NCBI RefSeq assembly: GCF_039654945.1
Contig: NW_027361672.1
Location: forward strand, 11,222,001-11,286,000
Length of the DNA stretch: 64,000 nt
Direction: 5' to 3'
DNA from: Dendrobates tinctorius
Taxonomy: Eukaryota
Positions 1 through 64,000 of the stretch are shown one piece after another (position 1 is the first letter of the stretch; each line of letters opens with the position of its first letter). The notes under the pieces were generated by a model. It saw only the letters and a list, made by a program, of their open reading frames with translations. It made no database searches and was not told where the DNA came from. Made by a program: the position numbers and the translations under genes.

Positions 1-914
1 AACCCACAAATAACATTAGCTGAAATACTGGACTCTCTGAAAACTAGCGGTGTGGCTGTTTCAAGATGGACAATAAGTATCTTGCCTGCAAAACAGCACA
101 GAGACAAGCCTCAAAACTTCTGTAACAAGGTAATTTGGAGTGATGAGACCAAAATTAAACTTTTTGTCCGCAACCATAGACGCTCCATTTGCAGAGAGGT
201 CAACGAGGCCTATGATGAAAGGAAAACCATTCCTACCATAGAGCACAGAGGTGAATTGCTGATGTTTTGGGGATTTGTGAGCTACAAAGGCACAGGAAAC
301 TTGGTCAAAGCTGAAGGAAGGATGAATGCAGCACATTTTCGTCAAATACTGGAGGCAAACTTGCAATCATTAGCCTGGAAGCTGCACATGAGAGGTACTT
401 GGATGTTCCAACATGACGATATAAAACACAAGGCCAAGTCGACCTGTCATTGGCTACAACAGAACAAGGTGAAGGTTCTGGAGTGGTCATCTCAGTCTCC
501 TGACCGCAATATCATTGAGCCACTCTAAGGAGAGCTCAATCGTGCATTTCATGCTAGACAACCCAGAAATTTACAGGAACTGGAGGCTTTTTGCCAAGAA
601 GAGTGGGCCGCTTTACCATCTGAGAAAATAAGGAACCTCATCCACAACTACCACAAAAGACTTCAAGCTGTCATTGATGTTAGACGGGGCAATACACGGT
701 ATTAAGAAATGGGGTATGTGAACTTTTGATCAGGGTCATTTGCATGTTTTGGATTGTCATTATTTAAAAAGAGAAAACACAGTAGTTTGACAATAAATGG
801 TTTCACCCAACCACCAACCATGTGTGGGGAAAAAGGTTTGGTGTTATCATTCATATTCTATGAAAGAAGTAAGCAAAAATTCTGCAGGGGTATGTAAACT
901 TTTGAGCACAACTG
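1..914 (+). mobile_element. Tc1/mariner DNA transposon, 3' part (left end outside window or lost); decayed transposase ~52-703
   Basis: ORF 52..528 has Tc1 motifs WSDETK, FQHD and WSSQSPDRNIIE. Ends ...TTTTGAGCACAACTG followed by TA at 915-916. An inner copy of the terminal motif (GGGGTATGTGAACTTTTG) lies at ~711. Confidence 0.9.
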
Positions 915-916
915 TA

Positions 917-2655
917 TCAATGACACAGTGGCAAATGAGACCCCAGATTTCTTCTCCACCCTAAGAACGCTCATAAGGACGGAGGTAGAAAAATTCATTA
1001 AGATCCCAGTCCCTCTCAGAGGAAACACCACCCAGAGATAGGGCTAAAATATCTCCCACATCATCGGCTATGTACCCAGATGAGAGGGTTCTAAAGGATT
1101 CTTCAGAGATGACTGGAGCAGGCTATTGCCCCCCCCCAGAGGAAGTGGATAATTTAGTTAAGGCCGTGAGGTCCACAATGGGTCTAGTCGACCAGAAGGC
1201 CAATAAATCTGTCCAGGATATAATGTTTGGGAGATCATCTCTTCCTTTTGAGGATGCAGGATTACTGAAATACCCCCTCGATAGAAAGGATGACACCTTT
1301 CTCAAGGCTACCTGGGAGTCACCGGCAGGCCCTTTAAGGCCAGCCATTGCAGCAACCTGTAGAGCAAGGTCTCTTATGGTCTGGCTGAGTAGGTTGGAAG
1401 ACCAGCTGAGTGAAAATTTACCCAGAGACTCCATTCTGGCGACACTCTCAATAATAAAGGGGGCAGCAGGCAGACTAGCCGCAAGATCTGTCGCATTATC
1501 CAACGCAGGTCAGGGAGCAGTCTCGTTAAATGGTTGCCCCAGGGGCGTGCAAGCAAAAGGGAAACTGTGTTATCTACCTTGTGAAGGTCAGCATTTATTC
1601 GGTTTAGCTTTGGATGACATCTTGAAAAAAGCTGCAGATAAGAAGAAAGGGTTTCCAACACCTCCCTTCTGTACTTCAGGCAGTCCTTTCGAAGGAAGAA
1701 ATACAGTAGAAGGAGACTGAACACAGTAGATGGAAGATCGAGCAAGGAAAGGCAAGGGGTACCTATTCAGCAATCCTTCCCAGGATAGTATGAAACCCTC
1801 CAAATTACTCCCTACCCCAGGTGGGAGGAAGACTCTTCTTTTTCCTTCCAGCCTGGGAGAAAATTTCCTCCAGCACTTGGATTCTCAGCCTGGTAAGATC
1901 AGGATTAAAGCTGGAGTTCCTGAGATATCCACCAGACTGGGTTATCATGATGGCCCCACGGACATTCATCTTGGAGCAAGTAGCCCTGGAATCAGAGATA
2001 CTAAGCTTCCTAGAGAAGAAAGTTCTGCAGGAAGTTCCATCAGGAGAAGAAGAGAAATTCTTTTATTCTCCCCTGTTTCTGATAAAGAAGCTGGACGGCT
2101 CATACAGAACGATTATCAACCTGAAAGGCCTGAACAAATTCTTGAAGATTCCCCGGTTCAAGATGGAGTCAATAAGATCAGCAATACAACTGCTCTTTCC
2201 TGGTTACTATCTGGCTGTCCTGGACCTGAAAGACACATGCAGCGTTCTGGAAATTTCTCAGAGTAGCAGTACCAGTAGGGGGCACCACAAGGCACTTCTA
2301 GTACAGGGCCCTCCCCTTTGGCCTGGAAGTACCTCCTCGTGTGTTCACGAAGCTAACAGTGGAGGTTGTGGCCCACCTCAGAGAAAAAAAATGACTGGTC
2401 ATCCCATACTTGGACGACTTCTTAATAATAGTGGGTCATTCGTTCAATCATTGCCAGAGTCAAATGAGAGAGATAGCCACCATCTTGGAAGACTTAGGTT
2501 GGTGTTTAAACCTAGAAAAATCAAAGTTAGACCCACAAAGGACATGGATCGTTCTGGGGCTCTTACTTGACTCATGTCGCCTACTGGATCAAAAGAAGGA
2601 AAAGTTATTCAGTCTCCTCTCCAGATCAATACAAGATCCAGTGATGTCCCTCAGG
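917..2655 (+). mobile_element. DIRS-type retrotransposon remnant 1: gag-like ORF1 (1070-1720) and overlapping RT (1821-2655), frameshifted
   Basis: ORF1 C-terminus KLCYLPCEGQHLFGLALDDIL. RT motifs VGGRL..F..AW, FYSPLFLIKK.DGSYRTIINLK.LN, LDLKD and PYLDDFLI match the DIRS-type RT pattern. Confidence 0.8.
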
Positions 2656-3310
2656 AAAAGTGCTACAAACAGTGCTTACCCATGTGGGACATAGATACAG
2701 TGCACGCTGGGTCCTTGGCCCCAATGCACGTTTCGCGCTATGGGCTTCTTTGGGGGGCTTGTGTCACAAGCCTCCTGAGGAAGCCCATAGCGCGAAATGT
2801 GCATTGGGCCAAGGACCCAGCTTGCACTGTATCTATGTCCCACATGGGTAAGCACTGTATGTAGTACTTTTTTAAGCACTTGGCACTTTATTTCGTTCTG
2901 TTTATATTTTCTTGCTTGTTAACCAGATATTTTGTCCATGGTGGGAGTTGCTAATTTGGTAACTCCTTATGAGATTGTTCACACTTCTGACATCATTTAT
3001 TAGTCTATGGAGTTATACCACATGTGGCTCCTGAGATGGACAACCTCTGGTGCACATAAAATACTTTATACAAGTATATACATTGTGCATTTTTGAGTGT
3101 TTAGCTGCATGTTGCTAACATAGAGTAGTATGGTGCTGCTGTTTGTGTCCGTTGTGTCATCACCATCTATCCATCATTATTACTGAATTTTTGTATATAC
3201 TTTTTCCCTTTATGTTTTTGTATTGATCAATAAAATTTGTACATTTTTTTATTAAAGTGGTATTTTGTTTATATATGATTTTTGGGTTTTATTCTCCGCT
3301 TTTCTCTATA
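2656..3310 (+). mobile_element. Penelope-like element terminal repeat fragment with ~215-bp inverted duplication (2656-2871)
   Basis: Near-perfect palindrome centred ~2764. Hammerhead-like motif in each arm. AT-rich tail with AATAAA ~3229. Right boundary approximate. Confidence 0.65.
2771..2808 (+). ncRNA. Degenerate minimal type I hammerhead ribozyme motif
   Basis: CTGAGGA-A-GC-ccatagc-GC-GAAA-tgtgca-TT-GGG. The opposite arm reads GAAACGTGCATTGGG, which CpG decay of GAAACGCGCGTCGGG would explain. Confidence 0.55.
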
Positions 3311-3461
3311 GGAATCATCAAGAATTGACATTATGGAGATTTTAGTCTGCTGCAAATCTGCAAGGAAAAAAAAAGCAGTGTGTGCATGAAACTTCACGGA
3401 TCTAATTTACGTCGCTGTAAAACCTTGCATATATTACATGTGCACATAGCATTACAGGTAA

Positions 3462-3899
3462 GGCTAGTTTCATACTAGCGTATGTCCGAGGTGCGGAGGG
3501 CTGTGGGCTTTCTCCGTGAAGCTCTGCCCCCGGCCGCACCTCCTCCGTTCTGCCCCGCCTCTGTCGGCATGCGGCCTGCTTACCCTCTCTTTAGCATTAG
3601 GTACGCAGGCCGTGCCGATGAATGCTGATGCCTCCGCATGCGTCTTTTTGACGGTGCGGCGAGCCCACCAAAATGCAACATGCTGCGTTTGGCGCAGGAC
3701 GGCGCACCGTCAAAAAGACGCATGCGGAGGCATCTGCATTCATTGGCACAGCCTGCATACCTAATGCTAAAAATAGGGTACGCAGGCCGCATGCTGACTG
3801 AGGCGGAGCAGAACGGAGGAGGTGCAGCTGGGGGTGGAGCTTCACGAAGGAAGCCCGCAGCCCTCCTCACCTCGGCCATACGCTAGTGTGAAACTAGCC
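3462..3899. mobile_element. PIF/Harbinger-type palindromic MITE
   Basis: Termini GGCTAGTTTCATACTAGCG / CGCTAGTGTGAAACTAGCC; TAA TSD at 3459-3461 and 3900-3902; the whole element is an imperfect palindrome. Confidence 0.85.
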
Positions 3900-3926
3900 T
3901 AATTGGGGAGAGTCACAGACTGATTA

Positions 3927-5178
3927 CCGTATGTACTCGAGTATAAGCTGACCCGAGTATAAGCCAAGACCCCTTAATTTTGCCACAAAAAACTGGGAAA
4001 ACGTATTGACTCGAGTATAAGCAGAGGGTGGTGCTGCACAAGGGTTAATGGTGGCCCAAGAAGATGCTCCATAGATAAATACCCCCCCATACAATGCTGC
4101 ACAAGGGTTACTGGTGGCCCAAGAAGATGCTCCATAGATAAATACCCCCCCATAAAATGCTGCACAAGGGTTAATGGTGGCCCAAGATGATGCTCCATAG
4201 ATAAATACCCCCCATAAAATGCTGCACAAGGGTTACTGGTGGCCCAAGAAGATGCTCCATAGATAAATACCCCCCATAAAATGCTGCACAAGAGTTAATG
4301 GTGGCCCAAGAAGATGCTCCATAGATATATACCCCCCCTAAAATGCTGCACAAGGGTTAATGGTGACCCAAGAAGATGCTCCATAGATAAATACCTCCCA
4401 TAAAATGCTGCACAAGGGTTAATGGTGGCCCAAGGAGATGCTCCATAGATAAATACCCCCCATAAAATGCTGCACAAGAGTTAATGGTGGCCCAAGAAGA
4501 TGCTCCATAGATAAATACCCCCCCATACAATGCTGCACAAGGGTTACTGGTGGCCCAAGAAGATGCTCCATAGATAAATACCCCCCCATAAAATGCTGCA
4601 CAAGGGTTAATGGTGGCCCAAGATGATGCTCCATAGATAAATACCCCCATAAAATGCTGCACAAGGGTTACTGGTGGCCCAAGAAGATGCTCCATAGATA
4701 AATACCCCCCATAAAATGCTGCACAAGAGTTAATGGTGGCCTAAGAAGATGCTCCATAGATAAATACCCCCCATAAAATGCTGCACACGGGTTAATGGTG
4801 ACCCAAGAAGATGCTCCATAGATAAATACCTCCCATAAAATGCTGCACAAGGGTTAATGGTGGCCCAAGGAGATGCTCCATAGATAAATACAGCCCATAT
4901 ATTGCTGCTGCTGCAATAAAAAAATTAATATATATAAACTCACCTCTCGTCGCTGAGGGCCACGTGCCGGTGTCCTGAGCAGGCGGGGAAACTGGCGCGC
5001 TATGTGGACCAGGTGCCGGTGTCGCCGCTTGCTCAGGCCCCAGGCACTGGCGATATTCCCTGTCCCCGTTCCATCGCTGCGCACTGCTCTGTGTTCCGGG
5101 TCCTCTGCAGTGACGTTCAGCAGAGGGCGCACACTGACTACGTCATCGCGCCCTCTGACCTGAACGTCACAGTCAGAC
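3927..5178. mobile_element. Tc2/pogo-type non-autonomous element (one end), carrying a 62-bp array
   Basis: Starts TA|CCGTATGTACTCGAGTATAAGC with repeated CGAGTATAAGC subterminal motifs; the other end is not seen. Confidence 0.65.
4033..4892. repeat. ~62-bp tandem array, ~14 copies, 7-unit higher-order duplication
   Basis: Unit TGCTGCACAAGGGTTAATGGTGGCCCAAGAAGATGCTCCATAGATAAATACCCCCCATAAAA; diagnostic variants recur at 435-436 bp spacing. Confidence 0.95.
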
Positions 5179-5582
5179 GTGACACCATTTTGGAAACTAG
5201 ACTCCTTAGGGAACTTATCTAGATGTGTATTTAAGCACCTTGATACCACAGGTGCTTCACATAACTTTATAACGTTAAGCCGTGAAAATAAAAAAAAATT
5301 AACTTTTCCTGCAAAAATCTTTTTAGCTCCAAATTTTGCATTTTCACAAGGGTGACAGGAGACAATGGACCCAAAAAATTGTTGTGAAATTTCTCCTGAG
5401 TTCACAGATACCCCATATGTCATCCAGCTACTTTTGAGGCACAGTGCAAAGCTCAGAAGGGAAGTAGCGTCATATTACAGTGCAGATTTTGATGCACTTG
5501 TTTGAGGGTGCCATGATACATTGGCAGAGCCCCTGAGGTGCCAGAACAGCAGAGTCCCCCATAAGTGATTGCATTTTACCAA
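5179..5582. mobile_element. Internal fragment of piggyBac-like non-autonomous element
   Basis: Similar to 45350-45730 (GTGACACCATT.TGGAAACTA.AC.CC and TTTTCACAAGGGT..CAGGAGA.AATGGA), which lies inside a TTAA/CCC-terminated element. Confidence 0.6.
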
Positions 5583-5585
5583 TTA

Positions 5586-6460
5586 GGCTGTGTGCCCACG
5601 ATGCGATTTTTAAGCGTTTTTGCAGCGATTTTTGTTGCAAAAACGTTGAAAAATCTTGTACAGAACGCACCCCATGCATTCCTATGGCATTCCGCACATG
5701 CTGTGCTAATGCTGCACTGTTTTCCGCGGCGGAACCGCATCGCGGAAAAAATCGCAGCATGCTCATTCTTTTGTGCAGAATCGCAAAGAATTGCCGCGAT
5801 TCCGCACCCATAGGAATGCATGAGAATCGCTTACTTCCCGAATGTGGCTATGCCCACCATGCGGGAAGTTAAGCGTCTCATGTGCGGTTGGTACCCACGG
5901 GGTGGAGGAGAGGAGACTGTCCTCCAGGCCCTGGGTACCATACCCCTGTAAAAAATCGGGGTATATTTACCTTCCGACGTCCCGCGCTGCATTCCCGGGC
6001 CTCAGCGTTCCCAGTAATGCCTTGCGGCAAGGTCCTGTGATGACATAGTCTCGCGTGACTCTAGCAGTCTCGTGAGATCGCTATAGCAACGCGAGACCAA
6101 CGTCATCACAGGTCTCGCAAGGCATCGCTGGGAACGGGAGCGTCGCTGAGGCTGCGCGGGACGTCGGAAGGTAAATATAACCCGATTTTTTATTTTTTTT
6201 TTATCATTTTTAACATTATATCTTTTACTATTGATGCTGCATAGTAAAAAGCTGGTCACACTTGTCAAACACTATGTTTGACGAGTGTGACCAACCTGTC
6301 AATCACTTTCCAAGCGATGCTTCAAATCGCATGGAAAGTGGTTGAATATCGCACGCGAAAATCGCGAACATAATCGCAGTAAAATCGCTGTGAAATCGCG
6401 CAGAAAAAAACGCGCGATTTCTGGGAAGGAGTCCGGTTTTCAGTGTCCGGATTTAAACGC
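5586..6460. mobile_element. Harbinger-type MITE, right end truncated
   Basis: TTA|GGCTGTGTGCCCACG terminus; internal palindromes centred ~6070 and ~6272. Confidence 0.6.
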
Positions 6461-6464
6461 AACG

Positions 6465-6801
6465 TGATCCCTCACTGACCTGCCCCCTATTTTATATACT
6501 GCATATCTTATTGTCGTTTACAAAAAATTTGCAGTTTGCTGCAGCCACTTTTTTTTTTGCTCCAGTAAAATGGTAGCAGCGGTGGTTGCGCAGTAGCATC
6601 TATCACATCTCGATAGATGCTACTGCACATGCGCCACAGACGCCTTTTTTTTTTAATGAGGTTAAATATTTTTTTTTTTCCCTACAATATGCATAATGCG
6701 ATACATGCTACTGCACAGGTGTCATTTTACTGTAATTTTTTTTCTAACCTCACAATCTGATATGCAGTGTATAAAATAGGGGGCAGGGCAGTGAGGGATC
6801 A
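6465..6801. repeat. Palindromic MITE-derived segment
   Basis: TGATCCCTCACTGACCTGCCCCCTATTTTATATACTGCATATC is inverted at 6759-6801; inner hairpin GCAGTAGCATCTATC...GATAGATGCTACTGC. Confidence 0.7.
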
Positions 6802-7406
6802 GTAACCTGTCATTAAGCCATACAGATGATTATGTAAGCAGAGCAGCACATATATTAATTGATTGGTTTGATCTTCAGGCAATCCAGGGCCTTGGTCCTG
6901 CAGGACTCCTTTTAGTATGGTAAAATGGTCTGTAATCAAGGTGTAGTCGGAGCCCAGAAGACCAGTGAAAGAACAGTCCTGTGTTATTAAGCACATGTGC
7001 GGTTATTGGTCTGCAGCAATCCTCATGGTGGTTGTGGCAGTGGCTATCACCATACTTCTGGTGGGCAATAAGAGGTGTTTATGGTCTATTCTGTGGCTGC
7101 GGTGTTCTAAGTATAATCTGTCTAACAATCACTGCGGCTCATTATTGGTGTTGGGATACAACAGTGGAGGGTCTCCATCTCTCCCTCTGTTTCTGCTGCA
7201 TATTTTGTCTACCACATTTATCCTGAATATTTGGCATTACAGACATATATCTGACACTTGCTACGGTGACTTATCTTTGCATAGTTGTCTAAATTTTCTT
7301 CTGATCTTACAGATCATTTACTATATATAACATAGTTGTGCCCAGGACTTTGGTCCATTTATGGCACCCTGGTGCTATTTCGCTGGTACTACTCCTGTGG
7401 TGCTGT

Positions 7407-8427
7407 TGTGGCGCCCCCCAGGAGTATGGCCGCCACAGTGGCATTGCCTTCCTCCATGGAGGGTAATGTCATGCTTGGAAGCAATGAAGGGTCTCTCTAA
7501 CAGTTAATCATTTACATGCAACACGTTCCCTCTCCAGGCCAGCAGAGGGAGCTCTGAACCAGGATTGGGGGAGGAGCGTGCTCTGAGGGCCAGGAGGGGA
7601 AATAGATAGTTAGTGAGAAGAGGGCAACGAGTGTAGACATGTGGAGAGAAGCTGGAGGTTGGGCTGAGGACAGAGAGCTCCCTCCTTGTGATAGCGCATG
7701 ATCTGGAGCCTGGTCTCCATGGTTGTATGGATACTGAAGGTCCTGCAACAGAAACCAGAGGAATAGGAAGCTGTAAATGCTCTATTCCCACCTAAGACTC
7801 GGAGGCACAACAGCGACTGGTGAGCCAAGAGAGATAGAGGGCTACAACTGTCTCCCATACGAGGTAGTTCTAAGAGAAGATAAGAAGGAGGAACTTCAGT
7901 GTAACACGGTATTGCATGTACCTCAAGCCAGCGCTAGGAGGACACTACACAACCCATCTGATAGAGAGATACCTGAGTTGCTTCCAGGCTAGCCGGCTCC
8001 TGTGCCATCTGTAATCAGGACCCTGGACTGCGTTTGCCAAGTAAAGGTAAAGAAACTGCACCCCTTTGTGTCCTTGCCTCCTTCCTGCAACATCCTCAGC
8101 ACTGCTACATCTCTGTGCCAAACACTGCAACTTCTTCCTAACCCTTTATCTACCCTGCCCTGGGACTACAGCCCTGCCTGTGGAGGGCTACAACATTATA
8201 GCTGCACTACACCATCAGTCCCAGAGGATCTGCATGCAGCGTTGGCTTAATATCTCCCTTGCCGAACACCACAGGTGGCGTCACGAATCACTTATAAACT
8301 TTATTCCCAACTCAACCCCTTTTATATGGGCGCCCAGGGCCAAGGACCGGGTCACCGCTGCTGTGACATTCCCCTCTGAAGGACCAGCCCGGTACCGAGT
8401 ACCCCACAGCCCTGGGATGGCGACCCA
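7407..8427 (+). repeat. 5' LTR of Gypsy 1
   Basis: TGTGGCGCCC...GGCGACCCA; direct repeat of 24125-25145. Confidence 0.95.
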
Positions 8428-8430
8428 TTT

Positions 8431-8448
8431 TAGAGTCATGAACAGGAT
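8431..8448 (+). promoter_or_regulatory. Decayed primer-binding site, tRNA-Ser(CGA)-type
   Basis: TAGAGTCATGAACAGGAT matches TGGCGTCACGAACAGGAT at 15/18; that is the complement of a vertebrate tRNA-Ser(CGA) 3' end as I recall it. Confidence 0.7.
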
Positions 8449-8753
8449 CACGGAGCCCGGTATCCCCGGGTCCTGTGTGCCAGTGACTGTGTTTTGTGCA
8501 AAAGACTGTTGGTATCATTGCCGCCATTATCCTGCTGCTTGGCGCGCGCGGGAACCCAAAGAGGCGGGCCGTCGTGGGCGGAGCCTGCCGCAGAGCGCGA
8601 AGAGGTGAAGTACCGCGCGGGAAGAGGATAGCACGCGAGAAGTGAGAAGCTGAGGCCTGCAGCTCCGGCGTCACCTGATCCAGCCGAGGAGCGGCATCTG
8701 GTAAGCCAGCGCAACCCCGCGGCCTGGCTCACGTTAACTAGGGGGGAGAGAAA

Positions 8754-9738
8754 ATGTCTGAGGACAACCCCAGTGCAGTGGAGGGCGCTCCCGCAAACCC
8801 CTCAGCGCCCACCGCAGCGGTCCCCATAATGCCGCTGTCCATGCCCTACATACCGGGAGCGGCCTGGCTGCCGCTGTACTCTGGTGAGTCACATACCCTC
8901 AGTGAATTTAAAGAGAGACTGTGCAGTTTGTTTGAGGTGTATCCTCTCTCTGAAAGCCAAAAGGTGTGCATCCTTATTGGGCAGCTAACAGGTGCAGCAC
9001 AGAGAAAAGTAAAAGCCTGGCAGGACACTGACAAAGAGACTGCTAAAAAGATCCTGGCTAAGCTAAGAAGCACCCTTGACACCCGCACTGCAGCTGAAAT
9101 CAAGATGAGGTTCTTTGGATGTAAACAGAAAGTGCAGGACAGTATAAGGGACTATGCTCTTAACCTGCAGGAGGCGCTGCGAGCCGTCAAGCAGATTGAC
9201 CCAGACAGTGTGAAAGAAGAAGACCAACTGTTAAAGGAGCAGTTTATTGAAGGACTCCTATCCAGTACCCACAGAGCGCAGCTGCGCATCATAACCCTAC
9301 AAAACCCTGACCTGGACTTTGCTGATTTCAAGGACAGGGCTATCCGGGTACTGCAGGAACCAACTGTCAACCGTCCAGCGCCCCCTAGGCGCCCTGCGAT
9401 CACCTACCACCAGGAAGCAACATCTTCCCCTTCCATCCCTGTGGAGGCTGATGCCCAGACTCTGGATAAAGACCCATCTGCAGACCTACGTCTTCAGGTC
9501 CAGGAGTTGACCAAAGGTATGGCTGCACTTACTAAAACCATGCAGTCCCTGCAGGTGTCCTCCAAGGAGAAGATCCAGCTTGCTTCCAGTCCAGAGGATG
9601 TCCCGTGGCTCCAGAAGAGGAGAACCCCCGCCACTCCAAGGGAGGAACAACGACCGCTATGACCAGGACGGATGTCCCATCTGTCGTCGCTGCCACAAGG
9701 CAGGTCATCTTGCAAGATTCTGTCCTTTAAACGAGTAA
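8754..9738 (+). pseudogene. gag: Gypsy 1 gag (PNMA-like capsid), zinc knuckle frameshifted
   Basis: ORF 8754..9662; CRRCHKAGHLARFC knuckle in another frame at ~9681-9723. Confidence 0.85.
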
Positions 9739-9913
9739 CCCCTGGGGCAGAGGACCAACCCCCAGGAGTAGGACCACAAGGCCCAAAGAACTGGAGAGCC
9801 AAGTATGTTGGAGGGAGACCAGTCCTTCCAGTGGTGATTGACGGCATCCCCATGAACGCTTTGCTGGACACTGGCTCGCAGGTGACCACTATGCCCTATA
9901 TCCTCTACAAGCG

Positions 9914-10314
9914 GTATTGGGCTGACTCTGAACTTACCCGTGGCCCAACTGATGAACTGACGGTAGTTGCCAGTAATGGTCAGTCTTTACCTCAAGTAGG
10001 GTGTAAAGAAATTACTGTTAAAGTGGGTCGGGTAGAGCTAAAATCTCAAGGTCTGATAGTTGTGGATATTGATCGACGAGAATGTAATCCCATGATGACT
10101 CTTGGTACAAATGTATTGGGCTGACTCTGAACTTACCCGTGGCCCAACTGATGAACTGACGGTAGTTGCCAGTAATGGTCAGTCTTTACCTCAAGTAGGG
10201 TGTAAAGAAATTACTGTTAAAGTGGGTCGGGTAGAGCTAAAATCTCAAGGTCTGATAGTTGTGGATATTGATCGACGAGAATGTAATCCCATGATGACTC
10301 TTGGTACAAATGTA
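9914..10314 (+). repeat. 199-bp tandem duplication within the protease region
   Basis: GTATTGGGCTGACTCTGAAC...CTTGGTACAAAT occurs at 9914 and again at 10113. Confidence 0.95.
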
Positions 10315-13300
10315 ATTGAAAATTGTCTTTCCGAGGTTATTGTCTTGTTGCAACAGGTGGCTGAGACTGTTCCAGTGAACAACGAGTCCTGCAGAAGGAG
10401 ATCAAGGCCCTCATGCAAAGACAACAGGTAGAACTCTCTGGCGGAGAAATTGGCAGCGTCAGAGTGAGTGATGCTTTTCCCATTGCAATACCCCCCAGAT
10501 GTGAAATGTTGGTTTGGTGTCGGGCAGCTATAGGTCTCAGAGGAAAGGATTACCAGGCATTGGTAGAGCCAGTATACTCTGATAGCAGGCCCACTGCCCT
10601 GACAGCCAGAGGGGTAGTTGATGTATGTAAAGGGAGAGTACCTGTATGCCTTTTGAATTGTGGGGAGGAGGAGGCCACAATACCTCGGTACGCCACAGTT
10701 GCTAAGCTGCTCACTGTCAGTAACAATGCAATGCAGGCAGCAGAGCCCTTGGTCTCATCCGACCAAGTGGAGGACAATGGCTCTGTAAAGCAGCTGGAGG
10801 AGTGGTGCCAGCAACTGCAGGTGGGGACTGACTCTACACCTTCATACCAGAAAAATGGGGTTTACAGGGTGACCCAGGAGAATGAGCGGGTATTCAGTAA
10901 ACACCCCCTAGATTTTGGGAAGGCAAAAGGGGTTCAACATCATATCCCCACTGGGAATCATCCACCCATAAAAGAAAGGTAGCGGCCTATACCCCCAACA
11001 CAATACCAATGTGCTAAAGGTATGTTGAGAGAGATGAAGGAAGCTGGGGTTATCAGAGACAGTTGTAGCCCATGGGCAGCTCCCATAGTTTTTGTAAAGA
11101 AAAAGGATGGTACCATGAGAATGTGTGTTGATTACAGGAAAATTAATAGCATTACACATAAAAATGCCTACCCATTACCTAGAATTGAGGAATCATTAGC
11201 TGCACTTAAAACTGCTAACTACTTTTCCACCTTGGATCTCACTAGTGGGTATTGGCAGGTTCCCGTGGCAGAGGCAGACAAGGAGAAAACAGCATTTACC
11301 ACCCCAATGGGTCTCTGTGAGTTCAACTATATGCCATTCGGGCTCTGCACCACCTCAGGAACATTTCAACGGCTAATGGAGTGCTGCCTGGGACACTCCT
11401 GTTGTACCTTGATGATGTCATTGTTTTCTCCAAGACTTATGAATACCATCTGGAACACCTGGCTGAGGTGTTTGAAGCCCTGTCCAACTTTGGCTTGAAG
11501 GTGAAGCCTTCCAAATGCCACCTCCTGAAGCCCAAGGAACAGTACCTCGGTCATGTGGTGAGTGCAGAAGGTGTGGCACCAGATCCGCACAAAGTCACAG
11601 TCATCCGGGACTGGCCGAAGCCCAGTAACCTCCTTGAAGTACGCCAATTCCTTGGACTGGTAGGCTACTACCGAAGATTCATCAAAGGCTTTACTGAAAT
11701 AGCCACCCCTATGCAAAATCTTCTGGTGGGACAGTCCAAGAAAGCCAAACAGAAAAGTTCCACCTTTGAATGGACTGAGGAGTTGGAGAGATCCTTCACT
11801 CGACTGAAGATGGCTCTCACAGGGGATGAAGTTCTGGCCTACCCAGATTATGACAAACCGTTTGTGTTGTATACTGATGCCAGCAACGTGGGACTAGGAG
11901 CAGTACTGTCACAGGTACAGAATGGAAAAGAAAGAGTGATCTCCTACGCCAGCAGGAAGCTTCGTCCCACTGAAAGGAACTCCGACAACTACAGTTCCTT
12001 CAAGCTGGCGTTCCTTGCCATAGTCTGGGCTGTGACTGAAAGATTCAAGCATTACCTAGCTTCAGCCAAGTTTACCATCTTCACAGACAACAACCCTTTG
12101 ACTCACTTGGAAACTGCAAAGCTAGGTGCACTGGAACAGCGATGGATGGCTCGGCTATCTAACTATGAATTCACCATCAAGTACCGAGCAGGGCACAAGA
12201 ATGCCAATGCTGATGCGCTGTCCAGAATGCCTAATCTGCCTGATGCCGGAGAAGACCCTGAGGCTCTCGAAGAGATAGAGTTACCTCCCTTCCACCGACC
12301 AATTGCTGCCCAACGTGCTCAAGGAGTGAGAAACAGACGGTCTAGCTTGAAAGAGGTCACCCTAAATCCATTGCCCCATCATGACTGGGCAGAAACGCAG
12401 GATAGTGACCACATGGTGAAGAAGCTACTGTCACAAGCTGACTCACGCCCAGAGTCGAATGCTCCTGAAGAAACCCAGCAGTTGTGGAAGGAAAGAGGCC
12501 GGCTGTTTATCTATGAAGGAAAGCTGTGTCGGAGGAGTATCAATGCCCGCACTCATGAGCTGGTCTGGCAAGTGGTAGTCCCAAAGAGAGAGGCATCAAT
12601 GGTCTTGGAAGCATACCACAATGGAGCTGGACACTTCGGATGGAAGAAGTTGGAAGCATTGCTCCGGGAGAGATTCTACTGGGCTGGTATGAGGAAAGCC
12701 ATTGAAAAGTGGTGCCGGGAGTGTGGACAATGTAACCTGCGCAGAAAGGATCGAAACAGCCAGAGAGCTCCTCTGCAGCCAATAGTAACCAAACAGCCAC
12801 TCGAGTTGGTCGCCCTTGACCATGTGTAGCTGGTCCCAAGCCGGTCCGGCTACATCTATGCTCTTACCATCGTGGACTACTACTCAAGATTCCTGGTAGT
12901 TGTGACTGTCAAAGATCAAACAGCCAGGACAGCAGCCAGAGCATTCCAACAGCACTTCTGTAGACCACATGGGTATCCTGAGCGAGTGATTACAGATCAA
13001 GGTCCCGCCTTTGAGGCAGAAGTGTTCCAGGAATTCTGTAACTTGTATGTTTGTAAGAAGATCCAGACAACACCATACCATCCACAGACCAATGGCATGT
13101 GTGAAAAGATGAACCAGGTAGTGATTGACCTATTGAAGACCTTGCCTTTGGAGGAGAGGAATCTGTGGCCAGAAAAGTTGCCAAATCTGGTAGACCTTTA
13201 CAATCACATCCCGTGAATTCCACCAACTGTACTCCAGCCTACCTAATGAGAGTGAGGCCTGGCAAGTTACCTATTGATTTGGACATGGGAGTCCTTACAC

Positions 13301-13912
13301 CTGAGGTGACAGCCCCAGATGCTGACTGGGATACAGAAAGGCAACAACAGTACCGTAGAGTACAAGAGTGTGTGAAAAAGAGTCTAGCTCAGGCAAGACA
13401 AAAACAAGAAAGACACTACAACCAACATGCACCTGCAGTTCCCTTGTCACCAGGAGAGCAAGTCCTCAAGAGGAAAAGAAGACTGCATAAATTATAAATT
13501 GGATGATCAATGGGAAGCTGAACCCTACACTATTTTACCCTCAAACTTTGACAATACCAAGGTGTGCCTTATTAGTAAAGATGGAGGAGAAACCTCAGCA
13601 GCAATATCAAGGGATCATCTGAAACTGTGCCCTGACCAGTTAAAAAAAGAATGGAAGAACAAAATAACATCCCACCCATAGAAGAAGAAAAGGTCAGCAC
13701 TATACTTGGAGAATTCCCTGCCAATTGGACTAAAGTAAATGATGCTACGGTGGTGCCAGTGTTGACATTTCCCCAACTGGTAGTACAAGAAGACGTGACT
13801 CAAGAGAACTCTGAAAATCAGGAAGTTCAGGTAGCAGATGCCATACCAGCAGTGGAGCCAGAGAACCCTCGGCCTGCCAGTGGTGAATCTGTCATACCCA
13901 TGGTGAGTCTAA

Positions 13913-14690
13913 GGCTACTTTCACACTTGATTTTTTTTGCAGCGCGTTTTTCCTGCAAAAAAAGCATTGAAAAAAGGCATACAAACGCATACAAATGCTG
14001 CGTTTTTTTCAAGCATTTTTATGAGCATGCATGAAAAAAACGCAGCGTTTTTATGCGTTTGTATGCGTTTTTAGTGCGTTTTTACCGCATTTGCGTTTTT
14101 TTACAACATTAGGTGGCCCCTCACACTAACCCAAACCATGACTTTACTAACCCTAACCCTGACCCTAACCCTTAACCAAACCATACCCTAACCATAACCC
14201 TAACCCTTAACCAAACCATACTAACCCTAACCCTTAACCAAACCCTACTAACCCTAACCCAAACCCTAACCCTAAACCCTAGCTAACCCTAACCCTAAAC
14301 CCCTTAACTAACCCTAACTCTAACCCAAACCCCTAAATTCCATTGTCTAACTAATGGTTAAAAAAAAACCACATGCGCAAAAAAACGCATACATAAGCAT
14401 GCCAATGCGCACATATGCGCACCCATAGACTTATAATGGGTGTCTTGCTGTAAAAAAACGCATTGCGCGCACATGCGTTTTTTTGAGGCAAGTCGGACGC
14501 CCAAAAAATGCAACAGGATGCATTTTGTGCGCCCGAGCGCATACCGCAAAAAAACGCATGCGCGGAAAAACGCATACAAACGCATGTGTATGCGCACATA
14601 AGCGCATCCCATGCAAAATATAGGGGAAAAAACGCATGCGTTTTTTAGCGTTAAAATCCAGAGCAAAAAAACGCAAGTGTGAAACCAGCC
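13913..14690. mobile_element. Harbinger-type MITE inserted in Gypsy 1 pol, with telomere-like core
   Basis: GGCTACTTTCACACTTG / CAAGTGTGAAACCAGCC termini; TAA TSD at 13910-13912 and 14691-14693. Confidence 0.9.
14125..14355. repeat. Degenerate (CCCTAA)n telomere-like array
   Basis: Repeated TAACCC and variants inside the MITE. Confidence 0.9.
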
Positions 14691-16509
14691 TAAGAGTTCG
14701 CAGGATACTACCCAGTTTACCCACACCAGAGTTACGTAGATCTACCCGTACTACACAAGGTATACCACCCATTAGATTCCGCATATAAATAAATTAAAGT
14801 AATGGTAACCTGTACATGTACATATGTAACTGTTTAAGTTTTGTCAAGCAAATGTCCTGAGTATTTTTTTCACCACCTCAATAATGATTATGAAAATCCC
14901 ATATCCACCACCAATAAATGGCAGAAAGAGAGCCATAGAATAAAATTCCAACAATGTTTATTACATAACAATTTTCACAAAATTCATATTTAACAAGGTA
15001 AGTACACATAAATTAGCGCCATGGGTACATATAAAGAAACACTGTGAGGACAAAATTGTATACAGGACTAATACCAATAATTTCTCAATGAGATTGGAAA
15101 AATTGAACAAAAAACTTCATAGCTATTAGGTTAGCACTAGAGATGAGCGACTTTGCCTTTTTTCGGGTCGAGTCGGGTTTCACGAAAACCGAATTTCACA
15201 AAAGTCGGGTCGAACGAAATCGGCCGATTATCGTAAAAAGCCGAAGGCCGACTGAAACACGAAACCCAATGCAAGTCAATGGGGAAGCAAAGTCGGCAGG
15301 GAGTTGAGGACAGGAAACACACCTACAGTGCCCTTTTGAATGCCAAAAACATCAATTCTTATTACTGAAGTATTTCAACCTTAATTTACTTCATAATACT
15401 AGTTACGCACTGAAAAATGGGGGTTATTTGGCTAAATTTGTGGGGGGGTAGGGCTGGCTCCAGGTTTTCATGTGCCCTGGGCCAAAGAGCGCCCCTTTAA
15501 CACATAGCACAACTCATGATGCTCCGATACGGCAGAGAAATAGCGGTATAGTACAATGAAAAATACTTCACTTTTTACATCTCATGACTGATATCCATTT
15601 TAAATTCTCCAATAGCTCCAAAAACGGACAGTATATTACTCCATACAGTATTATGGCCACCGCATAGTGCGCTATACAGAGTAATGAGGCCCATATATTT
15701 CTCCATACAGAATCCCATATAATGTTTGAAACAGTATATGATGAGCTCCACATAATGATACAGTATATGTTGGTCCCCATGGATGAAGCTGCACTGTCTC
15801 ATGGGCCCAAATAATGCTCCATATATAATGGGCCCCATTTCTAATGCTCTAGTGTATAATGGGCCCTGTAAATGCTGCTCCAGTGTCTGATGTCCACCTT
15901 TGGAATGCTCCAGTGTATGGTGGGCCCCATCTATCATTCTCCATAGTATAGTGCTCCCCAAAAATTGCTGTCCCAACATTGAAAACAATTAAATAAGTCT
16001 CCTCGCTAGGGAATCCCTGTACTAGTCTGGGCGTACAGACGTGATGTCATTGCGCTCTCTGATCAGAATATCACTGTCAGGAAATGCGGAAGACGTCATG
16101 GCAGTGGAGCAGGGAGAGGTAAGTATTTCAGCTTTGCAAGTGCTGTGATCCTGAGCAAGCAGGGGGGGCCCTCTCGTTGGCGACGGCACTGGCACAGGGC
16201 CCCTCATAGTACGGCGGTGTGTCTGACGGCGGGTGTGCACCCCCACCGTCAGAGACACTTGATTGCACTATGAGGGACCCTGTGCCAGTGCCTGCGCCCA
16301 AGAGTCGGCCCACCCACCTGTCCAGGGCAACGGCACTCGCATGGTTACGTGTGCTAGGTGGTGACCCCGGCCATGGGGGGAGGAGGCAGCCCAGTTAGGG
16401 AGGTTTACAAAATGGCATATGTTGATGTGGGACATTCACCTGCTGCGAAAGGTGAAATTGGTCAAGTCCCAGGAAGAGGAGGACCAAAGAAAGCTATTTT
16501 TCTGTCACC

Positions 16510-19500
16510 CTATGTGTCATCAGGGTAAGGTGTGACAAAATCCTTGGAAACCCATGCATGGTTCATTTTAATGAAGGTTAGATCATCCACATTTTGGGTC
16601 GAGAGACAGGTCCTTTTTTCTGTCAGGATTGATCCAGCAGCACTGAAGACTCTTTCCGATAGCACACTTGCAGCTGGGCAAGCGAGCTCCTGTAAGGCAT
16701 ATTGTGCCAATTCAGGCCAGGTGTCCAGTTTAGCGGCCCAATAGTCAAATGGGAATGACCTGTGAGGGAGAACATCGATATGGGACGAGAAGTAGATTGT
16801 AACCATAGTTGACAAGTGCTGTCTCCTGTCACTTTCAATTGATGCAGTATTACCAGTCGTGTGAGCGGGACTTGAAAAATCAGTCCACAACATGGTCATG
16901 AAACCCCTGTCTCCAACGCCACTTCTGATGTGTGCACCACCAACACCTCTTCCAAGCTGCCCCTGGCCCCTACGGCTCATGTGAGAACCATCACCGCTGC
17001 TGTGTGCTGGGAATGCCTCAACCAACCGGTTTACCAGAGTTGCTTGTTTGTTAGCCAATATTAGGTCAAGGTTCTCCTGTGGCATGATGTTTTAGAATTT
17101 GCCTTTATAGCGTGGATCCAGGATGCTGGACAACCAGTAGTCGTCATCGTTCATCATTTTGGCAATGCGGGGGTCCCTTTTTAGGATCTGCAAGGCATAA
17201 TCTGACATGTGGGCCAATGTTCCCGGTGTCAATGATGCACTGCGAGTGCTGGGTGGAGGAGCACTTTCTGGCAAATCCACATCCCTCCAGTCACGCACAA
17301 ACCCTGTACCAGACCTTGCCACGCCAACATTTTCTCTTGCCCCATGAGAAGCATCCTCCGCCCCTAAATAATCATCCCCATCATCATCCTCCTCCTCTTC
17401 CTCTTCTTCCTCCACCTCGTCCAGGAGAGTTCCCGGAGCAGATAATGGCTGTCATCAAGGCTTCCCTCCTCCTCTTCCTCATCATCCTCGGCTGCAGACG
17501 CCTGCTCCTTAATGTGCGTCAAAGTTTGCATGAGCAGACGCATAAGTGGGATGCTTATGGTTATGATGGCGTCGTCTGCGCTTACCAGCCGTGTGCATTC
17601 CTCAGAACACTGAAGGACTTTACAGAGGTCTTTCAGCTTCGACCACTGCACACCTGTCAACTCCATGTCTGCCCTCAAAGTGCCTGCCCATGTATCCTCC
17701 CACAAATGCATTACGGCCTGCCTCTGTTTGCACAGCCGCTCAACCATGTGCAGGGTGGAGTTCCACCTTGTTGCTACGTCGATAATTAGGTGGTGCTTGG
17801 AAAGGTGGAGCAATCGCTGCAGCTTCTGCATACGACTGGAGTGTACCGGCGACCGGCGGATGTGCGAGCACAGTCTTCGGACATTCTGGAGCAGGCCTGT
17901 TAACTCCGGATAATTATTGAGGAAGCACTGCACCACCAGGTTCAAGGTGTGAGCCAAGCAAGGTATGTGTCTGAGTTTTGAAAGGGCTATGGCTGCCACA
18001 AAATTCCGTCCGTTATCACTAACTACCTTGCCTGCCTCAAGATGTAGACTGCCCAGCCATGACTCAGTTTGTCGCTGAAAGTAGTCGGCCAGTACCTCTG
18101 CGGTGTGTCTGTCGCCCAAACACATCATCTTCAACACAGCCTGCTGACGCTTTCCATTAGCTGATCGATAGGGGGACACCTCGTGTGCAACACTGGCAGC
18201 TGCGGATGGAGTGCTCGTGCGACTGCGTTCTGTGGACGAGCTTTCGCTTCTGGAGTAGGAGGAGGAGGAGGGTCGAACGCCTACAGCCAACTGTTTCCTA
18301 TACCGTGGGCTAGGCAGCACTGTCCCACCACCGCTGTCCCCTGTGGACCCTGCATCCACCACATTAACCCAGTGCGCAGTGGTGGACACGTAACGGCCCT
18401 GGCCATGCCTACTGGACCGTGCACCTTTCCACTCACTGATTGCTTGAGTGCATGTAAAATGCGGTCTTTCACATGAAGGTGGAGGGCTGGGATGGCTTTG
18501 CGAGAAAAGAAGTGGCGACTGGGTAGGTCATAGCGTGGTACTGCGTAGGCCATGAGTTCTCGGAAAGCTGCGCTTTCAACCAACCGATAGGGCATCATCT
18601 CTAACGAGATTAGTTTGGCAATGTGGGCGTTCAAACCCAGTGTACGCAGATGATTGGATGAGTACTTTCTTGTCCTACTCATAGTCTCTGGTAGGGTGAG
18701 CTGGACTTGAGAGCTGCATATGGTCGAACTAGCAGTGGACATGGCGGACTGAGAGAGGGTTGATGATGGTGATGGAGTTGGTGTTCTTTCTGGTGGCCTA
18801 GATTCAATCTTTTGTTGCAATAACAGTGTGATTCCCTGACTGATTTGCCCTTGCGACGACAACTCATCATTTGCTGCTGGTGGTGTGCTAACCGGTGGGC
18901 TTACAGTGGGGGAAACAATGTAGTGTTGCTGACTACCTTCTTTGGGAGCAGTTGCACATGTGGTACGTGAGTTTTGGTAGTCCGTCCACGCTTGCAAGTG
19001 CATGGTGGTTAAATGTCTTAGCATGTAACTGGTATTCAAATTTCTCAGATTTTTCCCTCTGCTAAAGGTCTTTGCGCACTTCTTACATATAACCTTTGCC
19101 TGATCATTAGGATTTTGTTCAAAAAAGTGCCACACTGCACTCTTCCTACTATCCAAGACATTTTGAGGCCTTGCACGCTGTGCTATTTTGACCGCCTGGC
19201 CAAGCTGTCCTGCAACTCTTTTGGTTTTTGTAACCTGTTTTTGGACTGCTTCGGGCCTGCCAGATAACAGCTGTTGTGATGTTGATGCCCGCTGCGGATG
19301 CTCCTCCTCCTCTTCTGAGCTATTGGCAGCGGCACCCTCTTCCCCCAATGGATGCCAATCTGGGTCAACAACTGGGTCATCCATCACCTCCTCTTCAATG
19401 TCATGTGCACCTTCCTCTGTGTCACTGTGTATGGTTGTATAGTATGCGGGAAGGGGCACCTGAGTTTCATCAGGGTCAGATTCTGCCTCAGTACACTGCG

Positions 19501-20047
19501 AGGACAATGTAGTGCTCTGAGTGAATGTACCAGCAGAATCATCTATCAGTGGCTGTGCATCAGTGCACTCCATGTCAGATTCACCTTGGCCTGGGTAATT
19601 CACGATTTGACTTGATAACCCTGGCATGGTATGTGAAAACAGCTCCATGGAGTAATCTGTAGTGTGGCCTGCCGCTTCCTTCAATTTTGGTTGGGGTGAA
19701 GGACACAAGGAAACGTGTGGTTCATGACCATGAGCCTCCAATGACGACTCAGTGCTTTTATTTTTTAAAACTTCAGAAGAGGAGGCGATAGAGCTGGAGG
19801 CTGAGTCAGCAATGTAAGCCAAAACTTGTTCTTGAAGCTCCAGCTTTAAAAGCGGTTTACCTACTCCCAGAAAAGGGAGCCTTCGAGGCCTTGTGGAGCC
19901 AGTCGATGACGCAGGCTCAACACCTCCTGCATTAGGTGCTATTTTGCTTTTGCCACTACCAGCAGATCCACCACCAACACCAACACCATCATTACCAGCT
20001 GCCAACCCCCGCCCACTTCCACGGACTCTTCCACCACACTTCCTCAT
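16510..20047 (-). pseudogene. hAT transposase with BED zinc finger (ZBED4/6-like), broken into four ORFs
   Basis: SAVWHFF..VICKKC..MLRHLTTMH (BED finger); VSDNGRN, CLAHTLNLVV, DVATRWNST, LDPRYK; C-terminal WPELA..ACPAASVLSERVFSAAG dimerisation domain. Confidence 0.92.
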
Positions 20048-20109
20048 TTTTGGGGAAAATCTACCCAAAAAACCACCAACTATATGGCACTGTAAAACAA
20101 GGTACAAGG

Positions 20110-22135
20110 TGTATATAGGAGTGGGGAGAATTTGAATCTCTCTAGACTTCAGGACACAGTTGGATTCTGTCAGGCCCTGTTTATATTACACCGCAATGTG
20201 ACAGGCAGATTCTGGATGGTGTAAGAAAGGTGTATAGAGGACTGTGAAGAATTTGAATCTCTCTAGAGTTCAGAACATAGTTGGATTCTGTCAGGCCCTG
20301 TTTATATTACTCCGCAATGTGACAGGCAGATTCTGGATGGTGTAAGAAAGGTGTATAGAGTAATGTGGAGAATTGGAATCTCTCTAGACTTCAGGACACA
20401 GTTGGATTCTGTCAGGCCCTGTTTATATTACACCGCAATATGACAGGCAGATTCTGGATGGTGTAAGAAAGGTGTATAGAGGACTGGGGAGAATTGGAAT
20501 CTCTCTAGACTTCAGGACACAGTTGGATTCTGTCAGGCCCTGTTTATGTTACACCACAATGTGACAGGCAGATTTTGGATGGTGTAAGAAAGGTGTATAG
20601 AGGACTGTGGAGAATTGGAATCTCTCTAGACTTCAGGACACAGTTGGATTCTGTCAGGCCCTGTTTATATTACACCGCAATGTGACAGGCAGATTCTGGA
20701 TGGGGTAAGAAAGGTGTGTAGAGGACTGTGGAGAATTGGAATCTCTCTAGACTTCAGGACACAGTTGGATTCTGTCAGGCCCTGTTTATATTACACAGCA
20801 ATATGACAGGCAGATTCTGGATGGTGTAAGAAAGGTGTATAGAGGACTGGGGAGAATTGGAATCTCTCTAGACTTCAGGACACAGTTGGATTCTGTCAGG
20901 CCCTGTTTATATTACACCACAATGTGACAGGCAGATTCTGGATGGTATAAGAAAGGTGTATAGAGGACTGTGGAGAATTGGAATCTCTAGACCTCAGGAC
21001 ACAGTTGGATTCTGTCAGGCCCTGTTTATATTACACCGCAATGTGACAGGCAGATTCTGGATGGTGTAAGAAAGGTGTATAGAGGACTGTGGAGGATTTG
21101 AATCTCTCTAGACTTCGGGACACAGTTGGATTCTGTCAGGCCCTGTTTATGTTACACCACAATGTGACAGGCAGATTTTGGATGGTGTAAGAAAGGTGTA
21201 TAGAGGGCTGTGGAGAATTGGAATCTCTCTAGACTTCAGGACACAGTTGGATTCTGTCAGGCCCTGTTTATATTACACCGCAATGTGACAGGCAGATTCT
21301 GGATGGGGTAAGAAAGGTGTGTAGAGGACTGGGGAGAATTAGAATCTCTCTAGACTTCAGGACACAGTTGGATTCTGTCAGGCCCTGTTTATATTACACC
21401 GCAATGTGACAGGCAGATTCTGGATGGTATAAGAAAGGTGTATAGAGGACTGTGGAGAATTGGAATCTCTAGACCTCAGGACACAGTTGGATTCTGTCAG
21501 GCCCTGTTTATATTACACCGCAATGTGACAGGCAGATTCTGGATGGTATAAGAAAGGTGTATAGAGGACTGTGGAGAATTGGAATCTCTAGACCTCAGGA
21601 CACAGTTGGATTCTGTCAGGCCCTGTTTATATTACACCGCAATGTGACAGGCAGATTCTGGATGGTGTAAGAAAGGTGTATAGAGGACTGTGGAGGATTT
21701 GAATCTCTCTAGACTTCGGGACACAGTTGGATTCTGTCAGGCCCTGTTTATGTTACACCACAATGTGACAGGCAGATTTTGGATGGTGTAAGAAAGGTGT
21801 ATAGAGGGCTGTGGAGAATTGGAATCTCTCTAGACTTCAGGACACAGTTGGATTCTGTCAGGCCCTGTTTATATTACACCGCAATGTGACAGGCAGATTC
21901 TGGATGGGGTAATAAAGGTGTGTAGAGGACTGGGGAGAATTGGAATCTCTCTAGACTTCAGGACACAGTTGGATTCTGTCAGGCCCTGTTTATATTACAC
22001 CGCAATGTGACAGGCAGATTCTGGATGGTATAAGAAAGGTGTATAGAGGACTGTGGAGAATTGGAATCTCTAGACCTCAGGACACAGTTGGATTCTGTCA
22101 GGCCCTGTTTATATTACACCGCAATGTGACAGGCT
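20110..22135. repeat. ~120-bp tandem array (~17 copies) inside hAT, just upstream of the transposase
   Basis: Unit GAATCTCTCTAGACTTCAGGACACAGTTGGATTCTGTCAGGCCCTG...GGTGTATAGAGGACTGTGGAGAATTG; variant GACTTCGGGA recurs at 601 bp. Confidence 0.95.
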
Positions 22136-22203
22136 GAAATTGCCTAGTGTATGACAAACTACAATGTGTATATAGAATTGGGCAGATTTGGAATTTCCCT
22201 AGA

Positions 22204-22860
22204 GTGTAGGTCTGTAAGAACTGACAAACTCCTCTGCTTTTACTTACAGTCACACACTTAGATAGCTTCAATTTGGCCGTGATAACAGCCGTTACACGGT
22301 ACTGAGAGAGGAGCGTGCACGTACACCGCTGTACGGTGTATGTAAAATTGTCAAGCTCCGTGTTTTTGTATACAGACTGACACGCTGTCTCTCTCTAGTT
22401 TTGAATGTAATCAAACAGCAAATATACTAAACTGTTTGAAAAATGGACAAAACTATAAGGTGTAGGTCTGTAAGAATGGACAAACTCCTCGACTTTTCCT
22501 TACAGAGTCACACACGTAGATAGCTTCAATTTGGCCGTGATAACAGCCGTTATACGGTACTGAGAGAGAAGCGTGCACGTACACCGCTGTACGGTGTATG
22601 TAAAATTGTCAAGCTCCGTGTTTTTGTATACGGACTGACACACGCTGTCTCTCTCTAGTTTTGAATGTAATCAAACAGCAAATATACTAAACTGTTTGAA
22701 AAATGGACAAAACTATAAGGTGTAGGTCTGTAAGAACGGACAAACTCCTCGACTTTTACTTACAGAATCACACACGTAGATAGCTTCAATTTGGCCGTGA
22801 TAACAGCTGTTACACGGTACTGTGTGAGGAGCGTACACCGCTGTACGGTGTGTGAAAAAA
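22204..22860. repeat. ~260-bp tandem repeat, ~2.5 copies, inside hAT
   Basis: GTGTAGGTCTGTAAGAA at 22204, 22460 and 22720. Confidence 0.9.
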
Positions 22861-23779
22861 TGAATGCTCACTACCTCACCAGGACAAAACAATACAATTT
22901 GGATTGCTTTTAAAAAAGCAGTTTGAACACCAGTGTGCACACAGCAATGCAGCTAGCCTTAAAAGGCAGGCTAATCACCACCAGCGCTGCTGCACAAAAG
23001 CAAAAATCTTCACCTTTCACTGCACAGTAACTACAGTGAAAAGCGCTAGCAGCAGAAGCAGTTAATTTTCTTTTTGCCTTCCTAACGCTCTCCCTACAAA
23101 ATCAGCAGCTGCAGCAGCTCTCCCTATTCTGAGATCAGCATGAGTAACATGGCGGTCGGCGTCCCCGCCCTTTTATACCCCCTGTGACGCCACACAAAGC
23201 AAGCCAATCACTTGCATGCCCTTCTCCAAGATGGTGGTGACTGCTGCCTATGTCATCACGTTGCCCACAGTGTCCGTTCTTCCTGATTGGCTGAAAAAGG
23301 GCGCAAAAGCATCTTTTGAAACGTGACTTTGGCGCGATGGTCGCCGACCTCGTGGCCGACCTCACGCTAAGGTCGGGTTTCGTTTCATGAAACCCGACTT
23401 TGGCGAAAGTCGGCGACTTTTGAATTTTTTCGACCCGTTTCGCTCAACTCTAATTAGCACCACAAAATATCAGATGCATATTATCAAGAGATTGTTTCTG
23501 TGAATCCACACTAGATCTAAAACATTTTTTTCAACTGGTCCAATCTCCATATAATGAGAATTCATTGTATCCACAGCACTACAAGCTCTAGTACAAAAAA
23601 CAATGTTTCAGATCATGTGTATTTAATTGCTGTGATACAAAAGAAGCACATAATGCAAGTCCAGAAAGGTGAGGGGAATTTCCATTACTGCAATACACTT
23701 GCTAGCCACCACATTATAAGAAAAAGAAAAAGTCCTTCACTTACATGTGCAATGCCTCTTAGATAAGTGCCCACAGCCA

Positions 23780-23816
23780 CCCCTGACAGCGCCGTTTCGC
23801 CAGATAGGCTTCCTCC
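23780..23816 (-). ncRNA. Minimal type I hammerhead ribozyme motif, 5' core truncated or altered
   Basis: Minus strand GAGGAA-GCC-tatct-GGC-GAAAC-ggcgct-GTC-AGGGG. Confidence 0.6.
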
Positions 23817-24124
23817 AATCTTTAAGTTTTGTGCCTGCAGATAATCTGTAAGATTGTTCTTTTTGAATTTTTCCCGCTTGTTTTCATAGACATTGTGACC
23901 ACAGGACTGTGTGTGGTCACTACTCTTGTAAATAGTTCACCATTTGCCCAGGAATGGACCATGGAAGTTGATGCTTGGACTTATCATCACAGGACTATTT
24001 TTGGAGCTTTTGTTTTTTGTAATTTTTTCCTTTTTCAAATCTTGCAACCTTCATATTGTTTATTTGTTTATTTATTCATATGTTTTTCATCAGCCCAGGA
24101 GTGCTGACTTGCACTAGGGGGGAA

Positions 24125-25145
24125 TGTGGCACCCCCCAGGAGTATGGCCACCACAGTGGCATTGCCTTCCTCCAGGGAGGGTAATGTCATGCTTGGAAGC
24201 AATGAAGGGTCTCTCTAACAGTTAATCATTTACATGCAACACGTTCCCACTCCAGGCCAGCAGAGGGAGCTCTGAGCCAGGATTGGGGGAGGAGCTCGCT
24301 CTGAGGGCCAGGAGGGGAAATAGGTAGTTAGTGTGAGGAGGGCAACGAGTGTAGATGTGTGGAGAGAAGCTGGAGGTTGAGCTGTGGACAGAGAGCTCCC
24401 TCCTTGTGATAGCGCATGATCTGGAGCCTGGTCTCCACGGTTGTATGGATACTGAAGGTCCTGCAACAGAAACCAGAGGAATAGGAAGCAGTAAATGCTC
24501 TATTCCCACCTAAGACTCGGAGGCACAACAGCGACTGGTGAGCCAAGAGAGATAGAGGGCTACAACTGTCTGCCATACGAGGTAGTTCTAAGAGAAGATA
24601 AGAAGGAGGAACTTCAGTGTAACACTGTACTGCATGTACCTCAAGCCAGCGCTAGGAGGACACTACACAACCCATCTGATAGAGAGATACCTGAGTTGCT
24701 TCCAGGCTAGCTGTCTCCTGTGCCATCTGTAATCAGGATCCTGGACTGCGTTTGCCAAGTAAAGGTAAAGAAACTGCACCCCTTTGTGTCCTTGCCTCCT
24801 TCCTGCAACATCCACAGCACTGCTACATCTCTGTGCCAAACACTGCACCTTCTTCCTAACCCTTTATCTACACTGCCCTGGGACTACAGCCCTGCCTGTG
24901 AAGGGCTACAACATCATAGCTGCACTACACCATCAGTCCCAGAGGATCTGCATGCAGCGTCGGCTTAACATCTCCCTTGCCGAACACCACAGGTGGCGTC
25001 ACGAATCACTTATAAACTTTATTCCCAACTGAACCCCTTTTACATGGGCGCCCAGGGCCACGGACCGGGTCACCGCTGCTGTGACATTCCCCTCTGAAGG
25101 ACCGGCCCGGTACCGAGTACCCCTCAGCCCTGGGAGGGCGACCCA
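24125..25145 (+). repeat. 3' LTR of Gypsy 1
   Basis: Direct repeat of 7407-8427, preceded by PPT. Confidence 0.95.
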
Positions 25146-25240
25146 CTGTCCAGAGGGACGGACTGGAAAAAGGGAATTAGACCTACCAGTAATTCGGTTT
25201 CCAGAGGTCCCTCAGAACAGCATCCTTATTTTCCCTCCCT
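25146..25240 (+). mobile_element. DIRS-type internal complementary region (ICR); left part at ~7380-7406, split by Gypsy 1
   Basis: Rejoined: GTGCTGTCCAGAGGGAC..CTGGAAA..GAATTA-gacctaccag-TAATTC..TTTCCAG..GTCCCTC..ACAGCA, a hairpin with the same layout as 32695-34730. Confidence 0.6.
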
Positions 25241-25249
25241 TATGTTTAT

Positions 25250-25576
25250 CTTTTGGCTTGCACAAGATCGATCTTTTTGCAGATTTTTTTTATACTTCAA
25301 CAGGGCAGAGAAGTACGCTGCGCAGGAGCACGATGCCGGTGAGCGATGAAGCAACAGGAGGGCGGCATCACAAGAAGATGGGAGGCGCCGGACCTGGACC
25401 TGCGACACCCATCGGACCAGACCACCCCTATCCCCCGAGTGAGGATAATAAAAGTTATTTTTCTTATCTTTCAGGTTGGACTGGGGGCTTATCTACAGCA
25501 TTGTAGAATGCTGTAGATAAGCCCTGAAAGGCAGTGGCCACATCTTATAGCGGCCAAAACAGGTGACAGGTTCCCT
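25250..25576. mobile_element. Kolobok/T2-type MITE remnant (one end)
   Basis: Ends GGTGACAGGTTCCCT|TTAA; hairpin GGCTTATCTACAGCATT..AATGCTGTAGATAAGCC. Confidence 0.55.
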
Positions 25577-26231
25577 TTAAAGTGACAACGGGTGGTGATT
25601 GATCTTTATGAATGTGACCATTTTAATAAGCCCCCTTGTTTTTTTTGTTTAAATCACTACGACAGACCAAAAAAAAGCTAGCTATAAGAAAAGGAACAGG
25701 GAATGTGTGCCATGTAAAACCCCCACTAGCAGTGGATTGGTAGCAAAATCTCTGTTCAGACTGCATCCACAAAACGAATAGTGAAGAGTGAGACCCAAGA
25801 TTTGCCGCAAGCCTTAGATCCGTTATCAGGGCTTAGGTGAAAGGTTCCTTAAAAACCCTATTAAAAAAAGGGAAGAAAAAATCTAGGGGAGTCTCATCTG
25901 ATTCTGACGTTTCTCTGTTATCAGAGGGAGGGTACCACAGTGAATCTTTATCCTCCTCCTCATCGGACAATGATATGGGGGACAGACCATGTTTACCGGT
26001 GGAGGATTAAGATAGGTTAGTTAAAGCTGTTAGGCTTAAAAGAGAAAATGGCTAGATCCCTAGAGGACGTGATGTCTGAGGGTTGGAGCAGAGAAAGAAA
26101 TGCACCTTACTGGTTAGTAATAATTCCAATAACAAGGAATGAAAAAAGCCTGTTAAAACCGGTGCCTTTCCATCATCTTCAAAAAGGAGATATCCTTTGG
26201 AGAAGAAGGTCACCCGCACTTTCCAAACTTA

Positions 26232-26415
26232 GGCCGGGGTCAGACTTGCGAGAAACTCGCACGTCAATACCTGGCACTGCCGCCGGCACTCGGGACCTGA
26301 GCGTTCAGCTGCATAGAAATTCATGCAGCTGAACGCTCTGATCTGAGTGCCGGCGGCAGTGCCGCGTATTGACGTTCGAGACTCGTGCAAGTTTCTCACA
26401 AGTCTGACCTTGGCC
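26232..26415. mobile_element. 184-bp palindromic Harbinger-type MITE in L2
   Basis: GGCCGGGGTCAGACTTG / CAAGTCTGACCTTGGCC; TTA TSD. Confidence 0.88.
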
Positions 26416-28237
26416 TTATAGAAATATACAGGCCGTTAACACCCAGAAACTTATGAAGAACTTGCAGTCATCATTGGCCCCTATCTCAACCCTCTCATGT
26501 CCTGACTCTGCACTGAAGCATTACAGTGAAACACTGCAAAGTGCCCTGTATGAAACCGCACTTCCTATACATAGAGCAGCTCGACACAGACTGCGACAAC
26601 CCTGGAACATGCTGCAAACACGTTTCCTACAGCGGTGCTCCAGGTGCTCCGAGTGTCTGTGGAGAAAATCCAATCTACCTGAAGATTTCATCCATTATAA
26701 GTTTATGCTTAAAACACACAACACTGCCTTTCACCTCTCCAAACAAACCTATTTCAACACCCTCATCACCTCACTATCCAATAACCCTAAACGTCTCTTT
26801 GACTCTTTTCATTCACTACTCAACCCAAGAGTGCAGGCCCTAACGACGGATCTCCGCGCTGATGATCTGGCCAATTACTTCAAAGAAAAAATGAGCCTTA
26901 TCCAATGGGAAATTTTCTCCCTATCCCCCAATACCATGCACTGTTCTCCCTCCCCCCCACTGCATCGAGCTCACTCTCTGATTTTGAACAGAAGAAGAAG
27001 TGATCAGGTTCCTTGCATCTTCTTGCCCTACTACTTGCACCTGTGACCCTATTCCGTCACATCTCGTCCCAGTCCTTTTCCCCTGCTATCACCACTCACC
27101 TAACAAAAATATTCAACCTCTCTCTCTCTTCCGGTATCTTTCCCTCCTCATTTAAGCATGCCATCATACATTCATTACATAAAAAACCATCCCTCGACCA
27201 AAACTGTGCTGCTAACTATAGACCTGTCTCTAATCTTCCCTTCTCTAAATTCCCCGACCGCCTGGTCCACTCACGTCTTATCCGTTATCTCTCACGTAAC
27301 TTTCTTCTCGACATTCTTCAATCCGGTTTCTGCTCTTTACACTCTACTGAAACTGCACTCACTAAAGTCTCATGATTTACTAACAGCTAAATCTAATGGT
27401 CCCTACTCTATGCTAATTCTCTTGGATGTCTCTACAGCATTTGTGGCGCCCCTGAGGGTTCAGTCACCACAGAGATACTGCACCTCCTCCTGAAATGTGG
27501 TACCCCACCATCCAGGTAAGGTGGAGACACCTGACCACACTCCAACACCTGCATCCCACACAACATAGTAGTGTAGCAAAGCACCTTTGGTGGCTCCCTG
27601 CTTGGAACACGAAGAGTGCTTGGAGGTGGGTGGAGCTTAGTCTGCACAAGAGAGCGGGAGATTATTAGGACTAGGTCAGTCTGTGAGAAGAGATCCCTTG
27701 AGTGGGATGGATGGAAAGAGGTGCTGCAGCAGTCTCCTGTGACCTGGAGCTGCTGGCACGGGAAAGAGATATAGAAAGCCTGATTCTCCATAAGAAAGAT
27801 TGATTTGTACGGAACATGAGGAGAAGAAGAGAACTAAGGACTAGGGTCAGAGTGGAACCCTTCCTCAAGTTCTAAGCGCATGGCCGAGGTCCGGTCCCCA
27901 AGGTTGTATGGCTACTAATGGTCCTGCAGCAGACACCGGAGGAATAGAAGTTGTCACCACTTTATTCCCACACAAGATTAGGGGGCACAAAAGCAACGTG
28001 AGTGAGCCGGGACTTGGTAGCAAGGAGTCCCCGAAGCAGGCTACAGCTGTATGCCGTACAAGTAGAGTTCAAAGGAACATCTTAAAGGAGGAACTTGGGT
28101 TTAACACACAACCACAAGTACTTCATTACAAGCGCTAGAAAGGAGACGTTCAGGAAAGGCATATGTTGGCGGAGTGTTGGAACGGAGTACTTAATCTTGC
28201 CTGGAGGTTGACTGAGCCCCTGACCTGGAGGACACAG

Positions 28238-30371
28238 CAGAGGCGTATCTAGGCTTCCTGGCGCCCGGGGCAGAATTTGGTTCGGCGCCCCCACCCCCCC
28301 CCAAGTACATATGCGACTTGCACACTTAGCCATGTACCCACGAGCTGCTCTCCCTAATGCTCTCAATGTTCAGTAAAAAACTGAAAGCAGGAAGAGAAGC
28401 TCATTGTAAAGTATGAAAATCGCATATGAGTGAAGTGTCCGTGTGACGACTACTGGAACCTGCAGAGCTGAATCCTGACATTGCAGCTTCTGAATTCTCA
28501 CAACGAATGCACTGCACACATTTAGGATTCTCCTTTGCCGATGTACAGTCATGTCAGCACAAGTATGTGATTTATATACTTCTGGCCACACTCCGACTAG
28601 ACGTGCCCGGCCTCGCTCCGTTCATTTTCATTGAGTGAGGCCACACATGTCTAGTCAGCATGTGACCGCATGTATGTAAATTACCAGCATGAGAGAATCA
28701 TAACAGCGTTCAGTGCGCACTGTGAGAATTCAGAAGTCTACAGTCACATAGAATGACTGCAGACTCCGTACAAACCTGGAGAACCCCTTTAATGTTCCTA
28801 ACAAATAAAAACATGAGAATAAGTCAGTTGCACAAATAACATTTACATCCAGGTACCTTATAGATGACGTCGTCTCTGGAGTCGTTCTCCTTTTCTTCTT
28901 CTTGTCCAAACCCCATGATGAGTTTTCTCATCCACAGCCGTCTCTGCAGACTTCCATCTTCTCCGGTCTTCTGCAGCAAATCTCCACACGATGCCCTTAA
29001 ACACAGAAGTGTCATTATAATGCTCCTAAATACAAATATCTGCAATATACTGTGGCCTCACACTATTCCCCTCCCTCCTCTAACATCCCTCTGTTCACCA
29101 TACTGTCTCATCATATATTTACCCCCTCACTCTCTATATTGTCTGCTCACACATACCCCCGACTCCCCATACTGTGTCCACATACATTAACCCGTTCTCT
29201 CCCCATACTATTCGCACCCAACCCGCATACTGTTTCCTCATACATACTCTGTGTCCTGAAATCTCCCCACACACATTAAATCCCCCCCATCCCCACTCCA
29301 AATCCCTCACACACATTAAGTAACCCCCATCCCCACTCCTAAATCCCCCCACACATTATGTACCCCCACTCCAAATCCCCCACACATTAACCCCCATCCC
29401 CACTCCAAATCCCCCACACATTAAATAACCCCCATCCTCACTCCCAAATCCCCCACACACATTATGTACCCCCCACTCCAAATCCCCCACATATTAACCC
29501 CATCCCTACTCATTAACCCCCCCAAACAATAACCCCCATCCCCACTCATTAATTCCATCCCCACTCATTAACCCCCCCATCCATACCCCCAAATCCCCAA
29601 CACATTATGTACCCCCCACTCCAAATCCCCCACACATTAACCCCCATCCCAACTCATTAACCCCCCAGACATTAATTCCATCCCCACTCATTAACCCTCC
29701 ACAAATTAATTCCATCCCCACTCAATAACCCCCATCCCCACTCATTAACCCCCCACTCAATAACCCCTATCCCCACTCATTAACCCCCCACACATTAACC
29801 CCCATCCCCACTCTTTAACCCCCCACACATTAACCCCATCCCCACTCTTTAACCCCCCCACACTGTAACCCCCATTCATTAACCCCATCCCCACATTAAC
29901 CTCATCTCCACTCATTAACCCCCCCACGCATTAACCCCATCCCCACTCATTAACCCCACTACACATTAACCCCATCGCCACACATTAACACCCCCCATCT
30001 TCGGTGGTTTCTTCAGCTCCACATTGGAGCACACTTACCACCAGCGCTGAGCGTTCACTGAGCACTCTGGGCGTCGGGGAGTGACGTCAGCAGCGTGATC
30101 ACTTGACATGTCACGCTGCTGACGTCGCTCTGGCCCGGCGGTCAGAGCTGCAATTGTACTGGCGTCTATACAGACGCCAGTACAATTGTTCCCTGGGAGC
30201 CGGCACGCGCACCTTCTCTGCGCCAGCTGTCAGCTTGACAGCTGACACAGAGAACCGCCGACTCTCAGGCTGGGGGGGCACTGCGGACCGCTGCATTGCG
30301 GCCTGGACTGCGCCACCTGCCGGCTGCGCCCGGGTCAACTGCCCCGGCTGCCCCCCCTAGATACGCCCCTG
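28238..30371. mobile_element. Non-autonomous hAT element inside the solo LTR
   Basis: TIR CAGAGGCGTATCTAGG / CCTAGATACGCCCCTG; perfect 8-bp TSD GGACACAG at 28230-28237 and 30372-30379. Confidence 0.92.
29270..29998. repeat. C-rich minisatellite (CATTAACCCC/ATCCCCACT motifs)
   Basis: Irregular tandem repeats, almost no G on the plus strand. Confidence 0.9.
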
Positions 30372-32707
30372 GGACACAGCACCGAGGTGGGCACCTGTAT
30401 GCACAACAGACTGAGTAAAGCTTTGAAACTACATGCCCTGGTGTCCTCCGCTTATTTCTGCGTCAACCCTCTCAGCACTGCTACATCTCTGTGCTTAACT
30501 CTGCACCATTACGCTCTCCTCACTATTTCTCCATCTACACTGCCCTGGGACTACAGCCCTACCTGTGGAGGGCCACAACATCATTGCTGCACCACACCAT
30601 CTGTCCCAGAGGATCTGTCTGCAGTGTCGGCTTAACATCTTCATTACCAAACACCACAGGTGACGTCACGTATCATCCACTTATAAACTTTAATCAGCCA
30701 CACTTACACCATTCCTTTTACATGGACGCCCAGGGCCACGGACAGGGCCACTGCCACTGTGACAACTCCCATTGAAACCCAAGGGCCCAGTACCAAGTAC
30801 CCCACGGCCCTGGCGACCCACATTCGACAATGTGGATCATCAGCATCTCCTCACTATGCTCCGCTCCATTGGCCTCAAGGACACCATTCTCTCCTGGTTC
30901 TCTTATCTCTCTGACCGCTCCATCACTGTATCTTTTGCTGGTTCCTCCTCCTCTTATCTTTGCCTTACTGTTGGGTTTTCTTAAGGATCAGTCCTAGGCC
31001 CCCCCTCTTCTCTTTGTATACTCCCCCTATTGGACAATCAGTAGATTTGGTTTCCAGTACCATCTCTATGCTGATGACACCCAATTATACACCTCCTCTA
31101 CTGACATCACGTCTGCCTTTTTAGAAAATACCAATGATTGTCTTACCACTGTCTTCAACATCATGTCCTTCCTCTATCTGAAACTCAACCTGTCTAAAAC
31201 TGAACTCCTTGTGCTTCCTTCCTCTACTAACCTACCTATGCCTGACATTGCCATTTCCGTGTGTGGTTCTACCATTACTCCCCAGCAACATGCCCGCTGT
31301 CTTGGGGTCATACTTGATACAGAGCTTGCATTCACCCCCCACATCTGATCACTGGCTCGTTCTTGTTATCTGCACCTCAAAAACATTTCTAGAATTCAAC
31401 CTTTTGATACTTTCGACTCTGCAAAAACTCTTACTGTTTCTCTTATTGATTCTCGTCTGGACTATTGTAACTCTCTGCTAATTGGTCTCCCTCTTACCAA
31501 ACTCTCCCCTCTCCAATCTGTCTTGAATGCTGCAGCCAGGATCATATTCCTTACCAGCCATTACACCGATGCCACTACCTTGTGCCAGTCATTACACTGG
31601 TTACCCATCCACTCCAGAGTTCAGTATAAACTTATTATCCTCACCCACAAAGCTCTCCATGGCTCAGCACCACCCTACATCTCCTTCCTCGTCTCAGTCT
31701 ACCACACTACCCGTTCCCTCCTTTCTGCTAATGACCTGAGATTAACATCCTCAGTAATCAGAACCTCCCACTCTGGTCCCCAAGACTTTTCACGTGCTGT
31801 GACAATTTTTTAGAATGCACTACCCAGGTTAGTTCGATTAATCCCTAATACCCAGTTTTAGGCGTGCCCTAAAAACGCATTTCTTCAGACTGGCCTACCG
31901 AATCAACACAATAATCTAACGTTCACTATGTTGCCCATTCAAAATGTTTACCATAACCAGGTTCCTTGTATCATGTTCTCATATGCCTTATGCATTTAAT
32001 AGCCATCTGTGTCTGTACTGTTACACTAAAATGTAAAGTGCTACGGAATATGTTGGCGCTATAGAAATAAAATTATTATTATTAAGGACTCAGAGACATA
32101 GGTTACGGTCCCTAAGATTGATGTAGCTGTGTCAAAGTCCTCAAAGAGGTCGACCCTACTTAGAAATCCGTTAGATAAAAAAGCAGATGGATATCTAAAG
32201 TACACGTGAGAAGCGACAGCAGGGGGTCTGAAGCTGATGATTGCCGGAAACTGCACCGCCCGTTCACTTATAATTTGGCTGCAAAAAGTGGAGGAACCAC
32301 TCAGCGATGAAACCCCATGGAATAAGATTTTGGCCAACCTACCTTTGTTACAGGGAGCTGCAGCATTTTTGGCAAACACATCTGCAGACTGTGAGGCTAG
32401 TAGATAGGTCTGCTGGTTTGTCGAATGCAACAAGACTAGCTTAATGGCTCAAAGGTTATCCGGGAGATCTTAAATCTAAAAATAAACTATGCTCAATACC
32501 GTGTCATGGCCAAATTTTGTTAGGGGAAGAAATTGGACGACATCTTAGAAAAGGCTGGTGAGAAAAAGGGCTTCCCAGGTTCACAAATGATACAAGGAAG
32601 ACTTCCTTTCAGAGGAAAAAATATAATAGGGGACGTCCTCCAGGGAAAAGAAGGAAATGGTCCCACCCTAAGATGTTTCAATTCTCCATAAATCTCTCAG
32701 GTGTGCT

Positions 32708-33608
32708 TGTAATAACGTGCAGGAGGAATATATGTCTTACGGAGCAGGCAGACCAACAGTAAAAGGGGAGGTTTATTTACAGGGAGTAATACTGGTAAAC
32801 ATACAATATAACAGAGAAAGTACTGTAAAAGGTTATATCAGAAACTGGAGAAATAACAGAGGTGCAAAACAACAGAAAGTTATTCTCTTATGGGGAAGAA
32901 ACTTATCAGTTCCTGGAGGTCTTGATTGCAGAGATCACTCTTCTCCCACGTAGGCACCGAGGCACAAGCGGTGCTTGATGTCCTCTGTCTCTGGGGTCCT
33001 AGGTATAGTCCAACTGGTGTATAGGGTGTTAACGTGGGAGCCCAAGGGGTATGCGGATGGCGTTATCCCCCTGTACTCAAGGTCCTTCCCTCTGCTGAGG
33101 CAGCGGCGTTCTCTCACCAGGGTCAGGGGCTCTGCCAGGGACAGTCTCTCTTGGCAGGTCAGTGTCATGTTACGGTACGTCCCTTGGTCACAGGGAAGTG
33201 TCTCAGGGCAAGGCAGGTTCTCACTGCAGGGGAGCGTCTTGTCAAGGCACGTGGTCTGTCGGTGTGAAAAAGTCTCTACCAGGAGGGGAGCGACCAGCCC
33301 TCCAAGCGGTGCAGTGACAGGCTTTTCGTACTCAGTCTCGTGCTCAGTGCTCATTGCCTGTGTCTGCGGTCCCTCAGTGTTACCCTTCTCCTCTCCTCTC
33401 CTGTGTCAGCGTCCTCTCTGCTCCCGTCCCTGCGCTGATCTGCTGAAACCGCGCCCAATTCTCCCGCTCCCAGTCCTGCCCTCTTCCTGGTTCTAGTACA
33501 GTTCCCTAAAGCATCCCCCGGGGAACCTAATGCCCTGCTCGATGGTTCCAGTCAAGGAGCTAGGAATGCAAGCCCCCCTCGGCTCCTTCGGTGCTTCACC
33601 CCCTTACA
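32708..33608 (-). mobile_element. Solo LTR A (901 bp, family not otherwise seen in this window)
   Basis: TGTAA...TTACA termini; TGCT TSD at 32704-32707 and 33609-33612; minus-strand AATAAA ~32775. Confidence 0.8.
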
Positions 33609-33614
33609 TGCTGT

Positions 33615-34644
33615 TGTAGTGCTAGGAGGTACGCAGGATGCAGTGTCGAGTCACAAGACAACTCTGGTGCTTTTTATAATAACGTTTATGAGACTTGAGG
33701 GGACTTTCCTCAGTCACGGCCTGATCACCGAAACAGGGGTAACACAGGTGGCCCACGCAGGAGCTCTAAACTAGCAAACACAGTTGTGTGGAACACGACT
33801 ACTCCCGGCAACAGCCGGTCACTATAGGGCCGCGGTATGGCCGACTACGGGTCCTTAAGTCTAGAGTCTATTTAGCCGTCCAGACGTCCCTCGCCATTTG
33901 GGCTGGTGGTCTTTCGGCGGAGTAGTTGCTGGGCCCAGTTGCTGAGGCGTTGATGAAGTCTTTGCGCTCTCCGGCGCGTTGAGGACACTGGAGCCCCACA
34001 GGCCCCAGCGGAGTCCTTGGTCGGACGGGCCACAGCTCCCGGACCGGAGCAGGCGGCAGCGATGTATGGTGGCGAGTCACAGGCCACCTGCGCAGCTAAC
34101 GGCTGCGATGGGGAGTCCGCAATCAGCAGAGGCCTGGCCCATGCTGCGGACCAAAGCGGGACAGTGGTGGCCACAGACGGCGCGGTGCTGGCCGCGGCCA
34201 CTGGTGGGAGCAGGGCGGCCGCGGGTGGCAGGGAACAGGCTGCGGCTGCGGGCTCAGGAGAGGCGGCCGCGGGCAACCGCGGGTAGGCCACAGCCGAGGG
34301 CAGGGGGAGGCGACAGCGGCCACGAGCTGGAGCGGGGAAACAAGTCTCGGACGGGTCTCCGGAAACCGTCCCTCTGGAGTCTTCAGTGGGCGTCCTCCCT
34401 GGCGCTGGTGAGTCGCTCTAGCTGGCAGTCGCTCCCACGCTCTCCTGCTGTCTATGTCCCGGTCTGCTGACTCATCGTCTGGGGAATTCCCCGCCTCCTT
34501 TATACCGGTTCCTCCCCCAGCCCATCTGTCTGTCACAACGGTCCGTCCTCGAATCCTGTCCCCCGGGAACAGTTTCCCCTGGAGCCCAGATGACGGCACC
34601 TCTGGTTCCGGCCTAGACACTCGACGGGGGCCGTTCCTCCCACA
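33615..34644 (-). mobile_element. Solo LTR B (1030 bp), diverged relative of Gypsy 3 LTRs
   Basis: Reverse complement begins TGTGGGAGGAACGG like 58056; CTGT TSD at 33611-33614 and 34645-34648. Confidence 0.92.
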
Positions 34645-35543
34645 CTGTCATGGGTGAAGAGAAAACAAGGTCACTTACTGGTAGCCATTTTTTCCAGAAC
34701 GCATGAGAGCACTCATATATCCCCCCCACTTTCTCATCATATGGGTCTGCACAATATATTGAGTGCTTTTTTTTGTGATGTCGGTTATGTATATAATTTT
34801 TTTGGGGAGGTCCTCTCATGCTCTGTAATCCAACTGATGCGGGGGAGGTGTGCTGTCATGGGTTCTGGAAAAATCGGCTACAGGTAAGTAACCTTGGTGT
34901 TGTGTGAAATCAAGGTTTCACTGGCAAGCATGTTAATTATGGCAATATGTATAACATATAGGCTCAAATTCATCATTTGTAGTTTTTTTTAAATACTTTT
35001 CCTTATTATCTTGTGTTATTAGTTGCTGTTTTTTTCTCCAGAAATTCTTCAAAATGACACATGCCATTCATGAATTTAGGTCAAAATCAAATTTTTCTAA
35101 AAGTTTTTGGCACCAAAAGTCAAATGTTTATCAAAATGTTGCAAAAACTGACATACAGTACTGGTGTACTCGAATACATCAAGGGGGAGTAGAGTTGTAC
35201 CAAACCTTGACCTTTTTAAAGTCACAGTTGATCAATCTGGGATCGCTAAACTACATTCAGTTCATTTTGTGCCTTTGTCACTTTGGGCAAAGTACAAAAC
35301 AAACTGTCACAGTCAATTAATCCGTTCCTTGCACGTTTGTGGTAACATCCACATGGTGATGGCTGTGCATCTAAATCTCTGCTCGCCTGCAGTGGCTACA
35401 GAACTTTTTTTATTTTTTGGGATTGTCTTAGTGGGTTGAAAGTACACATCCAGTGCATTGAATGAAATTCTCTGAAACTACTGCTACCCAATTTTAATTT
35501 CCTCTCCTATAACTGAACTTTTTTTTATTATCTGTTGCCTTAA

Positions 35544-35840
35544 GGCTATGTGCACACATTGCGGATTCTGCTGCGTTTCCGGCCCTGCAGAAACGCAGCA
35601 GTTCCGCAGACATGGTACAGTACCATGTTATCCTATGGCATTTCAAAACCGCTGTGCTCACACTGCGTTTTTTTCCGCGTGGTTTTGCTGCGGTTTACAA
35701 ACCGCAGCATGTCAATTGTTTGTGCGGATTCCGCAGCGGTTTCACACCTTTAACATAGTAGAGGTGTGAAACCGCAGGTCACTACCTGCGGATCCGCGAG
35801 GAAAAACCCGCAGGTTAATCCGCAGCGTGTGCACATAGCC
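35544..35840. mobile_element. Harbinger-type MITE
   Basis: GGCTATGTGCACAC / GTGTGCACATAGCC; TAA/TTA flanks. Confidence 0.85.
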
Positions 35841-36230
35841 TTACTGTTTGTTCATGTCCCCTCTTTGTAAAGTGCTGCACAATATGTTGACACTAATTAA
35901 ATGATTAATTTTGATGCCCTCTATTCTTCAACAGTGGAGAAAAATGGCTGCTTTCCTGTTACTATGTACAGTTTATTAATAAAAATTTTATGAAGGTTCC
36001 TCGTTAAGGGGCAGTGCACCAAAGAAAGAATGGGGTTAATGCACCATAAAAAGACTCATGCCTAATTCCTATTACCTGGATGCAGCACTGGTGTACCATA
36101 GTCAACACTGCAATACTGCAGCCAATAACTGGACAATTATTTTATTTAGCCTTTTTTCATATGACATTAGGATGTTGAGTGTAATTTACGTTACACTCTG
36201 CTCTTGAGTAACATACTTTTGCATATTTAA

Positions 36231-36647
36231 AAGTAATCCGTCACCAGGTTTTCACTTCCTCATCTAGGGGCTAGAGACACTGATTTCAGTGATATGTCAC
36301 TTACTGGGCTGCTTGCTGTAGTTTTTATAAAATCACTGTTTTCTCTGCTGCATATCTTGCAGTTGTTTAAATGCTGAGTCCTGTATAACCCCGCCCACAC
36401 CACTGATTGGCAGTTTTCTGTGTACACTGCATAGGCAGAAAGTTTCCAATCATTGGTAGAATAATAGAGAACTCATAATTGCGGAGAATTTCATGGCAGC
36501 AGGTTTAATAAAATTACTATTTTATCCGTAGATTATGAAAACTACATCAAGGAGCCCAGCAAGTGATATATTGCTGGAATCAGAGTCTCGGTCTCTGCAT
36601 CACGCTACTTTCAAATTAGGTGGTAAAAACCTGGATACAGATTTCTT
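36231..36647. mobile_element. Kolobok/T2-type MITE, decayed
   Basis: TTAA flanks; AAGTAATCCGTCACCAGGTTTT / AAAACCTGGATACAGATTTCTT; internal inverted repeats. Confidence 0.7.
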
Positions 36648-37068
36648 TTAAGCATTGCTGTAAAGGTGTAACACAACTAAGGATGTTTGTTGCAGTGTAC
36701 CACCACTTACTCCTTGTATGTGTGCATTAAATATAGCAGCTCACTTCAGATTTATTGCCAATTTAAAAAAAAAAAAAATCAGATCCATATCCAATTCAAC
36801 GGTTATTAATGAATTGGTCATGTTTTGATGTTTTGCTCAAAACTGATGTGTATGACCTTTTTAAAGCATGAACATTGATGTTGTAGACCATGGTTTGAGA
36901 GAATGGACACAAACCTTGCTAGCAGACAAGCACAAGATCAAGTTGGCTCCTTATCAAATTCATGATTAAAGTGGTTGTTACACCCACAGGGCGTGAAGAT
37001 GTATAGTGGACTCACTAGACTACTGATGGTGCTGTGGTAGCTGTATACCCGATACACAAGAGACAGGA

Positions 37069-38771
37069 TGACAGGATGTTGAGAAGGCTGAACTTTTAAA
37101 TTCCTATTTTGCATCTGTTTTCTCTCAGAAAGGAAATGTAACATCAACTGTTATTCACTGTCCTATTAAGGGAATACAAGAATCCAGGATATCTATAAAC
37201 AGAAAGATAGTGAGGAAACACTTAGCTAACCTAAATGAATTCAAGTCTCCAGGTCCAGATGAATTACACCCCAGAGTACTGAAGGAGATAGCAGAAGAAA
37301 TTTTTGAACCCCTCTCCATAATCTTTGAAAATTCATGGAGAACAGGAGAAGTGCCAGAAGACTGGAGAAGAGCAAATGTTGTTCCTATCTTCAAAAAGGG
37401 GAAGAAGGTGGACCCAGGCAACTATAGGCCGGTGAGTCTGACTTCTATACCAGGAAAGATCTTTGAACAAATTATTAAACAACATGTATGTCAATACCTG
37501 GATAAGAATGAAGTGATCAAACAGAGTCAGCATGGGTTTGTAACTAATAAGTCATGTCAGACTAACTTAATTTCCTTCTATGACGGTATCACTGATTGGG
37601 TGGATCAAGGAAATGCTGTAGATATAGTATATCTTGACTTCAGCAAAGCATTTGACAAAGTCTCTCATACAATCCTTATTGAAAAAATGACTAAGTATGG
37701 AATGGACAAGGCAACTGTTAGGTGGATTCATAACTGGCTTAGTGATCGGACCCAAAGAGTGGTCGTAAATGGCTGCACATCCAGTTGGAAGAATGTCTCA
37801 AGTGGGGTACCACAGGGCTCTGTCCTGGGCCCTGTATTGTTCAACATCTTTATCAACGATTTAGATGAAGGAATTGAGGGTAAACTGATTAAATTTGCTG
37901 ATGACACAAAGCTAGGAGGGATAGCTAATACTAGAGAAGAGAGAGAGAGGATTCAAAAAGATTTAAATAAACTGGAGAAGTGGGCAGCAACTAACAGAAT
38001 GGTTTTTAACAGGGAGAAATGCAAAGTACTACATCTGGGCAATAAAAATGAAAAAAGCATATATAGAATGGGAGGAATAGGGCTAAGTGACAGCACATGT
38101 GAAAAACACTTGGGTATACTAATAGATCACAGACTGAATATGAGTCAACAGTGTGATGCAGCAGCAAAAAAGGCAAATGCAATTCTAGGATGTATTAACA
38201 GAAGCATACAGTCTAGATCACGTGAAGTCATTATTTCCCTCTACTCCTCTTTGGTCAGACCTCATCTGGAATATTGTGTCCAGTTTTGGGCACCACATTT
38301 TAAAAAAGACATCAACAAACTGGAGCAAGTTCAGAAAAGAGCGACCAGAATGGTGACCGGTCTGCAAACCCTGTCTTATGAGGAAAGGTTGCAGGATTTG
38401 GGAATGTTTAGTTTGCAAAAGAGAAGACTGAGAGGAGACTTAATAGCTGTCTACAAATATCTAAAGGGCTGTCACATTGTAGAAGGATCAACTTTATTCT
38501 CATTTGCACAAGGAAAGACTAGAAGCAATGGGATGAAACTGAATGGGAGGAGACACAGATTAGATATTAGAAAAAACTTTTTGACAGTTAGAGTGATCAA
38601 TGAGTGGAACAGGCTGCCACGAGAAGTGGTGAGTTCTCCTTCAATGGAAGTCTTCAAACAGAGGCTGGACAGACATCTGACTGGGATGATTTAGCGAATC
38701 CTGCTTTGAGCAGGGGGTTGGACCAGATGGCCCAGGAGGTCCCTTCCAACTCTACGATTCTATGATTCTAT
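37069..38771 (+). mobile_element. CR1 LINE, 5'-truncated, inserted in the 3' LTR of Gypsy 2
   Basis: Absent from the 5' LTR (AGACAGGAGAATGAG); 3' end GGTCCCTTCCAACTCTACGATTCTATGATTCTATG. Confidence 0.95.
37072..38694 (+). CDS. CR1 ORF2 reverse-transcriptase region, uninterrupted reading frame with no native start
   Basis: KSPGPD, NYRPVSLTS, YLDFSKAFD, GVPQGSVLGP, KFADD, RPHLEY; the frame is open upstream of the listed ORF back to 37072. Confidence 0.85.
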   Translation, partial: QDVEKAELLNSYFASVFSQKGNVTSTVIHCPIKGIQESRISINRKIVRKHLANLNEFKSPGPDELHPRVLKEIAEEIFEPLSIIFENSWRTGEVPEDWRRANVVPIFKKGKKVDPGNYRPVSLTSIPGKIFEQIIKQHVCQYLDKNEVIKQSQHGFVTNKSCQTNLISFYDGITDWVDQGNAVDIVYLDFSKAFDKVSHTILIEKMTKYGMDKATVRWIHNWLSDRTQRVVVNGCTSSWKNVSSGVPQGSVLGPVLFNIFINDLDEGIEGKLIKFADDTKLGGIANTREERERIQKDLNKLEKWAATNRMVFNREKCKVLHLGNKNEKSIYRMGGIGLSDSTCEKHLGILIDHRLNMSQQCDAAAKKANAILGCINRSIQSRSREVIISLYSSLVRPHLEYCVQFWAPHFKKDINKLEQVQKRATRMVTGLQTLSYEERLQDLGMFSLQKRRLRGDLIAVYKYLKGCHIVEGSTLFSFAQGKTRSNGMKLNGRRHRLDIRKNFLTVRVINEWNRLPREVVSSPSMEVFKQRLDRHLTGMI

Positions 38772-39532
38772 GAGAATGAGCTTCAAAAAACCAACGATGG
38801 TTATTCAAGGAAGCAAACAAATGCAAAAGGTGCCTGAGGGAAGAACCCTCTGGACCACGACACAGAACCACATAGTGGAGCACAGGGCAAGGAGTACCCC
38901 TATACAGGGGCTCCCCCGTCGCAGCACCAGGTGACCTTAATGCCGCCATACCCGGAGCAGAGGGACGACCCATACAGACCGTATAGAGGAGGTGGCGAGA
39001 ATCCCGGAAGATCCGTGGAAACTTAGAAAGGCGGATATAGCCAGCAATGGTAACTGAATGATTTCCAGAGAACAGCCTTGGTCAGTCTGGGGTAGAAACC
39101 GGAGAGTCCCGAAGGATCCAGGAGAAGGAACTTCCAGCAGAAGATTCTGAGGAGACAGCGATATATTAGAATATAGCAACAGCCTTCAGTATGCAGAGCA
39201 AAGCAGAGTGTGGCCTGAGTGGAAGCCAGCGATCCCACAGAATGAACACGTTGTTCAGGCACCTCCCTCAAAGGGAGGATGCCTTTTATGCACAGAACAT
39301 CAAAGAACAGACAGCCCTAATAGCAAACAGGTGCCCTGCTGTTTTAAGTATGTGCAGGAAGAGGGGGGCACGTCTCCTAAGAGCATTACCAGGAGACCTG
39401 CCAAGAGGACGTAGGTTCTTAGCAGAGAAAGGAGCCACTGATTGTCTGGAGCCACGGACAGGGTGAATAGTACCAGTGGAGCTGCAAGATTGCTGCGCAG
39501 CAGAGACCGGGCCTGCGGCTGAGGGCATAACA

Positions 39533-40866
39533 GTACCCTCCCCCTTACGCCCCCCCTTCTTCAAACCTGCCAGGAACTTTCTAAGAAGAACTAGAGCATT
39601 AATGTTCTCCTCAGGCTCCCAAGATCTCTCCTCAGGGCCGTATCCCTTCCAGTCAACCAGAAAGAGTGACCTGCCCCCTCTTCTCTTCATGGCCAGGATG
39701 TCCTTCACTTCATAGACATCCTCGGAACTGACAGGAGAAGGAAATTTACCTGGATCCTGGAAGAAGCGACTGAGAACAACTGGCTTCAGCAGGGAGACAT
39801 GGAAGGAGTTATGGATCCATAAGGAGGCTGGCAACTTCAAACGATAGCACACATCGTTGATCCGGTGGAGCACTTCAAAGGGACCGATGAAACGAGGAGC
39901 CAGCTTATAGGAAGGGACCTTAAGACGGATGTGCCTGGAAGACAGCCATACCTTTTCTCCGGGTTGGTAAGGTGGAGGATCCAGACGTCTCTTATCCGCA
40001 TGCTTCTTGGATCGAACCGATGCCTGCTCCAGTGAGGTCCTGGTCTCTGTCCAGACCTTTGAGAAGTCCTCGGCCAGGGACTCAGCTGCAGGATTGCCGG
40101 AAGCAAGAGGCAGTGGAGTCGAGATCCTAGGATGCTGTCCATAAACAATGAAAAATGGGGAGTTAGAGGAGGACTCACCAACATGATTGTTATAGGAAAA
40201 CTCCACCCACAGCAGCAGGTTGGCCCAGTTGCTGTGGTGACCATCCACAAAGTGTTGCAGATAGTTTGTGAGGACTTGATTCACTCTCTCTACTTGGCCA
40301 TTAGATTGTGGGTGATAGGCTGAGGAGAAGTCCAGGGTGACATCCAACAACTTACAGAGGGACCGCCAGAAGCGGGAAATGAACTGAACTCCTCTGTCAG
40401 AGACAATGTGGAGTGGAAGTCTGTGAAACCGAAGGACATGCTGAATGAAGAGCTCTGCGAGTTTAGGAGCGGAAGGAAGACCGGACAGCGGAGTGAAATG
40501 TCCCATTTTGGAGAACCGGTCAACAACCCAGATTACTCTACAACTGGATGATGCTGGCAGATCCGTGATAAAGTCCATGGTAGTGTGTTGCCAGGGAGCA
40601 GATGGAATCGGGAGCGGGCAGAGGCGACCGGCTGGCAGTTTCTTGGGTGTTTTATTACGAGCACAGGAGGGACAGGCTGCAAGGAAGTCCAGAACATCTT
40701 GGCGCAAGGTGGACCACCAGTAGTGTCGAGATATTAGTTGTAGCATCTTTTGACCGGCCTGTCCAGCAAGCTTAGAAGAATGACCCCAGCGTAGAATTCG
40801 CCTCTTGTCTCTTTCAGTTACAAGAGTCTTACCGGGAGTTATCTGCGACAGCCTGACTGGAGCCAC
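39533..40866 (-). pseudogene. Gypsy 2 integrase with C-terminal chromodomain
   Basis: MDFITDLP, VSDRGVQF, YHPQSNGQVER, GPF motif, YEVKDIL..FLVDWKGYGPEERSWEP. Confidence 0.92.
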
Positions 40867-40911
40867 CGTGACTGCATCTTGGATGGTTCAATGATATGCT
40901 GTGGCTCTTCT

Positions 40912-43305
40912 TCAAGGTCGTCTGGCAGGAAGGACCTGGAAAGTGCATTGGCTTTTATATTCTTCTCTGCAGGATGGAAATGGAGAGAGAAACTGAACAA
41001 AAAATAAAGACCAACGAGCCTGGCGAGGGTTGAGTCTTTGAGCTGACTGGAGGTAGGACAGGTTCTTGTGATCCGTGTAAATGATGACTGGATGAACTGT
41101 GCCTTCAAGCAGATATCGCCATTCTTCTAAGGCTAACTTAATTGCCAGTAACTCTCTATCCCCAATTGAGCAGTTAAGTTCGCAGGGTGAGAATACCTTG
41201 GAAAAGAAACCACAGGTCACCATCTTTCCGGTAGACAGTTTGTGTGAGGACTGCTCCGGCTGACGAAGCGTCCATTTCCGGAAAAACTGCTTGTTGATTA
41301 TTGGTCTGTGAAGAGCCGGGGCAGTAGAGAAGGCTTGTTTGAGGAAGGTAAAAGCTGACTTGGCCTCAGGAGTCAAATCCTTTGGTTTGGCACCTTTACA
41401 AGTCGGAGCGGTGAGTGGTCTTACCAGAGAGGAGAAGAGCGGAATGAATTGCCGATAGTAATTGGTGAATCCCAGGAACCGCTGTATGGCCTTGATTCCC
41501 TCAGGTCGGGGCCACTTGAGAACGGCGGAGACCTCTGGATCCATCTCAAGACCTGTATCAGAAATGATAAAGCCAAGAAAGGGTAAAGATCTCTGTTCAA
41601 ACAGACATTTCTCAAACCTCACGTAGAGGCGATTTTCTCTCAATCGTTGAAGAATGAGACGAACATTCCTCCTGTGAGATAAGTCATGAGAAAATACCAG
41701 GATGTCGTCCAGATACACCACCACACAAACATAGAGCAGGTCATGGAATACGTCATTGACAAACTCCTGGAAGACGGCGGGCGCATTGCTTAATCCGAAG
41801 GGCATCACCCAATATTCGTAGTGACCATCTCGTGTGTTGAAGACGGTTTTCCACTCGTCACCAGATCGTATCCTGATGAGGTTGTGAGCCCCACGGAGAT
41901 CCAACTTGGTAAACATCCTGGAACCTCGAAGACAATCAAAAAGCTTTGGAATTAAGGGAAGAGGGTATCTGTTCTTTACAGTTATTAGATTGAGACCACG
42001 GTAGTCTATACACGGACGAAGAGATCCATCTTTCTTCTTGACGAAGAAGAATCCAGCTCCAGCCGGAGAGGAGGACTTCTGGACAAACCCCCGAGCCAAA
42101 TTCTCCTTGATGTAATCAGACATGGCTTGAGTCTCAGTGGGAGAAAGAGGGTAGATCCTACCTCGAGGCGGAGTGGATCTGGGGATTAGGTCGATGGGAC
42201 AATCGTAAGGCCTGTGAGGGGGAAGAGTTTTGGCCTCCTTCTTGTCGAATACGTCTGCGAAGGACCAGTAGGCAACAGGTAATCCGGGTAAGGCTGCAGG
42301 AGGGCGTGGAGATGAACCAGGCCATACGGGTATGAGCCAGTGATCGTGACATGACTGACCCCATCGAAGGACATCTCCTGACTGCCAATCCAGGACGGGT
42401 TCATGATGGCGCAGCCACGGAAGACCTAGTAGAAACGGTGGAGAAAGATTCGGTAACACAAAGAAGGCAATTCTCTCCTTGTGGAGTGCTCCAATTTGAA
42501 GTTCCACCTCTTCGGTGACACCAAGAATGCGATCTTTCAGGGGTCTTCCATCTACGGAGATGATGTGCCGGGACTGCTGCAACGGATTTATAGGAATCCC
42601 GAACCTCCTGGCCACTGCTTGCTGGATGAAGTTTCCACCAGACCCCGAGTCCAGATAGGCCATCTCAGAGAACCGCACCTTTCCGAAGATCACCTGTATG
42701 GAGTTAGTTAGTGGAGGAGAGGAATCATTCTCACCAAGGGAGGCCTCTCTTACCTGTCCCAGGCAGAAGAGTTTCTCCGGCCACTCCGTGCCACTGCATA
42801 GACTGGGAGCAGGGCGTCCACCATAACGATGCGGATTCCTAGCGGACCATGTCTCCTGCCTATTCCTCTCCACCTTAACGCGATCAAGCCCCATGAGTTC
42901 TTTCTCTGAGACCGAAGCGGGACAAGGCGGAAACCGAGGTTTCTGTGAAGATGCAGGACGAGGGAACCGCTTCTCGAGAATCCTCTCTCTGGAGCGCTCC
43001 TGGAGACGCAGGTCAATTCGAATGGCGAGGGATATGAGATCATCCAGGGTCTCAGGAAGGTCCCCGACTGCCAATTCATCCTTGATTCTTCCGGATAATC
43101 CTCGCCGGAAGGCTCCGACCAAAGGCTCATTGGTCCACTGGAGCTCCGAAGCCAGGGTACGGAAACGGATGGCATACTGACCGACAGAGAGAGCCCTGTT
43201 GCAAATTGAAGAGAGACTCCATGGCAGATGTGGCACGACCAGGCTCATCGAATATCTTGCGGAAGGTGTCCAGGAATACCTGCAGATCAGACACGATGGA
43301 ATCAT
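40912..43305 (-). pseudogene. pol: Gypsy 2 gag C-terminus, protease, RT and RNase H
   Basis: YLDSGS, SPAGAGFFFVKKKDGSLRPCIDYRGLN, YLDDIL, ELLAIKLALEEWR, YTDHKNL. Confidence 0.92.
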
Positions 43306-43805
43306 TCCGCTCCATTAGGGGGTTGAACCAGGCTAAAGCCTCTCCCTCCAGGTGAGAGGCAAGGAAAGCCACCTTGGCCATGTCATTCGGATAATACTGA
43401 GGCAAAAAACAAAAATGTAACAAGCATTGGTTGAGAAATCCTCTGCACAACTTGGGGTCACCATTGTAACGAGGAGGCTTGCAGAGACGAGGGCTGGGTC
43501 CTGTAGTGGGCACAACCATAGAATGCAGTACTGGAGGCTGAAGGACTGGGGAAGGAGCAACCAGCAGTACTTTAGTTAACTGGTCCTCAACAGAGGTCAT
43601 GTAGTCGAACAGGCGAGTCTGCATCTTTAATTGGTGAGTGAGTTCCAGGTGGAGCTCTGCTAGCTGGGTCGCGTTGGTGGGCTCGGTAGCCTGTAGAGCA
43701 GACAGGTGGGTATCCAAGGTTTGTATAAAGGCCACTAGCTGATCCTGACTCTGTCGAAGCGCAGCCAGCTCTCTGGGCTGAGTATCGGGTATCAGCAGAG
43801 TCCAT
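43127..43805 (-). pseudogene. gag: Gypsy 2 gag (sushi/PEG10-like), frameshifted
   Basis: ATG at 43805; coiled-coil segment then PPRYNGDPKLCRGFLNQC..LEGEALAW. Confidence 0.85.
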
Positions 43806-43806
43806 G

Positions 43807-43816
43807 GCCTGAACAA
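43807..43816 (-). promoter_or_regulatory. Self-priming PBS of Gypsy 2
   Basis: Minus-strand TTGTTCAGGC, 2 nt after the LTR, is complementary to LTR sequence at 44390-44399. Confidence 0.75.
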
Positions 43817-44972
43817 ACTGTTACACCCACAGGGCGTGAAGATGTATAGTGGACTCACTAGACCACTGATGGTGCAGTGGTAGCTGTATACCTGATACAC
43901 AAGAGACAGGAGAATGAGCTTCAAAAAACCAACAATGTTTATTCAAGGAAGCAAACAAATGCAAAAGGTGCCTGAGGGAAGAACCCTCTGGACCACAACA
44001 CAGAACCAAGTAGTGGAGCACCGGGCAAAGTGTACCCCTATACAGGGGCTCCCCCGTCGCAGCACCAGGTGACCTTAATGCCGCGATACCCAGAGCAGAG
44101 GGACGACCCATACAGACCGTATAGAGGAGGTGGCAAGAATCCCGGAAGATCCGTGTAAACTTAGAAAGGCGGATATAGCCAGCAATGGTAACTGGATGAT
44201 TTCCAGAGAACAGCCTTGGTCAGTCTGGGGTAGAAACCGGAGTGTCCCAAAGGATCCAGGAGAGGGAACTTCCAGCAGAGGATTCTGAGGAGACAAGAGA
44301 TATATTAGAATATAGCAACAGCCTTCAGTATGCAGAGCAAAGCAGCGTGTGGCCTGAGTGGAAGCCAGCAATCCCACAGAATGAACACGTTGTTCAGGCA
44401 CCTCCCTCAAAGGGAGGATGCCTTTTATGCACAGAACATCACAGAACAGACAGCCCTAATAGCAAACAGGTGCCCTGCTGTTTTAAGTATGTGCAGGAAG
44501 CGGGGCGCGTCTCCTAAGAGCATTACCAGGAGACCTGCCAAGAGGACGCAGGTTCTTAGCAGAGAAAGGAGCCGCTGATTGTCTGGAGCCACGGACAGGG
44601 TGAGTAGTACCAGTGGAGCTGCGAGATAGGTGCTGGTCTCCCTGCGCAGCAGAGACCGGGCCTGCGGCTGAGGGCATAACATTGGTTTTCCAATTTTTTT
44701 TTTTTTAAATGGACCCATGGTCATTTATAAACGAAAAACTAAATGCTCATCTGTGTTCCCCTTTTGGAAGAAAAAGCTAGTAATCCATTGAGGGACAACG
44801 AGCAACATTTCTGTTAAATGACGAGGGTCTGGGAAAGTTTTTATATTTTAGACTACTATGGATCATGGGCCCATTTTTTAAAATTTTTTTTTTTAAAGTG
44901 GTCAACTCATTCTGTGGTCTGCTATGCAGTTTGATGATATAAAAGCCAAACAAAACAACATTTTTTATTTCA

Positions 44973-46572
44973 CCCCTTAGTGACAGAACCAATTTGGTAC
45001 TTAATGACCAAGTGTTAGTGGTAAAAATTTTTTCGATATAACTTGCATTTATCTATGAAAAAAAGCAAAAATTTGGCAAAAATTTAGAAAATTTTGCAAT
45101 TTTCAAACTTTTAATTTTTGTACCCTTACATCAGAGAGTGGTATCACACAAAATAGTTAATAAATAACATTTCCGACATGTCACCTTTACATCAGCACAA
45201 TTTTGGAAAGAATTTTTTTTTTTTGTTGTTAGGAAGTTATAAGGGTTAAAATTTTAATTTTTCCAACAAAATTTACAAAACCACTTTTTTGAGGACCACC
45301 TCACATTTGAAGTGAGTTTGGAGGGTCAATATAACAGAAAATGCCCAAAAGTGACACCATTCTGGAAACTACACCCCTCAAGGTGCGCAAAACCACATTT
45401 AAGAAGTTTATTTAACCCTTCACGTGCTTCACGAAAACTAAAGCAATGTGGAAGGAAAAATGAGCATTATACTTTTTTCACAAAAAATTTACTTTGGAAC
45501 CAAATTTTTTTATTTTCACAAGGGTATCAGGAGAAAATGGACCCCAAAATTTGTTGTATAATTTCTCTTGAGTACGCCAAAACCCCTTACGTGGGGGAAA
45601 GCCACTGTTTGCACGCATGGCAGGGCTCAGGAGGGGGAAGCACCGTTTGACTTTTTGAACGCAATCAATGACTGAATGGCTGGAATCAATGATGGGCACC
45701 ATGTCATGTGTGGAGACCCCCTGATGTACCTAAACAGTGGAACCCCCCAATTCTAACTCCAACCCTAACCCCAGCACACCCCTAACCCTAATACCAAACC
45801 TAACCATAACCCTAACCATAGCCCTAACTACAACCCTTACCCTAATCCCAACCCTAACCGTAATCCCAACCCTAACCCCAACAACAAAATAGTAACCCTA
45901 ACCCCAACATAACACCAACCCTACCCCTAGCCCCAACCCTAACTCTAAGCCCAACCCTAACCCTAATGGAAAAATGGAAATAAATCCTTTTTTTATTATT
46001 ATTTTTACCTAACTAAGGGTGTGATAAAGGGGGTTTTATTTACTATTTTTTTTTATTTTGATCACTGTGATATGGTCTATCACAGTGATCAAAATTAACC
46101 AATAGGAAAAATTTCCTATTGTTGCTAGGTGCTGTCCGGCAGATCTCGGCGAATGCACTGCGCATGTGCCCGCCATTTTCTTCCCGGAACATGACGCCGA
46201 CGGCCGGGGGACAGGACCGGGGGATGCAGTAGGGTCCAGGGACATCGGAGGTACCGTGGGGGCTCCATTTCTCTCACCCCTGATGTGCTAGATCATATCA
46301 GAGGTGAGAGAAATTAAATGGGAAATCAGACTTTTTTTTGTGTGGTTGCCGTTATTTGGTGAATAACAGCGATCGCAACACTGGGGTTTGCAAAAACTGA
46401 CCTGGATCATGTTCTTCGTGGTCTCAGCTATCCCCGGTAGCCAAGACCCTGGAAAATTTCCGACACTGTGGAACGCTGTAACCTTATTTCTCAGCACCGT
46501 TAAAAAGCTGCGTTGAGGAATAAGCACCCTTAACTGTCGCTGTTAAAAGGCGTATTGGTGGACGTTAAGGGG
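44973..46572. mobile_element. piggyBac-like non-autonomous element
   Basis: TTCA|CCCCTTAGTGAC ... GACGTTAAGGGG|TTAA; no transposase. Confidence 0.75.
45750..45966. repeat. Degenerate (CCCTAA)n telomere-like array
   Basis: Repeated AACCCT with 6-bp periodic variants. Confidence 0.9.
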
Positions 46573-46684
46573 TTAACCCTATTCAAAATTATTTCCAAAG
46601 GTGTCCATATCTTATAGGCTGGGTTTACACGGTGACCAAAGTTAGCTAGTTTTCACTGCTACATCTCACTGCAATACAGCTGAA

Positions 46685-47815
46685 TGGGTAAGCTCCAAGT
46701 GATTCACAAACTCTTTACCTCTTGCAATTTTTCCTTCCTGGGCCTCACTGAAGCATGGCTGACATCCATCCTTGCCTCCCCTGCTGCGCTTTGTTACTGT
46801 GGTCTCCACTTCACTCACACTCCTCGCCCTGGCAACAGACATGGTGGAGGAGTTGTCTTCTCCTTTCTACCAACTGCACTTTCAACCCAATCCCACCTCT
46901 TCTTTTTAAGTCCACTCTGTCTGTATCTACTCTTCTTCCAATCTCTAACTGGCCGTTATATACCGACCTCCAGCCCCAACCACTGCCTTTATTGACCAAT
47001 TCTCCACCTGGCTTCTTCACCTTCTCTCTGCTGACATCCCCACCATCATCATGGGTGACTTTAACATCCCCACTGACACCTGCCAGTCAGTAGCCCCCAA
47101 ACTCCTGTTGCTTACTTAATCTTTTGGACTTACTCAGTGGTCCTCCTCAGCCACCCACACAGAAGGACATACATTAGACCTTATCTTCACCCATCTCTGC
47201 TCCCTATCTAACCTCACAACCTCCCCTCTCCCCCTATCTGACCACCATCTACTCACATTCTCATCACTGGCCTCCTCACCCATGTCCAGTAACTAGCGTA
47301 CTCTTGCAGAAACCTCGCACATCTAGACACTTGCACACTCTCTGACTCTATGCTACCACTGACATTCATATCTTCACTGTCACTGCTTTCTACAATGCCA
47401 CTCTCGCATCAGTTATTGACACGGCTGCCCCTCTCGCGTAAGGCATAGTGTGACAAATCAGTAGACAACCCTGACACAATAAACTCACTAAAAAGCTCCG
47501 GCACGTGTCCAGGGTTGCTGAGCAGCGTTGTAAGAAAACACAATCGCAAGATGACTTCACCGCATTCAAACAAGCAATACTCGCATTCATATCTGCTCTC
47601 ACATCTGCTAAACAGGTCTAATTCACAACCCCCATATCTTCCTTATCCTACAACCCCATACAGTTATTCAAAAGTTTTAACTCCACTGCCCCGTCCAACC
47701 TCCCTAATCTCTGTTAAGGACTTTGCCACACACTTCAAAAATAAGATCGATCATACAAGGCAAGTCTTTATTGTTCGACCATTACAACCCCTTTGTATAC
47801 AAGACAAATCAACCA
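46685..47815 (+). mobile_element. L2 LINE fragment (APE endonuclease and linker), decayed
   Basis: LGLTEAWL, RHGGGV, IYRPP, IMGDFNIP, GHTLDL, SDHHL motifs across frames. Confidence 0.85.
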
Positions 47816-48204
47816 ATACCTCATTTAATGTATTTATTTTTACATCTTTTATTGCACTTATCATTTTTTACAGGATGCAACCAGGCCCTCTTTTTGTTGG
47901 CTGGGAGTACTGGGGCGTCTGTCCCTGTGGGTGCATGTATACAATATAGTGCTGGTCAGCCTGCATGACATTTTATTATGGACGTCATCAATAGGTTGGA
48001 AGCTGGACACTTTGCACGACACATACCTATGTGACTGGCGTTCTACACAAGCCTCATTTCTGTGCATTTTTTCTGATAGGAAAGAGAAGTATGGCTGATT
48101 GGGCTCTCAGACCAAGACAGACTCTTGTTTTGGATGGAAAAGAAACTTCTTTACTTGGTCAGTATGTCCTCACAAAGCTTTTCAGCGGTGAATCCGCCTT
48201 CATC

Positions 48205-49790
48205 AAGTGGCAGCTGAGAGGGAAGTGTCAATGGGGATGTTGAAGTCACCCATGATGATAGTGGGGATGTCAGCGGAAAGAAAATGAAGTAGCCAGGTGG
48301 TTAAGTGGTCGAAGAAGTGGTGGCTGGCCCTGGGAGGGGCGGTACATGACAGCTAATTGACACCTCAAAGGAAGGGAGGGTAACAGAGGATGGCAGTGGG
48401 ATTGGGGTGAAGGAGCAGTTATCTGGCAGGAGAAAACCAACTCCTCCGCCATGCGTGCTACTGGTGCGGAGGTGTGGGAAAGGTGGAATCCACCATACGA
48501 GAGTGCAGCAGGAGAGGCTGTGTCAGAGGGGGTGAACCAAGTTTCGGTGATGGCGAGGTAGGAAAGTTTGTGAGTAATGAAAATATCATGGATGTAGGAA
48601 AGTTTGTTGCAGACAGAGCGAGCCGTCCATAGAGCTCCTGTTAGTGGGACTGGGGAAGCAGTGGCTGGGAGAATGAGTATAAGGTTAGAGATGTTACGGA
48701 AAGTTGTGATAGAGCGTGGATGGGAGGTAGAAATGACTGTGGGAATGTAGTGAGGGGGACCAGGATTTGGAGCAATATCACCAGCAGTGAGGAGGAGCAG
48801 AGAAAGTGTTAGCAGGTGGGAACAGGAGAGGGCATGAGGGGGCTGTCTGTGTTTGGAGACAGATGATTGTATTTTGAGAAACAGTTCTGAGAAGGAGGTG
48901 AGATGGATGGGGAGGATTGAAGAAGAGATGAGCAGTTCCTTGCTAGGTGTAGGGACTAGGGGGTTAGCAGAGAGTGAAGTATTATAGGAGTGAGAGAGAA
49001 GACAAACAGAAACATTGTCTACAGTGACTGTATCCAGTTACCTTCAGTTCCCTTCTGGTTCAATTTTGGATTAATTCTGAGCTTCACAGTTGTATGATAC
49101 ACACGTATATGATGCACTCTGCAGACTGATGTCTTGGCAGACTTATGCTATGCATTATATGTGCAACAAAGTTCATTCAGGTGTGAAGCAGAGAGGAGTG
49201 GTCTATGCTCAACTTGGTCGGATAATTAGGAATAAGCCATATGTATACGATCAAGGAAGAGTAAACAAAGTCTTAAATAACATTGGGGGTATTGCAGGGG
49301 TCAGTTGAAAAGCATACCAAGTTTTGCAACAGTCTGAGGTAGGAAAGTTCAGTGTGGAAAAGCTGGGTGACGTACCAAGTTTTGCAACAGGTTAAGGTAG
49401 GAAAGTTCAGTGTGGGAAAGCTGGGTGACGTACCAAGTTTTGCAACAGGTTAAGGTAGGAAAGTTCAGTGTGGGAAAGCTGGGTGACGTACCAACTTTTG
49501 CAACAGGCTAAGGTAGGAGAGTTCAGTATGGAAAAGCTGGGAGACATACCAAGTTTTGCAACAGGCTGAGGTAGGAAAGTTCAGTGTGGAAAAGCTGGTT
49601 GACGTACCTGTAAGGAGAATAGTTATATGGACATGCTGATTAGTGTGCGATGATGTCAGATGACAGGGTGCAGTCTGTATACATCATTCTGGATTAATTC
49701 TGAGCTTCCCACTTGTATGATGCACACTTATATGATGCACGGTGCAGACTGATGTTTTGTCAGACTTTATGCTATTCTTATGCTTACTCC
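48205..49790 (-). mobile_element. 5' portion of a second L2 LINE (leader, 2A-like peptide, endonuclease)
   Basis: Minus strand: ATG ~49015, frameshift in a C-run, then LLLLTAGDIAPNPGP..LWTARS..AITETW..GDFNIPID. Confidence 0.8.
49310..49608. repeat. ~58-59-bp tandem array, 5 copies
   Basis: TACCAAGTTTTGCAACAGG..AGGTAGGAAAGTTCAGTGTGG.AAAGCTGGGTGACG; bracketed by ~90-bp direct repeats at ~49068 and ~49691. Confidence 0.9.
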
Positions 49791-50351
49791 CACACTACCT
49801 CCTCATCCCGCCGTCACTCTGTTGGATTCCCTCAAGGCTCTGTCCTAGGAGCCTTACTCTTCTCCATCTATATCATTGGCCTGGAACAACTGAAAGTCCC
49901 ATGGCGTACCATCTGGACGCTGATGACACTTAGATCTACCTCTCTGGCCCAGACATTACCTCTCTGCTGTCCAAAATCCCAGAGTGTCTATCAGCCATGT
50001 CCTCCTTCTCTTGTTTCCTTAATCTCAATGTCGACAAATCTGAACTCATAATTGTTTCCTCCCGCTCATGTATCTTCCATACCTGATCTATCTATCACAA
50101 TAAATTATATCACGCTTTCCCCTGTATCGGACATCCGCTGCCTCTGAATATCCCTTGCCTCTGCCTTGTCCTTCAAACCGCAAATTCAAGCTCTCACCAC
50201 CTCCTGTTGCTTCGAGCTCAAAATATTTCCAGAATCCATCCTTTCGTCAACCCATTTCTCTACTAAAATGCTTATGCATACCCTCCTAACCCCTCCTCAT
50301 GCACAGAACCATGGAATAAATGGTGCTATATAAATAAATAATAATAATAAT
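49791..50351 (+). mobile_element. L2 LINE 3' fragment
   Basis: GFPQGSVLG and ADDT motifs; tail GGTGCTATATAAATAAAT(AAT)n. Confidence 0.8.
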
Positions 50352-50559
50352 TTCAACACCGAAGCTACTGCGACAAGGAAGTCGCAAAAAATATGACGCA
50401 ATTGGTCTAGCGATTTTTTTCGCAGTCACAATGAGACCCCATTCACTTGTAATGTGCTGCGATATAGCAGTGATATGGTGAACATTAGTCGCGTGACAGT
50501 CCACGTGTAGCCCCAGCCTTAATCCTTACGCACATATAAACTTTTAAATAACATAATAT

Positions 50560-51470
50560 GCTCTCATTATTCTTTTCCATATCCTTTGGATTAGTTAATT
50601 TCTTGAATTTGAGAAGATTGCTGTGGAGCATTTGTCTCCATCAGGACAGTGACTGCACACTTGATTCATGGGTATGAGAAGATAAGCTGTTAATGGATGA
50701 ATCTATCTGCTGTTTTCTTGGTGATGGACACTGACCTTCTAGTTTAGGTTTGTGGCTAAACATTTGCCATGTAGGTAAATATTGATTAGGATAAACCAAA
50801 GTTCTTTGTTTAATGCAGGCGTCCTTAGGTTGATAAGTGATGTGTGAGATTTGTCATTTGTCATATATTGTGAAGAGGTATATTCCTGCAAACATTGCTA
50901 TTGGTGTAGTGTATATCACAAAGTATAGACTCACAGTCACTAAACTGCTGTAAAGTCTAACTGAGCTTCTTGTTATGAAATGAAGAAAAATCTTACACGA
51001 GTCATATAGACATTGCTTCAGAAGAGCAGGGGACATCACAATTTCTAAGAGCTTTGATATACTGTATATTTAACGTAAGCTAATAACAGGCCTGGGAAAA
51101 TGTAAGTAACTTGAGTTAAACAGGCATTTCATTTATCTATCAGGCATTTGCAGTTGGACTTTGAGCAGACATATAATGAGAAGTGGTGAGTGATTCCTGA
51201 AGATTCATCACATATGCATTGTCGGGTCCAGGAAGTGTCTTTCATCCAGGAGAAGATGGGATATCGCTAGCAAAGTATGCAACTAAGCATACTAAGTAAC
51301 TAAGGGCTTTGGTAACTCCTGTTTTAGCCTGGGTTTTATGCAATAACAGGCATGGTTTGGTTACAAGCTTGGTCTGGTTTTCTCTGTAGCCTTCAGTCAG
51401 ACCAGATGTTATCCTGATGAATTACTGGGTTTAGAAATATGTGCAATGTTGAGGGGGGAGGAAAAATGAA
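50560..51470 (-). mobile_element. Possible highly decayed Penelope-like RT fragment
   Basis: Weak motif echoes only (LVT.SLY; NIYLHGKCLATNL). Confidence 0.3.
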
Positions 51471-51507
51471 GTTACAGGAGGTGTTTTGACCGCTGATCTT
51501 CAGTTAA

Positions 51508-51899
51508 GGGGGTTTTACACATAGCGATCTCTCTAGCAATATCGCTAAAACGTCAATGGTTTTGTGACGTTATAGCGATATCGCTATGTGTGATACTTAC
51601 CTCCGACCGGCTCCCCCGCTGTCCATCGCTGATCGCGCCAGAATGTCCGGCTCCATTTCTCGTCGTCTGCTTCCTGCTGCGCTTCCTGCTGTGACGACGA
51701 GCGACGCGTGGAGGCTGGCGGGAGGACGTCTGGATCGCTGTGTGTGAAAGGTGAGTATCGTGCGCTGCGTCGCTGCTGCATCGCTGTGAGATCTTTCTGT
51801 ATGAAAGCTCACTAGCGATCATTTAGCGATGCACCAGCGATCCTGACCGGGTCATATCGCTGGTCGGATCGCTGGTGCATCGCTAAATGTAAAAGGGCC
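51508..51899. mobile_element. Harbinger-type MITE
   Basis: GGGGGTTTTACACATAGCGAT / ATCGCTAAATGTAAAAGGGCC; TAA/TTA-like flanks; ATCGCT repeats. Confidence 0.7.
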
Positions 51900-53165
51900 T
51901 TTAGTGCTATATTGGTATGAAGTAACACTAGAGTTGGGGCAAATCGGATTGCAGGACCCAGTCCATTGGCCACGTCACTAATCTGTGACCATTGGCAATC
52001 TCTGAAATTTGTGGCTAAATTGATGGCATTCATAGCTCTGCTTTTGATTAGCCAGTCTTGCTTTATCTCATCGTTGCAGCGTGACGTAGCATCCTTGTTT
52101 ATTTCTTTTTCAGGCATTTGGTAGGTCATGTGTATGTGGGAGGAATGGTCCCCCACGTTGAGTGTCCGGGCCGGAACCAAAGGAGCCGTCATCCAGGTTC
52201 CGGGGGAAACTGTTCCCGGGGGACAGAGTTCAGGGACGGACCGTTATGACAGACAGGAGAGCTAGGGGAGGGACCAGTATAAAGAGGGCGGGGAATTCCC
52301 CGGGCAATGAGTCAGCAGACCGGGACAGAGGCAGCTGGAGACGAAGGGAGCAACTGCAAGCGAGAGTAACTTACCAGGGCCAGGAAAGACGCTCACTGAG
52401 GGCCCCAGAGAGACTACACCAAGACGAACAGCTGAGACTCGTAGCCCCAGTCCAACCCGCGGCCGCTGCCGCCTCTCCACAGCCCGCGGCTGCGGCCTGC
52501 CCACGGTCACTGCCGCCTCTCCTCAGCCTGCAGCTGCGGCCTGTCCCCCGCCACCCGCAGCCGCCCCGCTCTCATCAGTGGCCACGGCAAGTACAGTGTC
52601 GTTGGCGGCCACCACTGTCCCGCTCCGATCCACAGCAGGAGCTGAGTCTCGGCTTGCCGCGGATTCCCCGTCGCAGCCGTTAGCTGCGCAGGTGGCCCGT
52701 CATTCGGCACTCGACATCGCTGCCGCTTGCCCCAGTCCAGGGGCTGCGGCCTATCCGTCCAAGGACTCCGCCGGGGCCCGTGGAGCTCCAGGGTCAACAG
52801 CGCGCCAGAGCGCGCGAAGATTCTGCCAACGCCTCAGCAACTTGGGCCCAGCAACTACTACGACGAAGGACCACCATCCCGAACAGCATGGGACATCTGG
52901 ACAGCTAAGTGACTGTATCATTACGGACCCGTAGTCGGCCATACCGCGGCCCTATAGTGACCGGCTATTACCGGGAGTAGTCGTGTTCTAACGTTTTGTG
53001 TTTGCTTGTATCCAGCCCCTGCGAGGGCAACCCGTGTTACCCCTTTTTTGTTGATCAAGCCTTGACTGAGGAAAGTTCCCTCTAGTCGTATAAACGTTAT
53101 TCTAGTAAGCACCAAATTGTCTCGCGACTCGTCACTGCATCCTGCGTACCTGCAAACACCACATT

Positions 53166-53183
53166 TGGCGTAGTCGGCAGGAT
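53166..53183 (+). promoter_or_regulatory. Primer-binding site, tRNA-Ser(AGA/TGA)
   Basis: TGGCGTAGTCGGCAGGAT, the complement of the vertebrate tRNA-Ser 3' end ATCCTGCCGACTACGCCA. Confidence 0.9.
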
Positions 53184-53940
53184 GCAGTCTCCGAGCGCCG
53201 ACAATGAGGGGGCCCCCGGCCCAGCATTTCTTTGGGGGCCATGCTGAGCAATCTGCCCAGGTTCTCCGGCAGCAGTACTATGCTGTGGAATTGGATGAAG
53301 CAAATTAGTGGGTTATTCAGGATGCATCCGCTTACCCCTGACCTAGAGGCAGAAGTGGCCCTGATGGCGTTGGACGGGGAAGCCCGGGATACTGTAATGT
53401 TGAGGCCCCGGGGGCAGCGAATTACCTTCGTGAGGGTGTTACAGATTTTAGAAGAGGCCTATGGGGACCCGGCCGATGTGGGGGAACTGAGAACCCAGAT
53501 GTTTAGATGCATGCAGAAAGAGGGGAAACAGTGACCCAGTATATGAATGTTTTGCAGGAACTGTTTTTAGCCATTGAAAGGAAGGATGGAGTCGGCGTGG
53601 GGACTGTGGACGTAACATTACGTAACCTGTTAGTGACTGGGTTACAAGACAACCTGACAAGACAGGCTTTGCGAGAGCGGGTGCGAGTGGACCCACATCT
53701 GACCTTTTCAGAGATAGGGAAGGAGGCACGGGTTCGGGAGCAGGAGCAGGAGGTGACGGTCCCCGTGGGGATGGCTCGGAGTATCAAAGCATCCGTAAGT
53801 GCCGTGAGCGAACCCCACTGGGTACAAGAGGTGAAGTGAGAGATACAGAGCATTAAAGGTGAACTGGCCGAATCCAAGAAAGCAGCCACAAGGAGTCGGC
53901 CAGGGCCAGGTTAAGGAGGCATGAACCATCGCGGCCCCCA
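53182..53940 (+). pseudogene. gag: Gypsy 3 gag, frameshifted
   Basis: LPRFSG..ALDGEARD..Q.EGETV.QY capsid-like motifs in ORFs 53232..53534 and 53507..53839. Confidence 0.8.
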
Positions 53941-53970
53941 AGACCATTTGCCTCTTACGATTGTGGAGAA

Positions 53971-56900
53971 TTGGGACGCCGCCCGAAGCTGGAGCCCATC
54001 ACACGGGGTGGAGGAAGTCGCGAAGACCTGGTCACGCGGTGCCCAGTGGTATGGGCAGAGATCGAAGGCCGTGCCGTGCGATGCCTAGTAGATACGGGAT
54101 CGCAAGTTACGACCATGCCAGAGACTGATTTTCGGCAGCATTTTCCCGAAGCAGTGAAACCTCAGTGGGGGACCGTGATAAAGTTGGTAGCCGCCAACCA
54201 GTTACCAGTTCCTGTCGTCGGAGTAGCCTGGATGCAGATTTCGATAATCGGCAAATCAATCGGCCGCCGGGGAGTGGTCCTGACCCAGGGAGACACAAAC
54301 AGCAAACATCCGGTTATTCTGGGTATGAACATACTATGAGAGTTCGGCCACCTCCTCCTCAATGAACCCACACAGGAGACTCTGAGCCACTGGGGTTCTC
54401 GCACGGCCCAAGGGCAGGTCTTCCAGCGGTTGCTGCGGGAGGCGCGAGTGCTCCAGGAGTGACAGGAGGGTGAGGCGTTGGGCAAGGTCATCGCACCGGT
54501 GGCCCCCCCGCTTGTGCTTCCTCCAGGGCAGACAGTGGTGGCTCTGCCGATCTGCGCCCCGATGCCACTGGAGGGCGTGGAGGTGCAGGTGGAACCATGT
54601 TACTCAGAGCGCCTGCACCCTGGCATACTGGTAGCCCGCTCCCTGGCCACGGTGCGGGAGGGGACCGTCCTGGTGCGTTGTGTCAACCTGGAAGACCAAG
54701 AAATTGCCCTGAAGCCCCCGGCCGAAATGGCCAAACTAGTGAGGCCTTTGGAGGAGATGCTGCCGGACCCCGTGGTCCAAGTTGAAGGTGCAGCCCGAAG
54801 ATCCTTGGGCAGTAACGGTACGAATCCAACAGTCTGTCGCACCCTCGACCCAAGAAAAAGGACAAGTCATCCTGGAGAGAATGCGGGCCGAACTCTCCGG
54901 CCTAGCACCAGCCCAGCTTCTCCAAGTAGAGACACTTCTTGGACAATTTTACAGTGTCTTCACCAGCCACGAGGATGACTTTGGATGTACCACAGCCATC
55001 ACGTATGGGATCCCCACGGCAGGAGCGGCCCCCATCCGGGAGCGATATCGGCAAATACCACCGCAGCTATACCAGGAAGTGAAGACTCTGTTAGCCCAAA
55101 TGCTCCGGAAGGGGGTCATACGGGAAAGCCAAAGCTCCTGGGCGGCCCCTATTGTCCTGGTTCGGAAAAAAGATGGCACCCTGCGTTTTTGCGTGGACTA
55201 TCGGAAGTTGAACGCCTGCACCATCAAGGATTTGTATCCACTGCCCAGCATAGAAGAGTCTCTGTCCGCCCTGGGGAATGCGACATACTTTTCAACCCTC
55301 AACCTGGCCGGTGGGTACTGGCAGGTGCCGATGTCGGAGGAAGACAGGGCCAAGATGGCATTCATCCTTCCCATGGGACTGTTCGAGTTCAATCGGATGC
55401 CGTTTGGGCTGGCCAACGCTCCAGTGACTTTCCAGTGGCTGATGGAGCGGTGTCTAGGAGACCTCAACTTTGAAGCCACGTTGATATACCTGGACGACAT
55501 TATCATCTATTCCGCCACGTTCGAGGACCACCTGAAGCAATTGGGGCAGGTGCTCGGCCGGCTGCAGAAGTACGGGTTAAAGGTAAAGCCCCAGAAATGC
55601 CACCTGTTCTGCACCCAAATCGAGTACCTGGGGCATATCGTCTCGGCAGAGGGCGTCCGACCCTCCCTGGAAAAGGTCGCTGCCATCCAGGGGTGGCCCA
55701 CCCCCGAGACGGTGAAGGACGTGCGGGCCTTCTTGGGGTTGGCCGGCTACTACCGTCGGTTCATGAAGAACTTTACACGCCGAGCTCAAGCCCTGCAAGA
55801 CCTGCTGAAGGGGGCTCCCGCCGGGTCGAATGGACGGAAGATCCAGTGGCAGCAGCCGCAGGAGGATGCGTTTCAAGATCTCAAGGCTGCTCTCTCGGAC
55901 GCCCCGGTATTGGCATATGCGGATTTCTCACAACTGTTCATCCTGCATACCGACGGGAGCCTCCAGGGACTAGGAGCTGTGTTGTCACAGGTGCAGAACG
56001 TCTGGGAGAGAGTGATCGCCTACGGTAGCCGATCGCTGCACAATTCAGAACGCAACCCGGACAATTACAGCTCCTTTAAGCTCGAGCTCCTCGCGGTAGT
56101 GTGGGCAATGATGGAGCGATTCGCAGAGTACCTGGCGGGCTCCGAGGTAGTAGTGTGGACCGATAACCCATTAGCCCATCTGGAGAATGCCAAACTGGGG
56201 GCCCTCGAGCAGCGGTGGGTGGCTCGGATGGCCAAATTCAATTATAAGATCATCTACAAACGGGGAGCTGAAAATGTGCACGCCGACACGCTCTCCAGAA
56301 TCCGACACACCACCCCAGGACGAAGTCGAGACGACGAATTGGAAGTAGACGAGACGCCATTCGCCCTTACCACCGCCGCGCTTACAGCCACTGCACAAGA
56401 AGCGCCTTAGCCGGGACCCTTAGAGAGAATGCTGGAACAGCCGCGCGACAAGTGGATCCAGCAGCAGCAGGAAGATGGAGAAATTGGACTCCTGCGCCGA
56501 TGGGTGGCCACCGGCAAATTGCCCACTGGCTCACAGAGACAGACTTTGACCCAGGATATGTTGCTGATGTTGCGCCAGTGGGAGAAACTAGTCATCAAAA
56601 AGGGACTTTTATATCGGAGAGCCGTGTCACAAACAACGTCTGTGCTAGCATGGCAGGTAATCGTGCCCAGAGCCCATCTCAGCCAACTGGCTCGGGAAGC
56701 CCACGAAAAGGGGGCTCACTTTCGTGCTCAAAAGACGTTGCAATGGCTGCAGCGGATAGTGTACCATGCACACTTGCACACTGCTGTGGAAGAAGTTTGC
56801 CGAACCTGCCGCCCATGTGAGCTCGCTAAACCTCCCGCGGAACGAGCCCCGGTGCAGACAATTGTAACATCAGCTCCCCTCGAGCTTCTCACGGTGGACT

Positions 56901-58055
56901 ATCTGACCATAGGTCCTGTCTACCAGGGGTATGAGCACTGTCTCGCTATGGTGGATCATTTCACCAAGTTCGCTGTGGTCACCCCCACCCGAGACCAGAC
57001 AGCGGAGTCGGCCGCCTATGCGATTTGTAAAAACTTTATCCAAGTGTACGGCTGCCCGCAACCAATACATTCGGACCAAGGAGCATGCTTCCTAGGAAGA
57101 GTCATGGAAGAACTACATCATCTCTACGGTATCGATAAGTCTCGGACTACACCATACCACCCGCAGGGAAACGGAGCCTGCGAACGATTCAATCGGACAC
57201 TAATCCAAATGCTGCGAACCCTGGAGAGCGACCGAAAGGCCCGCTGGCCTGAATACGTCCCTGAGCTGGTGTGGGTATATAATAACCGGGTGCACCGGGT
57301 GACTGATTACATCCCCTACTCATTGCTGTTTGGACGGGAAGGCAAAGGAATCACGGAAGTGGAGTTAAACCCGGAGGAACCTCTACCCTGGACCGGAGTA
57401 TCCTCGGGGTCCGAAACCACTGGCACCGGCTGCAGACCCTCCACCAAATCGTCCATACAAAGCTCCAGGATCTAGAACACCCGGGGGAGCGGTGCCCCCA
57501 CCAATTGACTTCCAGGCTGGGGATCGGGTACTCGTACTAGATCAGCGCCCCCAAAACAAGTTAGAACCAAGGTGGGAGAAGAACCCATACCGAGTGTTGC
57601 GCCGGATAAGCCCCGACGGGCCTGTGTATGAAATACAATCGGAAAGAGACAGTGCACCCCTCACTCGTACTGTGCACCGAAATATTTTGCGCCCCTGTGC
57701 GTCCACTGATCCCATACGACCTGAGCCGATCACTCAGGTCCCCGACCCCCCGTCAACAGTCTGGGACCTGGATGACGAAGAGCACTTCCCATCCACATCC
57801 GCAGGCCCTCCAAGTAATGACATTACAGCAGACCCAGTCAGCCCGCCAGAATCGACCAAATCACCACCACCCTCCACCCCAGAAAGCTCCACCCCGGTCG
57901 AACTTAGACGCTCCGAGCGGTCAACAGCTGGCAAACCCCCTGAACGTTACGAACAGGACCAGTTCGTATGGCGGCAAGGACTGTCGTCCCAAAAAGCTAA
58001 ACCGAGTCTACAAAAACCCTCACCCGAGGACTGGCGAGCCTACAGGGTGGGGGAG
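53971..58055 (+). pseudogene. pol: Gypsy 3 pol (protease, RT, RNase H, integrase) with stops and frameshifts
   Basis: LVDTGSQ; CVDYRKLN; YLDDIII; HTDGS; HSDQG; YHPQGNGACERFN; ELRRSER tail. Confidence 0.93.
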
Positions 58056-59299
58056 TGTGGGAGGAACGGTCCCCCCGTCGAGTGTCCGGGCCGGAACCAA
58101 AGGAGCCGTCATCCAGGTTCCGGGGGAAACTGTTCCCGGGGGACAGAGTTCAGGGACGGACCGTTGTGACAGACAGGAGAGCTAGGGGAGGGACCAGTAT
58201 AAAGAGGGCAGGGAATTCCCCGGGCAATGAGTCAGCAGACCGGGACAGAGGCAGCTGGAGACGAAGGGAGCAACTGCAAGCGAGAGTAACTTACCAGGGC
58301 CAGGCAAGACGCTAACTGAGGGCCCCAGAGAGCCTGCGCCAAGACGAACAGCAGACTCGTCGCCCCGCTACAGCCCGCGGCCACTGCAGCCCCAGTCCAA
58401 CCCGCGGCCGTTGCCGCCTCTCCACAGCCCGCGGCTGCGGTCGCCCGCAGCCGCCTCTCCTCAGCCTGCGGCTGCGGCCTGTCCCCCGCCACCCGCAGCC
58501 GCTCCGCTCTCACCAGTGGCCGCGGCAAGTAGTGTCGGCGGCCACCACTGTCCCGCTCCGATCCGATCCGCAGCAGGAGCTGAGCCTCGGCTTGCCGCAG
58601 ATTCCCCGTCGCAGCCGTTAGCTGCGCAGGTGGCCCGTCATTCGGCACTCGACATCGCTGCCCCTTGCCCCAGTCCAGGGGCTGCGGCCTATCCGTCCAA
58701 GGACTCCTCTGGGGCCCGTGGGGCTCCAGGGTCAACAGCGCGCCAGAGCACGCAAAGATTCCGCCAACGCCTCAGCAACTGGGCCCAGCAACTACTATGC
58801 CGAAGGACCACCATCCTGAACGGCATGGGACGTCTGGACAGCTAAGTGACTGTATCATTACGGACTCGTAGTCGGCCATACCGCGGCCTTATAGTGACCG
58901 GCTATTGCCGGGAGTATTCGTGTTCTAATGTTTTGTATTTGCTTGTATCGAGCCCCTGCGAGGGCAACCCGTGTTACCCCTTTTTTGTTGATCAAGCCTT
59001 GACTGAGGAAAGTTCCCTCTAGTCATATAAACGTTATTCTAGTAAGCACCAAATTGTCTCGTGACTCATCACTGCATCCTGCGTACCTGCAAACACCACA
59101 TGTATACTCGGGGTAGTCAAACACCACTGTTGCAGGATCTGGGTGGAGGCGCTAATAGTTTTTACTGCCTGACTTCTGCTGAACAAATGAATACCTAATA
59201 TAAATTTAGATGATTAGTTAGTCTTAGGGTATGTGTTGGGGGTTTGAGGTGTCCAGGTAGAGGTAGCACTTCAGGTGGCGGGCTTGCCATGTCTTTTCA

Positions 59300-61790
59300 G
59301 GACTGCTCGCCCATCTTTGATCCTCATCTGGTACTCAACTCTCATCTGTACCATTAAGTAACAGCAAGCATACAGCAGTGGGTACCCCTAGAACACTGCC
59401 TCAGCAGACGGGTCAAACTAGGTGAGGGTAGCAGTCCATTCTGAGTCCCATGGTGACTTAAGGGTTTGCCTTCCTGTGCATGTAAAGACTGGATTTTGTG
59501 GACAGTGTAGAAGAAACCATCTATGATTGGACAGAAAAATTATTCCCAGCAAAGTGTTATGCAGAGCTGAGAGGGCGCAGCAAGGAATATATCGGATGCG
59601 TCTGGCCATCCTTTGCATCCTGACCTATCTCCAGTCATCTCGACTAGTTGTTGCCACTGGGACTTGATAGGTACGAATGAGAGAGTGAGGCTGATGACCT
59701 GCGCAACTCTTCCTCACTTTAATCGAAGTTAAGTGCAAATCATGACTTTAATCACCGTTCTTTAAAGTTCTGTGGCAATGGGGGAGCAGTGAAGCTGCAG
59801 GTGTAGAATCACAGAATACTGTAGTCGCAAATCTGCACAGAGGCAGCCCAGTGCATATGGTCCCTCCCGATTGGACTGAAGCAGCAGTGGAGTTGAGCAG
59901 CCCCCTGGATGTCTCATCAGCCCTTTTAACGATCCCTATGCTCACCTTCATTGATGAAGGGACATGAAAAGGTGCCTCAAACATTGTCTGCTTCATCTTG
60001 TCCTGGTCAACCTACTGCAGCTGGTGGGTAAGTCTCATAGGGGTCGACACACAAAGAAGAAAATGATGAACTCGTATTTGGCTCATGGAACTTGAGAACT
60101 ATCAAGGCAGACAGAGCAGAGAGAACGGCACTGGTTGCTAAGTAGCTAGCCCACTACAATGTGGACATAGCAGCTCTTAGCAAAATGCGCTTAGAAGTTG
60201 AGGGCCAACTGACAGAGCATAGTGGTGGATACACACGTTTCCGGAGTGGTCGAAGCAGCATTGAACGATGAGTAGCAGGCGTGGGATTTGCTGTCAAATC
60301 TCACCTCGCCCGTAAACTTGCCCAGCTTCCAAATGGCATCAACAACCGCCTGAATACACTTCAGCTCCTACTTGCAAACAACAAGCGTGCTAGGCTGATT
60401 AGTGTCTGTGATTCCACCATGACCAATCCAGATGACATTAAGAATAAGTTCTATGATTAACTTGACACACTTATCTCAGCAATCCTACAGTCAGACAAGC
60501 TCATTATACTCGGAGGAAACATTAATGCCAGAGTAGGAAGGAACAGACTATCAAAACAAGGAAGGAGTCATTGGGAGACACAGCATTGGCAAGTGTAACA
60601 GTAATGGCCTTCTGCTCTTCAAGCTGTATGCCACACATGACCCTGTCCTCACTAACACCCTCTTCCATCTACCCACTTGCAAGGAGAAATCTTGGATGCA
60701 CATGCGTTCGAGGCACTGGCATCTCATTGACTAATCCTGCCGAGGTATACAAAGCAGGCGGTCCTGTCCTGATGCAAATTATGAATGAACTATTCCAATC
60801 CATATAGAAAAAATAACAGGTTTGCAACAGCTGTAAGATGCCAGCATAATCCACATTTATAAGAGAAAAGGTAACCACCAATCTCACGACAGACATTAAG
60901 GCATCTCCCTTCTGACAATTGCTGGGAAGATTCTGGCTCGCATCTTGTTCATCCCCCTCTTTCAGCACATTGAGCAAGGTCTATCGCCCAAAAACAAGCG
61001 CTGATTCCTTGCTGAACGTGGGACAGCAGACATGGTTTTTGCGTCGTGCCAGTTCCAGGAAATCTGCCTGGACCAATGCAGCAACCTTTTTGTGACCTTT
61101 GTCGACTTGACCAAGGTGTTCGATACAGTCAGCAGAGGCCTGTGGAAAACCATGGGAAAGTTCATCACAATCATCCAGCAGCTTAATGATGGTGAAAGTT
61201 CTGAATGAAGGAGACAAAACGGAGGCCTACCCAGGTACAAATGGCGTAAATCAAAGTCAGCATGCTCACGCTGACCCTGTTCAGTATGCTATTTTCTGTC
61301 ATAGCGACCGATGCTTTTAGAGACTGGGAAGACTGAATCCATGTCAGGTACAGGACTGACTGCAAGCTATTCAACCCCAGATGCCTGATGGCTGTTACAA
61401 AGGTGCATGACTTTTTTTTTGATGATGACTACGCACTCAACACCAGCACAGAGCAGAAGATGCAGCAGCAAATGGACTGTTTTTCACAAGTTTGCTGCAA
61501 CTTCGGTCTCATGATCAATACTAAAAACACCACAGTTATGTATCAATCTGCTCCAGGAAAACATTACCAGAAGCCATGCATTGAAGTGAAAGAGCAAAAC
61601 CTCAAAGCAGTACACTCTCCCGTGTAGTAACCAAAGATGCTGAGGCCAACAACAAAATTGCCAAAGCCACCATCTCGAAACTGTAAGAACATGTGGGAGT
61701 GGAGGAGACCCAGCCTTACCACCAAGCTGAAGGCCTACTGCACTGTGGTCCTTACTACACTTCTCTATTCAAGTGAGGCCTGGACTGTAT
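59300..61790 (+). mobile_element. RTE-clade LINE, decayed with internal deletions (ORF from ~60063; 5' boundary uncertain)
   Basis: SWNLRT, ERTALVA..LAHYNVDIAALS, GVGFAV, NARVG; RT motifs GISLL.IAGKILAR, GTADMVF, FVDLTKVFDTV, FDDD, GLMINTKNT. Confidence 0.85.
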
Positions 61791-62019
61791 AGTCCATGGG
61801 CGTGGAGAGCAGTGAATATTCATTTCTTTTTAGCAGCGGGCACAGGAGTTAGCCGCAGCAGCCGGCTCCTGCCTCCTGTGAACTGATACTCCACCACTGC
61901 AGCTTCCCTACCTCCCCATCCACAGCCAGGGCAGCTATATCTGTACTATAAGACGCACCCCCCATTTTTCTCCACAGTTTTGGAGGAAAAAAGTGTGTCC
62001 TATAGTCCAAAAAATACAG
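61791..62019. mobile_element. Tc2-type MITE end fragment
   Basis: TATAAGACGCACCC...GTCCTATAGTCCAAAAAATACAG|TA. Confidence 0.6.
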
Positions 62020-62055
62020 TATTTGCTGCAGTCCCAGTATCTCCTATGTGATGTA

Positions 62056-63609
62056 CAGAGGGGAAAATAAGTATTTGACACACTAGCGATTTGCAAGTTT
62101 TCCCACCTACAAAGAATGGAGAGGTCTGTAATTTTTATTGTAGGTCCACTTTAATTGTGAGAGACAATATCTTAAAAAAAATCCAGAAAGTCATATTGTA
62201 TGATTATCACATAATTATTTGCATTTTATTGCCTGAAATAAGTGTTTGATAACTTGCAGATTTCTGGCTCTCACAGACCTGTTAGTTTTTCTTTAAGAAG
62301 CCCTCCTACTCTGCACTCATTACCTGTATTAATTGCACCTGTTTTAACTCATTACCTGTATAAAAGACACCTGTCAACACATTCAATCAATCATACTCCA
62401 AACTCTCCACCATGGCTAAGCCCAAAGAGCTGTGTAAGGACAACAGGGACCTGCACAAGACTGGGATGAGCTACAGGACAATAGGCAAGCAGCTTGGTGA
62501 GAAGACAACAACCATTGGTTATTAGAAAACGGAAGAAACACAAAATGACTGTCAATCTTCCTCAGTCTGGGCTTCATGCCCCTTTCGCCTCAAGGGGTAA
62601 GGACGATTCTGAGAAAGGTCAGCAATCAGCCCATAGCTACACAGGAGAACCTGGTCAATGACCTGAAGAGAGCTAGGACCACAGTCTCAAACATTACCGT
62701 TAGTAACACACCACGCCATCATGGATTAAAATCCTGCAGTGCTCATGCCAGCACATGTCCAGTCCCATTTGAAGATTATCAGCGACCATCTAGATGATCC
62801 AGAGGAGGCATGGAAGAAGTTCATGTGGTTAGATAAGACCAAAATAAAGCTTTTTAGTATCAACTCCACTCGCCGTATTTGGAGGAAGAAGAAGGATGAG
62901 TACAACCACAAGAACACCGTCCCAACTGTGAAGCATGGTGGGAAAAAAAATCATACTTTGGGGGTGCTTTTCTAAAAAAAGGGAACAGGATGACTGCACT
63001 GTATCGAAGGGAGGATAGATGGAGTCATGTATCACTAGATTTTGGCTGACAACCTCCTTCCTTTAGTAAGAGCATTGAAGAAGGGTAATGGCTTGATCTC
63101 TAGCCTGACAATGAGCTGAACACACAGCCAGGGCAACTAAGGAGTGGCTTCAAAAGAAGCATTTCGAAGTTCTGGAGTGGCCTAGCCAGTCTCCACACCT
63201 GAACTCAATAGAAATTCTTTGGAGGGAGCTGAAACTCAATGTTGCCCAGCGACGGCCCAGTAACCTGAAAGATTTGTAGAAGATCTGTATGGAGGAGTGG
63301 GCCAAAATCCTTGCTGCAGTGTGTGCAAATCAATCAAGATCTACAGGAAACATCTGACCTCTGTAAAGCAAACAGGTTTCTGTACCAAATATTAAGTTCT
63401 ATTTTTCTATTGTATCAAATACTTATTTCATGAAATAAAATGCAAATTAATTATGTAAAAGTCATACAATGTGATTTTCTGTATTTTTTTAAGATTCTGT
63501 CTCTCACAGTTGAAGTGTTCCTACGATAAAAATTAAAGACCTCTCTAATCTTTGTAGGTGGGAAAACTTTCAAAATCGGCAGTGTATCAAATACTTATTT
63601 TCCCCACTG
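62056..63609 (+). mobile_element. Full-length decayed Tc1 transposon (transposase remnant ~62412-63394)
   Basis: ~200-bp TIRs CAGAGGGGAAAATAAGTATTTGA / TCAAATACTTATTTTCCCCACTG; left TA, right CA; WLDKTKI, TVKHGG and [13 protein letters not shown] motifs. Confidence 0.93.
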
Positions 63610-63712
63610 CATGTACAACAGTCTCAGCGTATCCTATGTGATATATATAGCAGTCTCAGTGTATCTTATGTGATGTATATACAGCAATCTTGATGTCTAT
63701 GTGATGTTTACT
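63610..63712. repeat. ~35-bp minisatellite, interrupted by the Tc1 (left part ~62025-62055)
   Basis: CAGTCTCAG.GTATC.TATGTGAT.TATA units on both sides of the Tc1. Confidence 0.7.
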
Positions 63713-63917
63713 ACAGATCTCCAAGTGCTTGAGCTATGTAACGTGGGCAGTGATGAATTTCCCACAAGAAGTGTAATATACATCTGTGTTCAGAACTTAC
63801 TGCTGTGTGTTCTTTAGAAATCGACTCATCGCAATGAGTTGACTGCACTCCAGACCGACATAAATGAAATAGTAGTTGAAAATAGCTACATGTTTTCATC
63901 TTTTATTTTCTTTCCAG

Positions 63918-64000
63918 TGAACTGTAAAACAAAGAAGCCCAATATCACCTTTCCTCCAAATCACCAGTTCTCACTTACTAGCGATAATTGTGTAACGTAT
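63918..64000 (+). CDS. Candidate host exon (runs off the window), extracellular Cys-containing protein
   Basis: Polypyrimidine tract TTTTCATCTTTTATTTTCTTTCCAG, then phase-1 open frame NCKTKKPNITFPPNHQFSLTSDNCVTY. Confidence 0.5.

What the first reader, a model, noticed from the sequence alone, without database searches (positions are those of the whole stretch)
32695..34730. LTR retrotransposons repeatedly hit the same motif of DIRS internal complementary regions
Seen: removing solo LTR A (TSD TGCT) and solo LTR B (TSD CTGT), which are 2 bp apart, restores GGTGTGCTGTCATGGGTGAAGAGAAAAC..., the left arm of a DIRS ICR-like hairpin. Gypsy 1 (7407-25145, TSD CTGT) sits at the equivalent GGTGCTGT|CC position of a different ICR-like hairpin. 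So three of six LTR insertions in 64 kb, from three distinct LTR families, fall in one 7-nt motif. The solo LTR at 27442 also abuts TGCTGT on the minus strand. Inference: a sequence or cruciform-directed preference, or tethering to DIRS ends, meaning Gypsy elements may parasitise the replication signal of another retrotransposon. I know of no description of this.
Basis: partly seen in the sequence, partly recalled or inferred. Interest (0 to 1): 0.8.

Follow-up and report, generated by a model that had tools for sequence, protein, structure and literature searches.

The report
LTR insertions cluster in DIRS hairpins
In this frog DNA, three different LTR retrotransposons landed within a few bases of the same spot in the hairpin signal of two dead DIRS retrotransposons, which points to an insertion hot spot, but its cause and its reach across the genome could not be tested here.

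Summary
Solo LTR A (32708-33608, TSD TGCT), solo LTR B (33615-34644, TSD CTGT) and Gypsy 1 (7407-25145, TSD CTGT) are ordinary integrase insertions with TG..CA ends and exact 4-bp duplications.

Removing A and B restores the internal complementary region (ICR) of a DIRS element. A profile built only from other frogs' ICRs matches both halves (E 1e-11 and 9e-21). Contigs of the same species carry the uninterrupted form. The flanks encode DIRS gag.

The second hairpin is a diverged, orphan DIRS ICR (E 1e-4 for the part that excludes the motif). Gypsy 1 splits it at the same profile position. All three hits lie in base pairs 2-8 of the basal stem, inside the conserved motif GGTG(TG)CTGTCATGGG.

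Uniform insertion would give this with P about 1e-10 to 4e-9. The fourth example (27442) sits in an L2 LINE reverse-transcriptase gene, not in DIRS.

Eight ICRs from six other genomes are all intact. The window's species is missing from the searchable collections, so no genome-wide test was possible.

The most likely cause is an intrinsic integrase preference for this sequence. Cruciform or protein tethering is not excluded. Nothing supports parasitism of a replication signal.

The parts
7396..7406 (+). Site 2, left piece of an orphan DIRS ICR (TGTGGTGCTGT), ending in TSD copy CTGT (7403-7406)
   Evidence: The restored site aligns to the ICR profile at hmm 51-151 without a break. It pairs with 25214-25222 in the hairpin.
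7407..25145 (+). Gypsy 1, a full-length Ty3/gypsy element (LTRs 7407-8427 and 24125-25145, 96.6% identical). It holds a nested hAT transposon and a satellite array.
   Evidence: Gag-like, RT-RNaseH and integrase zinc-finger domains found. TSD CTGT on both sides.
25146..25250 (+). Site 2, right piece of the orphan DIRS ICR (TSD copy CTGT, rest of the left arm, loop, right arm ACCTACCAGTAATTCGG..CAGAACAGCA)
   Evidence: A profile built only from other genomes matches 25151-25250 at hmm 59-151, E 1.1e-4. Hairpin z = -4.0.
25584..26231 (+). DIRS copy of site 1: N-terminal half of gag
   Evidence: Colinear with the gag of the L003 DIRS, 62.5% over 1288 nt across the L2 junction.
26421..32084 (+). 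5'-truncated L2 LINE nested in the DIRS gag. It carries the solo LTR 27442-30820 (TSD CATT) inside its reverse-transcriptase ORF.
   Evidence: Translations show the L2 RT motifs and the L2 3' tail. The LTR is 80% identical to the Gypsy 1 LTR. TSD checked.
32085..32691 (+). DIRS gag, C-terminal half, ending at stop 32689-32691
   Evidence: Piece 32210-32404 finds 38 proteins, best E 8e-14. The hits carry Pfam LAP2alpha, several also RVT_1 and some an RNase H match. LAP2alpha derives from DIRS1 gag (PMC4495291).
32652..32707 (+). Pre-ICR segment and first bases of the left ICR arm (..CTCAGGTGTGCT), ending in TSD copy TGCT
   Evidence: Profile hmm 5-55, E 9.6e-12. 80% identical to L003 15165 onwards.
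32708..33608 (.). Solo LTR A (orientation unknown)
   Evidence: TG..CA ends, TSD TGCT on both sides. Laid-contig depth far above that of single-copy contigs. No similarity to the other LTRs in the window.
33615..34644 (-). Solo LTR B, of the Gypsy 3 family
   Evidence: TSD CTGT on both sides. 80% identical in reverse orientation to the LTRs at 52135-53163 and 58056-59100.
34645..34716 (+). Rest of the site 1 ICR: CTGTCATGGGTGAAGAGAAAACAA, then the right arm GGTCACTTACTGGTAGCC..GCATGAGAGCAC
   Evidence: Profile hmm 54-145, E 8.8e-21. The right arm is complementary to the right terminus (85% over 47 nt).
34807..34901 (+). Right inverted terminal repeat and right terminus of the DIRS copy. It holds an unbroken copy of the 17-mer GGTGTGCTGTCATGGGT (34847-34863) and CAG|GTAAGT.
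   Evidence: Profile E 1.8e-12. 91% identical to L003 15487-15541. Laid-contig depth about 22,000 in this bin against 30-70 beside it.
52135..59100 (+). Gypsy 3, a full-length relative of LTR B, inserted at a non-DIRS site (TSD TGTA)

Best explanation
Two relic DIRS-type retrotransposons lie in this window. One is a gag-only deletion derivative that keeps its ICR and right end. The other is an orphan ICR. Each ICR hairpin has been split by LTR-retrotransposon integration at the same place: base pairs 2-8 of the basal stem, inside the conserved inner-ITR motif GGTG(TG)CTGT|CATGGG. Site 1 was hit twice and site 2 once, by three unrelated LTR families.

Shown: the events are ordinary integrase events, the targets are homologous DIRS ICRs, and the placement is non-random.

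Inferred as the most likely cause: this motif is an intrinsically favoured target DNA for the 4-bp-duplicating Ty3/gypsy integrases of this genome. It reads GTG | 4 bp | CAY, is rich in flexible TG/CA steps, and the TSD CTGT has a central TG step. Each DIRS element carries the motif up to four times and DIRS elements are abundant, so LTR elements land there again and again.

This is collateral damage between selfish elements. It is not use of the DIRS replication signal.
For: - Integrase hallmarks and exact TSDs for all three insertions.
- Site 1 is a DIRS ICR. A profile from other genomes matches both halves (E 9.6e-12 and 8.8e-21). It is 80-91% identical to the intact DIRS of locus L003, which has gag, RT, the left terminus and the right terminus in the expected order. 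Uninterrupted paralogues occur in the same species. The flanks encode DIRS gag.
- Site 2 matches the same profile from hmm 59 onwards, a stretch that excludes the motif itself (E 1.1e-4).
- Non-randomness: P about 1e-10 to 4e-9.
- All three hits have GTG directly 5' of the TSD. LTR B's site is GTG|CTGT|CAT, which is palindromic in its flanks.
- Gypsy 1 and Gypsy 3 polymerases are related: 52% identity in RT-RH and 37% in the integrase N-terminus. A shared preference is therefore plausible.
- Retroviral integrases are known to favour weak palindromes and flexible pyrimidine-purine steps at the centre of the target (PMC4422553).
- If LTR B came first, LTR A landed in a half-motif already separated from its hairpin partner by 1 kb. 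That fits sequence recognition, not structure.
Against: - There are only three events, in one window that was picked because of them.
- The same families also inserted elsewhere without the motif. Gypsy 3 sits at ATG[TGTA]TAC and the Gypsy-1-like solo LTR at CAG[CATT]CGA.
- An identical 17-mer in the right ITR (34847-34863) and a close match at 46129 are unoccupied.
- LTR A's TSD, TGCT, does not fit the flexible-centre rule.
- Eight ICRs and at least twelve ITR motif copies from six other genomes are unbroken. Those loci were found through gag gene models, so they may be biased toward intact copies.
- No target logo could be made for any of the three families.
Confidence: 0.45

Rival explanations
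1. Structure-directed integration. The ICR palindrome extrudes as a cruciform, or is otherwise distorted, and the integrases prefer the distorted DNA at the base of the stem.
For: All hits lie in the first 2-8 bp of the basal stem of hairpins that are more stable than shuffles (z -3.1 and -4.0). Both hit copies are hairpin copies, while the identical 17-mer in the non-hairpin right ITR is empty. Retroviral integrases prefer cruciform targets in vitro (PMC3279379, citing Katz 1998). RAG transposition also targets hairpins (PMC1618415). The test against the other GTGCTGT sites gives P = 0.003.
Against: The published in-vitro hot spots lie next to the loop, not at the stem base (PMC3279379). The stems are imperfect and the loops hold 20-30 nt, which makes extrusion in chromatin unlikely (inference). 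Only the 5' arm is hit. If B inserted first, A's target had already lost its partner arm. With n = 3, ICR against ITR is not significant: (2/4)^3 = 0.125 for the extended motif.
Confidence: 0.15
2. Protein-mediated targeting. A protein bound to the conserved inner-ITR motif bends the DNA or tethers the Gypsy intasome. Candidates are the DIRS tyrosine recombinase from active copies, or a host silencing or DNA-binding factor. The analogues are Sap1 for Tf1 and TFIIIB for Ty3.
For: The motif is conserved across DIRS families of several frogs and of a more distant genome: L003 AGGTGTGCCGTCATGGG, L006 and the window GGTGTGCTGTCATGGG, L004 CGTGGTGCTGTCATGGG. That conservation suggests a protein-recognition site. 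Three LTR families with different LTRs converge on it. Tethered integration is well established for Ty3-type elements (PMC6101501).
Against: There is no direct evidence. The recombinase binding site of DIRS elements is not known. The right ITR copy of the same motif is not hit here. ICRs in the other genomes are intact.
Confidence: 0.15
3. Coincidence in a very transposon-dense region, picked out by scanning many windows.
For: The finding comes from a scan of very many windows. Only three events support it. Eight other ICRs are unbroken. If integrases already restrict themselves to a small share of sites, the chance probability rises by orders of magnitude.
Against: Uniform-insertion P is 1e-10 to 4e-9. 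The three hits fall within 2 bp of the same profile column in two independently diverged ICRs. They come from three LTR families.
Confidence: 0.1

Closest known systems
Non-random nesting and weak palindrome preference of plant LTR retrotransposons (Jedlicka et al. 2019, PMC6911290)
   Same: LTR retrotransposons nest in particular regions of other elements. Their TSDs and flanks are non-random. Family-specific 4-bp and 5-bp TSD classes exist.
   Different: That work concerns LTR-in-LTR nesting in plants, with broad regions and a very small palindrome effect. Here the hits are base-pair-precise, repeated, in a DIRS (tyrosine-recombinase) element's ICR, in an amphibian.
Intrinsic target-DNA preferences of retroviral integrases (PMC4422553; Katz et al. 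1998 as cited in PMC3279379)
   Same: Weakly palindromic flanks, a flexible pyrimidine-purine step at the centre of a 4-bp duplication (CTGT fits), and a preference for distorted or cruciform DNA in vitro.
   Different: The known preferences are weak and genome-wide. The in-vitro cruciform hot spots lie beside the loop, whereas these hits lie at the stem base. No Ty3/gypsy integrase of a vertebrate has been shown to have such a preference.
Tethered Ty3/gypsy-type integration (Ty3-TFIIIB, Tf1-Sap1, DGLT-A at tRNA genes; PMC6101501 and general knowledge)
   Same: Independent insertions pile up within a few base pairs of a defined DNA feature.
   Different: Those systems have an identified protein tether, and most copies of the family use the target. 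Here no tether is known, and each family also has a non-motif insertion in the same window.
DIRS-1 clustering and self-nesting in Dictyostelium centromeres (PMC3950715, PMC7192593)
   Same: DIRS sequences act as landing sites for further retrotransposon copies.
   Different: There the incoming element is DIRS itself, or Skipper at the regional level. It uses a recombinase or chromatin targeting, not integrase hits at one motif of the ICR.

Membership tests
DIRS-like retrotransposon (site 1 host) | gag-like ORF1 of the DIRS type (Pfam LAP2alpha-related) | tested here: met
   Piece 32210-32404 hits 38 proteins. The hits carry LAP2alpha, several also RVT_1 and some an RNase H match. The gag is colinear with that of the L003 DIRS across the L2 insertion. 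PMC4495291 links LAP2alpha to DIRS1 gag.
DIRS-like retrotransposon (site 1 host) | RT/RNase H/methyltransferase and tyrosine-recombinase ORFs | tested here: not met
   Absent from the window copy. The alignment jumps from L003 10648 to 15165, an internal deletion of about 4.5 kb. The L003 relative has RT. Pfam did not detect its recombinase.
DIRS-like retrotransposon (site 1 host) | ICR made of two parts complementary to the left and right termini (PMC9210276) | tested here: met
   The right ICR arm 34666-34712 is complementary to the right terminus 34850-34896 (85%). The left terminus is missing from the window. In the L003 homologue it is complementary to the left ICR arm. Profile E values are 1e-11 and 9e-21.
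DIRS-like retrotransposon (site 1 host) | Inverted terminal repeats at both ends | tested here: inconclusive
   The right ITR is present (34807-34901). No left ITR is found in the window. The copy is cut off at 25584 beside a half MITE.
DIRS ICR (site 2) | Homology to bona fide ICRs beyond the shared 7-mer, and hairpin architecture | tested here: met
   A profile from other genomes matches 25151-25250 at hmm 59-151, E 1.1e-4 in the window. Hairpin z = -4.0. It shares GTGGTGCTGTC with the L004 DIRS.
DIRS ICR (site 2) | Adjacent DIRS body and a matching right terminus | tested here: not met
   No partner terminus in the window. Upstream DNA does not match the profile. Downstream is a half MITE. 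It is an orphan fragment.
LTR retrotransposon insertion (Ty3/gypsy) | TG..CA termini and short exact target-site duplication | tested here: met
   Met for A, B, Gypsy 1, Gypsy 3 and the solo LTR at 27442.
LTR retrotransposon insertion (Ty3/gypsy) | Internal gag, RT-RNase H and integrase in gypsy order | tested here: met
   Met for Gypsy 1 and Gypsy 3. LTR B belongs to the Gypsy 3 family by 80% LTR identity. LTR A has no internal part, so its superfamily is untested.
Target-specific LTR retrotransposon | A large share of a family's insertions use the same target genome-wide | not testable with these tools
   The window's species is not in the protein or contig collections; the best RT hits are 59-71% identical. 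The single read-laying run did not list the loose ends at the LTR termini.

The most novel reading that the evidence does not exclude
The conserved inner-ITR/ICR motif of frog DIRS elements is a genome-wide landing pad for several unrelated Gypsy families. Recognition would be through its hairpin context or through a protein bound to it, such as the DIRS recombinase. One retrotransposon order would then systematically home into, and inactivate, the replication signal of another.
Probability: 0.2. Interest if true: 0.75.

Novelty: new variant of a known kind. Interest (0 to 1): 0.5.

Why it matters
If it holds genome-wide, this would be a base-pair-precise insertion hot spot of vertebrate Ty3/gypsy elements inside a functional signal of DIRS elements. 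That would be a concrete case of one transposon order shaping the decay of another in giant amphibian genomes. It would also give a natural substrate for asking what target features gypsy integrases read: sequence, DNA shape or a bound protein. If it is only local, it is a neat but ordinary example of nested insertions. Full-text searches found no description of Gypsy insertions into DIRS ICRs.

Tried and rejected
1. Genome-wide flanks from reads. The one read-laying run confirmed the empty site and gave relative depths. Its loose-end table was filled by the L2 tail, so the flanks of other LTR A and B copies were not shown.

2. Harvesting more copies through proteins. The Gypsy 3 RT finds nothing closer than 59-71% identity. 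The Pristimantis loci L001 and L002 share no DNA with the window. The window's species is therefore not in the collections.

3. Pfam on 28 ORFs next to both sites found no DIRS domain. DIRS identity came only from the HMMER search with a 65-aa piece.

4. Site 2 as the 5' leader of the gag-bearing DIRS: rejected. 25297-25583 is half of a palindromic MITE-like repeat, and homology to DIRS starts only at about 25591.

5. Site 2 and site 1 as the two ends of one element: rejected. The arms do not match.

6. The solo LTR at 27442 as a fourth case: rejected. Its host is an L2 RT ORF and its TSD register differs.

7. The RT ORF at 37210-38694 as DIRS: rejected. It is a CR1 LINE.

8. Pairwise alignment of site 2 against site 1 gave only z = 3.1, mostly from the motif itself. 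It was replaced by the independent profile test.

9. LTR pairs in the other loci gave only one clean extra site (L002, TSD CTTG, not the motif). That is too few for a logo.

10. Earlier scan notes hold nothing on LTR hits in DIRS ICRs.

Full report
**1. What is in the sequence**

The window is transposon-dense frog DNA. Earlier scan notes call it a poison-frog-like genome. The closest fetched DNA is locus L003, from a 1.25-Gb chromosome of assembly GCA_032444005.1.

I confirmed six LTR insertions. Each has TG..CA ends and an exact duplication.

| Element | Coordinates | TSD | Note |
|---|---|---|---|
| Gypsy 1 | 7407-25145 | CTGT | LTRs 96.6% identical |
| Gypsy-1-like solo LTR | 27442-30820 | CATT | inside an L2 LINE |
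| Solo LTR A | 32708-33608 | TGCT | orientation unknown |
| Solo LTR B | 33615-34644 | CTGT | reverse orientation, 80% to the Gypsy 3 LTRs |
| Chromovirus | 36976-44681 | GTGGT/TTGGT | minus strand, 5-bp TSD with one mismatch |
| Gypsy 3 | 52135-59100 | TGTA | full length |

Pfam confirms gag, RT-RNase H and integrase in Gypsy 1 and Gypsy 3, and the chromodomain in the chromovirus. LTR A, LTR B and the Gypsy 1 LTR share no sequence. The Gypsy 1 and Gypsy 3 polymerases are 52% (RT-RH) and 37% (integrase N-terminus) identical.

**2. The empty sites**

Removing A and B, which are 2 bp apart, restores ..CTCAGGTGTGCTGTCATGGGTGAAGAGAAAACAAGGTCACTTACTGGTAGCC..GCATGAGAGCAC. Removing Gypsy 1 restores ..TGTGGTGCTGT|CCAGAGGGACGGACTGGAAAAAGGGAATTAGACCTACCAGTAATTCGGTTTCCAGAGGTCCCTCAGAACAGCA.

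Logan contigs of the same species join 32703/05/07 directly to 34645/48/66/69, with small sequence variants. Uninterrupted paralogues of site 1 therefore exist as DNA.

Both restored sites fold as hairpins, with DNA-parameter z = -3.1 and -4.0. The ICRs of two other frogs fold the same way (z = -4.0 and -6.3). All three insertions lie in base pairs 2-8 of the basal stem, on the 5' arm.

**3. Is it DIRS?**

No DIRS domain turned up in Pfam scans of 28 neighbouring ORFs. A 65-aa stop-free piece just left of site 1 (32210-32404) did find 38 proteins, best E 8e-14. These carry the Pfam LAP2alpha domain, and several also carry RVT_1, some with an RNase H match. LAP2alpha is a co-opted DIRS1 gag (PMC4495291).

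The best hit led to locus L003, which holds a complete DIRS at 8573-15541:
- left terminus and ITR at 8573-8700;
- gag at 9788-10723 and RT at 10524-12107;
- ICR at 15203-15285;
- right ITR and terminus at 15487-15541.

This layout is the one described for Xenopus DIRS-like elements (PMC9210276). The restored site 1 is 80-91% identical to that ICR and right end.

The window copy is a gag-only deletion derivative:
- Gag is split by a MITE and a 5'-truncated L2 (26232-32084). It stays colinear with L003 gag across that junction, 62.5% over 1288 nt.
- The alignment then jumps from L003 10648 to 15165.
- Its right ICR arm is complementary to its right terminus at 34846-34896 (85%).

**4. Site 2**

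Site 2 is not attached to that DIRS. 25297-25583 is the right half of a palindromic MITE-like repeat, also seen at L003 6300-6880. DIRS homology begins only at about 25591.

Pairwise similarity of site 2 to site 1 is weak (z = 3.1) and leans on the motif itself. I therefore built an ICR profile from three copies in two other frog genomes only. In the window it hits:
- the two halves of site 1 (hmm 5-55, E 9.6e-12; hmm 54-145, E 8.8e-21);
- the right ITR (E 1.8e-12);
- 25151-25250 (hmm 59-151, E 1.1e-4).

That last hit is the part of site 2 to the right of Gypsy 1, which does not contain GTGCTGT. The restored site 2 aligns from hmm 51 to 151 without a break.

Site 2 is therefore a diverged, orphan DIRS ICR. 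Gypsy 1 splits it at the same profile columns (about 54-59) where A and B split site 1. No matching right terminus or DIRS body is present.

**5. The motif**

The target is the inner-ITR core: AGGTGTGC(C/T)GTCATGGG in L003, L006 and the window, and CGTGGTGCTGTCATGGG in the more distant L004. Each element carries it in the left ITR, the left ICR arm and the right ITR, and in degenerate form in the right ICR arm.

**6. Chance**

GTGCTGT occurs 13 times in the window, against 10.2 +/- 3.2 expected. With uniform insertion, three or more of six LTR insertions falling within 2-3 DIRS motif copies has P between 1e-10 and 4e-9.

Conditional on three hits at GTGCTGT sites, all three falling in the two ICR copies out of 14 sites has P = 0.003. 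For the longer motif GGTG..CTGTC there are only four sites, and P = 0.125. The identical 17-mer in the right ITR (34847-34863) and AGGTGCTGTCCGG at 46129 are unoccupied. Sequence and structure therefore cannot be separated with this window.

**7. The fourth example**

The solo LTR at 27442 has TSD CATT and sits inside the FDNVDH region of an L2 reverse-transcriptase ORF. It touches TGCTGT in a different register and has nothing to do with DIRS. I do not count it.

**8. Replication elsewhere**

In 346 kb from six other genomes (L003-L006, L009, L010), all eight ICRs and at least twelve ITR motif copies are unbroken at this position. These loci were reached through gag gene models, so they may over-represent intact copies, and they hold other LTR families. 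They do not refute a hot spot in this species, but they do not replicate it either.

The window's own species is absent from the protein and contig collections, so the decisive genome-wide test could not be run.

**9. Mechanism**

The events are integrase events; this is shown. Why they fall here is inference.

I favour an intrinsic integrase preference for this TG/CA-rich, near-palindromic sequence, for four reasons:
- All three sites have GTG directly before the TSD, and B's site reads GTG|CTGT|CAT.
- CTGT has the flexible central step favoured by retroviral intasomes (PMC4422553).
- The two characterised families have related polymerases.
- If B inserted first, A hit a half-motif that no longer had its hairpin partner nearby. 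The order of A and B cannot be read from the sequence.

A cruciform-directed choice is possible. However, the published in-vitro hot spots lie beside the loop, not at the stem base (PMC3279379), and these imperfect stems with large loops are poor candidates for extrusion.

A protein bound to the conserved motif could also guide the intasome, as Sap1 does for Tf1. The DIRS recombinase or a host factor are candidates. This is untested.

Nothing suggests that Gypsy elements gain from the DIRS signal. Both DIRS copies are dead, and the hits destroy the ICR.

**10. Novelty**

Non-random nesting and weak palindrome preference of LTR retrotransposons are known in plants (PMC6911290). So are tethered Ty3-type integration (PMC6101501) and DIRS self-clustering (PMC3950715). 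Full-text searches found no report of LTR insertions concentrated in DIRS ICRs, and the scan's earlier notes hold none.

I rate it a new variant of a known kind. It is real in this window and unproven beyond it.

Noticed in passing
25584-26231, 32085-32691 and 34645-34901: The DIRS copy hosting site 1 is a gag-only internal-deletion derivative. Gag is joined about 45 nt upstream of the ICR, and the RT/RH/MT/recombinase part is missing (about 4.5 kb in L003). It could be a non-autonomous DIRS form or a one-off deletion.
   Followed up: partly
25297-25583; L003 6300-6880: Right half of a palindromic MITE-like repeat of about 580 bp. The full copy is in L003. It holds a near-perfect 40-nt palindrome at 25485-25524.
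   Followed up: partly
26232-26420: A 189-bp MITE with inverted ends (TAAGGCCAAGGTCAGACTTG..) sits exactly at the 5' junction of the truncated L2 LINE.
   Followed up: no
37069-38771: A 5'-truncated CR1 LINE (open 494-aa RT ORF at 37210-38694, ATTCTATG tail repeats) lies inside the left LTR of the minus-strand chromovirus 36976-44681.
   Followed up: partly
16510-22247: A hAT transposon (BED finger and hAT dimerisation ORFs, minus strand) and a 121-bp satellite array (20020-22247) are nested in Gypsy 1. They account for its 17.7-kb length.
   Followed up: no
34880-34888 and 25183-25191 (minus strand): Splice-donor-like CAG|GTAAGT in the DIRS right terminus, and CTG|GTAGGT in the right arm of the orphan ICR.
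   Followed up: partly
25150-25296: A small run (32 million letters) from another study, kind unknown, holds all sampled words of the orphan-ICR region. The region may be multi-copy or transcribed.
   Followed up: no
L002 3800-7200 (minus strand): A probable Ngaro-like tyrosine-recombinase element in Pristimantis, judged only by eye from ORF translations that resemble a recombinase N-terminus and a hydrolase. It was seen while looking for DIRS copies.
   Followed up: no
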